Source: a virus
Virus record (IMG/VR): IMGVR_UViG_3300028827_000129
Coordinates: 96,001-160,000 of that record
Strand: one strand, 5' to 3'
Length of the DNA: 64,000 nt
Made by a program: the position numbers and the translations under genes. Positions 1 to 64,000 of the stretch are shown here, in pieces. Each line of letters begins with the position of its first letter. Positions within the stretch are counted from its first letter, which is position 1. The notes beneath the pieces were generated by a model. It saw nothing but the letters and a program-made list of their open reading frames with translations, did not search any database and had not been told where the DNA came from.

Positions 1-1
1 A

Positions 2-781
2 AGCGATGCAAAATTAAGCGCAGAACAGCGTAAAAAGTTAAAGGGTTCTACATTCTGCGGCCCTAATAGATCTTTTCCTGTTCCTGATTGCGCTCACGTA
101 ACTGCTGCGAAGCGTCTTTTAGGGAGATATAAAGGAAGCGGTTCTAAGTCTGCTATTCTTGCTTGCGTTGAAAGAAAGGCAAAGAAACTTGGATGTAATA
201 AAGATGCTGAAGAAGAAAAGAGTAACAATCAAGCTACTAATGAAACTAAAGTAACTGATAAAGAGCTTCTTGAGCAATTTAATGGTCTAGTTGAGCAATT
301 GAAAGAGCGCGGTATTTATAAGTGCCCAGAGTGTGAATCGCTCCAGAAGGATCTAGAAGATAAAAATAATGAGTTATTTGTTGTTAATTCAAGGAATACA
401 GTTCTTGAAGATGAGATTAACGCTGTAGAAGAAAGTTATGTTGAATTAAAAGATAAATTTAATGAATATAAAAAAGACGTGTTAAAGGTATACAAGAAGG
501 CTTTAGGAGAAGATGAGAGTATTACAGATAAAGAAGTTGAGGATTTAGATAACATTTTAGATAGCTATAAGGAGAAGATTAATAATCCTCAGTCAAAGAC
601 AGAAGATAAGGATTTCGAAAAAATAGAAGACCCGACTCTGAAAGATGACAACAACAGTGAAGACAAGAGTAAAGTTGCTGCAGTTAAAGACATTATGGAT
701 AAATATCATTTAATCCGTAGATTATATGGACTGAAGGCTGCTAGCGATTTTATTCAAAAATCGATCAAGAGTAACAAATAA
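2..781 (+). CDS. C-terminal part of a prohead scaffold/protease-type protein (5'-truncated by window edge)
   Basis: Frame is open from position 2 (SDAKLSAEQRKKLKGSTFCGPNRSFPVPDCAHVTAAKRLL...) through the tracked ORF 299-781. It has an acidic coiled-coil region and lies two genes upstream of the major capsid gene. Confidence 0.55.
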   Translation, partial: SDAKLSAEQRKKLKGSTFCGPNRSFPVPDCAHVTAAKRLLGRYKGSGSKSAILACVERKAKKLGCNKDAEEEKSNNQATNETKVTDKELLEQFNGLVEQLKERGIYKCPECESLQKDLEDKNNELFVVNSRNTVLEDEINAVEESYVELKDKFNEYKKDVLKVYKKALGEDESITDKEVEDLDNILDSYKEKINNPQSKTEDKDFEKIEDPTLKDDNNSEDKSKVAAVKDIMDKYHLIRRLYGLKAASDFIQKSIKSNK

Positions 782-805
782 TCTTGTTAGGAGGAGTTTA
801 AAGAA

Positions 806-1792
806 ATGGCTCAACAATATAATGCTAATTTTAAACCTTGGGACCACCAGGGAACATTAACTCCTAACCTCGAAGTAATGGAGGGTGTTCGGCCTGGTAT
901 TTATAAGGTGGCCGATTATCTTCCATTGGTTAGGTTTGATAAGTACTTTGAAGAGTTTTATGTAATTCACCGTGGTAAGGCAGTTGCTTTAGACCATGGC
1001 AACGCTATGGTTCCTGCTGGCCTGAAGGCCCAGATTGATTGGGCTGTAGATGGGGCTGGTGCTGCTATTATTCAGACTGGTTCTGATACAGCTGCAACGC
1101 AGGTAGCTAATCTTCGTGCAGCTGCTGCAGCTAATAATCTTACAGTTTACACTCAAACAGATGTTGATGAAGGTGTTGTCAATGCTGCCGGTAACGCTGT
1201 TGTTGCTGGAGAATGTGTTATTGAAAGCTTTTTGGACTTAGTAGACTCTCAGCCGCCAGCTCGCAGTTCTGTTCGTACAGTTTCAGAGGCTATCGGTGTC
1301 AATTTCCAGAATGCTTGGCGTTGGGTTGGTGGAGACGGTGTGAATCCTGCTAACTTCCGTCAGCATAACCACAATCTACAGCATGGCGTTGGCTTGCTGT
1401 GTGACTATGTTATTGAACTTCCTGCTGTGACAGATACTGATTATGCAAATGCCGCTATGACTGGTGTTGCTGCTGCTATTTACACTTCTGGGTCTCCGTT
1501 CAAGCCCGGAGATTTCTTGAAGTACGATTTCAATTCTAATTGGGTTAAGGCAGATCTTTCTGCTGATACTATTGGGAATATTTTAGGCCAGATTATTAAG
1601 GTTGACACTGACTTCCCGAAGGATTATCTTGATAGAGTTAAGACTGCTTATGATAATCTTGGCTCTACTGCAGCTCAGCGTGCCCTGAACCAAATGCCTG
1701 GTTCTGCTTCAAGCGGTATGCCTGATGCAATTAATTTCGCTGGCGGTTCATCCGCACCGACTCTGCTGTGGGTGAACTTGATCAACCGCTAA
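806..1792 (+). CDS. Capsid-associated (head decoration/cement) protein
   Basis: 328 aa, Ala/Gly-rich, AGGAG RBS, located between the scaffold and MCP genes. Function is inferred from position. Confidence 0.55.
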   Translation: MAQQYNANFKPWDHQGTLTPNLEVMEGVRPGIYKVADYLPLVRFDKYFEEFYVIHRGKAVALDHGNAMVPAGLKAQIDWAVDGAGAAIIQTGSDTAATQVANLRAAAAANNLTVYTQTDVDEGVVNAAGNAVVAGECVIESFLDLVDSQPPARSSVRTVSEAIGVNFQNAWRWVGGDGVNPANFRQHNHNLQHGVGLLCDYVIELPAVTDTDYANAAMTGVAAAIYTSGSPFKPGDFLKYDFNSNWVKADLSADTIGNILGQIIKVDTDFPKDYLDRVKTAYDNLGSTAAQRALNQMPGSASSGMPDAINFAGGSSAPTLLWVNLINR

Positions 1793-1824
1793 GCAAGATA
1801 TATCAAATAGGAGGAAAACATTCA

Positions 1825-3051
1825 ATGGAATTTAAAGATTTTCATGAATATGAGTATGTATGGCGTAGCGGTGGTCATACACCCGATGGCGATAAGGTTC
1901 CTATTACTGACGCCATTAACATCGCTAGCGCTCCTGAATATTTACCGAAAGTGATTTCAAATATTGTCAAAGAGGCTGTGGAGCCATTGCTGGTTGGCAC
2001 TAGCCTTTTACAGCGCATTAATTATAAGGCTGGACAAGTTATTTCTTTCCCTGCAACTGGTGCCTTGTCTGCAGCCGATATCCCAGAGGGTGGTGAGTAC
2101 CCAGAAACTCAACTGAACATCGCTGGTGGGACAGTTGTGGCTAACATCGGGAAGAGCGGTATTGCAGTGAAAGTTACAGAAGAAATGATCCGCTATTCTC
2201 AGTATGATGTGATTGCTATGCATCTGCGTGCAGCAGGTCGTGCATTAGCTCGCCATAAGGAAAAGAAGATTTTTGATTACATTACATCCATGGGAACTGT
2301 CTGCTTCGATAATGATAATATTTCTAATGGTATTTTTGGTCGGCCTACAACTGGTCGTGGTTTTGACGGTTCAGCTAATGGTTCTATTACAATGGATGAC
2401 ATTTTTGATACTTATGGTCAGATTGTGGCCCAGGGCTTTATTCCTGATACTCTGATTATGCATCCTCTTACTTGGACAATGTTTGTTAAGGACCCCACCC
2501 TTCGTGCTTTTGCAATGCAGGCAGGAGGCGGGACAATGTTTGCTAGCTACTCTGGTAATCCTGCTGGCAGAACTCCTTGGGATAATATGGGCGGTCTTGG
2601 TATGGGCACTGGTCAGAATGTGACTCCAAGCTCTCCTGTGAATGAGTATTCACAGACAATCACTTCTGCTCCTCAGCTGCCTAGCTATCTACCAACTCCT
2701 TTCCGGATTATTGTGTCACCTTTTGTGCCTTATAATCCTACTGGCGGGCCTAATTCCAGCCCTGTTACTGATATTTATATGGTTGATAGCCGCGAAGTTG
2801 GTGCTCTTATTGTTGACGAGGATGTGACAACTGACGAATGGAATGATCCTTCTGTGGATATCCGCAAAATTAAGCTTCGTGAGCGTTATGGCATTGCTAT
2901 TCTTAACGAGGGGCAGGCCATTGGAGTGATCAAGAATGTTGTTAATGTCCAGAATCATTGGGATTCTGGCCCGGCACAGAAGACTGGCGGTGTCCAGCTT
3001 GCTGCTGGTGAGATTTCTGAGATCAACGCTTCTACTGGCGATATCTTCTAA
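1825..3051 (+). CDS. Major capsid protein (HK97 fold)
   Basis: ATG 1825 follows AGGAGG. Motifs DIPEGGEYPE, KSGIAVKVTEEMIRYSQYDVI, AGRALARHKE and IKLRERYGIAIL are typical of HK97-type capsids. A strong hairpin follows the gene. Confidence 0.9.
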   Translation: MEFKDFHEYEYVWRSGGHTPDGDKVPITDAINIASAPEYLPKVISNIVKEAVEPLLVGTSLLQRINYKAGQVISFPATGALSAADIPEGGEYPETQLNIAGGTVVANIGKSGIAVKVTEEMIRYSQYDVIAMHLRAAGRALARHKEKKIFDYITSMGTVCFDNDNISNGIFGRPTTGRGFDGSANGSITMDDIFDTYGQIVAQGFIPDTLIMHPLTWTMFVKDPTLRAFAMQAGGGTMFASYSGNPAGRTPWDNMGGLGMGTGQNVTPSSPVNEYSQTITSAPQLPSYLPTPFRIIVSPFVPYNPTGGPNSSPVTDIYMVDSREVGALIVDEDVTTDEWNDPSVDIRKIKLRERYGIAILNEGQAIGVIKNVVNVQNHWDSGPAQKTGGVQLAAGEISEINASTGDIF

Positions 3052-3073
3052 AGATACGGCTACTGCATATAAC

Positions 3074-3101
3074 AAAGGGCGAGGGGCAACCCTCGCCCTT
3101 T
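3074..3101 (+). terminator. GCAA-tetraloop hairpin after MCP (intrinsic terminator or mRNA stabiliser)
   Basis: AAAGGGCGAGGG-GCAA-CCCTCGCCCTTT is a perfect 12-bp inverted repeat with only a short U tract. Confidence 0.8.
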
Positions 3102-3115
3102 AACGAGAGGTAACT

Positions 3116-3304
3116 GTGGAAGTAAAAGTAGAGAACGGGAACGTAGATAAAGCATTAAGGAAGTTGGCTAAGAAATTAGATAAAGACGGTCTTTTCAGAG
3201 ATTTGGCTGACCGGATAAAATATCCTACTGTCAAAGAAAGGAGACGTCTAAAGAAACGTCGAGCTGCTTTAAAGCAAAAATATCGCAAAACTATAGAAGA
3301 TTGA
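3116..3304 (+). CDS. rpsU: Phage-encoded 30S ribosomal protein bS21
   Basis: 62-aa basic protein MEVKVENGNVDKALRKLAKKLDKDGLFRDL...KERRRLKKRRA matches the bS21 pattern. GTG start with GAGG RBS. Confidence 0.88.
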   Translation: MEVKVENGNVDKALRKLAKKLDKDGLFRDLADRIKYPTVKERRRLKKRRAALKQKYRKTIED

Positions 3305-3312
3305 GGTCTACT

Positions 3313-3753
3313 ATGAAAATTAAATTAAAGCCTAATTGTCCAGCTTGGGGGTTATTAGATCAAGATGGCAAGAAGGCTATCTTTTTTTTAAATCGCAGAA
3401 ACCCTGAAGTTGAAATTGATTATTTTTCTTTACCAGAACATTTGAGAGGTGTAATCAATAGAGGTGTGGCTTTAGATTTTATTGAAGTTAGTGAAGAGCC
3501 AAAGGTAGAAGTTGTAGAGCCTGAAAAAGTTGAAACTGTTAAAGACGACCGCGTGATTAAACCAGCTGAATTAAATAGACGGGCCAAGGATTTATTGCGT
3601 GGTAATATTACTAAAATTCGCAAGAATATTAAGGACGAAACTCTTACTTGCACGATTGTAAAAAGAGCGCTTTATTTAGAAAAATCTAGAAAGAAGCCTC
3701 GTAAGATGGTTGTTAGTGTTTTAAGCGGATGGTTAGAAAAAAATGAATGTTAG
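3313..3753 (+). CDS. Hypothetical protein (head-gene region)
   Basis: ATG 3313 follows GAGGT. Basic C-terminal helical motif LEKSRKKPRKMVVSVL. Confidence 0.6.
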   Translation: MKIKLKPNCPAWGLLDQDGKKAIFFLNRRNPEVEIDYFSLPEHLRGVINRGVALDFIEVSEEPKVEVVEPEKVETVKDDRVIKPAELNRRAKDLLRGNITKIRKNIKDETLTCTIVKRALYLEKSRKKPRKMVVSVLSGWLEKNEC

Positions 3754-4642
3754 TTTTTTTTATCCATCAGATGGAACTACTGGTGTGCCGATTGGAGAGA
3801 CTATTTATGCAGACTTTGACGCTATAGTTGATCCAGGATCAATTAATGCTTCAACCTTTATTGTTGTAGATACTTCTGATAATAATCGTGTGGTTGAGGG
3901 TTCATATGATATTACAGATACATCGTCTGGAAGTAGAGTATCATTCACCCCATCTTTTGATTATAATTCATTAACTACATACAAAATAATTTTATCAAAA
4001 TATATTACTGCTGATACATTAATTAATTTTACAGGAGATGCGTCTAAAGTTTCTTTTAGTGGGCCTTATTTGGGGTCTTCTGCTGATACGTATCATATTA
4101 CCATAGCTGATCCTGGAGGTGCCGTCGGCGAAGCTCAATTCACGTGGTATAAAGCTTCGGCTCCATTGACGATAGAAGGTCCATTTACTGCAGATGGAAC
4201 TGTCATTTTAGATTCAGGCATTGTAGTAAATTTTTGGGGTGGGACTTTAGCTTCAGGAGAAACTTTTTCTATAGATGTTATCCCTGCCGATTATTTACCC
4301 CAAACTTATTCTTGGACATTTACAACGGGTTCTGGGGATGCAACATCTGCTCCTCCAGCGCCATCTACATCTATTTCTAATGTTGATGCGATTGTCAGTA
4401 AGTTATTGTCGGTTATTAATATTACACCAGAGTTTGGGTCTTATAACGTAGTCCCTAGTAGCAATGGTACTTTAGATATAAGAATAAAATTATCTGATGA
4501 CATAGACCAAGCAACAGTCAATAGTGATAATATTTCTATTTCAGTAAAAGACATTGAAACTGGTGTAATAAAGACTGCTACCTTTACGCTTTCTGTAGAG
4601 AACAATGATACAATTTTAATTAGTATTTCTGATATCAGTTGA
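3743..4642 (+). CDS. Ig-like (Big_5-type) domain virion protein
   Basis: N-terminal YPSDGTTGVPIGETIYADFD..VDPGSINASTF closed by YSWTFTT, plus a second C-terminal Ig-like unit (ITPEFGSYNV...LSDDIDQATVN). Confidence 0.7.
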   Translation: MNVSFFYPSDGTTGVPIGETIYADFDAIVDPGSINASTFIVVDTSDNNRVVEGSYDITDTSSGSRVSFTPSFDYNSLTTYKIILSKYITADTLINFTGDASKVSFSGPYLGSSADTYHITIADPGGAVGEAQFTWYKASAPLTIEGPFTADGTVILDSGIVVNFWGGTLASGETFSIDVIPADYLPQTYSWTFTTGSGDATSAPPAPSTSISNVDAIVSKLLSVINITPEFGSYNVVPSSNGTLDIRIKLSDDIDQATVNSDNISISVKDIETGVIKTATFTLSVENNDTILISISDIS

Positions 4643-4650
4643 GGTGTTTT

Positions 4651-5025
4651 ATGGGTGATTTGACGGTTAATTTTTCACGTAAAGAATTTGCATGTAAATG
4701 CGGCTGCGGTGCTGATCATATAGATCTTGGGTTAGTGTATAGGCTACAAGCAGCTAGGTTTATTGCTGGTGTTCCATTTGTAATTAATTCTGGCGTTAGA
4801 TGTAAAGAACATAATTCAGCATTTAGTTCTCCTACTAGTTCTCATATTCCTGGGTATGCTGTGGATATTGCCTGCAATGAAAGTCGCAGTAGATTCAAAA
4901 TTATAGATGCTCTTTTAAAAGCTGGATTTGAAAGGATAGGTATTCGTCACGATTTTATTCATGCTGATGTTGACCCAGAGAAACCAGCGGAGGTAATGTG
5001 GGACTATAACAGAAAGGAGAAATAA
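4651..5025 (+). CDS. Peptidase M15A family Zn-peptidase (probable endolysin)
   Basis: NFSRKEFACKCGCG, INSGVRCKEHN, SSHIPGYAVDI (H-x6-D) and FIHADV. ATG 4651 follows GAGGTG. Confidence 0.88.
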   Translation: MGDLTVNFSRKEFACKCGCGADHIDLGLVYRLQAARFIAGVPFVINSGVRCKEHNSAFSSPTSSHIPGYAVDIACNESRSRFKIIDALLKAGFERIGIRHDFIHADVDPEKPAEVMWDYNRKEK

Positions 5026-5029
5026 TAAG

Positions 5030-5314
5030 ATGACAAAGCAACTTGAATATATAATGAAAGCAGTTTTACTCTTTAAAAATATTTCTGAAGAAGCAGAATT
5101 TAAGGATAAAGAAAAGCCGTTATGGCTTCGGCGTCGTGTATTAGGTAGCATTGTTGGTTTATTCGGAGTTGTCTCTGTTGCCTTTTTTGGCAGGGAAATT
5201 TCTCCAGAGGTGATATCAAGTTTAACCAATAATCTAGAAGTTGTTGTTGGTGGCGTTGTGGCCATTTGGGGGACTGTACTCACAATAGTTGGGCATACTA
5301 ATAAGAAGGAATAA
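5030..5314 (+). CDS. Probable holin
   Basis: 94 aa with two hydrophobic segments (VLGSIVGLFGVVSVAFF; VVVGGVVAIWGTVLTIVG) and a charged C-terminus, adjacent to the endolysin. Confidence 0.65.
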   Translation: MTKQLEYIMKAVLLFKNISEEAEFKDKEKPLWLRRRVLGSIVGLFGVVSVAFFGREISPEVISSLTNNLEVVVGGVVAIWGTVLTIVGHTNKKE

Positions 5315-5319
5315 TACAA

Positions 5320-5853
5320 ATGGCTTTGGGGTATTCTATCAGCAAGCCAATAGTTTTTTATAAGGCATTTTGGGAAGGTTTAACGAATTTTGTTTTAGAC
5401 GGTTATCCTATAGACCTTGGCAAAGATAAAATATTTTGCATGCTTTTAACCAGCGATTATGAGCCTAGTGTCGAGAACCATCAGTATTTACTTGACGTAA
5501 GTAATTATGAAGTCAATACAAGTTCTCGATATTCAGAAGGCGGCTTCTTGATGAGAATATACCCAGTTATTTATGATGGTAAAGATTCTAAGACAGGTGA
5601 CACTGTTTCAAATATACTGTGGAAAGCTAGTCCAATAGTTTTTTACCCCGTAGAGCAAGGAGACGAAGCAAACGCTTTTGACAATGCAAGGTTTGCTATT
5701 TTGTATAAAGAGGTCAGAGATCAATCTGGATCTCTGTTAACCGCTAGTTCACCTCTTATAGGTTATTTGGATTTTGGTTATGAATATACTAACCTTAATG
5801 CTGTATTGAGGGTTGACTTTGAAGATAGTGGGTTTTTAAAGATCTCTAGGTGA
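5320..5853 (+). CDS. Phage virion-type protein of unknown function
   Basis: Pattern MLLTSDYEP..HQYLLDVSNYEV...YSEGG...ARFAILYK...SPLIGYLDFG, distantly similar to the small proteins at 62692-64000. Confidence 0.5.
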   Translation: MALGYSISKPIVFYKAFWEGLTNFVLDGYPIDLGKDKIFCMLLTSDYEPSVENHQYLLDVSNYEVNTSSRYSEGGFLMRIYPVIYDGKDSKTGDTVSNILWKASPIVFYPVEQGDEANAFDNARFAILYKEVRDQSGSLLTASSPLIGYLDFGYEYTNLNAVLRVDFEDSGFLKISR

Positions 5854-5947
5854 GAAAAGAATATTTAGGGGGCGTATTTTTTTGTTTTTTATATTTGTTC
5901 ATGTCGTAAGTTTGGTCCCCTGACTCCGACATGATAAATGAAGATTT

Positions 5948-5975
5948 AAAGCCCCTCTTACAAGAGGGGTTTTTT
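5948..5975 (+). terminator. Intrinsic terminator ending the head/lysis transcript
   Basis: AAAGCCCCTCT-TACA-AGAGGGGTTT followed by further T's. Confidence 0.8.
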
Positions 5976-5996
5976 GTGTCGGGTTTTTATAGTATT

Positions 5997-6006
5997 CTAT
6001 AATATA
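5997..6006 (+). promoter_or_regulatory. CTATAATATA motif (candidate late promoter)
   Basis: Intergenic, about 20 nt before the neck gene. Identical copies at 24922, 35339 and 51604. Confidence 0.55.
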
Positions 6007-6028
6007 ATATGACTGGAGATTTACTACC

Positions 6029-6715
6029 TTGAGTATACTAGAAGCGAAAATAGGTTCTTATTCTGCAAATGGGACAACTGAAGATGATCCCTTTAAGAAT
6101 TTAGTCATAGAAGTAGAAATAAAGAATATTAAAAATTCTGAAGGGTTTGTATATCCTGAAGTAAAGACAGTTTTTTTAACTGGGTTATACCCATATTACG
6201 GTAATGCAGAAAAGGTAATGTCAGATATTGGTTCACAACGTTCTGACGTTACGTATGCTGATGTCGCTAAGTTTATTTTTGACAATAGTGCATATGCTCT
6301 ATATCAATTTAGAGCAGAGCAGATTACTGATGATTATTTAAAATTTGCTTTGAAGCAATGGGTTAATTGTAAGACTGCATATGATTTATTAATTTATGGC
6401 AATTCGTTTTCTAATAAAATTTTTAAATCATTAGCAGATTTTTCTGTTTCTAAAGCAATTGGTACAGGTGGAGGCAATATTGCAGGAGATTTAGCAGAGA
6501 GATTACTTGATTGCATAAATAAATGGGCCGATGTATTATTATTTAAGGTTGCAGATGCAAATACTGGTTTTGCTACTGCAGTAAGATCTAAGGATGCTAT
6601 AGAAAGTGCTGGTATAGGCAGGACTTATATTATGAATCCAACTCACCCTGGTGCCAATACAAAAATCGTTGTTAAAAAGCGTAGATATGGTAGGACATAT
6701 CAGAGACGTTTTTAG
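6029..6715 (+). CDS. Putative head-tail connector/neck protein
   Basis: TTG start with GGAG RBS. First gene of the block preceding the sheath; function from position. Confidence 0.5.
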   Translation: MSILEAKIGSYSANGTTEDDPFKNLVIEVEIKNIKNSEGFVYPEVKTVFLTGLYPYYGNAEKVMSDIGSQRSDVTYADVAKFIFDNSAYALYQFRAEQITDDYLKFALKQWVNCKTAYDLLIYGNSFSNKIFKSLADFSVSKAIGTGGGNIAGDLAERLLDCINKWADVLLFKVADANTGFATAVRSKDAIESAGIGRTYIMNPTHPGANTKIVVKKRRYGRTYQRRF

Positions 6716-6717
6716 AT

Positions 6718-7215
6718 ATGGATATTAGAAAAGAATTTAATGAATTAATGGATGAGATTGCTCATCTAGTAATATATCGCCGTTTTAGAAGAAATAATAA
6801 TGGGAAAAGAATAAGATGTGTGTGCTTTAGCGATCTTACGAGAGAAGGTGATAAAGATACAGGATGTCCATATTGTAATGGTGAAGGTTATTTATATGAT
6901 GAAGAATGGGCTCATGCTTATGATGTCCTAGCAACGAGTGGTCAGAAGGCTAAGGATCCAAGATTTTTTTTAGAGGCAGGTGTTTTGACTAAGCCTTACA
7001 AAACATATTATTTTAAATATAATTTTAATCCTGTCAGAAATGATGTTATTTTAGAAGTTAATTTAGACAGCGATGGTGTCCCAGTAAATCCTGTGCAAAT
7101 TGTTGAAACACATGATATTGTCTTGACAGACCCTGTTAGAGGCAAGAACGGACGGATAGAATACTGGAGATGTTTTGTTAGAGGTTATGGGGATGCCTTA
7201 AATAGCGCATTATGA
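6718..7215 (+). CDS. Putative head-closure/neck protein with Cys cluster
   Basis: RCVC...CPYCNGEGY motif, in the position typical of myovirus neck genes. Confidence 0.55.
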   Translation: MDIRKEFNELMDEIAHLVIYRRFRRNNNGKRIRCVCFSDLTREGDKDTGCPYCNGEGYLYDEEWAHAYDVLATSGQKAKDPRFFLEAGVLTKPYKTYYFKYNFNPVRNDVILEVNLDSDGVPVNPVQIVETHDIVLTDPVRGKNGRIEYWRCFVRGYGDALNSAL

Positions 7216-7889
7216 TTCATAATATTTCAAAAACATTAAAGGAAAGTGCTAGACATAACTTGGGGATAGAAGTAATAACCCAATATATTGCTAGTAAGCT
7301 AGATGTCAGCAACCAAGAAAAAAGATCTGGGGATATTGATAAATTTTATGAACTATTAAAGGAGATCGTTAAAGAAAAGCAAATAGATGAAAATATTAAA
7401 ACCCCGATAGAAATTATAGAAGCTGTAAACCCTGAAGAATTTAATGGTGAAATAATAACATTTCATTTGAAATCAAGACGACCTGGGGTATTTGGCAAAG
7501 GCGAGCCAATGAGCGATGTGCCGCCAAAAGCTTATCGTGCTGTTTATAGAGGTAGCGAGCCGGACAAGGTGAACCCAGGTTACAGTAAGATGACTTTTAG
7601 TTTATTTTATGATAATATTATAGAAATAACATGTTGGGCTGGGACGAATAAACAAGCAAATTATAGAGCTTTATGGTTTGAAGAGTTAATGAATGAATAT
7701 ATTTGGCTTTTTAAACTAAATGGGTTGATTCAGGTTTTATATTTAGGGAGAGAAGAGGATGTTACTGAGTCGGGTATGGGTATACATGGCAGGCCTCTTC
7801 GGTATTATGTCAGAAGCGAGAGAATATTCTCAGTTTCTGAAAAGAATGTCGATAAGTATATTTTAAAATTAAAACCAATGAAGGAGTGA
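7212..7889 (+). CDS. Putative tail terminator/completion protein
   Basis: Directly upstream of the sheath; YDNIIEITCWAGTNKQANYRALWFEELM. Confidence 0.5.
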   Translation: MIHNISKTLKESARHNLGIEVITQYIASKLDVSNQEKRSGDIDKFYELLKEIVKEKQIDENIKTPIEIIEAVNPEEFNGEIITFHLKSRRPGVFGKGEPMSDVPPKAYRAVYRGSEPDKVNPGYSKMTFSLFYDNIIEITCWAGTNKQANYRALWFEELMNEYIWLFKLNGLIQVLYLGREEDVTESGMGIHGRPLRYYVRSERIFSVSEKNVDKYILKLKPMKE

Positions 7890-7896
7890 ATAAGTA

Positions 7897-9678
7897 ATGG
7901 CTGATTTTACAAATCTTCCAGGTTTAACAGTCACTAGGGCTGATGGCAACTTGAACCTTCCTGGTCAAGATATTCGCCCTCGTGTTCTTATTCTTGGTAC
8001 TGCTTCAAAAGGAACTTCTTTTGGACTTTATCGAGTCGACCGTTCCGATGAAGCTGAATACGTTTTTGGGTCTGGTGACCTAATTAAGGGAATGTATGAG
8101 GTGGGTGCTGCTGGAGCTAGAACAATTTATCTTATGAGATTAGGGCGGCCAGCTACATTAACTGGTTTTTTGAGTGCTAATACTTCAGCTAAGGTCACTA
8201 TTTTAAACGAAGATCAGACTTATGTCGATAATGTCACTATTAGCTGGGATGACACTAATGGATATCTTACTGTAACGCATACTAACCCAAATACTGGTGC
8301 TAGTGACGTTTTATACGATAATGGTTCTTCTGTTTATCAAACTGATAAAGTGGCAGTTGATGAAGGAGCTGGTTTTGCTGCTGGAGATAATGGTGGCTCT
8401 GATATTACAGCCACTGCGTTTCCAAGTGTTTCTGGTACATATACTCCTGTAGTTACTTCATCTAATGCTTCTAAGATGGCACTTTATGAAATGTTAGACG
8501 AGGCTTTTAAAGAATTAGAAGCTGCTGATATGGATATGATTGTACCAATGAATGTGCACTTAGATGACCCAAATATTGCCGAAGGCGCTACTGGTGTTTC
8601 TATGACAGATTATCCTGCAGCTGGTGGCTCTAATGATATTCTTGGTAAGGTTTACAAGCAAGAATATCAAGGCAAGACGTATTATTGGTGGGATACAGAT
8701 AACGATGGTTCAGCTGACATTTTCCCATCAGTTGGTTCAGCTTCTGCTACTACTGATATTGATGGCAATACCATCGCAGCTTCAGCATATGAGTCTGTTA
8801 ACTTCGCTCATCTATTAGCAAGTTATTGCTACAACTTGTCTAGAAATGAAAATGAGGCAAGGGGCTTTATTGCAGTTAAGCCACCGACTTCATATGCTAT
8901 TAAGGATTTAGTTGCATGGATCGGATCAGCTCCGACACGCGATAGCAATGGTAATGTGACGGCAAATGGGACAGGACTTCTTGGTAATAAATGGATGGTT
9001 GGCACTACTGACGTTGGAACCCCTGGCTTTTTTGCCACAGACAATGATATGCCTAGCGGGAGCCCAATCCTGGACTCGAATGATCAGAAGATTGATATTG
9101 GTCAGTATATTTCTGTTGTAGCTTCTCCTGTGACATTTTATAATTCTTCTGACAGTACTGGTCTTGGATATACTGGCACTGGTCATACTGCGTATGCAGG
9201 CCTTGCTGCAACGCTGGACAGTAAAGAAGCTCCTACATATAAAACTGTTCCTGGAGTATCGTTGCATTACGCGCTCCATAAAGACAAGTTGGATGCGTTA
9301 GTGGGTGCTGGTTATGTTACTTTTTCAACAAAGACAAATCGAGTCGCTGTCTTGGATGGCATCACCGCCGCATTGTCAACATCTGACTATAAGCGTTATT
9401 CTACTTTCGCTATTGCTTCTGATGTGATTACTGATATTCGCAGAGTATGTGAGCCGTTTATTGGTCGCGTACTTGCTTCTGTTGAGCGCGCGGCGATCAA
9501 TACCGCAGTTGAAGGCGTTCTAAATACGCGTCGTGAACAGAATTATATTTCTAACTATGAATATCAAGTTACTTCTACTGCGGCAGAATTGACTGCAGGA
9601 ATTGTTAATGTAGAGGTTATTATTGTTCCTGCTTTTGAGATTAAGAAGATTCAGCTTACAATTTCTATGAGTGTTTAA
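7897..9678 (+). CDS. Contractile tail sheath protein
   Basis: 593 aa. N-terminal NLPG...VLILGTASKG; C-terminal VLDGITAA..SDYKR...IRRVCEPFIG...VEVIIVPAFEIKKIQLTI. Confidence 0.9.
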   Translation: MADFTNLPGLTVTRADGNLNLPGQDIRPRVLILGTASKGTSFGLYRVDRSDEAEYVFGSGDLIKGMYEVGAAGARTIYLMRLGRPATLTGFLSANTSAKVTILNEDQTYVDNVTISWDDTNGYLTVTHTNPNTGASDVLYDNGSSVYQTDKVAVDEGAGFAAGDNGGSDITATAFPSVSGTYTPVVTSSNASKMALYEMLDEAFKELEAADMDMIVPMNVHLDDPNIAEGATGVSMTDYPAAGGSNDILGKVYKQEYQGKTYYWWDTDNDGSADIFPSVGSASATTDIDGNTIAASAYESVNFAHLLASYCYNLSRNENEARGFIAVKPPTSYAIKDLVAWIGSAPTRDSNGNVTANGTGLLGNKWMVGTTDVGTPGFFATDNDMPSGSPILDSNDQKIDIGQYISVVASPVTFYNSSDSTGLGYTGTGHTAYAGLAATLDSKEAPTYKTVPGVSLHYALHKDKLDALVGAGYVTFSTKTNRVAVLDGITAALSTSDYKRYSTFAIASDVITDIRRVCEPFIGRVLASVERAAINTAVEGVLNTRREQNYISNYEYQVTSTAAELTAGIVNVEVIIVPAFEIKKIQLTISMSV

Positions 9679-9688
9679 TTGGTGTATA

Positions 9689-9713
9689 TAACTAAAGCCT
9701 ATTGCTTTAGTTA
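9689..9713 (+). other. Hairpin between sheath and tube genes
   Basis: TAACTAAAGC-CTATT-GCTTTAGTTA, a 10-bp inverted repeat. Confidence 0.5.
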
Positions 9714-9733
9714 ATTTTAGGGAGGAAATTAAT

Positions 9734-10351
9734 ATGCCTAGCAATACTGGATATGAGCGGCAAACATATAATAGCTTTTCTGGTGTAGATATTAGAGCTT
9801 CTTTTGGTGACCAGATTATTGGAGAAATCCAGGCTATTAGCTATTCTGTAACAAGAGAAAAGGCTCCTATCTATACCATGGGCGATCCAAATCCACGCTC
9901 TTTTTCTCGTGGAAAGCGCGGTATCGCCGGTTCATTAATCTTTATCATGTTTGATACGAATGCTCTCCTTGATGCATTTAAGGACAAGGATAATTATCGT
10001 TTTTATGATTGGCCTAATTCTGTTAAGCCACCTCGTACAGAGGGGCAACTACTTGGTGGAACTAGTTTAACAAGTTCGCAGCTTGCATTAATTAATAATC
10101 AGAAGGCCTCGGACGCTACTGTTGCTAAAGAATTGACAAATCCTTATTTTACTGACCAAATTCCGCCTTTTGATATTACGTTGACTGGCGAGAATGAATA
10201 CGGCGCTGTTACTTCTATGAAAATTTGGGGCGTTGAGCTATTGAATGAGGGCTCTGGAGTAAGCGTTGATGATATGGTTATTGAGCAACAATATACCTTT
10301 GTTGCAAGAAATATTTCACAGTGGACTAAAGGAACAGCTAGAGTAGCTTAA
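9734..10351 (+). CDS. Major tail tube protein
   Basis: Follows the sheath with a GGGAGG RBS. SFSGVDI...IQAISYSVTREKAPIYTMG..PRSFSRGKRGIAGSLIF...IPPFDITL. A strong hairpin follows. Confidence 0.8.
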   Translation: MPSNTGYERQTYNSFSGVDIRASFGDQIIGEIQAISYSVTREKAPIYTMGDPNPRSFSRGKRGIAGSLIFIMFDTNALLDAFKDKDNYRFYDWPNSVKPPRTEGQLLGGTSLTSSQLALINNQKASDATVAKELTNPYFTDQIPPFDITLTGENEYGAVTSMKIWGVELLNEGSGVSVDDMVIEQQYTFVARNISQWTKGTARVA

Positions 10352-10356
10352 AGAGG

Positions 10357-10380
10357 GTGGCCCCGCGAAAGCGGGGCCAT
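10357..10380 (+). other. GC-rich GAAA-tetraloop hairpin after tail tube gene, no U tract
   Basis: GTGGCCCCGC-GAAA-GCGGGGCCAT. Confidence 0.75.
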
Positions 10381-10388
10381 AAAATAGT

Positions 10389-11135
10389 ATGTCAGGTAAA
10401 TTACCTTATTCTAACAATACTGAACCTTTATTATCTCAATTTGATCCCTATCGCGAACAATCTTCTGGTATCACAGAAGATAAGCACAAGCTTGATAAAA
10501 TAGACGATGTTATTATTTATGACAAGGCTTCATATTCAGGAGTCGACATTAAATGTTTGGTCATGGGACCTCCAGGTGCAGCTGAAGGAGCAGAAGAGGG
10601 ATGGATAAAAGTACTGGGGGAAGTACAGACTGTTTCTTATCAAATCCATAGAGAGAAGGTCCCAGTTAGAACATTAGGCAGAAGTGCGCCAAAAACGTAT
10701 ACGAAAGGTACTAAGACCGTTGCAGGGTCAATGATATTCACGCTATTTGATCGTCATGTTTTTAATTCAATGTTATTAGGATCTAAGCTTTATGGTTCTG
10801 CTAAGGATACAGCAAATCCTTATGTTACTGTAGACCAATTACCGAGATTTGATTTTGTATTATATTTTGCCAATGAACGTGGTAGTGAGTCGTTGCTTGC
10901 TATCTTAGATTTAGAAATTGTCAATGAGGGTGGTGTATTTAGTGTGAATGACATGATATCTGAAGCAACTATGAATTGGGTTGCGCAGCATATTATGCCA
11001 TTAAGGTCTTTAGATGAATATAAACGAGCAATTAATAGTAAGCAAGGGGCGGTTCAGAAGGGGAAGAGATTTTCAGACATAGTTAACCAATTAGGCTATA
11101 AAGAAGTTTTAGCCAGCAATAATCCATTTATTTAA
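10389..11135 (+). CDS. Tail tube paralog (tube initiator/baseplate-proximal tube protein)
   Basis: SYSGVDI, VQTVSYQIHREKVPVRTLG, VAGSMIF and LPRFDF align with 9734-10351. Confidence 0.7.
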   Translation: MSGKLPYSNNTEPLLSQFDPYREQSSGITEDKHKLDKIDDVIIYDKASYSGVDIKCLVMGPPGAAEGAEEGWIKVLGEVQTVSYQIHREKVPVRTLGRSAPKTYTKGTKTVAGSMIFTLFDRHVFNSMLLGSKLYGSAKDTANPYVTVDQLPRFDFVLYFANERGSESLLAILDLEIVNEGGVFSVNDMISEATMNWVAQHIMPLRSLDEYKRAINSKQGAVQKGKRFSDIVNQLGYKEVLASNNPFI

Positions 11136-11142
11136 TCAAATT

Positions 11143-11886
11143 ATGACAGACGTAGTTAAGAGAGATATACCTGCAGCTAGATGGGATAACGACTTTTTTA
11201 CTGGTGCCCAAGTAAATGTGTATTTTGGAGACGTTTGGGTAGACGACATTGTATCTCTAAGCTTTAGTTTAGAACAAACAAAGAGACCTATTTATGGTTA
11301 TGCTTCTCAATATTATGATGCTGTTGCTAAGGGTAAAATTTCAGTAAGAGGCAATTTTACAATTAATTTTAAAGAAAATGGATATTTATATGTTATACTA
11401 GATTATCTGAAGAATAATTTTTATACTAAAGAAGAAAAAGGTGGTTCTTCAGAAACTTTGCAAAAAGCATTTTTTATGGAAAAGGCAGAGTCTGGTCGAG
11501 GTGATGCAAAGGTAATTTCTAGGAATATAGAAAATATTCTTGAGAAAAAATCTTCAGGAGCCGAAGGATTTGATAGATTAACATATTTTTTAAATGCCGA
11601 TATGTCTAAATTTGAAGATTTAGCTGAAGCATATGAAGATAGTGTATGGTCAGATGAAGGGGTTTCTGTAAAGACTATTGGAGGCATCAATAAAAAATAC
11701 AAAAGACCAGATGAATTTGGCCCTTTTGATATTATTATTACTTACGGCGATATTAATGCCAGCAAGGAAGATCATACAGTAAAGAGGATTACAGGTGTTG
11801 AGTTATTGGGGGCGTCTCAAATAGTAAATTCGGACAGTGAGCCGATATATGAAGCATACCAATTTATAGCTCGCAATATTCTTTAG
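11143..11886 (+). CDS. Second tail tube paralog
   Basis: FFTGAQV, LSFSLEQTKRPIYGY, VRGNFTI, FGPFDIIITY and YQFIARN. Confidence 0.68.
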   Translation: MTDVVKRDIPAARWDNDFFTGAQVNVYFGDVWVDDIVSLSFSLEQTKRPIYGYASQYYDAVAKGKISVRGNFTINFKENGYLYVILDYLKNNFYTKEEKGGSSETLQKAFFMEKAESGRGDAKVISRNIENILEKKSSGAEGFDRLTYFLNADMSKFEDLAEAYEDSVWSDEGVSVKTIGGINKKYKRPDEFGPFDIIITYGDINASKEDHTVKRITGVELLGASQIVNSDSEPIYEAYQFIARNIL

Positions 11887-11895
11887 GAGGTTTTT

Positions 11896-12318
11896 ATGTC
11901 TAAAGCAGAAAAAGATTTAGATGTCCAGGCTGAAGAGCAGGTAGAAGGTAGTAAAGAGGCAGTAGATCCTATTATGGCTGCATTTGAGAAGATGGAGAAT
12001 GGTCCATCTAAAGAGCAAATAGAGCTATGGAAAAATGAACATAATGGGGAGGTTTATATCTCCGCTTTTGATGAAGATGAAATTTATGTTTGGAGACCAT
12101 TGTACCGTCTTGAGTATAAGAATATTATCAAGATGGTTAAGGACCCAATTATGGCAGACGAGAAGATGCTAGAGAAGTGTTTACTTTTTCCTAGAGTCAC
12201 TCCAGAGTTTTTATCTATGACTAAAGCAGGTACTATTGAAACTATGGCTGCACAAATTAGGGAAGTTTCTAATTTTGTTAATCCAGAAACTGCCATTGGG
12301 CTTGTACGTAAGCTTTAA
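11896..12318 (+). CDS. Putative tail assembly chaperone
   Basis: Acidic 140-aa protein (IELWKNEHNGEVY...YVWRPLYRLEYK) between the tube and tape-measure region. Confidence 0.6.
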   Translation: MSKAEKDLDVQAEEQVEGSKEAVDPIMAAFEKMENGPSKEQIELWKNEHNGEVYISAFDEDEIYVWRPLYRLEYKNIIKMVKDPIMADEKMLEKCLLFPRVTPEFLSMTKAGTIETMAAQIREVSNFVNPETAIGLVRKL

Positions 12319-12328
12319 AATGTAAAGG

Positions 12329-12838
12329 ATGCGTTTATTTGAAGAAAGGTATGGTATAGAATTCCAGGACGGGGAGTTTATAGTTTTTAAACTCCTCTCC
12401 TGGGGTCAATATAGGCGCTACAGAGAAATTTATTTTTCTAATCCTGATGCTCTTCCTGAAATAGAGGAAGAGATTTTTGATTTATGCGTATATAACGCTC
12501 ATTTATATGATAAAAACTATCTAAAAGCTGGGACTGTCTCTACTGTCGCATATGCAATACTTAAATTATCAGGCCCAAATAGTTTAAAAGACGTAGAAGA
12601 ATCTTTAACAATAGCTAGAAATAATATTAGTGATGTTGGGTATCAATTGGCTGGATTTGTTTGCAAGGCATTTCCTGCATATAAATTAAGCGATATTGAC
12701 GACTTAACGTGGCATGAATTTATGAATCTCGTTGCATTATCGGAGCAGATATTAGGTAAGGACATAGATTTTAATCAAAACCAATCTATGCAGAACCAAC
12801 ATCAATACAACTATGTAAATAAGAAATTTCATAGGTAG
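12329..12838 (+). CDS. Second putative tail assembly chaperone
   Basis: Similar to the upstream gene (IVFKLLSWGQYR vs YVWRPLYRLEYK; KAGTVST vs KAGTIET). Confidence 0.55.
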   Translation: MRLFEERYGIEFQDGEFIVFKLLSWGQYRRYREIYFSNPDALPEIEEEIFDLCVYNAHLYDKNYLKAGTVSTVAYAILKLSGPNSLKDVEESLTIARNNISDVGYQLAGFVCKAFPAYKLSDIDDLTWHEFMNLVALSEQILGKDIDFNQNQSMQNQHQYNYVNKKFHR

Positions 12839-12849
12839 GATTTTTTGTT

Positions 12850-15800
12850 ATGCCTCAACCTACTCCTTTAATCCCTGTTGATCCTGAAGAAAGAAAAAAG
12901 AAAGGGATGCCGTGGGGGGCTGCTACTACAGCAGCCCTTATTGCTGGGCATGATCTAATAGAGATTCCTCTTATTAAGAGGTGGTTTTCTGCTAGATCTG
13001 GAATAAGGAGCTCAAGATTAACTTATCTTAATTTAGGTCTTTTTATAGCCCCCAATCAGCGTCCTGCTGGTATACAAAGTTTTAGAGATTTAACTGGCCG
13101 TTCAGAAGCTCTCGTTAAAGATGTTATTTATGAGGGCATAAGGCGACTAGAAGAGACTCCTACTAGAATTTTCCGCACTTTTGAATTATCTTCTTTATTT
13201 TCGACCATTGTATTTAGGGACACTAGCGGTGCAGTTGCTAGGTTTTCTGGAGAAGAAGCCTTAAAGTTACGTAAATATGTTACTCGTTTAGCCGGCAGAG
13301 ATATTGGAGTAGAAGAAATAGCTGGCGGCATGAGAGTTATTAAAGGCTCTTTATACGGAGTCAATGTCAATGGAGAAATAGGCAAAGAGCCACTCGTCAA
13401 ATTTGTAACATTCATGCAGCGCAAATGGACTCCGTATCATGAGAAAATTAAAGGAGCCAGGCAAGAAAGACTTTCTCATTACAGCAAATTAGCCAAAGAA
13501 TACGAGGCTATGATTGCTGGAGAGGACTTTGGCAGAATAGCTGCACACAGGGGCGAAAGCGACTTTTTACTTTTGGTAGGTGGACGTAATCGCTCTGAAA
13601 GTTCTATGCGCACAATCAATGCCTTTTTGAGAGTGCAAAGTAAGAAATTTTTTCATTTGCTTGACGATCCTTTTGAAGCTTTACAAGAGATTACAGGCGT
13701 TGTTAGCAAAAGGTTAGGTCGCGGTTCTCGTCTTTGGGAAAAAATAGGCATTAGGGGTAAATTAGGTCTAGCAGGTGATTATTCTGGGTCTCTAGCTGAA
13801 ATGTGGGCCAGATGGCTTTTGCCTGGCAAAGGTAAAATGGGATGGAGGCTTGGTGCAATTGGAAGCTTTGTAGCGCTGCCTTTTATTTATAAAATAGCAG
13901 AAGCGCATTTAAAGGTCCCTAACACCATTCTGGAGGAAGGCCCGACAGCAGCATTGGCCACCTTATATGCTAAGGGGGATATTTTAAGAGGTCAAGTTAG
14001 TGAAGCTTTAGGAATACAAAGCTTCATTGAAAAACAAGAAGAATTAGCGCCGGGATCTACAAAGGGCATAATGTCTTACTTAGCATTCCCTGCCTCGTTC
14101 GCTATGACGGGCGCTGTGGCCTCCGGAGCCCTTACCATGACCCATCGGTTAAGTAAGGGTATGTTAGGGGCTAGAGAGGAGGCTCAGGCCCTCAGAAGGC
14201 TTTCTGGGCCGCTAGGTAAGCTTATAAAGAAGAGTTTGCCGAGAGCTCATCGTTGGGCATATTACGGAGCTGCTATTGGAGCTATTGCTGCTGCTCCATT
14301 TGCTTTGGGTGCTGCCTTAGCGACAGTATTTGGACGCAAGCCAGTGCAGCAGCGAAAAGAAGAATATGCAGGAATTAGAGAAATACCAATCCGTAAAGGC
14401 AGATGGTGGGAAGCTGGAAGAACTCCTTATGAAGGCGGGCGCATTCTTACATATGCACCGCACTTTGTCGTAAGGGCCAGAACTCACGCTAAAGAGAAGG
14501 CATTGTATGGAGAGTACTGGGATAAACCGATTACTCGACTATTTAAATCTATAGTTGATCCTTATTGGCTTGAGCGTATGCATAATGAAGATAGACCATA
14601 TCCAATATGGGGGCCATCTGATCCAGGGTTAGGATTTTTGGGTACAATATGGCAGCATACATTAGGGGCTCTATTCAAGCCGCCAGTTTATGTAAATCAG
14701 GACAAGTATATTACTGAATCAGGAGAATATATCGATAGAGACACTAATTTAAAATATGAACCATCCTATCGTTTAGGTGGAGAATTACCAGATATGCCTG
14801 AGCCTAAGACTGGCTGGAAATATGCACTCTCAGAGATAAAGAGAAGGCTAGCTGATACATTTGGATTGACTGGTTTTGCCTTAGAGTCTGTAGAAGAGAA
14901 AATGACTGGCAGCACAGACCTATTTGAAGATAAAAGGTTTTTAGCTTCTTCTGCAGAACTAGATTCAACAGCTGCAGATTTCTGGGGATTGCACCTTGGC
15001 GGAGGTCTTACAACAACTGAAGCATTACGTAGGATCTATTTTAAAGAACGTCCTAATATAGAAGTTGTTAATCCTGCTGAAAACAATATGCCATCATGGC
15101 TGCCAGGTGACGATTATATGGTTAATTTCCATACTGGAAATCCTTATACAAAAATCCCTATGGGTGAATATGTTTTGCCAGGACCAGCATATGAGGAACT
15201 TCACCCAGAGTTAAAAGGTGTCCCTTATGAAGACTACCCGCTAATCCATAAATTGAATATTCTTAAGAATGTAGCTGTTTATAGTAAAGAATTTACTGAA
15301 TATGCAAAGACGGCTAAACGTATTATAGCTGAAGGGAAAGAGGACCAGGCATATATAGAGCAGCTTAATAGTATTTTGGAGCAAGCTGCTCAAATGAAAA
15401 AACTTGAAGTGCAAGAGATCCCTGATGATAATATTATATCTTCTTATTGGAGTCTTTTAAATGAATCTGCTGCTAACCCTACAGAATATTTAACTCCTAT
15501 TGCCCCTATTCATAAATTTGTCCATACAATGGGGCCTATAGATACATATAGAGATACGCAGATTCTTTCAAGTGAAGTTACTTTGTGGAATAAGCCTTAT
15601 GAGCATTTTATAAAGCCTGCTATTAGACATTTGTTTGGTGTAGCATATGATGATTATGTTCCTAAAGAAGTAAGAGAAAGGCAGAATTTATCTGATTATT
15701 TTGAAGCTTTAAAATATATCAAATATAAAAATCTTCTTAACATTGCTAAAGAACGTGGGCTGCCAAGTTACTTATATGAAAGAAGAGTAAAATCTAATTT

Positions 15801-16395
15801 ATTTGGCATTAGCTCTGCATCAAGAGAAGATGATTTATATTATGCATTACCAAGGATTGATAAAAAATTCTTTGAATTTTTTATCAATGCGGAAGGGGAA
15901 GAACGCGAGGAGATCAGTAATTTAGTTTCTCCCATGATAGCTAGGGCCTATAATATATTTTGGGCAAAGCATGATGGAAAATCTTCGTATATTCCGGCAT
16001 TTACAGCATCTGACGTAGAAGAATATTTGGAAGATAAACCGATTCCTGGACCTAATTGGATAGGCTGGGACAGTGATGTAGATTTAGAAGATATAAAACT
16101 AAAGCTTCTAGAAAGAAATTTTGAAGATTTTACGGAGTATGACATTTGGGGGGACCAGATTAGAGCATCTAAAAGGAAGCCTTATTTAGAAAGGGCTTTA
16201 GATGAGTTTAATGTCAAGAGGTCGAAAGCAGAAGTAAAGAAGCAAATAGAACAAATGTTATATGGCAATGGTTTAGAAAATGTAGAAGTTTTAGTCGATG
16301 ATTATACTGGGGAAAATGTTATATTTTTTGAAGGGAAGGATTCTCAAGAAAAGTACCTGAGATCGCAGATGAGAGATATGGGATTTTTTAGTTAA
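12850..16395 (+). CDS. Tape-measure-like / ejected membrane protein
   Basis: 1181 aa after the tail chaperones, with several Gly/Ala-rich hydrophobic segments (LGAIGSFVALPFIY; YLAFPASFAMTGAVASGAL; YGAAIGAIAAAPFALGAALATVF). Confidence 0.6.
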   Translation: MPQPTPLIPVDPEERKKKGMPWGAATTAALIAGHDLIEIPLIKRWFSARSGIRSSRLTYLNLGLFIAPNQRPAGIQSFRDLTGRSEALVKDVIYEGIRRLEETPTRIFRTFELSSLFSTIVFRDTSGAVARFSGEEALKLRKYVTRLAGRDIGVEEIAGGMRVIKGSLYGVNVNGEIGKEPLVKFVTFMQRKWTPYHEKIKGARQERLSHYSKLAKEYEAMIAGEDFGRIAAHRGESDFLLLVGGRNRSESSMRTINAFLRVQSKKFFHLLDDPFEALQEITGVVSKRLGRGSRLWEKIGIRGKLGLAGDYSGSLAEMWARWLLPGKGKMGWRLGAIGSFVALPFIYKIAEAHLKVPNTILEEGPTAALATLYAKGDILRGQVSEALGIQSFIEKQEELAPGSTKGIMSYLAFPASFAMTGAVASGALTMTHRLSKGMLGAREEAQALRRLSGPLGKLIKKSLPRAHRWAYYGAAIGAIAAAPFALGAALATVFGRKPVQQRKEEYAGIREIPIRKGRWWEAGRTPYEGGRILTYAPHFVVRARTHAKEKALYGEYWDKPITRLFKSIVDPYWLERMHNEDRPYPIWGPSDPGLGFLGTIWQHTLGALFKPPVYVNQDKYITESGEYIDRDTNLKYEPSYRLGGELPDMPEPKTGWKYALSEIKRRLADTFGLTGFALESVEEKMTGSTDLFEDKRFLASSAELDSTAADFWGLHLGGGLTTTEALRRIYFKERPNIEVVNPAENNMPSWLPGDDYMVNFHTGNPYTKIPMGEYVLPGPAYEELHPELKGVPYEDYPLIHKLNILKNVAVYSKEFTEYAKTAKRIIAEGKEDQAYIEQLNSILEQAAQMKKLEVQEIPDDNIISSYWSLLNESAANPTEYLTPIAPIHKFVHTMGPIDTYRDTQILSSEVTLWNKPYEHFIKPAIRHLFGVAYDDYVPKEVRERQNLSDYFEALKYIKYKNLLNIAKERGLPSYLYERRVKSNLFGISSASREDDLYYALPRIDKKFFEFFINAEGEEREEISNLVSPMIARAYNIFWAKHDGKSSYIPAFTASDVEEYLEDKPIPGPNWIGWDSDVDLEDIKLKLLERNFEDFTEYDIWGDQIRASKRKPYLERALDEFNVKRSKAEVKKQIEQMLYGNGLENVEVLVDDYTGENVIFFEGKDSQEKYLRSQMRDMGFFS

Positions 16396-16397
16396 TC

Positions 16398-19300
16398 ATG
16401 ACTGAAAATAATGACTCTGGGCTAAGAAGTAGAATTCGTAATACTGCTGTTTTAGGTGCTGCTGTTGGCGGCAGTTGGCTTAGCTTGCAGTATCTTGCCA
16501 CAAGAGGGGTACATCTTGGCAGAGCTTCAGTCGCTAGCAAAAGTGCAAAGAAAATTAAGACAGCTGTAGAAAGCTTTGATGCTAAAAAGGCCTCTGAAGA
16601 GATCTTAGCGCTTTTAGAGCACCCAGATTTGTTTGAGTATCAAAAAACTGCTGCTCATGCAGCAGCTATCAGCATGGCCAAAAAACGATCTGGTGTTGTG
16701 CGAGAGTTTTCTACATTATCTGACGCTATAGCTTATGGCGAAACTAATGTTTCATTCCAGAAAAACTTGTTAAGTGCTTCAAGAGAATTAGAGAAGACGT
16801 TATTTGAAGAAGTAAGACATAGGGAAAAGTATTTAAAATCTCCTTTACGTTTCGCTACTACAGATTATATTTCTAAGCCGTTAGTAAAGCAATCTTCTGG
16901 ATTTTATCTTTTTGCCGAAAGGCGCGGATCTTGGTTTAACGATATAACTAAAGCTATTTCAGATATACCAGGGCTTAAGAATAGACAGGATATTAGCGCT
17001 TTAGCGCAAAGTATGGCGGATGTTGCAGCTTCTATAGCTGGCACGAGTAATATTTCTGTAAAGTTTTATGCTGCTGATATGCTGCACGGTGGTCAGATAC
17101 AGAGAGAAATTATTGGTGTCGGGTTTCTCAGAAATAATACCAATGAAGCATATTTTCCTATTTTAACTGCTAGCAATAAATATGTTGTTGGTAGAAACCA
17201 AACAACTATATATGCTCCCAAGCGTGTAGTAGTAGACCCAGATATGTTTGTAGAAACTCTTGGGGCTAAAGGACATGTAGGTTTAGACGTGTACCACATG
17301 TCTAAGTTTGTCGAACAATATAAGACTAATACCAATATAAACAAGCTCGCGCGAAGCACTCAATTAGATGTAATGAGGCATGCTGTTTATTCTGATGATT
17401 ATGGTAGATTTAAGCCTTCTTTTACAAGAAATAGTGTACGTGACGTTATAAGGTCGTCAGGATTTGTTTTCCCGACAATTTCACAGACTGCCTTTATTCA
17501 AAAAGCTGAGGAGTTAATAGAGAGGGGGGTTGACATTGGCGGGATTCCTGGTCAGCATATTGCTAAAAATACGTTATTCTTAAATTTGAATAAATATTAT
17601 ATGTTTGGTGATACTGGCGATCGTGATAAGTTCATGCGAATGATAACGCGCGATGTATCTTTTGACCCAGGTCGAGCTCAGAGGCTAATGCAGCATGGAG
17701 TAGATATGAGACCTATTGTCATGTCTGCTGATTTAGCTAATTTGATGAAGCAAGAAAATGATTTTTTGCCTCGGTTTACTAGACTTGGGGTTTCTGAAGA
17801 TAGATTAAGGGAACTTTTAAAGAGACATGGGCTTGAAGACTTTATGCCCACTGAAGATGAGTTTATTGCTCCGCAAAGTATTAGAGGTCGCTATATTGCC
17901 GAATCTGCTGGTACATACACTCTTTCTTCTGATACGCCGATTAGAGAAGAGCTTATTAAGGTAGCGAAGGGAGAGCAGAGCGGCGATATCTTCTTGCATG
18001 AAGGTGCTTTTCTTGGGGTTTCTCCGGAGGGTCGGGCTGTCACAACTAAAACAGCTGGAGAAAAAATAGAGAGCGTTGTCATGAATGACGACGGGACTGT
18101 TAAGATAGTGACGCGTAGAAAAAATGTTGGTACAGATATAAAGTTTTATGGGATGAATACCAAGCTTACTGGAGGCCACCAGGGCTTTATATCTAACAAG
18201 AAGTTTCGCGCTTTAGTTAAAGATATTTTAAGGGAAGATGTCGGCATAGAAAGTGGCCATGTTATATCTAGATTAGCCAGAAACATAGAGGGTATTTCTA
18301 TAGGTGCCCCTAAATCATCGTATGGTCATGCCCAAGTTGAAATGCGTCTTGCTAATATACTGAGGATAATGGAGACGTCTGAATTGAGCAAAGAACAGTT
18401 TGAGCATGTTAGCAGACAGTTATATGCCCTTGGGATTAAGGCTTCAAGTGACAACTTAGTTTCTAAGTATGTTGTTGAGAATAGTAGGCTTAATACAGAC
18501 CAGATAGCGCAACGCCTAAATGCGATTGAATCGTCCTTAGAAGAATATACAGGCATTAAAATGGCTAAATTAAGTAATGTTCTTTTCCATGATATTGTCA
18601 CACGCGGCGAACATCTTGTTTTGCAGGGCGCTGGTAAGCGTGCTACTCTTAGTAGGCAGACTCAGGCTGTCTTAGACACTCTAGCAAGAGACGAAGAGCT
18701 GGGGCAATATTATGCTGCTATTAAAGAAGATGTAGCATCTAGGATGAACCTTAAACCTGAGAATTTGCGTGAGGTAGCAAAATCTTATTTAGCTGTGGAT
18801 CGCATAGATGCTACTCCTGTGACGAGCGCTTATGAAAAGTATAAAAAAATGTTTGGTGGCGATATTGATGAATTTTTAGACTATATTTATGATCAGGATA
18901 TAGATGTAAGGCGCGAAAATTTGGCGGCGTTAGGTATTAAGGATGAAATGATTGGCCTTGGCACTACGCTAAGGACAGAAACAGGTGTATCATTATCGGC
19001 CCTTAGAATTAGTACAGATCCATCAGGGTATACTGGAATGATGTCGATAAGTAGCGGCCGTCCGTTTCATAAGTCTCTCGATAAGGCTGGTAGATCTTTG
19101 TTGAGGGCTGTACTTGTCGAAGGTGTTGAGGGCGAAATGCCATTTGCTGTAGAAGAGGCATTAACTAATTATATTGATGAGCTAACGAATGTAGCTGGCA
19201 AGAATTTGTTAAAAAGTGCTTATTCAGGGAAAGTGTTTGGGTCTGCGTTACTGAAGGCAGCTGGCTATAGAGGAGGCCGTATAGAAGGGTTTAATCAGGA

Positions 19301-20789
19301 TTATGCGATTATTGTACATAGAGATATTTACCGTAAAATGCTTGAAGATATGGGGCTGCAAAGGGGTGAAATAGCGAGGAGGCTTAAGCAAGCTTCTAAG
19401 ACTGGGGATTACGCGTTGTTAACAAAAGACCCTACATGGGGAAGGATGAAAACTCCAGTTGTTAGAGTTTATACAAATAAGGCTGCAGGCCTTAAAAAGA
19501 TGTCGAAGCATAATGTATTGGTCAGCGAACGCATATTAGGGTTAATTGAATCAGAAGTGCCAGTAGGGACACATATTGATACAGACGGTGACATTTTAAA
19601 TATTTTGCCGTTAAAAACTGCAACATCAAGAAATGCTGCAAAGGTATTACTTGGTCAAAAAGGTCAAGGTAAGCTGTTTGAAATGATGGATGAATTCTAT
19701 AAAAACATTCATGTTTCTACATTTGATGCTAAAAAGAGCGTGCAGTATTTTGATCCTGAAACTGGCCTGGTAAGGAAGGAAATTTTAAAAGGGCAGTTTA
19801 GAAAAGCATTAATGTCAAAGTCTGAAGTTGGTAAGATTACAAACAAAATTGAGCTATTAAGGGCGTCATTATTAAATTCTCCTTCTGTAACGCCGAGACA
19901 ACTTAGTTTGCTTGATGCTTGGTCAACCGAAATGATTGAGCGCGGTATTCTTGCTAAGCATATTTCACCTGAAGAGATTAGTAAGTACAATATTTTAAAC
20001 GACCTAGAGTCTGCTGTTGAATCTTATAGAGACCCAGATCAGGCATTTAAGCATTTAGTTTCTGCTACTCGCAAGGTGTACAATATCGCAGATATGCCAG
20101 AAGAGACAATTAGAAGTGCTTCTGTCATTAAAGATGCGAAAGGCAAATTGTTTAATATGGCTGCCTATAGAGAGCAAGAGGTAATGCTCAGAGAGATGGC
20201 TAAGCAGATGGTTGCGTTTAAGAGTTCCGCTGAATACAGAGCATTAGAAGAAGTGCATAGCTTAGCTGGCAGTAATTTTAAGAGTAAGCAAAGATTTTTT
20301 GAGAGAGTTGCTGATCTATCTGATACATCTTCTGTTGGCGCTAGGGCAAGAGCTTTTGTTGGCATTCCTGAAGAAGGTGTTGGGGCGGCAAAGAAAGTCA
20401 CGAAAGCCTTAGAAAAAGAAGCTGGCCTTTTTCAAGGTATAGCTATTTCTACTTTGCGCAAGTATAAGCGGCCTATAGGATTGGCTGTTGGTGTTTTGGC
20501 TGGTTTAGGAATGATGATGTCTAAACCAAGCGATTTAGATATAGATACTTTACAAACAGAACACGCTGAGCCTATGCCTGCTAAAGTTCCTATGGGTGGG
20601 CATAATCTACCTGTTGGACAACGTAACGGATATAAGATACGCATTCGTGCCAAAGGGGATGGGCATGATTTTGGTCATTTAGGTAGAAAAGCTGCAGATA
20701 TTGCAGGTGGTGGGAGAGTTCATGTCTCCGTAAGTGATACAAGAAGAAAACTTTATAAAGAAGATTTAGAGAAGCTTATTTATGCATAA
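16398..20789 (+). CDS. Putative single-chain two-barrel RNA polymerase (virion RNAP) at the tape-measure locus
   Basis: Ordered motifs TEDEFI (aa ~486), DIKFYGMNTK (K582/K589), SGKVFGS (~944), LLTKDPT (K1010), HIDTDGDILN (D1061/1063/1065) and VGKITN (~1145), with hydrophobic N- and C-terminal segments. Confidence 0.65.
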   Translation: MTENNDSGLRSRIRNTAVLGAAVGGSWLSLQYLATRGVHLGRASVASKSAKKIKTAVESFDAKKASEEILALLEHPDLFEYQKTAAHAAAISMAKKRSGVVREFSTLSDAIAYGETNVSFQKNLLSASRELEKTLFEEVRHREKYLKSPLRFATTDYISKPLVKQSSGFYLFAERRGSWFNDITKAISDIPGLKNRQDISALAQSMADVAASIAGTSNISVKFYAADMLHGGQIQREIIGVGFLRNNTNEAYFPILTASNKYVVGRNQTTIYAPKRVVVDPDMFVETLGAKGHVGLDVYHMSKFVEQYKTNTNINKLARSTQLDVMRHAVYSDDYGRFKPSFTRNSVRDVIRSSGFVFPTISQTAFIQKAEELIERGVDIGGIPGQHIAKNTLFLNLNKYYMFGDTGDRDKFMRMITRDVSFDPGRAQRLMQHGVDMRPIVMSADLANLMKQENDFLPRFTRLGVSEDRLRELLKRHGLEDFMPTEDEFIAPQSIRGRYIAESAGTYTLSSDTPIREELIKVAKGEQSGDIFLHEGAFLGVSPEGRAVTTKTAGEKIESVVMNDDGTVKIVTRRKNVGTDIKFYGMNTKLTGGHQGFISNKKFRALVKDILREDVGIESGHVISRLARNIEGISIGAPKSSYGHAQVEMRLANILRIMETSELSKEQFEHVSRQLYALGIKASSDNLVSKYVVENSRLNTDQIAQRLNAIESSLEEYTGIKMAKLSNVLFHDIVTRGEHLVLQGAGKRATLSRQTQAVLDTLARDEELGQYYAAIKEDVASRMNLKPENLREVAKSYLAVDRIDATPVTSAYEKYKKMFGGDIDEFLDYIYDQDIDVRRENLAALGIKDEMIGLGTTLRTETGVSLSALRISTDPSGYTGMMSISSGRPFHKSLDKAGRSLLRAVLVEGVEGEMPFAVEEALTNYIDELTNVAGKNLLKSAYSGKVFGSALLKAAGYRGGRIEGFNQDYAIIVHRDIYRKMLEDMGLQRGEIARRLKQASKTGDYALLTKDPTWGRMKTPVVRVYTNKAAGLKKMSKHNVLVSERILGLIESEVPVGTHIDTDGDILNILPLKTATSRNAAKVLLGQKGQGKLFEMMDEFYKNIHVSTFDAKKSVQYFDPETGLVRKEILKGQFRKALMSKSEVGKITNKIELLRASLLNSPSVTPRQLSLLDAWSTEMIERGILAKHISPEEISKYNILNDLESAVESYRDPDQAFKHLVSATRKVYNIADMPEETIRSASVIKDAKGKLFNMAAYREQEVMLREMAKQMVAFKSSAEYRALEEVHSLAGSNFKSKQRFFERVADLSDTSSVGARARAFVGIPEEGVGAAKKVTKALEKEAGLFQGIAISTLRKYKRPIGLAVGVLAGLGMMMSKPSDLDIDTLQTEHAEPMPAKVPMGGHNLPVGQRNGYKIRIRAKGDGHDFGHLGRKAADIAGGGRVHVSVSDTRRKLYKEDLEKLIYA

Positions 20790-23700
20790 TAACTACTTCA
20801 AAATAAACGATATTGAATTAGCAGTTTCACCGTCCAATATTCGTGTAGATAAAAGTACAAAGAATATAAAAATTCCCATTGTACGCGAGTCAGAAGCGGT
20901 AAAGAACCGTAGTGGACACGGTGACATAAACGTGTCTTTTGATGTAATATTTTCATACAACGAAAATATTACATCATCATCTAAACATAATGACATCAAG
21001 AATGACTTATTGAAGATAGTAGCTCAGCTACAGTTAACTCCATTTTTCATAGTAGAAAATGAATTTGTTACTAAATCTATAAAGCCAGAGTACCAAGATT
21101 CAGAGCCTTTAATGTTGGTGCTCAATAATATGTCTATCTCTACTTCTCCTGAGTTACACAATTCCATCATTGCCCAATTTAATTGTTTTTATGTAGAGCA
21201 TTCTGCATTTACTCCATTTTTGTTTTTCAAAAGAACGGAGACATCTGGGGCGGATGAGAAGCCAGTAAAAATCAGCGAAAGTGGGGCATGGAAGGCATTT
21301 TACAAACCGTATTGGGATCGATTGAGAAGTATGGCTCCGTCATCCTTTAATGGGAGTTGTCATTTTCTTTTTCCTGTATTAATAAACGAGGATGGTAATG
21401 TAACTTTTGGCACAACAGGGTTTGATATCGATGGGACACAGGTCCCGGTGTCTGTTACTGTGAATTTCTATAATCGCCTAGCAGTAATGCCTTTTATAGG
21501 TCTTGAATATCCAGCTTATCAGTACATGGGTGGATCAGATAGAGAGGTTTTTATAACAATTGAAGATGTTAGTGGGCGAGACCAAAAGTTTAAAGACTTG
21601 CTTAAGTTGTTACAGCATTTTAATCAACTTGCTATAAATGATAGACAAACAGCTGGCAATGATGCAATAGTTGTAAAAAATGATATTCTAAATATGCTTG
21701 GAATAGAAGAGGTTATTTGTGAAAGCGTTTCAGTAGAGACTCATCCGTCTGAACCAGAGACTTCAATCATTAATTTACATTTATTGTCTCATAACATAGA
21801 TAAAGTAAAAGAAGCAGAAAGTCTCGAACGCGAAGAATATAATACTGTTGAGTCATTAGTTGAAGAGATTATAGATAACTTCATTAATTATACAGACGCA
21901 TCTATTGTAAGGCGTAAAGTGACAGATTCTGTATATGATGATACGTTTTTGTTAAATTATGATTTTGAAAGAAGTGTTTTTGTGATGACATCTGGCATAC
22001 CAGATTTGCCAGCTCCATTAGACTCATTATTTGAAGATTTTAAGAAGACTTTATCAAACATATATTCAGGATCTATAGTTTATAAATTGCGTGATGATTT
22101 TTATGATTTTATGAATCATGTTGACGACGCTGTTTTTGGGATTAAGACTAAATTAGGCGTTGGTCCTTCTATTTATAAAAATAAAGATAATGAAGCAAAT
22201 AGTGCGGCAAGACGTGTTCTTACTGATTTTGCCTTTAAGGCATTTCATGTTTTGAAGGATTACCCAGATGCTTATCCTGAAATGAAAATTATAGCAGAGA
22301 AAGTCGACTATGAACTGAAGCATGGGATGAGAAAAAATGTCCAGCCGTGCTATCCTGATATAGTCCCAGATGATATCAATAAAAACCCAGACGATTACTT
22401 TTTTTACAGTGGTTCGCTGAAAGAAATAATTAAAGAAGCGAAATTGTTTGGTGCAGATGCTATTTCTAAAACATTTGATGCAGTTGAAGACTTTACTGAC
22501 AAGAATGGCATCCACTGGGATTTTTCTGGTCTTTCTAGTGGTGACAAGGCGTCGATTAATAATATTAAGAGTTCATTAAGCGGCGATGGCGTAACAATTA
22601 CAGATGGTAGGCCGGCTGAATTTATTTCTAAGCATAAGAATCAGGGTAGATTTACAAAAACTTCCATTGTCGATAAGGAGTTATTCCTTGACGGCTATAA
22701 TGACACATCTATGTCATTAAAAGCTGAAATGAATGCTACCCATCGATTCGATAAGGCTTCATTTAAATCACAGTTTGAATTAATTGATTTCCCGGATGAT
22801 TTTATGACCTTTAGAAAGGCATACCCAACATTTCGTTTATATTTTATTGAAGAATATTCTCAAAAAACAAGAATGCGTAAATTAGACGATAAGTTTGTCT
22901 ATAGAGCAATAAAAGAAATTAGAGTTATAAGATCTAGGAAAAACCCGATAGATACTGCAATTATCCAATTGAGTAATGTAGATGGATCATTTTATATTAG
23001 AAATTTTAAGCGCAATGACCTAAAGGGTACATATGCAAAAGAGCTTGTCCGTGGGAAATATGACTATAGAGGGCATGACGTTTATTCATCCGACAATAAA
23101 AAAGACAATTTATTAGATGAAAAGCCTATCTTCCAAGAGGGTTCTGTAATCCAGATACGATTGGGATATGATAACAACCCAGATAAATTGACTACGGTTT
23201 TAAATGGCAAAATAACAGAAATAGACGGTGACGGGTTTGGTATTATTACGATTGTTGTTCAAAGTTTTGGGTATGAACTCTTGGAAGATACTTGGGGGAC
23301 TCCTGGCGATGGCATGAGTCTTGGCGGATGGTTTAATAATACAACTCCTTCTATTATCACGGAGATTTTGAGCAGTCCTTCTATTACACACTTTGGCAGG
23401 TGGACTTATGGATATACTAAAGAAGTAGATCCTGATGAAATTGAGCGTAAAGCAAGGCATTCTATGTTGCCGAACTTTATCGTAAGGCATATTTACAGAT
23501 GGATCGATACGCCCAAGGATGACAATATCTTCGCTCCTTATGAAAGCTTTTATCGTAAGTATATAGAAGATTTTGCTATATTGCGTGGTTGGAAAGATTA
23601 TTATTCATATGGATATACAACTTGGGATATATTGAAAGACATGGAGCGTAGGTGGCCTGGGTATGTATGTCAGCCAGTACCTTATGAAAACAGAATGACA

Positions 23701-24912
23701 TTGTTTTTCGGTATCCCTAGCATGGGGTATTGGTTTAGGGATGACAGCTATATAGATAAAATGGAACGAGAGTCTACGTTAGCATCTTTACAAAGGAAAT
23801 ACAAGTCTATCAGGTCATCAATTGAGGCTGCTGACTCTTTTAGTAAGAAAGGTATTCATGGGGTTTCGGAAGAGGCGTATAAAATCGCCGATAGAGTTAT
23901 TAGAAAAGTAGGGCGGTGGAAATCTTTCCGAGATTATCATATGTTAACTTCTGAACATGATATTTTATCGAATGGAGTTAAGACTTCTTCAAAAAATACA
24001 TACAACGGCGTAAGAATTATATATGATAATGATTTTTGGAGAGAGGAAGAATTTGATATAAACAATTTACAATCAGAATTTACCCTTAAGCCAAATAAGC
24101 ATATTCCTGATGAGGAGATAACATATCAAGACTTTTTTGAGGCTAATGTTATTGGAGATGATGGGGCAAGAGTTTGTGCAATTTCAAGGTTATTAGATGG
24201 TCTAAGAGACTTGTATACAGGAGAAATAGCTTTAATAGGCAACCCAAGAATTAAACCTTACGACATATGTTTTATTTACGATTCATATAACGACATAGCT
24301 GGTCCAGTCGAAGTCGAGCAGGTTGTTCATATATTTAATCAAGAGGATGGGTTTATTACATTATTAACTCCTGATTTATGCGCGTATGCAACAGAATATG
24401 CATCTAGTACTTTTATAAGCGGTGTTGGTACAACGTTTATGAAAGTCTGGGATAAATTAGCGAATGCTACCGACAAACTAATAGACAAGTATAAAACTGC
24501 GATAGTTAATGACGATACTTTTCTCAAGACTGGGATGATTGGTGTAGGTGCCTTTACTGGAGATAGGGTGATACAAACTTCGTTAGCTGCTATGTTTACT
24601 CCATCCTCGATGGCTATCTTGAGTATAGGCAGTTTATTTATGCTTAATGTGCTTTATGATTGGGATGTTGGTCGTTATCCTATTCAGGTATTTCCTCTGT
24701 TATTTAAAGATAAACCTTATATTTTAGGTCTCCCAGATTGGTCAGAAACTAGCTTGTGGCAAGATATTTCTGGTGAATGGAAGTTCCTTACCTCTGGCGT
24801 TAAGAAGTTTTGGGAATCTGAGATTAAAGAGCCTTCTAAACAATTTGGTGCGTTTAATATTTTAAGTGAAAGGTTCAAGAGATTTCTTGGCGAGATGTTT
24901 CTTGGTAACTAG
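20782..24912 (+). CDS. Large baseplate hub protein (gpD/gp27-like C-terminal region)
   Basis: IQIRLGYDNNPDKLTTVLNGKITEI and GEIALIGNPRIKPYDICFIYD...VEQVVHIF...GFITLLTP, located after the tape-measure region. Confidence 0.65.
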   Translation: MHNNYFKINDIELAVSPSNIRVDKSTKNIKIPIVRESEAVKNRSGHGDINVSFDVIFSYNENITSSSKHNDIKNDLLKIVAQLQLTPFFIVENEFVTKSIKPEYQDSEPLMLVLNNMSISTSPELHNSIIAQFNCFYVEHSAFTPFLFFKRTETSGADEKPVKISESGAWKAFYKPYWDRLRSMAPSSFNGSCHFLFPVLINEDGNVTFGTTGFDIDGTQVPVSVTVNFYNRLAVMPFIGLEYPAYQYMGGSDREVFITIEDVSGRDQKFKDLLKLLQHFNQLAINDRQTAGNDAIVVKNDILNMLGIEEVICESVSVETHPSEPETSIINLHLLSHNIDKVKEAESLEREEYNTVESLVEEIIDNFINYTDASIVRRKVTDSVYDDTFLLNYDFERSVFVMTSGIPDLPAPLDSLFEDFKKTLSNIYSGSIVYKLRDDFYDFMNHVDDAVFGIKTKLGVGPSIYKNKDNEANSAARRVLTDFAFKAFHVLKDYPDAYPEMKIIAEKVDYELKHGMRKNVQPCYPDIVPDDINKNPDDYFFYSGSLKEIIKEAKLFGADAISKTFDAVEDFTDKNGIHWDFSGLSSGDKASINNIKSSLSGDGVTITDGRPAEFISKHKNQGRFTKTSIVDKELFLDGYNDTSMSLKAEMNATHRFDKASFKSQFELIDFPDDFMTFRKAYPTFRLYFIEEYSQKTRMRKLDDKFVYRAIKEIRVIRSRKNPIDTAIIQLSNVDGSFYIRNFKRNDLKGTYAKELVRGKYDYRGHDVYSSDNKKDNLLDEKPIFQEGSVIQIRLGYDNNPDKLTTVLNGKITEIDGDGFGIITIVVQSFGYELLEDTWGTPGDGMSLGGWFNNTTPSIITEILSSPSITHFGRWTYGYTKEVDPDEIERKARHSMLPNFIVRHIYRWIDTPKDDNIFAPYESFYRKYIEDFAILRGWKDYYSYGYTTWDILKDMERRWPGYVCQPVPYENRMTLFFGIPSMGYWFRDDSYIDKMERESTLASLQRKYKSIRSSIEAADSFSKKGIHGVSEEAYKIADRVIRKVGRWKSFRDYHMLTSEHDILSNGVKTSSKNTYNGVRIIYDNDFWREEEFDINNLQSEFTLKPNKHIPDEEITYQDFFEANVIGDDGARVCAISRLLDGLRDLYTGEIALIGNPRIKPYDICFIYDSYNDIAGPVEVEQVVHIFNQEDGFITLLTPDLCAYATEYASSTFISGVGTTFMKVWDKLANATDKLIDKYKTAIVNDDTFLKTGMIGVGAFTGDRVIQTSLAAMFTPSSMAILSIGSLFMLNVLYDWDVGRYPIQVFPLLFKDKPYILGLPDWSETSLWQDISGEWKFLTSGVKKFWESEIKEPSKQFGAFNILSERFKRFLGEMFLGN

Positions 24913-24921
24913 AAGAGCCTT

Positions 24922-24931
24922 CTATAATATA
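24922..24931 (+). promoter_or_regulatory. CTATAATATA motif (candidate late promoter)
   Basis: Sits in the 29-nt gap before the 24942 gene. Confidence 0.5.
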
Positions 24932-24941
24932 CCTAGAGGTT

Positions 24942-25355
24942 ATGATGTTGAAAAAAGAGAATTTTTCGATAAAAAATGATAATAATGATGTTGTTCGTGC
25001 TGTTTTTGGCAGGGTTTATGATTATAAATTTGACGACGAGGGTCATGCTGTTAAAGTAGCAGCATCAAACCCGCCATTAGATTGGGATCACAAAAAGCAT
25101 GGACCGTACTTAATCGGGGCGGAATTTACTAATAGGGAAGGGTTGTGGATACCGTTTTATAAGAATATTACAGAGGTTTTGAAGGATTGGCAACCAGCTA
25201 AGGGTGATGGTGTTATTGTATGGATTTTTGGCAAGCCAAACAGCAATCCAAATAAATATAGAGCAGAAAGTTTTAATTTAAGTCACACGAAACAAAATAA
25301 AAAAGATGCAGAATTATTTCAAAATGGCGGGATGATGTTTTGGGCTAATTTATGA
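24942..25355 (+). CDS. Hypothetical protein, possibly baseplate spike N-terminal (OB-fold-like)
   Basis: Between hub and gp25-like genes; QPAKGDGVIVWI resembles the P..GD.V.V motif of gpV/gp5 N-domains. Confidence 0.4.
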   Translation: MMLKKENFSIKNDNNDVVRAVFGRVYDYKFDDEGHAVKVAASNPPLDWDHKKHGPYLIGAEFTNREGLWIPFYKNITEVLKDWQPAKGDGVIVWIFGKPNSNPNKYRAESFNLSHTKQNKKDAELFQNGGMMFWANL

Positions 25356-25687
25356 GCGGATATGAAAACAGTGCCTTAATTTGGAAGAAACCAGGACGCA
25401 ATGCTGGCATGGCAGTCGGTGATAATTTTGCTCTCATGCAAGGCGACCCTAGTCATGGTTTTATATCTTCTGAACAAGGAAATGTAATAAAAGGAAATAC
25501 TCATTTTGTTGGTGCGCCACATGAGTTTTCGTTTAGTGGTTTATGGACCTTTAACCCGTTGTTATTATCAACTGTGCCATCTACGATAATGACGCCTATG
25601 AGCGTTTTAGTTTTTAATAAAAATGCTTTATCTGGGTTCGACCATATAGCTAAGAGCGTTTCAGAGCACATGAGTTTATTGTTATAA
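25352..25687 (+). CDS. Hypothetical baseplate/spike-associated protein
   Basis: 111 aa, ATGA overlap with the upstream gene. Confidence 0.45.
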   Translation: MSGYENSALIWKKPGRNAGMAVGDNFALMQGDPSHGFISSEQGNVIKGNTHFVGAPHEFSFSGLWTFNPLLLSTVPSTIMTPMSVLVFNKNALSGFDHIAKSVSEHMSLLL

Positions 25688-25689
25688 TT

Positions 25690-26085
25690 ATGGCAAATAT
25701 AGATCTTTATTCAAACGAATTCGGTGATATCCTAGTCTCTAATGGAGATTTTGTATCTACGTCAGAAAATGAAGAGAGGACTTACATACAACAAGTTATT
25801 GCTCGTATGTTATCTTATCCTGGCGATTGGACTGTATATCCTTGGCTTGGGGCTGGGCTTTCTTCTTATCACGGGAGGTTAAATACCAGAGAAACTGCTC
25901 GTGACATGGAGTCCGATATAACAAGGGCCTTAACGGAAGATGGGCTAATTCCTAAAGTAGCATTAACTGTGAAAGTTGTACCTTTAACACATACTTCAGT
26001 AGGTGTTTTCATTAAAATTAAGGGCATTACAAATGCTCTTGCTTTTATGTTTAACCTTGAAGATGGGGAGATTAAATTAAATTGA
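25690..26085 (+). CDS. Baseplate wedge/sheath initiator (gp25/gpW-like)
   Basis: GDILVSNGDF...QQVIARMLSYPGDWTVYPWLGAGL, immediately before the J-like gene. Confidence 0.75.
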   Translation: MANIDLYSNEFGDILVSNGDFVSTSENEERTYIQQVIARMLSYPGDWTVYPWLGAGLSSYHGRLNTRETARDMESDITRALTEDGLIPKVALTVKVVPLTHTSVGVFIKIKGITNALAFMFNLEDGEIKLN

Positions 26086-27293
26086 AGCTTATAGGTAAAA
26101 ATTTTGATGAATTAACTGCGGAATCTATTAATGATTTAGTAGGCAATACCGTATTTTCTCATATTTCTCCTGCTTCTAATGTAAGAGCGATTTTAGATGT
26201 TATAAATAGACAATTAGAAACTAATTATGTGATTCTAGATACTGGGATCGCTTTGTCATTTTTATCTACTGCGTCTGGTGAATATTTAGATAATATTGGC
26301 GAAATGTTTGGGCTTAGCCGTAAGCAGGCCACCAAGTCAAGTGTTAGTAAAGCTTCGAAAATCCAGAAGTTTTATGTTGAATCAGGTACATTTGGCGGCA
26401 TTAATAATTCGCAAGATATAACTATTCCTATTGGCACAGTAATATCTTCTGAACCTAATCAGGGTGGTGTTAGGTATGTTACGACAGAAGCTGTTACATT
26501 AAATGCTAGTGATAGCGAAGGATGGGTAAGTATAAAGAGCATAGATGAAGGTTCTGCTTCTCATGTTGGTAAAGAGATTTTATCATTCCATAACTTTACA
26601 GGTTATGCAGACTCAAATAATGATTCATTGTTAACATCTAATATAGCTAGCATTAATAATGGCAGCGATGCAGAAACTGATAACAATTATAGATATAGAA
26701 TAAGTAAATATGTAACATCTTCTGAGGGAGCTAACGAAACTGCTATTCGTTTGGCTATGTTAAGTATTCCTGGGGTTAGTGATGTAAAGATTGTTCCATA
26801 CGTAAGAGGACTCGGCTCTTTTGATGTTTTTATCAAGTCGACTACTCCTGAAGTGCCAGATGATCTAATTAGCACTTGTCAAGAAATATTAAATCAAGTA
26901 GCTGCTTATCCAGTAGATGCTCAGGCTAAGAAGCCTATTACAGTTGGGGTATCTTTTGAGTTGACTATAGTTTATAATGTAAGTACTGTTACAGATTCAA
27001 TAAAGCGAGAAGTTGAGAATAATGTAAAATTGGCATTGGAAGATTATGTTAATAATCTTGATATAGGTGAGCAATTAGTTTTGAACCAGGCCTTGTCTAA
27101 GGCGATAGAGGCAGACGATAGGGTTTTATCTATCGGTAAATATGGGAAGGCATTCGACAATTTAACTTTATACCGAGAATCTAAATTTTCAACAAATAAG
27201 TTGGCAGTTAGATTAATGAATGACTATAAACCGCTTTTTAACGAAAAGCTAATTATTGAACCGACGTTAGAAAATCCTATTATTTTTAATTAG
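26082..27293 (+). CDS. Baseplate J-like protein
   Basis: LSTASGEYLDNIGEMFGLSRK, GSDAETDNNYRYRI, SIPGVSDVKIV and GSFDVFI. Confidence 0.88.
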   Translation: MKLIGKNFDELTAESINDLVGNTVFSHISPASNVRAILDVINRQLETNYVILDTGIALSFLSTASGEYLDNIGEMFGLSRKQATKSSVSKASKIQKFYVESGTFGGINNSQDITIPIGTVISSEPNQGGVRYVTTEAVTLNASDSEGWVSIKSIDEGSASHVGKEILSFHNFTGYADSNNDSLLTSNIASINNGSDAETDNNYRYRISKYVTSSEGANETAIRLAMLSIPGVSDVKIVPYVRGLGSFDVFIKSTTPEVPDDLISTCQEILNQVAAYPVDAQAKKPITVGVSFELTIVYNVSTVTDSIKREVENNVKLALEDYVNNLDIGEQLVLNQALSKAIEADDRVLSIGKYGKAFDNLTLYRESKFSTNKLAVRLMNDYKPLFNEKLIIEPTLENPIIFN

Positions 27294-27309
27294 GTTTGGA
27301 GGTTTTTTC

Positions 27310-27945
27310 ATGGCCATTTATAAAATTGTAGGAGCCTGCAATAATGGTGGAGGCAAGAATGTTTTTAAGGTTACATTCCAGGGCGCTCCTCTTACAGCTC
27401 CTCCTGTTTTGGAAGCGTGGGATGATGTAAGTATGACATCAACCTCAAATGAGATTTTTACTGGGACTGTTGGGAATGCATTTCAGCCAATGGTTGCAGC
27501 CATTGATACTAGTGACACTATTTCTGCCCCTGGGGCAGGGTGGGTCGATTCTATAGTGCCTGGAGCTGGAAGTCAGTCTAGTAATCTACTTAAGGGAAAT
27601 GACCAGACTGTTGTTCTTGATGGTGGCACAGGCAGAGTCCCTGCGGCTAATGAATATGTTTTGTTTAATTTAAATTTACGCATACCATCTGATACGTCTG
27701 TTCCGTCAAATGGTGCTTTAGATTGTGTTTTTGTTGTGCGATATTATTATTCAGATAACACTCCAGTAATAGAATGGGCAGCTAATAATGGAGGTACTGA
27801 TACCGTCCCGAGCTGGACTGCTATCAATACTGGCACTGAGGTATTGCGCTTTACTGATACTGGCGTCAATTCGTCTAATCTCACACTAACTCTTCCAGTA
27901 TCTGGAACTAAAGATTCTGGAGAAGCATGGATAGACAATGCATAA
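27310..27945 (+). CDS. Putative virion structural protein
   Basis: 211 aa, Thr/Gly/Ser-rich beta composition, GGAGG RBS. Confidence 0.5.
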   Translation: MAIYKIVGACNNGGGKNVFKVTFQGAPLTAPPVLEAWDDVSMTSTSNEIFTGTVGNAFQPMVAAIDTSDTISAPGAGWVDSIVPGAGSQSSNLLKGNDQTVVLDGGTGRVPAANEYVLFNLNLRIPSDTSVPSNGALDCVFVVRYYYSDNTPVIEWAANNGGTDTVPSWTAINTGTEVLRFTDTGVNSSNLTLTLPVSGTKDSGEAWIDNA

Positions 27946-28270
27946 GCTAAATGGATGGGAAGTAAAAGCAAAAGATGGCACAATGTTGTCGTCGAACTTT
28001 TGTTCATGGAGAGATATTAATAAAGACATAGATAAACTATTTATTAAGATAGATGATGAAGTTTTCACAATTTCTGGATATGATAAATACTTTTATGTAG
28101 TAGAGGGGATTGCCTTTGTTGGGATGCAAGGTGTCCCAAATAGAGTGTTATTCGGTGGAATAAAAAATAATATCTGCGATATATATTCAATTGACATCAA
28201 TACTTCTCAGTTACGGGTGATAGAGCATCGCAATGTTAACTTCCCATTTACTGCGGATATACTTAAGTAA
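27938..28270 (+). CDS. Hypothetical protein
   Basis: 110-aa ORF overlapping the upstream stop. Confidence 0.55.
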   Translation: MHKLNGWEVKAKDGTMLSSNFCSWRDINKDIDKLFIKIDDEVFTISGYDKYFYVVEGIAFVGMQGVPNRVLFGGIKNNICDIYSIDINTSQLRVIEHRNVNFPFTADILK

Positions 28271-28281
28271 GGAATCTAAAA

Positions 28282-30234
28282 ATGGCTTTAGTTGGGCTTG
28301 GAGGAAATACTTCTGCTCTTGCATCTAATTCTGGCCTATTAATTAATTTCGGCAAAATTAGTGGAGATGTTTATGGTCTAGGGAATATAAATGGTGCTTT
28401 AAAGATTTCGTTGGTTGGATCTGTTTCTGCTTCAGGTGATATAGAGACGGCAACCGGCGGCCTTGGGTCTGTAGTAGCTCTTGATCAAGGGCAGACGCAG
28501 GCCTTTTTATTTATAGATGGCATAGTTAGGAAGAATGAATTTTATAATATTGATGGTGCCGTTAAGGCCACTAGCAACACAGATGCGTCTCAAAGTGTAA
28601 AGCTATTTATTCAAAATAATACCTTTTATGGCACTTCTAGAGCTATTTGTAGATATTTAAGGTCTGGCGAATTTACATCGTGGAGCTTAAATGATGTACC
28701 GCAAAATAAATTGAGTGGTGTCAGCAAAGGTCTCCATAGATCTACATCAGTTTATATTAATGGGAATGGTTCATTAAATAATGGCTGGCAACTGACAGAT
28801 ATTTATAGCAAAAATGACGGCAGCAGTATAGTTGTATCAGAAAGTAGCAATACTCCTGGATTCACAGTAGAGATTCTATTTTCTGATGTTAAATACTTTG
28901 ATTCCGTAGCTGCATATGTTTATTATGACGGCACAAGTGGGCATAATATTAATGTAGATATTTATGACTATTCTCAGTCTTTGTGGCATAATTTAGGAAG
29001 CTTTTCTGACCAAAGTTCTTTTACTGATTTAAGCTATCAAATACAGAATTGTAGCGACTATATTAGTTCAAGTGGCACAGTATTACTTAGGTTCAATCAT
29101 TCATCTACCGGCGATAATACACATACGTTGTCTATAGACTTTGTTGTTCTAGGAGATTCGTCTGATACGGTCCTTGAATGTGACAGTAATGCTTTAGGAT
29201 ATTTTGGCGCAACTAGTGCGCATCAAAATATCGGAGGCAAATGGTATTGGGAAATATATATAGATAGAATAGGCGGTAGCCAAGAAATAAGTGTAGGAGT
29301 TGTAAACAAAGATTTCTTATTTAATGGACATGTTGGAGTATCAAGCGCTAGCTGGGGATACATAGCTAAAACAGGTAATTCCTATCATGACTCAGTGTTG
29401 TCGGCATATGGTCAGACTTTTACCGAGGGTGATGTTGTTATGGTCGCCCTGGATGCTGATAATCATAAGATATGGTTTGGTAAGAACGGGGTATGGCAAA
29501 ATGGTGGTGACCCGAGCAATGGCATCAATGAAGCATTTAACGATGTCAGTGGAGAAATATATGCAGCCGTTGTTTTCAGAGAACAAGACGATAAAGTTAC
29601 CGCAAACTTTGGTTCTGGTGTATTATCTTTTGTATATTCACCTCCAACAGGATTTAATGCTGGGTTTATAGGAGAGCCTCCATTTGAATATCTAGATAGC
29701 AACGTAGCTTCATTAGGTGGGATTTATTCTGATAGAATATTTATTGATTATAGTATTGGTGGTGATGTTTCTGCATCTGGGTATTTTTTTGATACTAATG
29801 CTAGGCCGCTTGGAGAGGCTGCTACTAGTGCTACTGCTAGTTTTGAACCTGCGCTTGGTAAAATTTTTACTTTAGGGTTATCAGAAACAGCTTCTATATG
29901 CAATGGTGATGGAGCTTTAGGTCTATCAATTAATCTTATTAATGGCTTTGTTACATCAAATGCTTCTACTCTTGGGGACTTGGGGCTTTTTGGGGCATAT
30001 ATATTACGTAGTTCTTCATTAGCTTCTTATAAACTTGGCGAAGCTTACTTATTTAGTAGTAGTACTACTCAGCTATCTGGAGGGACGTCGTTCCTTGTAT
30101 GTAAACCATCAATTAGCAATATTAAAACTGGTATTTTAGACAGGATTTATACTTTTGAAAAGCAATTAGATATTGCTGGAGATTTTAAGTTTATTAATAG
30201 AGACAAATATTCTGGTAAAGATCAAAAGTTTTAG
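28282..30234 (+). CDS. SPRY/B30.2-domain virion (fibre/adhesin) protein
   Basis: GKWYWEIYID...ISVGVV...SWGY...GDVVMVALDADNHKIWFGKNG...VTANFG, flanked by Gly/Ser/Ala-rich segments. Confidence 0.75.
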   Translation: MALVGLGGNTSALASNSGLLINFGKISGDVYGLGNINGALKISLVGSVSASGDIETATGGLGSVVALDQGQTQAFLFIDGIVRKNEFYNIDGAVKATSNTDASQSVKLFIQNNTFYGTSRAICRYLRSGEFTSWSLNDVPQNKLSGVSKGLHRSTSVYINGNGSLNNGWQLTDIYSKNDGSSIVVSESSNTPGFTVEILFSDVKYFDSVAAYVYYDGTSGHNINVDIYDYSQSLWHNLGSFSDQSSFTDLSYQIQNCSDYISSSGTVLLRFNHSSTGDNTHTLSIDFVVLGDSSDTVLECDSNALGYFGATSAHQNIGGKWYWEIYIDRIGGSQEISVGVVNKDFLFNGHVGVSSASWGYIAKTGNSYHDSVLSAYGQTFTEGDVVMVALDADNHKIWFGKNGVWQNGGDPSNGINEAFNDVSGEIYAAVVFREQDDKVTANFGSGVLSFVYSPPTGFNAGFIGEPPFEYLDSNVASLGGIYSDRIFIDYSIGGDVSASGYFFDTNARPLGEAATSATASFEPALGKIFTLGLSETASICNGDGALGLSINLINGFVTSNASTLGDLGLFGAYILRSSSLASYKLGEAYLFSSSTTQLSGGTSFLVCKPSISNIKTGILDRIYTFEKQLDIAGDFKFINRDKYSGKDQKF

Positions 30235-30243
30235 GGGAATATT

Positions 30244-31788
30244 ATGGAATACTCTGTTTTAACAGAAAAGGCATTATCTATTTACCCTGATTGGGTTAAT
30301 ACGTCTAAGAATAGTGCTATTTTTCAATTTTTGATGCCAGCATTGAATGAAGTAGAAGCGTTGCGCGCACAATCAGTTAGACTTATTGAAGATAGGTTTT
30401 TAACTGAGTGTAATATTGATGAGCTGGATTGGGTCTATAAACTTGACCTTGGTTTTGATTTTGAGTTTAAAAACCAAAAAGTTCAACATTATATTGATGA
30501 TGATAGCTATATTAAAATCCAAGCACCAGTTGTTATTGCTGATGGGGTTCATTTGGATGTAGTGGATACTTCTAATATAGGGGCATTTTTTTATGCTTAC
30601 CCATCTAGGGCTGTAAAGCAAAAAATAAGCAGTGGCCTTAATAAGGTTACTTTAAATAGTACATCAAATGGCTATGTTTTATATGATTCAGAGTTGAATA
30701 TTTATAATAAACCAATTTACTTTACATTAAAAGACAATAATGGTGCGATATTTGATCGTGAAGATAGATTAAGGATTTATATCCATGGCGAAAGGCATGA
30801 TGGATTAGAAATTAAAGAAGTACTTATGCCACTGTCTAATGGCGTCTATAAAACATCTTACGCATATTCAGTTGTTAAAAGTATAGAGATAGAACACTTT
30901 TATAGCGGCACAATTATTATAGAGGATTATTTGCAGGCTAAAGATGTTTTAATCTTTAAAGATATGTCAAGATATTTTAACTCAGGTTATTATTATAAAG
31001 TAGCAAATAGGAACGGGGCTGTTTTTTTAGATTACATGATAAAAAATACCAATAAAGAAGGTTCTTTATTGGAATATACAACCAAATATACAATGCAACT
31101 TTATGATGATTCTGGGATGCCGCTTGTAGCATATAATGCTTATGACATAGATTATAAGCGCGGCTTGGTGTATCTAATCACGCATAACAATAATGTATAT
31201 ATGTTTTCTTTAAATAGGCAATATTTTGACCCAGATCGTGTTAGAGATTTAAACAAAAGAACAACTGATCGATATTCTATTATCGATGTGGATGAACACT
31301 TCCCTTATCAGATTGGCGATTCTGCTCATATTAGTGTAAGATCTAAAAACATTGATAATCTTGATGGTTTAAGGTTATGGGTTAAATCACCATCTGGAGC
31401 CAAGACATATCTGAACAATGGAGATATTATATCTGTAAACTCATCTCAGCGATCTACTTACAATTTTGACATTTCTTTAGACGATACTGCTGGGACATAT
31501 ACAATTTATTGCGAATTTTACTATGCTAATAAAAAAGAATTGGATGTTGTAAATCTTGAAGTAGGATACAAAACACCGATAAATGTTTTTAAGGGGCTTG
31601 ACAGAACATATGACGGCCAAGACCCTTCTTATCTTGAAGTTCTTGAGGATGGTAATTTAGTAATAAAAAATACAAATAATGTTGTAGACTATTTCGTGTT
31701 TTATTATGATGTCGCTATGGTCGACGTAGATTCTAAGATACTTTATTTGAGAGATAAATACAATACAGTCAATGTGAGGACAGAGTAA
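30244..31788 (+). CDS. Hypothetical baseplate-region protein
   Basis: 514-aa ORF in the structural operon. Confidence 0.5.
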   Translation: MEYSVLTEKALSIYPDWVNTSKNSAIFQFLMPALNEVEALRAQSVRLIEDRFLTECNIDELDWVYKLDLGFDFEFKNQKVQHYIDDDSYIKIQAPVVIADGVHLDVVDTSNIGAFFYAYPSRAVKQKISSGLNKVTLNSTSNGYVLYDSELNIYNKPIYFTLKDNNGAIFDREDRLRIYIHGERHDGLEIKEVLMPLSNGVYKTSYAYSVVKSIEIEHFYSGTIIIEDYLQAKDVLIFKDMSRYFNSGYYYKVANRNGAVFLDYMIKNTNKEGSLLEYTTKYTMQLYDDSGMPLVAYNAYDIDYKRGLVYLITHNNNVYMFSLNRQYFDPDRVRDLNKRTTDRYSIIDVDEHFPYQIGDSAHISVRSKNIDNLDGLRLWVKSPSGAKTYLNNGDIISVNSSQRSTYNFDISLDDTAGTYTIYCEFYYANKKELDVVNLEVGYKTPINVFKGLDRTYDGQDPSYLEVLEDGNLVIKNTNNVVDYFVFYYDVAMVDVDSKILYLRDKYNTVNVRTE

Positions 31789-31789
31789 A

Positions 31790-34700
31790 GTGGCAGTTAA
31801 TGAACGAGCTCCTGGGGTGTGGTTTTTTGACGACCCCCCTGTTTTGGAAATGTCGAATGCCAATTATCCTGGCATTGTTGACTGGACTACTGTTGATTTA
31901 TCTAGCATTGGAATCCCGTCCAATGCAACTTTTCTAATAGCCCGATTCTGGAGATTAAGAACAGATTTTGGCTCTATTGGCGTTCGTATCCCTGGTACAA
32001 CATATACACACACTGTAGGCATTTATACCTGTTTTACTCATAGATATGTGCCTGTTGTTAATAGTCAAATAGAGATTAAATCAACTGCTGGGGGAATTTA
32101 TGGCGGCTATCCATATATGGCTGTTATGGGGTATTTTACTTCAGATACTGCTACAATGTTTAGTGATCATGTAGAGTATCAAATGACTAATATTTCCTTT
32201 CAAACGTTTGATTTTAGTGGCATAGTTTCGCAAGATGCCGTCTTCTTAATTACTGACTTTTTTGTTATAGGCGGAGCAGGTAGAGGTTATATAAGGCCAG
32301 TAGGGTCGACACGTGAAGATTGGCAGCCAGCAGGTACCCCATCCAGTTTAATGGATTATGTTATCCCACTAGGGAGTAATAAGACTGTAGAAGTTGGGAG
32401 AGATCATGTAAGTAGTGATATTTTTGTAATTCCAAAGGGATACATCAATAAAGGTGTTGCTGAAGTTAATCCAGCGTTATTGCCGCTGCCTTCTGCTACT
32501 GATACGTATGAAAAAATAACGCCAACATACAGCACCTCTGCCCCTCCTAATGCTGTTTCACTGTTTAATATTTCTCCAGATTTAGATGGTGTATATTACA
32601 ATATTAGAAATACAGATCAGGTTAACTTTACTACAACTCGTAGGCGTTCTAGTTGGAGTACTGCTGTTGTTGCGCTTGATCAAAATAAAGAATTTGATCT
32701 ATCCTTAAGTAGGATAGATGTGCCATTTGATTATTATTCTTATGGCTTTATTGGGGCGAATGTTGTAGATCTTGGTTCTGGGTCTACGCTCGCTAGATGT
32801 AGCCAGGATTCTGAATTAAGAAAGGCTTATAAGGAATTTTCTGCACTTAGATCTTTTAATGATGTAGTATATCAGTTAAACATAGATTATGGTGCATTTA
32901 GTATCATATCCGATCCTGAAGAAATAAAGATTACTTCGGGGGCTTTTGCTGTTTATCCATCAATAAAACATACGAATATTAAGGCTTTTGATACAACTCT
33001 TTTTGTGGATCGTACTAATGTACCACCAAAAGATCAACACAAGTATACTGCATATGATATTGTAGAGCAATACAAGCCACCATATGGTGTAAGGACAGTT
33101 CCACTTGATTGGTCTGTTAACCCACCGGATGATGAGGTAAATACCCCAGTAAGAAACGATAACAATATTGTCCCAACGCCTGGTTTTGAATATGGGCATA
33201 ATACTGGAGGTGCTGTATGGGGAGGGCCAGGAAACCCAGAGGTGGAAACTTGGGAGATGCCTTTTCCTGTTCTGTTTTTTGGAAAGTATTATGACCAAAT
33301 TTATGTAGATGTTAATGGTAATATATGGTTCGATGAACCAACATCTCAGTATGGATTTGACTTAGCTACAATCAAACGTCCGGTTATTTGTGCGTGGAAT
33401 AATCATTTGACTACAAATTACAATGGTAGATTCACATTAAGTAAGTCCCCATATGATCCTAATGACCCATATATCGTGCCAGATAAAATTATTGTTGATT
33501 GGGTAGTTGAGACGTTTGACGGCGCATATGCTGGCAATGAGCACGTTATCCAATGGCACTTCCGTGTCACTTTTTATGATACTGGGAGAATCCAAATTTT
33601 ATATTGGCCTAAAACTTATACATCTCATGACAATAGACAGGCATTATACCCAGACGATGTCCCTCCGCCAGGTGATTTATGTAATTATCCTGTCTGGGGG
33701 TTAGATGGGATGTATGCTGCAGGAGTTGCAGATGGCAACGGCAACTATGTTTCACATGGCAAGTCTATGCGCGATTTTTATGGAAACCTCTATGAATATG
33801 GGATAAGAGAGGGCGATACACATCGCGCAGATACTCCTATAATTTATGCTTCTGAAATTGCTTCAGATCATATTTCTGTATACGGGACGCCATTTGATGA
33901 TATTCCTCCCACACATTCACATATAAAGACACAGTGGCAAATTTTTACAGGTTATTGGGACTATCAATATAACTTTTTTGTAATTGATGAAAATAACCCA
34001 TTGCAGGATTGGACTGTGTCTGCTGGAGAAGTCCCTGACTTAACTCAGTTTACATTTAGTCATTTAGATCCAGAGACTGATTATAAGGTCAGAGTTAGAT
34101 ATATGTGCGACAACCAAACTTGGTCAAAATGGAGCACTGCAAAGGTTTTTAGTACTCCTGATGTGAATCGCACAAATGCTACGGCTAATGTATCGGCTAC
34201 ATCAATGTCTTGGGTTTTAGCTTCTTTATATGGAACGTCTGAAGCAATTTCTAATACAGAGGCTTCTATGACGTATAGATTTTACCTTGGTGATAACTTC
34301 TATATGAATGCGAGGGGGTCTGCTTTTGCATATTTAGGGACAAGATTTGCTTTAGGCGATGCAAGTAGTCAGGCAAGAGCATCTAATAGGGGTTACATTT
34401 ATAGCAAAGTTTTAATGGATGGCGATGTGGCCGCCCGTAACGAATCAGTAATGAACACACAGCCTGTAATTGAGGATATAGCTGGGGCGTTATATGCGTC
34501 ATCGCAGACGGACTCTAAGCTTGGGCTTCATCACTATATCGCTGGTGACGCCGTAAGTAATTCTTATAATGTCATTGCTATTCATAAAGCCCTAGATGGC
34601 TTAGTCTCTGCTAACCTAGGCGCCTCTTTAAGAGTATATGAATGGCTTCAATATGGTTACCTTAATGGCCCGAATCCAGTTTCTGATTCTGTTCCTCCTA

Positions 34701-35332
34701 TTGATATTTCTAATTCATATGGGTATGCTAAACTTACTGACCTCGGGAATGAAAACTATAAATATGAAGTTAGTAGTACAGGTATAGATACAACAACAAG
34801 ATATCATAATGTCAGAGTACAATTGAAGAGTCAATATAATTATACCATACGAAGCAATTTTGACATACGTACTGACTACGATATTCAAGAGTCTAATATT
34901 TCTGATCTAGCGTATAATATCTTTTTACGCATATCATTGTCATTTTATGGGTATCAAACCGATGGTTATACTCATTCTATTGTATTTGAAAAGTATAATA
35001 ACAGCAGCGATGGCGAACATCACTGTAGGGCATTCGCCAGTAGGACACCATATCAGCAGATTTGGTCGTATGACTTAATAAATACAGCAACAGTTGGCTC
35101 ACTTAGAATTGTACGAACTTATAATTATACCCCTGGTGTTAACGATTTATATGAATTTTATGTTGGTAATACTTCTGGTTATTGGACATTGTTTAGTTCA
35201 TTCTTAGCAGATCACTCACTTTTTGGACCAGAGGCAACTTCTGACTTAATGTTTGTTAGTTATACACCTTCTGATAGTGGGCCAAATACGCTTGTAACTA
35301 TAGGGTCGAATTTCAAGCTTGACTACTGGTAA
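31790..35332 (+). CDS. Multidomain receptor-binding/fibre protein (nidogen-like and FN3 modules)
   Basis: MPFPVLFFGKYYDQIYVDVNGNIWF is NIDO-like; HLDPETDYKVRVRY...WSKWS...FST is FN3-like; Ala/Ser-rich linker. Confidence 0.6.
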   Translation: MAVNERAPGVWFFDDPPVLEMSNANYPGIVDWTTVDLSSIGIPSNATFLIARFWRLRTDFGSIGVRIPGTTYTHTVGIYTCFTHRYVPVVNSQIEIKSTAGGIYGGYPYMAVMGYFTSDTATMFSDHVEYQMTNISFQTFDFSGIVSQDAVFLITDFFVIGGAGRGYIRPVGSTREDWQPAGTPSSLMDYVIPLGSNKTVEVGRDHVSSDIFVIPKGYINKGVAEVNPALLPLPSATDTYEKITPTYSTSAPPNAVSLFNISPDLDGVYYNIRNTDQVNFTTTRRRSSWSTAVVALDQNKEFDLSLSRIDVPFDYYSYGFIGANVVDLGSGSTLARCSQDSELRKAYKEFSALRSFNDVVYQLNIDYGAFSIISDPEEIKITSGAFAVYPSIKHTNIKAFDTTLFVDRTNVPPKDQHKYTAYDIVEQYKPPYGVRTVPLDWSVNPPDDEVNTPVRNDNNIVPTPGFEYGHNTGGAVWGGPGNPEVETWEMPFPVLFFGKYYDQIYVDVNGNIWFDEPTSQYGFDLATIKRPVICAWNNHLTTNYNGRFTLSKSPYDPNDPYIVPDKIIVDWVVETFDGAYAGNEHVIQWHFRVTFYDTGRIQILYWPKTYTSHDNRQALYPDDVPPPGDLCNYPVWGLDGMYAAGVADGNGNYVSHGKSMRDFYGNLYEYGIREGDTHRADTPIIYASEIASDHISVYGTPFDDIPPTHSHIKTQWQIFTGYWDYQYNFFVIDENNPLQDWTVSAGEVPDLTQFTFSHLDPETDYKVRVRYMCDNQTWSKWSTAKVFSTPDVNRTNATANVSATSMSWVLASLYGTSEAISNTEASMTYRFYLGDNFYMNARGSAFAYLGTRFALGDASSQARASNRGYIYSKVLMDGDVAARNESVMNTQPVIEDIAGALYASSQTDSKLGLHHYIAGDAVSNSYNVIAIHKALDGLVSANLGASLRVYEWLQYGYLNGPNPVSDSVPPIDISNSYGYAKLTDLGNENYKYEVSSTGIDTTTRYHNVRVQLKSQYNYTIRSNFDIRTDYDIQESNISDLAYNIFLRISLSFYGYQTDGYTHSIVFEKYNNSSDGEHHCRAFASRTPYQQIWSYDLINTATVGSLRIVRTYNYTPGVNDLYEFYVGNTSGYWTLFSSFLADHSLFGPEATSDLMFVSYTPSDSGPNTLVTIGSNFKLDYW

Positions 35333-35338
35333 TGGTAT

Positions 35339-35348
35339 CTATAATATA
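35339..35348 (+). promoter_or_regulatory. CTATAATATA motif (candidate late promoter)
   Basis: Sits in the 21-nt gap before the 35354 gene. Confidence 0.5.
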
Positions 35349-35353
35349 TTAAG

Positions 35354-36181
35354 ATGAGCCAAAAGACCTTTAACATAACAATAGATTTATTAGAGCAAGC
35401 CTGGAATTCTTTGGACGAGTATGGGCTTCTATTGGACACACCAAGGATTCTTGGTGAAAATAATGCAGATTATAAGAAAAGGTTGCTGGAAGTTTTTTCG
35501 CTTCGTGCTGGCTCAGCATATAACCCGCTCTTAAATGGTATTTTGAGAGATTTTGGGCTATCAAAATATAAGGCATTTACAATAGACTGGGCGGGTTCTT
35601 CGTCTAATTACAGTTGGTATATAAAAGCCATAGACGATGTAATGTATTTTTATAGTGATAAAAATACATTACAAGGTTTCATTAATTTAAGGCGCGACAG
35701 TTGGTTTACTGTTACAGATTTAGTTAATGAAATAAACAATAGTACATCCTTGACTTTTTCTGCAACACCTGTAAGTGGGGCTGATATAGATATTCCAGCC
35801 TACTGTATTCCTGCTCAAAATTCGTTAGAATATGTTTTGAGTGCTGTGCCGGCATCTTCTGTTTTTGAAATACAATATGAATATGTAGATTTTGATACGT
35901 TATTTTTTTCAGAGAAGGACGTTTTCAATAAGCGCGTTGATGATATAAATGCTGATCTTGAGCCAGGAGATTATAGACTGAGCATAAATGTGGCGTCTGG
36001 AAAATTTTATACAAAAGTTGAAACCTTTACTCAACCAAGTGGCAAAGGCAAGATGGAATTCCGTTATCGTAAAATTCCATTTAATGTTATTGTAAGCCCG
36101 ATTTCTATTTCTAAGTTAGAAAACTATAAAAATAGTAGACAAATTATAAAAAGTGCTGCGCCAATTTTTTGGGGGAAATAG
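35354..36181 (+). CDS. Baseplate wedge-type protein
   Basis: NSLDEYGLLLDTPRILGENNADYKKRL matches the LD..G.....R..GE....Y..R wedge signature. Confidence 0.6.
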   Translation: MSQKTFNITIDLLEQAWNSLDEYGLLLDTPRILGENNADYKKRLLEVFSLRAGSAYNPLLNGILRDFGLSKYKAFTIDWAGSSSNYSWYIKAIDDVMYFYSDKNTLQGFINLRRDSWFTVTDLVNEINNSTSLTFSATPVSGADIDIPAYCIPAQNSLEYVLSAVPASSVFEIQYEYVDFDTLFFSEKDVFNKRVDDINADLEPGDYRLSINVASGKFYTKVETFTQPSGKGKMEFRYRKIPFNVIVSPISISKLENYKNSRQIIKSAAPIFWGK

Positions 36182-36184
36182 TTT

Positions 36185-38323
36185 GTGGCTAAATCAGTCC
36201 AACAAATATATAGAGTTAATCTGAATATTTATCAATCTGCTTCTAGAGAGACATCGCTGACCCCAGGAACATGGCAATGGGATACTGGCATTATGCTAGA
36301 TCCAAACTTATCGTTTAGCACATTTGAGTCGAAGTGGGATTATAATGTCAAATCAATTAATAAAGAATTCTGGGTCAATGGTATTGATAGTTTAGATAGT
36401 TTTACTATCATTGGCCAAGCAGATGTTTTTGCAGATAATAAGAGTATTTCAACAAAAAAAATAAGCAGTGGTGTGATAAGACGTTTTGGTGCGGAATGGG
36501 TAGTGCCAGGCGATGATGCATCTTTTGTAACAGCCAATAATGCTACAAAAGATATAGATAATATTTGGAAAGTTTATTTAGATAAGCCAATTAAAGACAA
36601 CGAAAATGTTTATGTAACATTATATGGAACCTCTAATGAAACAGCATATTTTAGAGTCAATTACTTTACTGGAGTATTGGATGCAGATGGGCAAGAGCAA
36701 GTAAATATTGACAATTCCGGAGAAGTTATCGACTATAACATCGCAAATGCCGACACAACTAAGCGTGAATTTGTAGTAGTTAAGAATAGAGATTTTGAGA
36801 CTGAATTATGGCTTGGAATACATGATCCTGCAGAAAACCCAATTACCATTACATTGACAGAGCCATTCGTAACATCGCCTCGATTTGAATATAGTTGGCT
36901 GTTTAAAAAGCAAGTAACAACTACGCCGTCTGCGCCAGGAGAATATAGAATTCTTCCAAATACTCTTGAGTTCTTTTTAGGCGATTCAAATAACAATATC
37001 CCCTCTGGAGAGAAGATAGATTGCGGACATTTTTATTATCACAAAAATTATCCTGTAGAAGTCTTATTTGCATCTGAGCCTACTAAACAAATCGGTACGC
37101 CTGGTGACGTTTTTAGCCTTGAAGAGATTGGTGTTTCTGATGCTTCTGCTAGTCAGCTATTTTCACTTAAAAATAGGCCAGTTGTTTTTATTAGTGGGAC
37201 AGAAGAGCCAAGGATTTGGGTTTATGATAATGACTTTTCAGGCGCGGTTGAATGGACTCGCGTAGACGACTTTAGTGGGTCTGGGCCGAATGATACGCAT
37301 TTTGTTTTTTATGAATCTATTGGGGCTATTATTTTCGGAGATGGGACTAATGGCAAGATTCCAGATGTAGGTATGCGGATTGGAGCATCTTATAAAACAT
37401 CTCCGATTATCTTTTATAATACAAAAGAAAGTATTGGCTACATTATACCTAGTGAGCTGAACTTTAACCCAATGTATAAAAGTGGCGGGGATTATTATAT
37501 AACTGTTACACCTAATGAGGATGCTTTGTTATCTACGCTGCGATTAGATATTGATATAGACAATCTCTTAGCTGCTGGTATACATGGGCCTCTATATTCA
37601 CCTTCATCTGTTGCTTTATTTTCCGTTACTGCATTATCTCATTCAGGAGATGCCATTTCTGATGTTGAAGTAATTTTATTTTCAGATTACAATATTGGCA
37701 ACTTGGATTTTACTACTAATATCATAGACGGTGTAGGTGGATCAACCAATGACAATGGGGTTGTGCAGTATTTATATAGTACTCCGTCAAACCCATTTAT
37801 GTTAGGCGAATTCGTAGATAATTCCTTAGTTAATACAACCGCCAATACGATAGAGGTGAATGACATAGGTCTATATTATATAGATAGCTATAATGATGTA
37901 TGGTCTTTCTTTGTAAATAACGATGATCCTTTACAGCCATGGTCTAATGAGGTTGCAACATCTGGCCGTTTTTATGCAATTTTAGATGGTTATTATAATA
38001 TGCAGCGACCTAATGGTGTCAACGGCAATGTAATACAGTACCCTGCAGGCTCATTAGCACAATATGATGATGTCAAATATAATCCGTCTTCAAGGGTTGG
38101 TGCATATGTTATAGCTCCGCGAGTTATGACATTTCAAGCTAAAGCATATAGTCCTATTTTTAACAAATATATTTATAGCAATAAAATTAAAGTACTTATA
38201 GCTGTAGAGCCTGGATATGCCAATGTGTTTGAGTTAGGTAAGTTACCGGGCCTTAATGGTATAACTTGGTTTGATCCTATGTTTGAAAGATCATATTTAA
38301 AATCTTCAACTAATGTAGTATAG
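36185..38323 (+). CDS. Baseplate protein (gp6/J-like insertion motif)
   Basis: GVSDASASQLFSL, WTRVDDFSGSGPNDTHF and IIFGDGTNGKIP. Confidence 0.6.
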   Translation: MAKSVQQIYRVNLNIYQSASRETSLTPGTWQWDTGIMLDPNLSFSTFESKWDYNVKSINKEFWVNGIDSLDSFTIIGQADVFADNKSISTKKISSGVIRRFGAEWVVPGDDASFVTANNATKDIDNIWKVYLDKPIKDNENVYVTLYGTSNETAYFRVNYFTGVLDADGQEQVNIDNSGEVIDYNIANADTTKREFVVVKNRDFETELWLGIHDPAENPITITLTEPFVTSPRFEYSWLFKKQVTTTPSAPGEYRILPNTLEFFLGDSNNNIPSGEKIDCGHFYYHKNYPVEVLFASEPTKQIGTPGDVFSLEEIGVSDASASQLFSLKNRPVVFISGTEEPRIWVYDNDFSGAVEWTRVDDFSGSGPNDTHFVFYESIGAIIFGDGTNGKIPDVGMRIGASYKTSPIIFYNTKESIGYIIPSELNFNPMYKSGGDYYITVTPNEDALLSTLRLDIDIDNLLAAGIHGPLYSPSSVALFSVTALSHSGDAISDVEVILFSDYNIGNLDFTTNIIDGVGGSTNDNGVVQYLYSTPSNPFMLGEFVDNSLVNTTANTIEVNDIGLYYIDSYNDVWSFFVNNDDPLQPWSNEVATSGRFYAILDGYYNMQRPNGVNGNVIQYPAGSLAQYDDVKYNPSSRVGAYVIAPRVMTFQAKAYSPIFNKYIYSNKIKVLIAVEPGYANVFELGKLPGLNGITWFDPMFERSYLKSSTNVV

Positions 38324-38332
38324 GGGATAGCG

Positions 38333-41119
38333 ATGGGCGTATATTCATGGGAACAGATTAAATTTTTTGAACGGCAAAGACCTACTGATGATACATTTAA
38401 TGGATGGAATGATGTTATAAAAGATGGGTTTGCAGCTATAGAAAGAGCTCTTGGTTCTATTAATGAAAATGGTGTAGTTACTGGCGGAGATTTAGTTTTT
38501 CTTAATCAATTTGCAAGCATTATAGGATCAATAGGCAATTTATCTTTAAAGTATCCTAAATATGGTGAACAGCCACAGACTATTAGTTCCTGGCCATTAG
38601 TAGAAGGGGCTCAGGTCCATATACTCCCGTTATTCCCAGAAATTAATACATTAGCAAATGTTTCTGGTGCTGCTTTAGGTATAAGGAAGAATAGCTTACA
38701 TGAACTTACTTCTGCTGGGGATTACTATATCTATGAAATGTCTTCAGAGATAGCCCCAGGAATTGGTTCTCGTGTTTTATATACATATCAACCTGCGCAG
38801 GCAGGTGATGCTATCTCATTCACTGGACATACTTTACAATATGCAGACAATTTGGCAATAGGCCATACTCTAGTACCACAACCAGCGCAAGTAACAGCTG
38901 GGGAAGCTGTTATTTTTTCAGCGGCTACGTTAACAAGTGCTGGTAATGGTTATATAGCTACTTTACCTAAAATCACACATGATTGGCTTGGGAATTTATT
39001 GCCATCTTACTTGCAATATTATCCTATTTTAGATCCGGACATTGTTTCACAGTGGGATGGTTCTGCGAGCATTGCTTTTCAACAAGATACTGTGCAGATG
39101 TGGGATGTTGGTACGTCTCCATATGACTTGTCAGATCCTTCTAATATAGCTGCCATTTCTCCAGATATTCAATTTTATTATGAAGGCACGGATGTAAATG
39201 GTGCCCCAAAGATTGGTATAGTAATTCCACAGAATGTTACATTTGACGACACAAAGGGTTACATTATAGCATTTTCAAATAATAGCACTAATAGGAATAT
39301 TGGGGACATTAGAGAAAAACTATTTAATCATAAGCATGACGGTAAGGATTATGGCAGTATAATTTCTCATACAGATTTAAAAGATAATGTTACTTCCGGC
39401 GATTATTTAGATGGTTCTGGGTCGCGGAAGTCGACTATTATTTATGGCCATTCAATAATCCCTAACCATGCTCATACAATGTATCTTGTAAGAGAGGGAT
39501 ATACGCCTAATGATCCTGGTACACATAACAATTCAATGATTGGGGATCTTGTTATAGCGTCAACCTCATTAAGTTCTAATTTTTTCCAAAATCTTTCTGC
39601 CAATTCCAATAAATTGATTTTTGGAGAATGGGCTACAGGGCCTGCCATCTATTTTGCTTTCCAGGGAGATGGAATTGGTATTGAACCATGGGCTACTGAT
39701 GGGTTTTTAAATATCACTAATAAAGATATGGCCATAAGTGGTGAGACTCCTAATTTACTGTTTAATAAGACAGGTCCACAGTCTCCACCAGCTGGCGATG
39801 GTCCCGTTGTTTGGCGTTTAGGATTTGAATCAGGTAGCCGTGATTTCCTTATCGAACCCGAGGACTTCAATACATATTTGCGAATAAGAGGCACCGATAA
39901 CTCTACAAAGGTTTCTATTGATACTTCTACTGGCAATATTGTTGTTAGCGGCTCTATTACACAACAAGATGCTGGAGGGATGAGTAGGTTTGCTGCTAAG
40001 AGTTTATTCTCTCCTATTCTTACCCAGGATCCTGCAGCGCCAGTTGATGTTGTAAATACGATAGACAAAGAAGGGTTAAGGGTAAGGAGATATGCATCTG
40101 ATATCCATTTAGATATTTATGGTAAACTTGAAGCTGACAAGTATTTCATCTCATTTAACGCATCTAACGCGTCGACATCTTCTGGTATGACGTTTTCTGT
40201 AAATGATTTTACAGCATTTAGAGTTGTTTTAAATGGTACTGGCTCTGAAGCCAATGTTGAGTTTCTAACAAGGGCAAAATTTTTAGACGACTTAACAACT
40301 CCATTCATACGTCATCCTGATTATGATCAAACTTATATTAAGTTTGATCAAGACACTAATGGTAACCGTGATATAGAAACTTATTCTCAGTTATATGGCC
40401 CAGGGATTAAACATAGTGGTTCTCGTATATATGTCGGCAGTAGCCAAGTTTTGCCATATATTTGGGATGAAAACTATGATACTTATCGTATCCTTGGCCC
40501 TGGGGCTGATAATGTACCTATTAATAACGGGGCTAGGAACGCGAATCTTAATGCTGATATGTTAGACGATTTACATTCTTATGATTTTGCTTGGTATGAA
40601 TGGAATATTAATAACGCTAAAGTGTCATATACGCAGTTTGATGAAAGTCAGTATTCATATGTCGGTAATCTGGTATTTTTAGTAACTGTAGACGCATATT
40701 CTAATATTATTAAAACCGAGTTAGGCAGTCTTTCTTGGAATGGCCCAGTTGATGGGTTTAATTTAGAGACTTCATCATCTGGTACGTGCACTGACGGCTT
40801 TAATTCAAATTATTCATGGAATTTTAGTGGAATACCCGTAGATACGGTGTCTATTTTAGTAAGGCAGGTTAGTTTTTCATATAAAACAACTACCAATGAG
40901 TACCATTCTTTAACTAATGTTAGAGTTACTACTGGTCCATTTTGGAATAATCTTAATAAAGGAACAGAACAATTTACTGATTATTTACTAGCAACAGGTC
41001 ATAGTAAGTTTTTATTGTATTTTGATAGTTATTTTGAACATTATAATTCTGGGTTAAATAATTTACCGTGGGCAGTAGAACTTCAATTCAAGGTTCTTAG
41101 GCATGGTAGGGCGATATAA
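38333..41119 (+). CDS. Putative tail fibre protein
   Basis: HKHDG and HAHTMYL His motifs and NLNADMLDDLH, typical of trimeric fibres. Confidence 0.55.
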   Translation: MGVYSWEQIKFFERQRPTDDTFNGWNDVIKDGFAAIERALGSINENGVVTGGDLVFLNQFASIIGSIGNLSLKYPKYGEQPQTISSWPLVEGAQVHILPLFPEINTLANVSGAALGIRKNSLHELTSAGDYYIYEMSSEIAPGIGSRVLYTYQPAQAGDAISFTGHTLQYADNLAIGHTLVPQPAQVTAGEAVIFSAATLTSAGNGYIATLPKITHDWLGNLLPSYLQYYPILDPDIVSQWDGSASIAFQQDTVQMWDVGTSPYDLSDPSNIAAISPDIQFYYEGTDVNGAPKIGIVIPQNVTFDDTKGYIIAFSNNSTNRNIGDIREKLFNHKHDGKDYGSIISHTDLKDNVTSGDYLDGSGSRKSTIIYGHSIIPNHAHTMYLVREGYTPNDPGTHNNSMIGDLVIASTSLSSNFFQNLSANSNKLIFGEWATGPAIYFAFQGDGIGIEPWATDGFLNITNKDMAISGETPNLLFNKTGPQSPPAGDGPVVWRLGFESGSRDFLIEPEDFNTYLRIRGTDNSTKVSIDTSTGNIVVSGSITQQDAGGMSRFAAKSLFSPILTQDPAAPVDVVNTIDKEGLRVRRYASDIHLDIYGKLEADKYFISFNASNASTSSGMTFSVNDFTAFRVVLNGTGSEANVEFLTRAKFLDDLTTPFIRHPDYDQTYIKFDQDTNGNRDIETYSQLYGPGIKHSGSRIYVGSSQVLPYIWDENYDTYRILGPGADNVPINNGARNANLNADMLDDLHSYDFAWYEWNINNAKVSYTQFDESQYSYVGNLVFLVTVDAYSNIIKTELGSLSWNGPVDGFNLETSSSGTCTDGFNSNYSWNFSGIPVDTVSILVRQVSFSYKTTTNEYHSLTNVRVTTGPFWNNLNKGTEQFTDYLLATGHSKFLLYFDSYFEHYNSGLNNLPWAVELQFKVLRHGRAI

Positions 41120-41149
41120 AAGGCTTTTATGCTGTAGTAGGTTTAAAGT

Positions 41150-43771
41150 ATGAAACAGCTATCTTTAACATGTACAGTAAACATTACGGGATGTCCAGTT
41201 GTTTTACATTATCATGCGAGATTTTTTATTTCGCCGCAGTATAATACTTTTGCTTTTAAGCAGGAAGTGGCTGATGAGATCCCATTATATTTTGTTAATA
41301 CACCTAAATTAACTGCTAAAGACAATCTCTATATAGATGACAGGTCTGCTGATATTCCGGCTAATTTAAATTATGCAAATAGCTTTACAACAACATTAAA
41401 AACATTTAATGTACAAAACAAAAGAGTATTAATTACTAATCAATTTAAAAACGGTAACGCATTATATTACTTTCATCAGTTGCCACCTGATGTAAGTGGT
41501 GTTTATATAGAAGATAGTAATGGAACCCCTGTTAATGTACAAGATTATAAAGTACATGGTGATAAATTATATAATAATTTATCTTTTACTAACAATATTA
41601 GATATTTTGTTGGGTATATTAAACAAGATGGGACGAAAGAGAAGAAGTTATTAAATAATTGGCCAGTTTTTGTCCCCCAAGTGCTATATGCACTTGGTTT
41701 TGGCGATCAATTTTTTGTTATTGGTGATACGCTTTCTAATGGAGAAGTAGAAATTAGAACAAGTACTCCGGCTGGTACTAGGCTGGAAGTAAAGTATTCA
41801 GATAGAACTGAAATATTTTTAGATAAAGTAATTGGCGGTTCGGATTCTGACTCATGGAAAGTCAGAGTTATGGATGGGGTCTTTGAGCACAATGGTGAAG
41901 TATATAGTATCCCAGAATATACTAAACAAGATTCGTTCTTTCCTATTGCCCCATTTGTTTATAGGACACATGTAAAAGTTGATATTTTGTCCGATACAAT
42001 GATAAAACTTCCTGAATCTTTTGTGATTGATTTGTCACAAGCATTAATTGTTACACTATATGTTTATAATAATAAGAATCAATTAAAATATATTATTACG
42101 CAAGATTCAAGTACAATTACAACTGATGCCGCCGTTTACGAAAAGACATTCTGGTCATATTCAGAATATGAAGGGATAATAGACATTAAATCTAGTACAG
42201 ATGAAACAGATATTTATTTCAGTCTTGACGATAATATATATGCATATTACTATACAATTGAAGATGGCTTTATTGTCTCAGATTTGGAATTTAATCCCAT
42301 TTTAAATAAGGCTATAAGGGATATTGAGTTTGTAGGTTTTGTCATTTTATCTGACGACTTTAGGGCTAGATTTTCTCCGACAATAGAAGCTTCTGTCCAG
42401 TATTTGTTTGTTAATTCATTTAATAAAATTATGGATTTTTCTCTTGGACTTGCTCAGCATAGTGGAAAAGATTGGCAATCTGGCCAGAATTATTTAAAAG
42501 ATTTATTAATTAGATATAATAATGAAGTATATATTTGTAATGTAGATCACTTATCAGATGTATCAAATGCACCTGGGGTTAGTTCTGAATGGACTGTTGT
42601 TAATTCTTTTAACCAATTTGTTGATAATTACTGCATACAGCCTTCTTATGCAGAAGTGAAGAATGAAAATCTTGGCTCTGGTGGGGTTGCTGGGCTGCAA
42701 ATTATATCGTTGTCTAATGTCCCTGCGAAGGAAAAGCCAGTGTTTTTTTCAAACACAGATATTTTTTATAAAGAAGTGGCCTATAATCCCAATAGAATTC
42801 TAGGCCAAGGTGAATATTCAATTGATTATAGCACAGGGAATATCTATACATATACTACAGCAGATAACGTTGACCTTGGCTCGGTTTCCTATTCATACAA
42901 AACGTCACAAAGTTTGAGTCATTTTTATGTAGGCTCTGTTTATGTAAATGCAAATGTTGATTATAAAAATTTAGATTTTATAGATGCCAGATCTATAGGC
43001 GGTTCTATTAAAGACGATGTAGCTAGATCGATAGTTGATAGTGGTTATTGTATTTTCGATAAAACTGGGTTTGCTGGGGATATATTACCTGGTAAATCAG
43101 GAATATTAATTGAGGTTCCAAGTAGAGTCTTTAAGCCACATGGCGGGCCTTTTGATGTAAGGGAACTCAATCATTTAATTAAAAAACATACCGCACTAGG
43201 CGTTTTAAGTTATGGCAAGATTTATGATATTGATTTAAATTTAACTGATGCATCTTTTGTTAAGGTTAATGACAATATGTATGCCATTTATTTAAGTTGG
43301 GTTCAACCAGTTTCTGCAGATTATACAATATCTTTTATTATTGATAACAATAGCTATACAAAAAATATACAGGGGCCATCTGACGGTTGCACTATTTTAG
43401 TTAGTTCACAGGGTATATATGACGACATAAATATGACTTTATTTGTGGATGGTTATAAAGATTATTCAGGGGCAATCAATTCATTGTCACTAAAACTTGA
43501 TAATAAAGTTTCTTATTCTTATGAATATTATTATGATCACCCATCTTATCCTGGGCTTTTTGTTGAAAGAACAATCATTGGTAGCAAATCTAGTTTTAAC
43601 GTTTTAGATGTTAAACAGGGCGATAAAGGATATAGAGTTAATGGATCTGCATATTATGTTGTAGAAGCACAGAATGACGGCCTTAGTGATGATGGCGGCC
43701 CTGCTTTAAGTTATCCATCTGTAATTACATCAGATGCTAAAATTCATTTTAGGGATTGGTCTCCGTTATGA
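41150..43771 (+). CDS. Baseplate-associated protein with CBM5/12-like insertion
   Basis: WQSGQNYLKDLLIRYNNEVYICNVDHLS...PGVSSEW and GEYSIDYSTGNIYTY. Confidence 0.55.
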   Translation: MKQLSLTCTVNITGCPVVLHYHARFFISPQYNTFAFKQEVADEIPLYFVNTPKLTAKDNLYIDDRSADIPANLNYANSFTTTLKTFNVQNKRVLITNQFKNGNALYYFHQLPPDVSGVYIEDSNGTPVNVQDYKVHGDKLYNNLSFTNNIRYFVGYIKQDGTKEKKLLNNWPVFVPQVLYALGFGDQFFVIGDTLSNGEVEIRTSTPAGTRLEVKYSDRTEIFLDKVIGGSDSDSWKVRVMDGVFEHNGEVYSIPEYTKQDSFFPIAPFVYRTHVKVDILSDTMIKLPESFVIDLSQALIVTLYVYNNKNQLKYIITQDSSTITTDAAVYEKTFWSYSEYEGIIDIKSSTDETDIYFSLDDNIYAYYYTIEDGFIVSDLEFNPILNKAIRDIEFVGFVILSDDFRARFSPTIEASVQYLFVNSFNKIMDFSLGLAQHSGKDWQSGQNYLKDLLIRYNNEVYICNVDHLSDVSNAPGVSSEWTVVNSFNQFVDNYCIQPSYAEVKNENLGSGGVAGLQIISLSNVPAKEKPVFFSNTDIFYKEVAYNPNRILGQGEYSIDYSTGNIYTYTTADNVDLGSVSYSYKTSQSLSHFYVGSVYVNANVDYKNLDFIDARSIGGSIKDDVARSIVDSGYCIFDKTGFAGDILPGKSGILIEVPSRVFKPHGGPFDVRELNHLIKKHTALGVLSYGKIYDIDLNLTDASFVKVNDNMYAIYLSWVQPVSADYTISFIIDNNSYTKNIQGPSDGCTILVSSQGIYDDINMTLFVDGYKDYSGAINSLSLKLDNKVSYSYEYYYDHPSYPGLFVERTIIGSKSSFNVLDVKQGDKGYRVNGSAYYVVEAQNDGLSDDGGPALSYPSVITSDAKIHFRDWSPL

Positions 43772-44235
43772 TTAGTTTATTTATTAGTGATCCTTCTACT
43801 TCAGATAAAAAGTTGCTTACTAATATATTTTTTGGAGAAATATCTCCAGTACAAGGAGGTAATATTTCTGTCGAGAAGGAGATTGAAATTGTTGCATTTG
43901 AACAAGATGCGCTGGGCGGCATTAAAGAAGCTAGAGAAATTAGATTTTATACAGATTATAGTAGGTTTATGAAAGTTTCTTATGGCGTTGAAGTCAACCA
44001 AGATTACAGAAATGGCTATGCTTCTTCGTGGCAACCTTTAGATCATTTTAGTGGTTCTTATAAAGATAATGCTATTTTGTTGAGTAGAGACAGTGGGGTT
44101 GATGGACAGTTATCATCCGATGGCGTTATGAAAGCAGGTGAAAAGGCTAGGATAAAATTCAGAGTAAAAATCCCAATTAGATCAGATATTAATAAAGTCT
44201 TAGAAGAGTTTAAGATCTACTTTATTTACGAGTAA
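43768..44235 (+). CDS. Hypothetical structural protein
   Basis: ATG 43768 overlaps the upstream TGA (ATGA). Confidence 0.55.
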   Translation: MISLFISDPSTSDKKLLTNIFFGEISPVQGGNISVEKEIEIVAFEQDALGGIKEAREIRFYTDYSRFMKVSYGVEVNQDYRNGYASSWQPLDHFSGSYKDNAILLSRDSGVDGQLSSDGVMKAGEKARIKFRVKIPIRSDINKVLEEFKIYFIYE

Positions 44236-44241
44236 GCTAAT

Positions 44242-45885
44242 ATGAATAAATATATAGAAACATGGTCAGACTCTTATAGTGCAGCACAAGCAGAGTGGAT
44301 TATTAGCCAGTACAAGGGTTCTAATATTAATAAAAGCGATATACTTGATTTATTAAATGCCCCTATATTGTCTAAGTCTTTATTAGACATGTATAATGTT
44401 TCTTCAAACGATGTGATGTTTTCATTTGATTATAATACCATCGTAAATGCATTTGCCCTTGATCTAAAGACTATTGTTGAAGGTTATGCTCAGCGTTTAG
44501 ATGATATAAAAAAGCATGAAAACATTAATAATGAAACGTTTATAGCAGAACTTAACGGCATTTTAGATGAATTAGAGCAGAAAGTAGAGATGCTAGAAAG
44601 TTCTGCTGGTTTTGACGGTAGTAATTATACGATCTCTAATAATTTTGACAACATTTCTGCTAGAGCTAGCAATAGTGAAGTCTTAGCAAAATCATTATAT
44701 CTAGATCACAGGAATAATAATAAATCTTTATTAGGAGCAGAGTGCACAATAGATACATCAAGAAAAGTTTTAACTTTGCCTTATAAAAACAGATATCTGC
44801 ATAGTGCTGATGCTGTTTTTGATGCCATTGAGCCAAAGCCAGATATTGGCACTAATAGTTATCAGTTGGGGAAATATAATGTAAAAGAATTTATATACAG
44901 TTATGAAAATTTAGATCATGCTACTATCGCTATAGATATTAACTTGAATCAGAGTGCTTTTATTAGCGCGATACGTATAGATACAATAGGCGGTAATAAG
45001 GTTGTTATTGAAAATGTAAAAGCTACTATTTTAGAGGATGGCAATGAAGTAGAACAAGATGTAACATTTGACATTAAGCAGCATAATGTTACTGGCGAGA
45101 TTTTTATATCTTTTGACCGTATAAAAGCAAGCTTTTTGAAGTTTAGGGTTAAATGCTATAACCCAATAAAGACAGAAATTGGCAGTAGTGTTGGTTATAT
45201 GTATAAGTTTGGAATAGGAGACATTGAACTACTTCATGATACTTATTATTTGGATGGATATTTTATATCGCAACCTATAGAAGTTAACAATGTTTCTTCT
45301 ATATCTTTAGATGTTTTAGGTGAAAGCTTTGGCGCTTATGGTTCTATAGAGTATCTAATATATAAGTACGATTTTAATATTGTTAATAACGAATTTATTG
45401 GTAGGTTTGTTTACCCTATTATCCCAATTGGACAGGAGAAAATTAACAATGAGCGATTATTGTTTACAGAGAAAGATACACAACTTTATAACACTATCGG
45501 CTATTTGCGGTTTTTTGGGCATTGCGGCATTAGCATATCAGATATATCTATATATCAAAATAGTTCTGCTTTAGTTACTTTGGATATATATAATGTTGTT
45601 AAGAATATTGATGAGGAGGGCCAGACAAAGATTTCATTCAGTAGCGTTATTCCAGGAGCGATATATACGGTTGATTATATTCCTGCTCATAAAGTCAAGG
45701 CAGATGGGCTGGTTAAAATAGATGATATAGCATCTTACCGTAATGATAATAATATTATATTCAAACAATACGATTATGGAGTTAAAAGCATAATATATTT
45801 AGGTATCGTGATGCGAACTTCAGATCAACATTTTACTCCTACACTTTCTAGGTACAACTTGAAGGTCAGTAGCTATGACAAGTAA
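44242..45885 (+). CDS. Virion protein, paralog 1 of a trio (coiled-coil plus beta-sandwich)
   Basis: Shares TIDT...LTLP, FGIGDIEL and the C-terminal TPTLSRYNLKV with the next two genes. Confidence 0.55.
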   Translation: MNKYIETWSDSYSAAQAEWIISQYKGSNINKSDILDLLNAPILSKSLLDMYNVSSNDVMFSFDYNTIVNAFALDLKTIVEGYAQRLDDIKKHENINNETFIAELNGILDELEQKVEMLESSAGFDGSNYTISNNFDNISARASNSEVLAKSLYLDHRNNNKSLLGAECTIDTSRKVLTLPYKNRYLHSADAVFDAIEPKPDIGTNSYQLGKYNVKEFIYSYENLDHATIAIDINLNQSAFISAIRIDTIGGNKVVIENVKATILEDGNEVEQDVTFDIKQHNVTGEIFISFDRIKASFLKFRVKCYNPIKTEIGSSVGYMYKFGIGDIELLHDTYYLDGYFISQPIEVNNVSSISLDVLGESFGAYGSIEYLIYKYDFNIVNNEFIGRFVYPIIPIGQEKINNERLLFTEKDTQLYNTIGYLRFFGHCGISISDISIYQNSSALVTLDIYNVVKNIDEEGQTKISFSSVIPGAIYTVDYIPAHKVKADGLVKIDDIASYRNDNNIIFKQYDYGVKSIIYLGIVMRTSDQHFTPTLSRYNLKVSSYDK

Positions 45886-48800
45886 TAAAATTTCTGATTT
45901 TTTTGACTCAATCCTAAGCAAATATAATTACGACACAGAATCGCAGTCTACTATCGACATTTTACGTAAAATGTCGGATGGAGGAGGTATTGTTGGCGCT
46001 TATGTACATAGCGTCGATGATACTTTTTTAAATTTACCAGAATACGTCGTTATGCCTTTGAAAAAGAGTACGGAAAGACTGGCCTTTGTCAAAGAGCTTT
46101 TAGATGCCTTGACTTTATATGAGATATCTAATTATAACTATTATTTGGCTGAGTTTAATAGGTTTAAAAATGAATTGCAAGATTTGAATGCTAAAATCAA
46201 ATCAGCAATATTGTACGCCAATACATATAGATTTTATGTTATAGCTAAAGATTTGTTAAATTCTACATCATTAATAGATTGGGCGATTACTACAACAAAT
46301 GTTGATACTTTAGGGCAGAGGGCTACTTTGCCGATCCAAGGTGACGAGAAGATAGATGTTGATTCGATTACTATTGGAGGCATTTCCAATGGATCGCCAG
46401 GGAGTAGTCTTATCACAAATGGTTATAAAGCAAATGACGTCCAGGCGTTAGTAGATAATACACCTGATACTTGGTTTGAATATGAAAGAATTTCTACTAA
46501 GCCTGTGGTAGATAGCCTGTATTTGGAGGTTTTAATAAAACTTAACGGGCCACAAATTATTAATTTCGTAGAAATTTTACCAAGCAATATCAGTATCTTT
46601 GGCAGTGTCGTTCTGAAAGAAGTCAGTGTTTCTTATGATGGCAATAAGTTTTATAATGTTTTGCCAGAAGAGAAGGCGGAAAGCGGCTACGAAATTACGA
46701 CATCACTTTATAATAATACTGGCGACTTTAGTTTTATATTTTTCCCATATAAGGCTAACTACATCAAATTAATATTTGAACAAACACACTCATATTTTGT
46801 AGAGCTTAATCCTAATGAATGGGTTTATCGTCAAGCCATAGGAATCCGCGATATTAACATAGCTGGGATACGCTACGAAAGCAAAGGAGTTTTTGCTTCA
46901 GTAGACCATAATTTCGATAATAAAGTTTCACAGTTGGCTGTTTTAGCTACAACTGACTTAACTGGTGGCAGTAAAGACGTTGTTAAGTTTAAACACTTTA
47001 TTTCGCCAACTTCTGGTAACGAGTATTATGAAGTGTCGCCGATAGATATGTCTTCTCAAGACATAAAGGAAGTGGTAAAATTTAATACTCTCGAAGACGA
47101 CTCTATTAAAACCATTAGTGATGTTACTAAGATTAAATATAAATTAGAAATGACGGTAGATCGTGAGGCTTTTTCAAATGCGTTAACTCCATTTAAGGCA
47201 TTTGAAAACACATATAATCAAGATGTGTTTTTTGCTACGATACCACCTAATAATATAGAGCTTTCTCATATTCCTTCTCCCGGAACAGTTGAAGTTTATA
47301 ATCCAAAATATGCAGCAGTTGGGAAAAGAGATGGTTTGTATTATTTAGGTACGTCAAATGGGAAAGCTAATCAAGTATTTGAGTATGATTTAGACATTGA
47401 ACCGCTAAGCGAAGAGGTGTATATAGATAATAAAAGATGGAGAAGAGGAAGATTTAAGGATGCTTCTCCGATAGCCAGAGTTTATTCTATTGATTATATT
47501 AATAAAAAAGTGTATTTTGGAGATGATAATAGTGGCGCTATCCCAGTGCAAGGTTCTGATATTTTTATCCGTCTTAAAGCAGAAAGGCCTATTGTTACAA
47601 ATCTAGATCCATTGAGAATAAAAACAAAATATAAAACAAATGGAGATAAATCTTCTGTAGAAATCAACCAACTATACAATACTGAGCAACATATCCAGCT
47701 TTTGCCTAAAAATAAACAGGTAATAAAACTTGAAAAAGATAAATTGCAGTTATATACAGAATATACTGGCATTTGGGAAATTAAATGGGAATGGAGTGTT
47801 TACGATGGGGACACCTTAGAATCTGAAAATACGACTAGGTATGTTTTAATTTCATCTAAATACTTTGAGGATCAGTTGCTGTGGATGCAAACCCCGACCA
47901 GTAATGGTACGTTGCGAGACGCAACTTCTATAACAGTAAAAGCTACGCCTATAGACTTCCAGACGGAGGTTGTGTTGACGCCACATAAATATAGTACTGG
48001 CGTTTATTATGTTTCTTTAAGAGAGGCTACAGGAGCTAAGGGTGTCGAGATAGGCGGAGAAGGCTCATATCATGCTATTAATGAGGTTCCATTTATAGAT
48101 GGGTTTTCGGAATTTAGTGTACCAGGAGATTTTTCTGTAGATTACAATAGCGGATATATGTACTTCAATTCCAATACGCCATCTGACAAAGATATTACAG
48201 CGACTTATTTTTATAAGGATGTGGCAAGATTAGCGGATAGTCAGTGGGATTATTATATGGGGAAGAAAGATGAAATACAGATTAAGCCGGGGGTTGCATT
48301 AGTAAGAAAATTAACGGAGAAATTAACAGAATCCAGTACAAATCAAAAAGTATTTATACTTGAAAATGAAGCGATTATAAGAGGTACAGCTAAACTTAAC
48401 TCTTCTGTTTTTAAATATGAAGTCGATTTTATAGATGGATCTACAGAATTTTTAAACAAAGTCCAGGTTAAAGATGTGGTCAATAATAGCGACGCAGGCA
48501 ATGTTAAATTAACTAATGATAATATCTATGCTTTTATTTTATCTAATAAAATTGATACAACTCAAAAATATTCGTTCTTTAATACTGGCAACACGTATAA
48601 TGTAGAAGTTAATAGCATTGACGATGTTATAAACGACAGCAATGGGACAGCGTTTTATGTTGCAGAAAATGATGCTGCCTTTGATAATAGAAGTGTTATA
48701 TATAGCAGCACTAGACCTTCAGACGAAGGTTATATCATGTATGTCACTTCCAGAAATATAGAAGATAATGCCTATTCGATAGATTACGATTTGGGGGTAT

Positions 48801-49081
48801 TGTATACTAATAGCAGTAATGTAGAAGCTAATTTACTTATTACTTACGAATACCTAGATTTAGAAATTAAATATTATGTAAGAAAAGACATAGATACAGA
48901 TTCGTGGAAACTTAGTAATAATAATTTAACTTTAAATATAAAAAGCGGCTTATATCCATCTAGTGGTGGTGTGGTGCGTGTATCATATGTTTTTGATAAC
49001 GAAAAGGAACAAAATATGAGCGAGTTGGTTGATTATTATACGCCTGCTCTTAAGGGGTATGAAATTAGGGTGGTATCATGA
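45875..49081 (+). CDS. Virion protein, paralog 2 of the trio (discoidin/F5-8-like domain, YSIDY repeats)
   Basis: ALVDNTPDTWF, VYFGDDNSGAIP and the C-terminal TPALKGYEIRV. Confidence 0.55.
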   Translation: MTSNKISDFFDSILSKYNYDTESQSTIDILRKMSDGGGIVGAYVHSVDDTFLNLPEYVVMPLKKSTERLAFVKELLDALTLYEISNYNYYLAEFNRFKNELQDLNAKIKSAILYANTYRFYVIAKDLLNSTSLIDWAITTTNVDTLGQRATLPIQGDEKIDVDSITIGGISNGSPGSSLITNGYKANDVQALVDNTPDTWFEYERISTKPVVDSLYLEVLIKLNGPQIINFVEILPSNISIFGSVVLKEVSVSYDGNKFYNVLPEEKAESGYEITTSLYNNTGDFSFIFFPYKANYIKLIFEQTHSYFVELNPNEWVYRQAIGIRDINIAGIRYESKGVFASVDHNFDNKVSQLAVLATTDLTGGSKDVVKFKHFISPTSGNEYYEVSPIDMSSQDIKEVVKFNTLEDDSIKTISDVTKIKYKLEMTVDREAFSNALTPFKAFENTYNQDVFFATIPPNNIELSHIPSPGTVEVYNPKYAAVGKRDGLYYLGTSNGKANQVFEYDLDIEPLSEEVYIDNKRWRRGRFKDASPIARVYSIDYINKKVYFGDDNSGAIPVQGSDIFIRLKAERPIVTNLDPLRIKTKYKTNGDKSSVEINQLYNTEQHIQLLPKNKQVIKLEKDKLQLYTEYTGIWEIKWEWSVYDGDTLESENTTRYVLISSKYFEDQLLWMQTPTSNGTLRDATSITVKATPIDFQTEVVLTPHKYSTGVYYVSLREATGAKGVEIGGEGSYHAINEVPFIDGFSEFSVPGDFSVDYNSGYMYFNSNTPSDKDITATYFYKDVARLADSQWDYYMGKKDEIQIKPGVALVRKLTEKLTESSTNQKVFILENEAIIRGTAKLNSSVFKYEVDFIDGSTEFLNKVQVKDVVNNSDAGNVKLTNDNIYAFILSNKIDTTQKYSFFNTGNTYNVEVNSIDDVINDSNGTAFYVAENDAAFDNRSVIYSSTRPSDEGYIMYVTSRNIEDNAYSIDYDLGVLYTNSSNVEANLLITYEYLDLEIKYYVRKDIDTDSWKLSNNNLTLNIKSGLYPSSGGVVRVSYVFDNEKEQNMSELVDYYTPALKGYEIRVVS

Positions 49082-51609
49082 TAGATAAAGTTCGTCAAGA
49101 TTTTATATTAGGCAATTTAATTAAAGATAAAATAAAGTTAGGAGAATCCTTACTTATTACTGAGTTATTAAGTGAACTAGAGGAAATTGTCACTGATAAG
49201 GATTTATCCACTTCTTTTTTTGATGCAAAAGAGCATGAAGTCTCTTTTAATGAGCTGTCAAGTGCATCTAAATTTAATCGAACTGTAGAGCAAATTTTTA
49301 CAGAGATAAAGTTTTTAGAGTCGTCAATAGCCGCAACGGCTGTTAATGCCCATGAAAATCATATTAATAACGTCTCTAAATATAAGGCTATACAACAGCG
49401 CATAAAGGAATTACGTAGCCGAATAGAAAATCTTTTGCTCTTAAATAAAGATACTGCTGGCTTTGTAAAGTTTGTAGGCGACAATTTTTCAGATTTATCA
49501 AAAGTTGACCTATCTAAAACTACAGCAAATGTTGATGCAAAAACTGGTGTTGTAACACTATCTACGTCAGATAGTGTTACAAATTATAAATCCCGCATTA
49601 ATAATAATTTGTTTAGTACAAGTTTTAAAGTACTTTCTGCTAAAGAAGCTCCTTCTGGTATAGTTGAGCTACCTGGCTCTTCTATTAAGAATGCTTTATC
49701 TGAAAGTGATGCTGTTTGGCATACAATTTTGCGATTCGTAAATAGTGTAGGTAGGGTTTCTGTAGAAGTATTATTTACATTTGAAAATAAAACAGATATA
49801 AGCAGTCTTTTTATTGATCTTCATGGTAATGTGTCTTCTGGTGTTATTGTTACGGTTCAGCATAGCGAAGACGGATATAATTGGTATAATGTCGATGGCG
49901 CAGATTCATCGAGAAATGTGATTAATAATTCTCTTTTTGTATTCAAGCAAATTAGTCCTAAATATTTAAGACTGATATTGACTAAGGAAACATACGACTA
50001 TATTGATGCTGGATTTTATCATTATGAATTCGGGGCCAAGGAGATAAGTATTTACCACAATGCTTTTGTCAATGAATCTGTACTATATTCCAAGCCGTTA
50101 TCTCTTTTCGTAGATGATACAAAGTACAAATTTACAGGGTGTTCATTGCAGGTATGTCAAAAAACTCCTGGCAATTCCAAAATTAAATATGAGGTAAGCT
50201 TTGATGATGGCACATACCAACCAATTGGCCCGTTGAATACAAATACTTCTGATCCGCTTATAGCTACAGTTAGTAACACCCCTGACTATACAAGATATGC
50301 AAGAATAGATCAGCATGGCAGGTATGATTTTAAATCCTATTCTCATATTTTATTAACAGGAGATTTAGGGAACCCCAGGTATAGTCAATCTGATGTTAGT
50401 GATGATGTTGCTATAAAAAATTCTATGAGAGTATGGAGGAATTGTGCGCATCAACATAGGAAAGCATATAAATATGGAATTGCTGCTGGGTGGGGTTACG
50501 ACGGCATTAAATATTATTCATGTTATTTTTACTTGAATAATACTAAAACGTTTGATTTTGGCACATCCGCCTGCGAGATTGACGGCAAGATTGTTACAGG
50601 TTCCGTTACAATTAAGCCCGGTGTGCATAAGTTTAGGACATCACAGACAAATTGGTTTGATGTTAGTAGGTATAGTGATGATGTATTAGCCCCGTACAAC
50701 CATAAGAATATCATAGAAGGATTGAGTGCAGATATAGTTCAGGCCGAAGATGGGAAGTTCTACAAATGTATAAAAGATCATGTTTCTACTAACGATAATA
50801 AGCCAGGAGTAGGCGGAGGCAATAATCAATCTGATTGTTGGGTATTTGTGTATTCAGACAAGCGCGGCGGTGAATTAATTTGGGGTCTTGACGAAAATTA
50901 CTATAGCCAAAAAGATTACTATCAAGGCGCGGATCTTAATGCTGAATTATTGATGACCGAAACATCTTTAATTGATTTTGAATCTAATATAGATTCTAAT
51001 GATTATTCTAAATTTGCAATAGTTAATTTAGGACATGCTAAGCGCTTGATTGTAAATTACGACATTTATAATCATGATGCAAACGTATTGGATGAGCTTT
51101 TTGTAATACAGTGGAAAGAGGAAGAAGCTTCGGCATCAGAAATCAAATTAAAAGCAACATTGATTTCTGATGGGGAAAATTACCCTACCCTGGGTGAATA
51201 TATGATAAAGCTAGGTAATCCTGTCGTATTTATAGACTCCGAACTTATAAAGGGGGATTATATAGAACCTGTCCCTCCACAGGTTACCGGGTTTTCCGCA
51301 TCTTTAGTTAATAAAGACGTAATTAGCTTTACATGGGATAAGATACAACCTAATAGTGGATGGGGCGAAGCTTTACCGGCTCCAAGGTACGAAATCAGGC
51401 GAGGTAAAAATTGGGCAGAGTCAGAGTTAGTTGATACAGCAATATCATGGTCGTCTGAATGGAAGACATATATAACGCCTGCTGATAAGGCTGCTGCAAA
51501 GTCGAACCCTATTAATGATGATGTAACTTATCTAATTCGTGCATATAACTCTATGGGGTACAGTGAATTAGTGGCTTCTACTACTATTAGCTTAACTGGG
51601 GCACTATAA
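49078..51609 (+). CDS. Virion protein, paralog 3 of the trio (C-terminal FN3-like domain)
   Basis: NALSESDAVW, QHSEDGYNW, YPTLGEYMIKL and PPQVTGFSAS...FTWD...YLIRAYNSMGYS. Confidence 0.55.
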   Translation: MIDKVRQDFILGNLIKDKIKLGESLLITELLSELEEIVTDKDLSTSFFDAKEHEVSFNELSSASKFNRTVEQIFTEIKFLESSIAATAVNAHENHINNVSKYKAIQQRIKELRSRIENLLLLNKDTAGFVKFVGDNFSDLSKVDLSKTTANVDAKTGVVTLSTSDSVTNYKSRINNNLFSTSFKVLSAKEAPSGIVELPGSSIKNALSESDAVWHTILRFVNSVGRVSVEVLFTFENKTDISSLFIDLHGNVSSGVIVTVQHSEDGYNWYNVDGADSSRNVINNSLFVFKQISPKYLRLILTKETYDYIDAGFYHYEFGAKEISIYHNAFVNESVLYSKPLSLFVDDTKYKFTGCSLQVCQKTPGNSKIKYEVSFDDGTYQPIGPLNTNTSDPLIATVSNTPDYTRYARIDQHGRYDFKSYSHILLTGDLGNPRYSQSDVSDDVAIKNSMRVWRNCAHQHRKAYKYGIAAGWGYDGIKYYSCYFYLNNTKTFDFGTSACEIDGKIVTGSVTIKPGVHKFRTSQTNWFDVSRYSDDVLAPYNHKNIIEGLSADIVQAEDGKFYKCIKDHVSTNDNKPGVGGGNNQSDCWVFVYSDKRGGELIWGLDENYYSQKDYYQGADLNAELLMTETSLIDFESNIDSNDYSKFAIVNLGHAKRLIVNYDIYNHDANVLDELFVIQWKEEEASASEIKLKATLISDGENYPTLGEYMIKLGNPVVFIDSELIKGDYIEPVPPQVTGFSASLVNKDVISFTWDKIQPNSGWGEALPAPRYEIRRGKNWAESELVDTAISWSSEWKTYITPADKAAAKSNPINDDVTYLIRAYNSMGYSELVASTTISLTGAL

Positions 51610-51613
51610 TATA
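51604..51613 (+). promoter_or_regulatory. CTATAATATA motif (candidate late promoter)
   Basis: Overlaps the stop of 49078-51609, 17 nt before the next ATG. Confidence 0.45.
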
Positions 51614-51630
51614 ATAAGAAGGAGATAATA

Positions 51631-52260
51631 ATGCCTAAGCCTAGAGACATACAACTTTCCTTTGTTCATCCACATTTCCCTGAAAGCAAACCTGCGTCAA
51701 CAAGGGAAATGAATTTGGTTTTTGGTGATATCCAAAACGATCTGAAAGCGATTACCTATGAGTTTAATAATGTTATTCTCCCTTTATTGAAAACTTTACC
51801 ATATTCGCCTGTTGATCCGAATGTTGATGCATTTGATAGCGCGACTGGTGCATTAGACGGTAAACATATCTATGTTGACGAACATGTAACCAGTGGCGCG
51901 TATTATAACGCCAAAGACAATGTCCCAAAAACAATATATGAGGTTTTTGCTGAATTTAAGACTAGATTAGATGATTTAGATGCTAAATATAATGGCAATT
52001 TAAAAAATGCAGATAAAGTTGACGGGTTTGATGCCAGTATGTCTCCGGGGTCTGGTACAATACCAGTGACAGATCAAAATGGCGACTTAAATTTACCTAG
52101 TGGTTCTGTAAATTGTAATGGTTATTTGGCTATTGCTGATGGAATGAGCGAACCTGCAACTGCTGTTGGGAAAGCTATTATTTATGTAGATCAAACATCT
52201 GGCGATTTAATGGTAAAATTCTCTGATGGGACTATAAAGACGATTGTTGTTGATACATAA
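51631..52260 (+). CDS. Short tail-fibre-like protein
   Basis: NADKVDGFDAS fibre motif; C-terminal IYVDQTSGDLMVKFSDGTIK. Confidence 0.5.
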   Translation: MPKPRDIQLSFVHPHFPESKPASTREMNLVFGDIQNDLKAITYEFNNVILPLLKTLPYSPVDPNVDAFDSATGALDGKHIYVDEHVTSGAYYNAKDNVPKTIYEVFAEFKTRLDDLDAKYNGNLKNADKVDGFDASMSPGSGTIPVTDQNGDLNLPSGSVNCNGYLAIADGMSEPATAVGKAIIYVDQTSGDLMVKFSDGTIKTIVVDT

Positions 52261-52272
52261 GGAGAATAGTTA

Positions 52273-52470
52273 ATGGCTATTACTGATGAAGAATTTTTAA
52301 CACTACAAGAAGCAGTAAATGATTTAATAGATGTTGTTAATGCAGCATTGGTAACTAAGTTACAGTGGCAGCAAGTAAATAGCATCTTCGAGGCAGAACT
52401 TAACTCCATCAAAGAAAGACTTGATAAAATCGAGTCTGACATCAAGATCCTACAATCCTTCCACAATTAA
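52273..52470 (+). CDS. Small coiled-coil protein
   Basis: 65 aa with a heptad pattern; AAGGAG RBS. Confidence 0.6.
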   Translation: MAITDEEFLTLQEAVNDLIDVVNAALVTKLQWQQVNSIFEAELNSIKERLDKIESDIKILQSFHN

Positions 52471-52500
52471 AGTAGGCATAATGCCTACTTTTCTTTTTCT
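52469..52500 (+). terminator. Intrinsic terminator ending the structural module
   Basis: AAAGTAGGCA-TAA-TGCCTACTTT followed by TCTTTTTCT. Confidence 0.85.
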
Positions 52501-52503
52501 GTA

Positions 52504-52512
52504 TGTTATAAT
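52504..52512 (+). promoter_or_regulatory. Extended -10 promoter (TGnTATAAT) for the replication block
   Basis: TGTTATAAT lies about 30 nt upstream of the ATG, which has a GAGGTG RBS. Confidence 0.5.
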
Positions 52513-52541
52513 AATATAAAATTTAAAAAGAGAGGTGTTCT

Positions 52542-54431
52542 ATGCCCAAATTACCTTATTTTAATTTATTTGAACTAACAGACAAACAATTACTTAACCC
52601 AATTGAATTATATCCACCAAGGTCTAAAAATTTAAGACCTTCTGAAGCTTCTATTATTAATAGGGTTACTGGGGAGCCATCAGGGAAATGCGCTAGGGCT
52701 GTTTATTATAGGCTCATGGACGCTCCTATTACAGATCCGCCATTGCCGAAGATGTACTATACTTGGATGATGGGGAAGCTTTTTGAAGATAGATTAGTAG
52801 AAGAGTGGAAAAAGATGGGCTTATATGTAGCTAATTCTGTTAGGTTTTATAATGGAAGATACCATTTGTCCGGCGAATTAGACTGCGTGATTAAACATCC
52901 AGACATCCCTGATCAACTAATAGGACTAGAAGTAAAAACTGGATATGGTTATAATTATGAAAAGCAAGTAATAGGCACAATTAATACAATGGGGCAGCCT
53001 AAGATTGAGAACTTATTACAGGCCTCAATATATTTAAATGAATTTAAGCATTCTATTGCTATGTTTAAAATCCCGTGTATGACAAGAGATTCTATGAAAA
53101 GAGCGGAGTTTGATATAGAATTAATTGATGGAGGCAAGAGGGTAACAGTAAATGGTAAGGTTCAACATGCCTTCTTGATAGAAGATATTTATAATCGCTT
53201 TGATTATATGTGGGAGCATTATGAAAAACAAATTATTCCTCAAAGAGACTACATGCTTAAATGGGATGATGAAACCATAGAACGCAAATATGATTCTGGA
53301 GATTTATCTGAAAGTGCCTATAAGAAATTTAAAGGCGCTAGGAGGCCAGATACACGTGAAAAGTACCGTCCTGGCGATTGGCAGTGTTTTGCTCCTAGAA
53401 CATTAGTGTGGATGTCTAATGGTGAAATGAAGACGATCAAAGACATAAAAGTAGGAGATGAAGTTGTCAGCATTGATGGTCCTACAAAAGTAGTTAAAGT
53501 AGGGAGTAAGACGACTAATAGTAAAATGGTTACAGTTAAGCCAGCAGGCACACTTGGTGTGGATTGTACTGAAGATCATAAGTGGTTGATTGGGTCTTGG
53601 GACAATTGGGATGAATTTTGTCGCATGGAAACGATTAACCCTAAATTAATGCAGGCAAAGGATATTATTGCTTTTGATGGTAAAGAAAATATAGACAGGG
53701 TAGACGTAGTCTTTATTCCTGTTATTGATTTTTCGTATGAGTCAGATTTAACCATAGAACTATGTGAATTTTTAGGTTATTATGCAGCTTTAGGGGACTT
53801 AGAAGATCTCAAATATGATAGAGTGACTTTTGTTTTAGACTCTGATAACATGGCCGTTGTAGACAAGATCGTTGAGTTAGGCATAAATTTATCAGATAAA
53901 AATTCTTGCAACATTGCCTTGACCCATGATGTAGATGGCAAAGAAATTTTGAAAATAATTTTCAGATCTAAAAAATTATTAAATTATGTGAGAAAAAATA
54001 TTATTGGAGACAATAATGAAAATAAAACACTGAGCCACAATATCATGGGCTTGGATCATTGGTCTACAGACGTTTTTTTAAGTGCTGTTGCTGCTGGACA
54101 TCAGAATATCGTTAAAGTGGCATCTAAAATTTTAAGCTTACAATATCAACAACTTTTTTGGAAAGTTGATGTCCCAGTTGTAGTGAAACATATTGACGGC
54201 ATTGGATATTCGATACAGTTTACTGTTCTTGAAAGTGTAAAATTAGTAAGAGTTTTCAATAAAAAATTTGCAGCATTAAGAATAGAAGATGTTATAAGTA
54301 CAGAAAAGACAGATAAAGTTTACGATATAGAAGTTGATAGTACACATCATGTATTTGCAACAAGTGGAGGATTAGCCAGCAATTGCAGTTATTGTCAATA
54401 TAAAACTTACTGCTGGTCTAGCGACAAATAA
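52542..54431 (+). CDS. Cas4-like PD-(D/E)xK exonuclease with Fe-S cysteines, interrupted by an intein
   Basis: GKCAR (Cys1), LSGELD, LEVKT and QASIY; after intein removal the C-terminus reads WQCSYCQYKTYC. Confidence 0.8.
   Translation: MPKLPYFNLFELTDKQLLNPIELYPPRSKNLRPSEASIINRVTGEPSGKCARAVYYRLMDAPITDPPLPKMYYTWMMGKLFEDRLVEEWKKMGLYVANSVRFYNGRYHLSGELDCVIKHPDIPDQLIGLEVKTGYGYNYEKQVIGTINTMGQPKIENLLQASIYLNEFKHSIAMFKIPCMTRDSMKRAEFDIELIDGGKRVTVNGKVQHAFLIEDIYNRFDYMWEHYEKQIIPQRDYMLKWDDETIERKYDSGDLSESAYKKFKGARRPDTREKYRPGDWQCFAPRTLVWMSNGEMKTIKDIKVGDEVVSIDGPTKVVKVGSKTTNSKMVTVKPAGTLGVDCTEDHKWLIGSWDNWDEFCRMETINPKLMQAKDIIAFDGKENIDRVDVVFIPVIDFSYESDLTIELCEFLGYYAALGDLEDLKYDRVTFVLDSDNMAVVDKIVELGINLSDKNSCNIALTHDVDGKEILKIIFRSKKLLNYVRKNIIGDNNENKTLSHNIMGLDHWSTDVFLSAVAAGHQNIVKVASKILSLQYQQLFWKVDVPVVVKHIDGIGYSIQFTVLESVKLVRVFNKKFAALRIEDVISTEKTDKVYDIEVDSTHHVFATSGGLASNCSYCQYKTYCWSSDK
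53385..54383 (+). mobile_element. Intein (333 aa) with degenerate LAGLIDADG domain
   Basis: Block A CFAPRTLVWMSNG, block B CTEDHKW, block F VYDIEVDSTHHVF, terminal SN followed by extein Cys+1. Confidence 0.9.
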
Positions 54432-54454
54432 TATTGTTTTTGCCTTGTATTTTA

Positions 54455-54463
54455 TGGTATAAT
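54455..54463 (+). promoter_or_regulatory. Extended -10 promoter (TGGTATAAT) upstream of the primase-helicase
   Basis: TG-n-TATAAT, with TTGTTT 18 nt upstream of the hexamer. Confidence 0.5.
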
Positions 54464-54490
54464 ATTATCAAAAATAAAACGAGGTGTGAT

Positions 54491-56941
54491 ATGCGTTTTA
54501 ATAATCTTGATACTGTAATTGCAGAGTTGAGGCCGTTTTTAAAGAATTATTTAGAAGAGCATAATATTGATACAACAAAAAAGTTTAACTGCCTTAATCC
54601 AAAGCATGAAGACGCGGACCCGTCTATGTCATTTATTCCTGACTCGAATGGCGAGGCATGCTTATGTTTTGGGTGTGGTGTTACGGTGGACATATTTAAA
54701 GCTGCCCATTTTCTAGAGCATAAACCAATGCAAGGAAAAGGTTTTATTTATGATAATGTAATTTATTTAGCAGAAAAGTATGGCATCAAAGTAATGATGA
54801 CAGAGCCTACAGATGAAGAAATTTATGAGATGTCTATTTATAGGGCATATTATGAAGCTGCAGAATATATTGCTCATACTAAGTATACAGATCTGGGATC
54901 CCGTGAGATCGCCTCTCGCGGCTGGACAGAGGATTTCTGTCGCTCCCACTATATAGGGACTGTACCAAGCTTTAAGGCCTTCAGAGAGGCTCTGAAGGCC
55001 TCTGGCTTTAAACCTTCGTTTATTGACGACATAGATCTTGGACGTGAAGATATTTTTAACGAGAATAATTTGATTTTCACAATTTTTGACGACTTGGGGA
55101 GGCCTGTGGCTTTCGCAGCGAGGAATTTAAAATATGATGGCGTAAATGGGTTAAAATATATTAATTCTTCTGGTAAAAGAGGCGATGGCGGCCATGCCGC
55201 TACTTTATCAGGCAAATGCAATATTTACAGAAAAGGTGAAATTTTATATGGATTTAATTTAATAAAAAATCAAGGTGGTCCATTGTATATTTTTGAAGGC
55301 TATGCAGATTGGGCCACTGCAAAATCATCTGGGGTGAATAATTGTGTAGCAGTCGGTGGAACGGCCTTTACTGAAAAGCATATAGAGTTGTTGCAGCAAT
55401 ATAATCGTCGTGATATTGTTTTTGTATTTGATGCAGATAAGGGCGGCAAAGAAAGTATTTTAAGAATCTTAGATAAGGTTTTAGTTGGCTATAAAGATAT
55501 TAAAGTGCATATTATTGCTTTGCCAGATGGCTATGACCCAGATGAATTTATTAGAGAACATGGTATAGAAAATTTTTACGCCTTAAAGATAAAGACTGCT
55601 TTTCAATGGCGTTTAGACCAATATACAGATATTGATGATCCTATTGACATTTGTAATACAATGGTCCCGATTATAGCTGCAGAACCTTCAGCTGTTATGC
55701 GGGATCAAATGGTAAAAGAGTTAGCGCAATTTACGGGCATTAAAGAAAAGAATATTGATCGCGACGTAGAAAGAATTGTCAATGCTAAAGAAAAGGAAGT
55801 TGAGAGGCGTAAAGAGGAAATTATTGATAGGACAATAAGGGAGATAAGATTTTCTGGTGGAGACGCCGCATCGATGTTATATTCTGCTGCAGAGCAGATT
55901 AAAGATATAGAGGTCGCTAACAATGAAGATTCTTATTCTAAGGAATCTTTTTTAGATCGCCTTGACAATATTAAAATTACTCAAGAAACAAAATCTTCTT
56001 GGGACGACTGTTTTGTTCTTGGAAAACAATTTAAAGAATTTGAAAATAAGATGAAAGGTGAATGGAAAAAGGACGTTTTGATATTAGTTGGCGGGAGTCC
56101 GAATAGCGGCAAAACAACATTTTTGTCTAATTTATCATTAGATATAGCCATGAATAATGATGACGCGCTGGTAATTTTTCACACTATCGATGACACAATG
56201 GAACAATTTGTCCCCCGCTTAGTTACTGCTTTATATGGTGAACCAGATAGCGGCCTAACGATAAATAAAGTAAAGAATCCGAATTTGTATGATGATGTGG
56301 ATGAGATCAAGGACAAGCGTGAAATAGGCTATAGACGATTAAAGGCTTTAGTAGAGCAAAATAAGTATGTTGTTAAAGATGCCAATGACGGTACTGGTTT
56401 TGCTTACATTGAATCATTGATTAAATATTACATTGATCGCTATCCAGATAAACAAATAGTTTACTTTTTAGATAATTTGCATAAAATTTATGGATTCGAC
56501 AACAGTAAAGAAGAAAGAGTTAAGTGGCGGACTATTTCACAGAACATGAAGCGTCTTGCTACTAAATATCATATACCAGTTTTATGTTCTATTGAGTATC
56601 GGAAGCTACAGCATGGAGCTAGGCCTTCTAATAATGATATTTTGGAATCTGTTCAATTTGAATATGATGCCAATTTGATTTTACATTTATATAATGAATT
56701 GCATTCTTTACGAACAGATTCTGTTTTATACACACTGAGCGAAACGACAAGAAATCAAATTCCTATTGTTGAAGTCATTTTCGGCAAAAATAAGATTACA
56801 GATTTTAAAGATAGCTTATATTTTAATTTTTATACTGACCAAAATATATATGAACGGGTTGATAGAGATTTTGTATTTAGTTTAAAACGCAGTGTTGATA
56901 GCGATCAACAAAAAGGATGGCGTACAGGAGGCTATGCATAA
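54491..56941 (+). CDS. DnaG-type primase fused to DnaB-type (SF4) helicase
   Basis: CHC2 Zn finger (CLNPKHED...CFGC), KYINS, TOPRIM (FEGYAD; FDADKGG), Walker A GGSPNSGKTT, FLDNLH and EYDANLI. ATG 54491 follows GAGGTG. Confidence 0.9.
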   Translation: MRFNNLDTVIAELRPFLKNYLEEHNIDTTKKFNCLNPKHEDADPSMSFIPDSNGEACLCFGCGVTVDIFKAAHFLEHKPMQGKGFIYDNVIYLAEKYGIKVMMTEPTDEEIYEMSIYRAYYEAAEYIAHTKYTDLGSREIASRGWTEDFCRSHYIGTVPSFKAFREALKASGFKPSFIDDIDLGREDIFNENNLIFTIFDDLGRPVAFAARNLKYDGVNGLKYINSSGKRGDGGHAATLSGKCNIYRKGEILYGFNLIKNQGGPLYIFEGYADWATAKSSGVNNCVAVGGTAFTEKHIELLQQYNRRDIVFVFDADKGGKESILRILDKVLVGYKDIKVHIIALPDGYDPDEFIREHGIENFYALKIKTAFQWRLDQYTDIDDPIDICNTMVPIIAAEPSAVMRDQMVKELAQFTGIKEKNIDRDVERIVNAKEKEVERRKEEIIDRTIREIRFSGGDAASMLYSAAEQIKDIEVANNEDSYSKESFLDRLDNIKITQETKSSWDDCFVLGKQFKEFENKMKGEWKKDVLILVGGSPNSGKTTFLSNLSLDIAMNNDDALVIFHTIDDTMEQFVPRLVTALYGEPDSGLTINKVKNPNLYDDVDEIKDKREIGYRRLKALVEQNKYVVKDANDGTGFAYIESLIKYYIDRYPDKQIVYFLDNLHKIYGFDNSKEERVKWRTISQNMKRLATKYHIPVLCSIEYRKLQHGARPSNNDILESVQFEYDANLILHLYNELHSLRTDSVLYTLSETTRNQIPIVEVIFGKNKITDFKDSLYFNFYTDQNIYERVDRDFVFSLKRSVDSDQQKGWRTGGYA

Positions 56942-57652
56942 ATGAGGCTTACAATACAGGACCTAAAGGATTATACATTTTGCCCGCATTATTTTAAGTT
57001 CAACAATGGTCAATACTTCTATTCTATAGGAGTTGATAAGCATTATTATGAAAGTCTTGTGCGGACAGTTAAACAAATTTATGCTAGACAACTAGAGACA
57101 GAAAGAAAGGTCAGGTGGGATGAAGTTACAAATAAATGGAATAAATTCTTTTGGCAATCTAAAGACCCATCAAGTAAAGAACATAGAGTTCAAAGTAATA
57201 ATGGCTTTTTATGCCTTAAGGATTATTATGATAAATACTTAGAAAGAAAAGAGTATGTTTTGGCCGTTAATTGCCCTTACCATCATTGGGCCGGGGACCA
57301 TGTTGTTAGTGATTCAATCCCTGTGCTGTTGGCATCAGAAGATGAAGTTGTGTGTTTGTTGTTTGATCAGGATATAAATACTCAGATGCCGTTATACAGA
57401 AGCATAGAGGTACAAATGATTTCTGTTGTTCTTAAGGATCTTTTCCCCGACAAGAAGCTAAAGATAGTCAATAATTTTTACGGTAAAGGCCCAATGAAAT
57501 TTACAGAATCTTATGTATATCCTACAGATGATTTTGTGGCTCAAAGTAAAATAATGGTCGATATAGTTATAAGAAATGTTGGTGCCGGCCTTACCTTTTC
57601 TAATATTTATGGCTGTAAATTTTGCCCAAGAAACAATATTTGTTTTGAATAA
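56942..57652 (+). CDS. Cas4/AddB-like PD-(D/E)xK-fold protein, catalytic motifs degenerate
   Basis: N-terminal DYTFCPHYF and C-terminal CKFCPRNNIC (1+3 Cys arrangement); no clear D...ExK. Confidence 0.6.
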   Translation: MRLTIQDLKDYTFCPHYFKFNNGQYFYSIGVDKHYYESLVRTVKQIYARQLETERKVRWDEVTNKWNKFFWQSKDPSSKEHRVQSNNGFLCLKDYYDKYLERKEYVLAVNCPYHHWAGDHVVSDSIPVLLASEDEVVCLLFDQDINTQMPLYRSIEVQMISVVLKDLFPDKKLKIVNNFYGKGPMKFTESYVYPTDDFVAQSKIMVDIVIRNVGAGLTFSNIYGCKFCPRNNICFE

Positions 57653-57664
57653 GGAGATGATATT

Positions 57665-57823
57665 ATGAGTTTCAGTTTTGTCGATAAAAATGGTAAAATA
57701 AAGTATATATTAGATGATAATGGAGAAATAAGAGAAGTAGAGACTAATAAGATCATAAAAGACGCAGAAGAGGAAGATCAAGAAGAAAAAGACGAGCAAG
57801 AAAATACTGAAGAGGAGGTTTAA
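57665..57823 (+). CDS. Small acidic protein (52 aa, not in ORF track)
   Basis: AAGGAG RBS 8 nt before ATG; MSFSFVDKNGKIKYILDDNGEIREVETNKIIKDAEEEDQEEKDEQENTEEEV; fills the gap between neighbours. Confidence 0.7.
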   Translation: MSFSFVDKNGKIKYILDDNGEIREVETNKIIKDAEEEDQEEKDEQENTEEEV

Positions 57824-57826
57824 GAT

Positions 57827-58216
57827 ATGCCATCTATTATGCCACAACCAATGGGGATGTCAGTATTAGAGAATAAAATCCCTACATTACGTTGCGATAA
57901 TTGCAAGAATGATTGGCTTGAGCAGATTATGGTTTCTAAGTACGATCAACATGCAATTGCTATCGGTTTAAAGAAGCCTAATATAGTAGACAAGCCGCAA
58001 ATTTATCTATTTAGATGTATTAAATGCGGCACTATTCTTGAGCACCAAGTTCCATATACTGGGAACAATCATATACAAAAGCTATGGGAAGATGTTATGG
58101 AGACAATTGGCCGCAGGAATACAAAACCTGAAGCGTCAGCAAAAAAGGCTGCACCAAAGGCTAAAAAGCAAAATACAGCCAAGACACAAGAGAAGGAAAA
58201 GAATGAAGATAATTGA
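57827..58216 (+). CDS. Zn-ribbon protein with basic Lys/Ala-rich tail
   Basis: CDNC...CIKC and ASAKKAAPKAKK; GGAGG RBS. Confidence 0.65.
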   Translation: MPSIMPQPMGMSVLENKIPTLRCDNCKNDWLEQIMVSKYDQHAIAIGLKKPNIVDKPQIYLFRCIKCGTILEHQVPYTGNNHIQKLWEDVMETIGRRNTKPEASAKKAAPKAKKQNTAKTQEKEKNEDN

Positions 58217-58475
58217 TTCTTCTGTTTATCCATTGCAAAGTGACCAGTCTGTGTATCACTTGGCGACATTAGTTGATGGAGTTAGGGAATATGTAGCGTT
58301 TTTGCTGGATAATAAAGTATACATTGAAGAGATAACTGGAGGTAATTTAAAATATATCGACGATGATGATATCGCAAAGGAAGCAGAGGAGCTTTTATTA
58401 GATGCCGGCATATTGCATCCTATGAATATAGCTGCTAAAATAAAGAGATGGGAAGATACACAGAGGAAGAATTAG
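58203..58475 (+). CDS. Hypothetical protein
   Basis: Likely start is ATG 58203 (MKIIDSSVY...) after AAGGA, within tracked ORF 58038-58475. Confidence 0.6.
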   Translation: MKIIDSSVYPLQSDQSVYHLATLVDGVREYVAFLLDNKVYIEEITGGNLKYIDDDDIAKEAEELLLDAGILHPMNIAAKIKRWEDTQRKN

Positions 58476-59113
58476 AAAAGATTAAACTTTATTTATCTAG
58501 CGGAGATTTTACTTATAGTGACATTGCTTCGTTACTTGGGAGGTCAACAGCTGGGATAAGGGCGTTATGTAGTAAGAAAGGTTGGACCGGCCTTGCAAAG
58601 CGTTTAGATTCAAAAGGCAATGTATCTTTGTATAATATTTTAAAAAAGATATTGCCATTTACAAGAATCGAAAAAGAATATCATATAGGGGAGAGGTTGA
58701 GACTTGATATATATATCCCGGATTATAAGATTGGTTGGGAAGTACAAGGCATCCAGCATTATAAATCAATACAATATTTTCACAAAGACGAAGATGCGTT
58801 TGATAAGCAAATTGCAAGAGATAGAAGAAAAAATCAATTATGTAAAAAACAAGGGATAATTTTAGTAAATATAGAACCTTCAGACATAACATATGATAAT
58901 ATTAAAAATATATTAAACGGAATATTGGAGGAGTACAGTGAAGATTGTTTGGAAGAAAGTGTTCGAGAGAATAGGATTGACGATAAGTCTTCAAGCAATT
59001 GGAAAGATATTGCGAAGGCTAACAGGAAGAAGTACATGAGAGGCTTTTATGAAAAAGCAAGGGAATATAGAAAAGAACAATATAGAAAGTGGAAGCATTC
59101 AAGAAATAAATAG
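58448..59113 (+). CDS. HTH plus Vsr/DUF559-like endonuclease
   Basis: YTEEE...YSDIASLLGRSTAGIR (HTH) and RLDIYIPDYKIGWEVQGIQHY...RDRRKNQLC. Confidence 0.75.
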   Translation: MGRYTEEELEKIKLYLSSGDFTYSDIASLLGRSTAGIRALCSKKGWTGLAKRLDSKGNVSLYNILKKILPFTRIEKEYHIGERLRLDIYIPDYKIGWEVQGIQHYKSIQYFHKDEDAFDKQIARDRRKNQLCKKQGIILVNIEPSDITYDNIKNILNGILEEYSEDCLEESVRENRIDDKSSSNWKDIAKANRKKYMRGFYEKAREYRKEQYRKWKHSRNK

Positions 59114-59525
59114 AAGTGTAAGGTTTTTTTTAGATATTGCACCTAAAGCCCAAGGGCGTCCAAGAGCTGCTGTAATAAAAGGGAGGGCTGTTATTTACGA
59201 TCCTCCAACTTCCCGGAAATACAAGCAGCTTGTAAGAGAGAAATTAGAGGAGGTGGCCCCGGAGGAGAAATTCTCCGGGGCCATAGCAGTTAACTTTGTT
59301 TTTCATATGCCCATACCAAAATATTTAAAAAACAAAGTTAAACACGGAGAGCCTCATTTAGTTAAGCCAGATTTGGACAATTTAATAAAAGCAGTAAAAG
59401 ATGCATTGACTGGCACAATTATCGTAGACGATAAGGCAATTTATTGCTATAAAAAGGATACAAAAAAAATTTATAGCAATACACCTGGTATAGAGGTATT
59501 TGTCACAGAACTCACCAACTACTAA
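59049..59525 (+). CDS. rusA: RusA-family Holliday junction resolvase
   Basis: PKAQGRPR and KPDLDNLIKAVKDAL..IIVDDKAI. Confidence 0.9.
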   Translation: MKKQGNIEKNNIESGSIQEINRSVRFFLDIAPKAQGRPRAAVIKGRAVIYDPPTSRKYKQLVREKLEEVAPEEKFSGAIAVNFVFHMPIPKYLKNKVKHGEPHLVKPDLDNLIKAVKDALTGTIIVDDKAIYCYKKDTKKIYSNTPGIEVFVTELTNY

Positions 59526-60339
59526 AATATACAGAAAAGGGGTGATCAAAATTTTAGATACTCAGATCTACACAAAAGAGCAATTACTCTCCCATAGAAA
59601 ACTTGGCTATAAAACACTTAATGAGTTAATAGCCAATTATCAAAAAGATATTGCCAAAGGCATAGAACAAAGTCCATATCTTGACCAAATAATGATCCAG
59701 TTTCATGGATACATTGAAAAATATGTAGACATTTTACATTATAAAGGCGCGAATATTGATTATACAAACATGGACACTCGTAAATTTATCTCCTTATTTT
59801 CTGCCGAAGATGCAGCTGGTACAACTTTAAAAGCTAAAAGAGCGCAGCTTGTCAGGTTAACTGAATCATTGTCTGATGTTGATATATATAATGAGTTGGT
59901 TGCTATATTTATAAAAATCATTCAAAGATACGACAGTAGTAAAAATGTTAATGCACAAGGTTTTGTAATTACACAATTTAGATGGCGAGTTAAAGATTGG
60001 GTGCTTCGACTAAAGAGGCACGTTAACCACCTTGATGTCGATATTGATACCGCAGAATACAACCCAGAGTTTTTTCATATATTTGCTAAAAGTGATAAAG
60101 CAGTGCAAGGTGACGCTTCTTTAATAAGCGATCTAAATATTAGATGGCTAGATGACCCAGGCAATGAAGCTTTTAAAAAATTATCTAGATATCATCGTTA
60201 TTTATTATTTCTTCGGTATGGCGAAGATATGCCAATGACAGATATTGCAAAGTTTTTTGGTAAAAATAAAGATACGGTTTTCAAACATATAAAAACTGCA
60301 CTTAATTCAATACGTAAATCTATTGGGGAGGAGCGATGA
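59500..60339 (+). CDS. Phage sigma-70-family sigma factor (start uncertain)
   Basis: Region-2-like DIYNELVAIFIKIIQRYD...FVITQFRWRVKDW and region-4 HTH LSRYHRYLLFLRYGEDMPMTDIAKFFGKNKDTVFKHIKTALNSIRK. Confidence 0.75.
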   Translation: MSQNSPTTKIYRKGVIKILDTQIYTKEQLLSHRKLGYKTLNELIANYQKDIAKGIEQSPYLDQIMIQFHGYIEKYVDILHYKGANIDYTNMDTRKFISLFSAEDAAGTTLKAKRAQLVRLTESLSDVDIYNELVAIFIKIIQRYDSSKNVNAQGFVITQFRWRVKDWVLRLKRHVNHLDVDIDTAEYNPEFFHIFAKSDKAVQGDASLISDLNIRWLDDPGNEAFKKLSRYHRYLLFLRYGEDMPMTDIAKFFGKNKDTVFKHIKTALNSIRKSIGEER

Positions 60340-61256
60340 TGTCTGACGATAATATCTTTTTTGATGATATAGCTGGACAAGAAACAGCAATTAAACATTT
60401 AAAAAAGATAGTTGATTGGATAGAACATAGAGAATTGTACGATTATTGGGGCGTCAAAGTATCTAAAGGGTTTTTGATGACAGGTCCGCCTGGTGTCGGT
60501 AAAACAGCTTGTGCTAAGGCTTTAGCGAATGAAAGCAAGGGGTATTTTTTTGAACTAAAATTACAAGATGTATTGTCTAAGTGGGTCGATCAAAATATTG
60601 AAAATCTTAAAGAATTCTTTGAAGAAGTAGAGGAGAAGGCAGAGGATGATGTTGTAATTGTTTTTATTGACGAAATAGATTCAATGATCCCAGAAAGAAC
60701 AATTAGTATTACTGATGGAGATAAAAAGCGCGTTAATACAATCCTGCAATGGCTTTCTAAGGAAGATGATATAAGTAAAAATATTATCGTCATAGGCGCT
60801 ACCAATTATCTAGAAGGGGTTGATTCTGCTGCAAAAAGAGCGAAAAGATTTTCTACAATCATTAAGTTCAATCACTTAAAACCAAAAGATTTAATAGATA
60901 TTTTTAAAATTAATATACGTAAAGCAGAAAAAGAAGCCAACAGAAAGTTGTTTGGCAATATTAATTTTAATAAGCTAGAGATAGCTTTAAAGGATCAAGG
61001 TGCAACTTTTAATGGAGCAGATGCTGCAGAAATTATTAGAATCACATTAGAAAATAAAGTAGCAGAACATATTAAAAGAATTTCGCGCTCAGGCTTAAGT
61101 AAGGAAAAATGTTGCCCTCCTAAAGTTAGAACATCTGAAATTCTACATACTATTAAGACTTATTTTGAAGAAAACAGAGGAGGGGAAAAGCAAAAGGATA
61201 AAGATTTCCTTGGGTTTGCTCCTCCACCTAGAAAGGAGAAGATAATGAATGGCTAG
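60336..61256 (+). CDS. Classical AAA+ ATPase (CDC48/FtsH/ARC-like single ring)
   Basis: FDDIAGQE, Walker A GPPGVGKT, Walker B VFIDEID, sensor GATN and SRH DSAAKRAKRF. Confidence 0.9.
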   Translation: MMSDDNIFFDDIAGQETAIKHLKKIVDWIEHRELYDYWGVKVSKGFLMTGPPGVGKTACAKALANESKGYFFELKLQDVLSKWVDQNIENLKEFFEEVEEKAEDDVVIVFIDEIDSMIPERTISITDGDKKRVNTILQWLSKEDDISKNIIVIGATNYLEGVDSAAKRAKRFSTIIKFNHLKPKDLIDIFKINIRKAEKEANRKLFGNINFNKLEIALKDQGATFNGADAAEIIRITLENKVAEHIKRISRSGLSKEKCCPPKVRTSEILHTIKTYFEENRGGEKQKDKDFLGFAPPPRKEKIMNG

Positions 61257-61962
61257 AAAAAAGGCGGCTAAAAAGGCAAAGGTTAAGGATGATATTAATA
61301 AAATTGCAGAATATTGCATTAATGGTGGGCTAAAACCAAAAACAATAAATCAAAATAAATATTACAAGAGCATGGCCAAAAATACATTAACTTTTGCCTT
61401 GGGAGTAGCTGGCAGTGGCAAAACTGCTTTAGCTGTTGATTTTGCTGTAAAAGCAGTAATGGCAGGAGAACATGATGGCATTATTATTACAAGGCCAGTA
61501 GTAGAAGCTGGTGAAAAATTAGGGTTCTTGCCAGGAACACTTGAAAAGAAAGTTGAACCATATATGAGGCCTATCAAGGACGCGTTGCTAGATATTTTAG
61601 GTCCTAGAATTGCTTATGATTGGATTTTTCAGCATGTAGAAGTCGCTCCTTTAGCTTATATGAGAGGAAGGACATTAAAAAACAAAGTTATTATCTTAGA
61701 TGAGGCGCAAAGTTGTTCAAGAGAACAATTAATTATGTTTCTAACTAGAATAGGAGATAATTCAAAAGTAATCATAACTGCCGACCCAGATCAAATTGAT
61801 TTAAAGTATAAAGAGAATAGTGGCCTAAGTGAAGTTGTTAATACCTTAAAAGGTAAAGAGGAAGTCGGGGTTGTATATTTAACTGATGCCGATGTTCAGC
61901 GTAGTAAAATAGTAAAAATAGTTTTAGATGCTATTCATGAAAACTTTAAAGCTTTAGCATAG
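61249..61962 (+). CDS. phoH: PhoH-family ATPase
   Basis: GVAGSGKT, ITRPVVEAGEKLGFLPG, APLAYMRGRTL, ILDEAQ and FLTRIG. Confidence 0.93.
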   Translation: MARKKAAKKAKVKDDINKIAEYCINGGLKPKTINQNKYYKSMAKNTLTFALGVAGSGKTALAVDFAVKAVMAGEHDGIIITRPVVEAGEKLGFLPGTLEKKVEPYMRPIKDALLDILGPRIAYDWIFQHVEVAPLAYMRGRTLKNKVIILDEAQSCSREQLIMFLTRIGDNSKVIITADPDQIDLKYKENSGLSEVVNTLKGKEEVGVVYLTDADVQRSKIVKIVLDAIHENFKALA

Positions 61963-61984
61963 CTAATATAGTTGGAGGTACTAT

Positions 61985-62101
61985 ATGAAAACATTTATAA
62001 AGGTAGAACTTGTTAAAATAGATTATGCCGGTAATTTCATTCTTGATGTTAAAAAAGATTTTACTTCTTTAGGACCTAAAAGCTCTAATAAATATAATTA
62101 A
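61985..62101 (+). CDS. Small hypothetical protein (38 aa, not in ORF track)
   Basis: GGAGGT RBS before ATG; MKTFIKVELVKIDYAGNFILDVKKDFTSLGPKSSNKYN. Confidence 0.45.
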   Translation: MKTFIKVELVKIDYAGNFILDVKKDFTSLGPKSSNKYN

Positions 62102-62110
62102 TATTTTCTC

Positions 62111-62208
62111 TATACTATATCTTAGATAAGCTCTTTGAGCTATCTTAGGCAGCCCATGGGGCGTCTTTAAATTAATTTAATACTATCCATAGGAGGTATT
62201 AGATTATG
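62111..62208 (+). promoter_or_regulatory. Hsp20 leader: TATACT -10-like box plus three hairpins, the last sequestering SD and AUG (RNA-thermometer-like)
   Basis: 62173-62188 pairs with 62192-62206 (15 bp, 2 G-U, 1 bulge), covering GGAGG and the A of AUG. Confidence 0.6.
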
Positions 62209-62670
62209 CTTATGACAAAGAAGGACAGAGCTTTAGCAGCAAGAGACAACATTTTTCATTACTTTTGGACCGAATTCGATAAGACATTTAATGAATTTTC
62301 AAAGTTGACTGGAGATTTTACAATCACACCATTCGGGAAATCAAGCACACCTAAATTAAATGCTTATGAGCTAGATAACAAATATTATCTTGATTTTTAT
62401 GTCCCGATGGCTACTAAGGATGATGTTAAAGTAGAAATTAAAGATAGAACCTTAAAAGTCGAGGTTAAGTCTACTAACGACGAAAAAGTAAGCAATGACA
62501 AATATTTTTATCGTGAGGTTTCTAGATCTGCCAGTACACGTTATGTTGGTCTTGGGGATGATATTGACCTCGACTCTATTTCTGCAGAATTGAAAGATGG
62601 TGTTTTGAAAATTAGCTTCGATAAAATTTCTAATAATAAAGAAGAAAGTAAAGTAGTTACAGTCAAATAA
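62206..62670 (+). CDS. Small heat-shock protein (Hsp20/alpha-crystallin)
   Basis: PKLNAYELDNKYYLDFYVPMATKDDVKVEI...YREVS...LGDDIDLDSISAELKDGVLKI. Confidence 0.92.
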   Translation: MLMTKKDRALAARDNIFHYFWTEFDKTFNEFSKLTGDFTITPFGKSSTPKLNAYELDNKYYLDFYVPMATKDDVKVEIKDRTLKVEVKSTNDEKVSNDKYFYREVSRSASTRYVGLGDDIDLDSISAELKDGVLKISFDKISNNKEESKVVTVK

Positions 62671-62691
62671 TATTTAGGAGGCTTATATATA

Positions 62692-63144
62692 ATGGCAGGC
62701 ACTTTTAGTACATATCTAGAACAGCAGCTTTTAAATTTAGTTTTCCGCAATACTGCTTATGGGCCTTTAGCAACTACGTATGTTGCTTTGGCCGATGCTT
62801 CAGGTCAAAGTGCTGCTGTAGACAGTTCGGACGGCGATGATATTACGACCACATATGAAATTTCTGTTTTAGGTGGCGGCAACTATGCTCGTCAAGCAGT
62901 AGCATCAACTGACTGGAGCGCTCCAGCAGCAGGTACAGGAAATTTTTCTGAAATTTCTAACAATGTTGAAATTCAATTCCCTCAAGCAAGCTCTGACTGG
63001 GGCACTATCACACATTTTGCTATATATGATGCCCTTACTGCTGGCAACTTGTTGTGTTGGGGTGATTTATCAACAACTAAAACAATCAATACCAATGACA
63101 TTGCATCATTTGGCGTTGGTCAACTAAAAATTAGTTTGGACTAA
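62692..63144 (+). CDS. Small phage virion protein (fibre-anchoring type)
   Basis: FSTYLEQQLLNLVF...YVAL...YARQAV...IQFPQASSDWGTITHFAIYDALTAGNLL, a widespread phage structural motif. Confidence 0.7.
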   Translation: MAGTFSTYLEQQLLNLVFRNTAYGPLATTYVALADASGQSAAVDSSDGDDITTTYEISVLGGGNYARQAVASTDWSAPAAGTGNFSEISNNVEIQFPQASSDWGTITHFAIYDALTAGNLLCWGDLSTTKTINTNDIASFGVGQLKISLD

Positions 63145-63165
63145 TTATATGGCAGCGAATCCATG

Positions 63166-63199
63166 AGAAAAGGCCAGAAGTTTCTGGCCTTTTCTTTCT
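63166..63199 (+). terminator. Intrinsic terminator
   Basis: AGAAAAGGCCAGA-AGTT-TCTGGCCTTTTCT followed by T-rich sequence. Confidence 0.85.
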
Positions 63200-63263
63200 G
63201 TTTTTATAATTCCTTATAATATAAAGAAGAATGTGAATATACAATATTTAGGAGGTTTTAGAA

Positions 63264-63698
63264 ATGGCTTTAGTTTTAGCAGATGTTGGCGCAGATGCCC
63301 TTTTGAATATTATTTTCAATAATGTAAGAGCAGCTGGCGGGAACGATTTTACCTTAAAGTTATTTACTACAAATATTACCCCGGCAGATACCGATACCGC
63401 TGCAACCTATAGTGGCAGTGAAGCTTCTGGTGGCGGTTATGCCGCACAGACTTTAACAAATGGCTCTTGGACTATTACTGCTGCTAATGATCCTTCTGAT
63501 GCTGTACATCCTCAAGTAACATTTACATTTACAGGTCCTTTAACTGGGAATGCAACTATTTATGGCTATTGGGTTGAGGATGCAGACGGGACACTGTTAT
63601 GGGCAGAGCAGCTTTCAACTCCATTTACTCCGGCCAATAATGGAGATCAGCTGAAGATTACTCCAGTTTTCCAGATGTCTAAAGGAACCCCGACCTAA
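63264..63698 (+). CDS. Small phage virion protein, related to 62692-63144
   Basis: LKLFTTN...SEASGGGYAAQTL...TFTFTG...IYGYWV...LLWAEQL; AGGAGG RBS; TTATAATATA at 63214 upstream. Confidence 0.65.
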   Translation: MALVLADVGADALLNIIFNNVRAAGGNDFTLKLFTTNITPADTDTAATYSGSEASGGGYAAQTLTNGSWTITAANDPSDAVHPQVTFTFTGPLTGNATIYGYWVEDADGTLLWAEQLSTPFTPANNGDQLKITPVFQMSKGTPT

Positions 63699-63747
63699 TT
63701 TGGTTAACGTTAAAGAAGTAAAGCTTGGCCACATTAAGTTTGCTTAT

Positions 63748-63783
63748 AGGCCGCCTTCTATTTTAGACGGCGGCCTTATTTTT
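63748..63783 (+). terminator. Hairpin/terminator between paralogous virion genes
   Basis: AGGCCGCC-T-TCTA-TTT-TAGA-C-GGCGGCCT followed by TATTTTT. Confidence 0.65.
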
Positions 63784-63793
63784 GGAGGTTATT

Positions 63794-64000
63794 ATGGTTA
63801 TTTTACCAGATGAAGGCAGGGCAGCTAGAAATAATGACTTATTTAAAAAAACTCACATTGATGCAGATTTAGAGTTGGGTCTGTTTACTAATGATCCATC
63901 AACCTTATCCACATCTACAGTTTATACAGACCTAACTGCGCCTGTCGGCACTGGATATAGTGCCATTACATTGGCTGATGCTAGTGCAGCTGTAGATTCA
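63794..64000 (+). CDS. Paralog of 63264-63698 (3'-truncated by window edge; not in ORF track)
   Basis: GGAGG RBS; MVILPDEGRAARNNDLFKK...LELGLFTND...GTGYSAITL aligns with MALVLADVG...LKLFTTN...GGGYAAQTL. Confidence 0.65.
   Translation, partial: MVILPDEGRAARNNDLFKKTHIDADLELGLFTNDPSTLSTSTVYTDLTAPVGTGYSAITLADASAAVDS

Follow-up and report, generated by a model that had tools for sequence, protein, structure and literature searches.

In a 0305phi8-36-like jumbo myophage, of which a window of 64,000 nucleotides was analyzed here, the tail operon contains a giant gene (gene 2) that very probably encodes a highly diverged, single-chain two-barrel RNA polymerase, judging by conserved motifs and a modeled core fold. 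The phage probably injects this polymerase to start its own transcription. We consider it fairly probable that the polymerase is assembled into the tail and ejected together with a membrane-active partner, the product of the adjacent gene 1.

Two giant genes lying 2 nt apart between the tail chaperones and the hub had been noted in a preliminary description of this DNA, and their coordinates bear this out (Table 1), with the chaperone identity of the two small upstream genes resting on position. The stop codon of gene 1 (TAA, 16393-16395) is followed by the dinucleotide TC and the ATG of gene 2 at 16398, and gene 2 in turn overlaps the hub gene by 8 nt. A tube gene and two tube paralogues are likewise found upstream of gene 1. 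The first of the small genes in chaperone position matches phrog_29362, a family of unknown function, and no similarity was found between the two small genes. Acinetobacter phage ME3 and 0305phi8-36 share the order sheath, tube, chaperone-position genes, gene 1, gene 2, and hub, which also recurs in 80 viral loci. The four peptide strings quoted earlier from the two proteins were all recovered in genes 1 and 2.

Table 1 Features of the two-gene locus and its neighbors, in window positions.
Feature	Position	Strand	Description
Sheath gene	7897-9678		Upstream of gene 1; phrog_16991, E 2e-65
Two small genes, tail-chaperone position	11896-12318, 12329-12838	+	Position of ME3_33/34 and 0305phi8-36 gp143/144
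Gene 1 (P0001)	12850-16395	+	ORF, 1181 aa; gp145 / ME3_35 "virion structural protein" family
Gene 1, four Gly/Ala-rich hydrophobic segments	12919..14331	+	aa 24-42, 334-352, 406-429, 476-494
Gene 1, C-terminal domain	14452..16392	+	aa ~535-1181; conserved, compact, mostly helical, Pro/Trp-rich
Gene 2 (P0002)	16398-20789	+	1463 aa; candidate single-chain two-barrel RNA polymerase in tape-measure slot
Gene 2, N-terminal Gly/Ala-rich hydrophobic segment	16437..16499	+	aa 14-34; weak Kyte-Doolittle score, 1.21
Gene 2, polymerase core, confidently modeled	18630..19667	+	aa ~745-1090; includes putative catalytic double-psi beta-barrel
Gene 2, R/K-x-P loop	19425..19433	+	KDP, aa 1010-1012; matches the catalytic barrel's "Pro-gate" R-x-P loop
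Gene 2, putative DxDxD metal-binding loop	19578..19592	+	DTDGD, aa 1061-1065; invariant, 27/27
Gene 2, bridge-helix-like motif	19938..19961	+	ERGILAKH, aa 1181-1188; consensus E-x-x-[LI]-K-[SA]-x-H
Gene 2, C-terminal Gly-zipper-like hydrophobic helix	20472..20522	+	aa 1359-1375; preceded by RKYKR
Gene 2, small C-terminal domain	20523..20786	+	aa 1376-1463; part of module common to gp146
Baseplate hub gene (P0003)	20782..24912	+	1376 aa; phrog_20474 (E 1.8e-66), phrog_8809; synteny with ME3_37 and gp147 "baseplate hub"

The assignment of gene 2, previously listed as a putative RNA polymerase, is strengthened because sequence motifs are kept across ~30 positional homologues and because the modeled core finds fold matches among RNA polymerases. 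In an alignment of 27 gene 2 family sequences, which share only 11-19% identity, the three aspartates of the DxDxD loop are the only invariant columns, and the distance from this loop to the C-terminus is 376-447 aa in ~30 homologues whose lengths range from 1388 to 3222 aa. An R/K-x-P loop (R or K in 23/27 members, P in 24/27) is positioned 40-50 aa upstream of the contiguous DxDxD, which is the arrangement of RNA polymerases; most members carry R, and the source phage carries K. The motif has been defined for QDE-1 as R962-x-P964, ~43 aa before the aspartates (PMC9508822). Approximately 120 aa downstream of DxDxD, a bridge-helix-like motif is conserved (E in 23/27, L/I in 27/27, K in 22/27), the consensus K of which is lacking in the source phage; it falls within a predicted helix, but with pLDDT below 50. 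This motif resembles "DTALKTA" of beta'. Also conserved are a G-x-G-K/N-x-G-[ST] loop spanning aa 744-750 (with G744 in 24/27 but K747 in only 9/27) and a cluster of K892, K896, and R899 that is kept in 14-16 of the 27 sequences; because model confidence is low upstream, neither securely places the second barrel or the two basic residues expected of it in the active site.

A template-free AF2 model is poor for gene 2 as a whole (mean pLDDT 50, ~345 of 1103 residues confident), with a core modeled at pLDDT 70-93. This core matches only RNA polymerase beta'/Rpb1 chains in a Foldseek search (E ~5e-6, prob 1.00; 386 matches at E<=1e-3), and RNA polymerase large subunits take the top ranks in both fold searches. 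The barrel itself (model residues 588-712) aligns to isolated double-psi beta-barrel domains with an rmsd of 2.2-2.6, and the fold alignment to QDE-1 begins at chain residue 713, within the first barrel of that enzyme. By sequence, the protein is an orphan: no significant similarity to any known RNA polymerase was detected, a profile search with the gene 2 family found no RNA polymerase among PDB sequences, and the Pfam RdRP family (PF05183) gave no signal. Double-psi-barrel enzymes also include wall hydrolases of the MltA/3D type, which are often carried by tail proteins, and gene 2 might be a tail-lumen protein or tape measure in which the barrel is such a hydrolase or an inactive structural relic. 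We judge this highly improbable, since the large-subunit matches extend over 250-350 residues against the ~90 aa of a barrel, so that the modeled core resembles RNA polymerase large subunits beyond the barrel itself, and since the R-x-P loop and three invariant aspartates are retained at such low identity. Moreover, no Pfam family, including the 3D domain, was hit at E<=0.1. Hydrolases of the MltA, 3D, or RlpA type do not occur among the 50 fold matches listed, although missing from such a list does not by itself argue against the family.

Both genes are linked by homology to proteins of the 0305phi8-36 virion, where gp145 and gp146 were identified by mass spectrometry (PMC2147016). Gene 1 aligns with ME3_35 at 25.7% identity over 81% coverage (tblastn, E 5e-61) and with gp145 at E 2e-12 (tblastn), and by sequence is a member of this virion protein family, homologous over most of its length. 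The family comprises 161 viral relatives; 80 of these were taken for locus comparison, and in all 80 loci the gene 1 homologue sits directly upstream of the slot gene. For gene 2, the profile of the 27-sequence alignment matches gp146 only at residues 2404-2526 (E 1.5e-7), the extreme C-termini of both proteins yield a weak BLASTP alignment, and conservation of gp146 had been described as limited to its last 60 aa (Hardies et al., PMC2147016). The last ~120 aa of gene 2, a Gly/Ala-rich helix followed by a small domain, are thus by sequence comparison a module common to gp146. Comparison of 33 near relatives, by which fused and split versions had been proposed to be distinguished, revealed a pair that is always split and tightly coupled: the two genes are never fused, and the gap between them ranges from -17 to +16 nt in 32 of the 33. 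Gene 2 might nevertheless be a non-virion polymerase that lies in the late tail operon only by chance and is neither packaged nor ejected; virion placement of the polymerase-bearing members rests on homology, and 0305phi8-36 does possess a separate, apparently non-virion YonO-like polymerase, gp99. We give this reading hardly any credence, as gene 2 keeps its place between chaperone-position genes and hub in the 33 relatives, translationally coupled to both neighbors, and as its C-terminal module is shared with a verified virion protein. A late-made enzyme would also be left without an obvious task, and no second polymerase was detected in five complete relatives.

Hydrophobic segments were located in both genes by a Kyte-Doolittle scan (19-aa window). 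Hydrophobic segments with basic flanks had been described at both ends of gene 2, and this is borne out: a segment is present within the first 50 aa and another near the C-terminus in 26/26 family members, with basic residues on the polymerase side at both ends. The N-terminal score is weak in the protein of the source phage. Mean flank charge is -0.92 before and +1.08 after the N-terminal segment (asymmetry in 20/26), and around the C-terminal helix mean net charge falls from +2.3 before to -1.3 after (before exceeding after in 24/26), to be read with the caveat that the flank-charge rule was established on proteins inserted from the cytoplasm. The Gly/Ala-rich hydrophobic helices ascribed to gene 1 are likewise found, as four segments with peaks of 1.31-1.98, the highest at aa 476-494. 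This last segment lies ~105 aa upstream of a DRPYPIWG anchor in most near relatives, where mean flank charge is +3.05 before and -1.79 after it. From their recurrence across the aligned sequences, the hydrophobic segments of genes 1 and 2 are conserved features and not chance occurrences.

Hydropathy is modest in both genes (1.2-2.0), and packing within the tail lumen would suit Gly/Ala-rich segments equally well. It is therefore possible, though we think unlikely, that the polymerase is real and injected but neither tethered to a membrane nor part of a two-protein channel, its Gly/Ala-rich ends serving as packing or assembly elements in the tail tube or hub and the enzyme being free in the cytoplasm after ejection, perhaps cleaved. 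Tape-measure termini do hold their proteins in place in this way. As gp146 shares the C-terminal helix and small domain and has no polymerase motif of its own, the module can serve tail assembly independently of transcription. The glycine-rich character of the segments and the compact, soluble-type fold of the main domain of gene 1 also fit an untethered enzyme. Against it, the charge asymmetry at both gene 2 termini is consistent across the family, and tape measure proteins, P23-45 gp96 among them, have been described as having membrane segments.

No classical tape measure gene was detected, in line with the preliminary description: neither gene 1 nor gene 2 has a Pfam or PHROG match, tandem repeats were not found, the 87-kb record (~45% of the genome) contains none of the families PF10145, PF20155, and PF06791, and no other large ORF of the window matches a tape-measure family. 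Genes 1 and 2 were accordingly both rejected as classical tape measures of the long helical or repetitive type. The designation of gene 1 as tape-measure-like was also dropped: its 650-aa compact domain, predicted with pLDDT 79 and pTM 0.73, makes up more than half of the protein, and the "tape measure" slot of gp146, together with the gp146 C-terminal module, belongs to gene 2. The gene 1 domain found no match among solved structures and represents a widespread virion domain. The protein is most likely a membrane-active partner co-ejected with gene 2.

In the reading we favor, that of an injected polymerase with a membrane-active partner, the C-terminal module would build the gene 2 protein into the tail lumen or hub, and sheath contraction would expel it ahead of the DNA. 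Its terminal hydrophobic helices would then enter the cytoplasmic membrane, leaving the polymerase body with its basic flanks facing the cytoplasm, where it would transcribe whichever genes enter first, as has been suggested for P23-45 gp96. Through translational coupling, gene 1 would be made alongside gene 2, and its product would be ejected with the polymerase as the membrane-active partner, perhaps acting as a pore, as an anchor, or in a wall-related role. A joint membrane channel, polymerase tethering, and DNA pulling, as suggested earlier, go further. Here, the cytoplasmic membrane would be spanned by gene 1 together with both ends of gene 2 as a two-protein trans-envelope conduit, with a helix at each end holding the polymerase at the inner mouth, so that the tethered enzyme expresses the first genes and helps to draw in the ~170-kb genome; if true, a cell-type polymerase carried in the virion would couple genome entry to transcription, a scenario we regard as doubtful.

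The lineage concerned is a large group of contractile-tailed jumbo phages that includes the cultured phage ME3. If confirmed, injection of the gene 2 polymerase would explain how transcription starts in these phages, in five complete relatives of which no other polymerase was detected, and would change the annotation of a whole class of giant tail genes now labeled "tape measure" or "hypothetical". It would also offer a tractable system for studying how a ~1300-aa enzyme gets through the tail tube and whether it remains tethered at the entry pore.

Several known polymerases invite comparison. QDE-1/RDR-type and YonO-type enzymes as well as gp66 of phage phi14:2 differ from gene 2 in genomic context and in terminal hydrophobic helices; gp66, a virion RNA polymerase inside a giant protein of a crAss-like phage, presumably leaves a podovirus-type particle by ejection and is not encoded in a tape-measure slot. 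Phage 0305phi8-36 has the same two-gene arrangement between chaperonins and hub, with gp145 as the gene 1 homologue, whereas its gp146 (2537 aa, annotated "hypothetical tape measure") lacks DxDxD, and no similarity between gp146 and the polymerase region could be detected. The phage instead carries gp99 beside the terminal repeat, a homologue of which was not found in relatives carrying the tail-slot polymerase.

The closest functional parallel is gp96 of Thermus phage P23-45, a virion two-barrel RNA polymerase fused to a tape measure with membrane segments (Chaban et al. 2024, PDB 8H2M/8H2N, PMC10770324). Like gp96, the gene 2 polymerase occupies the tape-measure slot of its tail operon, corresponding to the position of gp146 and ME3_36. 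P23-45 is a siphovirus, whereas the tail of the source phage is contractile. The polymerase of gp96 lies at the N-terminus, ahead of ~3900 aa of tape measure that include a metallopeptidase; in gene 2 it occupies the C-terminal two thirds, with only ~120 aa of tape-measure-type tail after it, and the membrane-rich part is largely a separate gene. Unlike in P23-45, a paralogous non-virion polymerase was not found in the five complete relatives. Sequence comparison did not establish kinship with gp96 or gp64: hhalign aligned the gene 2 family to gp96 over only 25 columns around the aspartate loop (prob 2.4%) and to gp99 at the aspartate loop only (prob 0.4%), and the family profile matched gp96 residues 1-1300 at E 3.1. 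Gene 2 would thus work like gp96 but form a separate family, because similarity is limited to the aspartate loop. To our knowledge, P23-45 is the only phage shown experimentally to carry a cell-type RNA polymerase within the tail tape measure. The locus and its ~30 positional homologues would represent a second, sequence-unrelated solution to a tail-borne cell-type polymerase, and our best reading is that they extend the P23-45 case of a polymerase fused to the tape measure to contractile jumbo phages.

The window comes from an uncultured jumbo phage and covers its structural region. The source record is an 87-kb IMG/VR fragment with an estimated completeness of 45%; the gene 2 protein was also found on a 170-kb contig in a word-indexed search of 5.8 billion proteins. 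A conserved two-gene unit, genes 1 and 2, occupies the tape-measure slot. The junction from gene 1 to gene 2 reads TAA, TC, ATG, and the hub gene begins with an ATG inside the 3' end of gene 2.

Positions of the two-gene unit and surrounding features in the window
Feature	Position	Strand	Details
Tail sheath	7897-9678	+	phrog_16991, E 2e-65
Tube and two tube paralogues	9734-11886	+	
Two small genes	11896-12838	+	
Gene 1	12850-16395	+	1181 aa
Gene 2	16398-20789	+	1463 aa
Baseplate hub	20782-24912	+	phrog_20474
Hydrophobic segment, hub C-terminus	24589-24654		hub aa 1270-1291, Kyte-Doolittle 1.55
Baseplate wedge genes	3' of hub	+	
Fused primase/DnaB-like helicase gene	54434-56941		835 aa; phrog_6444, phrog_19

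The three tail-tube paralogues in a row (205, 248, and 247 aa) all match phrog_9206. Judged by synteny with gp140/141 of Bacillus phage 0305phi8-36, their products are tube proteins, and the PHROGs label “major head protein” therefore looks wrong. The replication block, located downstream of the structural genes, opens with the fused primase/DnaB-like helicase gene. A hydrophobic segment is also present near the hub C-terminus, so that three giant tail proteins in succession contain membrane-like helices.

Via tblastn, the gene 1 family was found to include ME3_35 of Acinetobacter phage ME3 (E 5e-61) and gp145 of 0305phi8-36. Both phages share the order sheath, tube, chaperonins, gp145-like gene, giant gene, and hub. 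The proteins gp145 and gp146, the latter being the giant gene product, were both identified in 0305phi8-36 virions by mass spectrometry; gp146 is annotated as “hypothetical tape measure” and its ME3 counterpart ME3_36 as “hypothetical protein”. The tape-measure role of gp146 was assigned by Hardies et al. chiefly from tail length, with only the last 60 residues being conserved (PMC2147016). A profile scan of IMG/VR yielded 161 relatives, and the three-gene order is held in all 80 loci that were fetched. Genes 1 and 2 lie -17 to +16 nt apart in 32 of the 33 nearer loci and, with respect to the comparison of fused and split forms suggested in the preliminary description, are separate in every one of these 33. 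In one locus (L031:9929-18350), the gene 1 homologue is apparently broken into two ORFs of 658 and 563 aa, followed directly by the polymerase gene (1548 aa, E 2e-87 with A2, the profile of C-terminal parts of the gene 2 family).

Gene 2 has a polymerase-type catalytic core. The sequence DTDGD is present at aa 1061-1065, and in roughly 30 positional homologues, which are 1388-3222 aa long, a DxDxD lies 376-447 aa from the C-terminus, usually as [GA]DFDGD, GDTDGD, GDYDGD, or GDFDDD; by our own estimate from composition, roughly 1-2% of proteins would contain a DxDxD by chance in such a 70-aa window. In the MAFFT alignment underlying A2 (27 C-terminal parts, 11-19% identity to the gene 2 query), strict invariance is confined to the three aspartates. 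An E-x-x-[LI]-K-[SA]-x-H motif follows ~120 aa downstream of the triad (E in 23/27, L/I in 27/27, K in 22/27) and resembles the beta' bridge helix “DTALKTA”. Located 40-50 aa upstream of the triad, an R/K-x-P loop is found in 23-24 of the 27 sequences, with K in place of R in gene 2 itself. This arrangement matches the one in the catalytic barrel of QDE-1, where R-x-P is followed by the aspartate triad about 43 aa on (PMC9508822).

Template-free AlphaFold2 modeling on A2 was poor overall (mean pLDDT 50), but confidence was high for the core at aa ~745-1090 (pLDDT 70-93). Foldseek comparison of the model with the PDB gave 386 matches at E<=1e-3; the matches listed are beta'/Rpb1-type chains of RNAPs, with phage AR9 nvRNAP among them (E about 5e-6, prob 1.00). 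VIA-align, which is independent of Foldseek and was run on 48,161 representative chains, placed in its top ranks the archaeal, Pol I, Pol II, vaccinia, and mycobacterial large subunits, with barrel-only proteins receiving lower scores and ~90 aa covered. Owing to motif conservation together with the fold matches by both programs, gene 2 very probably adopts a polymerase fold. The second barrel and its basic residues could not be assigned, K747 being conserved in only 9/27 sequences. A barrel that represents a non-polymerase or dead domain appears highly improbable.

Sequence searches with gene 2 yielded no match by tblastn against 50,697 phage records or in Pfam and PHROGs. The word-indexed set of 5.8 billion proteins, queried with both the protein and the A2 profile, returned the self-match only, as did phmmer with aa 200-1399 against 1.84 billion representative proteins at E<=1e-3. 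No RNAP was found among PDB sequences with either the protein or A2, BLASTP against ME3_36 and gp146 produced insignificant C-terminal alignments only, and an ESM Atlas feature search (top score 0.87) gave no usable lead. Using hhalign, only the aspartate loop of A2 could be aligned with P23-45 gp96 (residues 327-1124), the tape-measure-fused virion RNA polymerase of a Thermus siphovirus, and with the YonO-like gp99 of 0305phi8-36, which fits the statement that RNAP families have little in common beyond this loop (PMC10770324). The gene 2 family spans at least tens of viral contigs and was exposed only via synteny-guided collection of positional homologues.

Hydrophobic helices are found at both ends of gene 2. 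A Gly/Ala-rich segment is positioned 97-138 aa from the C-terminus in 26/26 family members, reading RKYKR, PIGLAVGVLAGLGMMMS, KPSDLDID in gene 2. Mean charge is +2.3 over the 15 residues before this segment, a basic stretch, and -1.3 over the 15 that follow, which are acidic or neutral; it is higher before than after in 24/26 members. A weaker segment lies inside the first 50 aa, likewise in 26/26, with the reversed pattern (-0.92 before, +1.08 after; 20/26), and there are no further hydrophobic segments within the 1463 aa. The hydrophobic termini ascribed to the putative RNAP in the preliminary description are thus a family-wide trait with basic polymerase-side flanks, and all peptide strings quoted there were recovered in the two proteins. 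Read as transmembrane helices, both ends would orient the polymerase body towards the cytoplasm. Alternatively, the helices could be tail-packing elements and the enzyme could act free in the cytoplasm, which we regard as unlikely but worth serious consideration.

The A2 profile matches gp146 solely at the C-terminal module (gp146 residues 2404-2526, E 1.5e-7), so the gene 2 family is built of three parts: an N-terminal extension that varies between about 300 and 2100 aa, a polymerase region of ~1000 conserved aa, and a tape-measure-type C-terminal module. Gene 2 and gp146 have only these C-terminal ~120 aa in common. Judged by homology, both proteins of the pair correspond to the virion proteins verified by mass spectrometry, and a gene 2 protein that is not packaged seems highly improbable. 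The giant slot genes of distant relatives (L035-L082, gene 1 of about 2200 aa) and of 0305phi8-36 are devoid of DxDxD, and no similarity to the polymerase region was found in them; more distant slot proteins without DxDxD gave no match to A2. Because of these differences, the two clades appear to use the tail slot differently, one of them for a polymerase and the other for a different kind of protein.

Gene 1 contains four hydrophobic segments in its N-terminal ~500 aa. The strongest one (aa 476-494) is kept in near relatives about 105 aa before a DRPYPIWG anchor, with basic flanks before (+3.05) and acidic flanks after (-1.79) across these relatives; gene 1 of the window is atypical in flank charge (+2/+2). 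The C-terminal ~650 aa, where conservation within the family is highest (alignment A3, 52 sequences), yielded a confident, compact, and mostly helical model (pLDDT 79.3, pTM 0.73). Fold searches found no solved relative of this domain, its matches being uncharacterised viral proteins only; gene 1 had no match in Pfam, and PDB profile searches with both halves gave nothing significant. A similarity to CusA (E 0.22) was dismissed as reflecting hydrophobic composition. At the sequence level, the N-terminal half of gene 1 showed no sign of a nuclease domain. The compact model does not bear out the proposal that gene 1 is tape-measure-like, since classical tape measures are extended and helical or repetitive. 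The suggested lack of a classical tape measure holds for the sequence at hand, with neither a tape-measure family nor a tandem repeat found in the two genes or elsewhere in the 87-kb record.

We propose that the C-terminal module would incorporate the gene 2 protein in the lumen of the tail or in the hub. On contraction, both proteins would exit through the tube, the helices would insert into the cytoplasmic membrane, and the enzyme would transcribe the first DNA entering, as in the model proposed for P23-45 gp96 (PMC10770324). The principle of a virion polymerase in the tape-measure slot has been published for one siphovirus, in a study whose supplements mention neither ME3 nor 0305phi8-36 (PMC10770324). 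Our literature search found no paper calling ME3_36 or gp146 a polymerase, or describing this principle in 0305phi8-36-like or ME3-like myophages. Added here are the family-wide hydrophobic helices at both polymerase ends with consistent charge asymmetry, the link between the gene 2 C-terminal module and gp146, the always split yet coupled gene pair, and a confidently predicted gene 1 domain fold without solved relative.

A second polymerase (PF05183, PF00623, PF00940, gp99, A2 paralogues) was found neither in the 87-kb record nor in five complete relatives. These genomes (G001-G005, 160-235 kb, reached via L004, L044, L021, L029, and L028) carry the tail-slot polymerase, and the models used detected in them neither a second gene 2-type copy nor a polymerase of the YonO-like, beta', or T7 type. 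The tail-slot enzyme may thus be their sole polymerase, although divergent enzymes could escape these searches. Five relatives without the motif likewise lack gp99, and the data therefore do not show that the tail-slot polymerase and a YonO-like enzyme replace each other. Unlike G001-G005, in which no second RNAP was detected, P23-45 has a paralogous non-virion enzyme.
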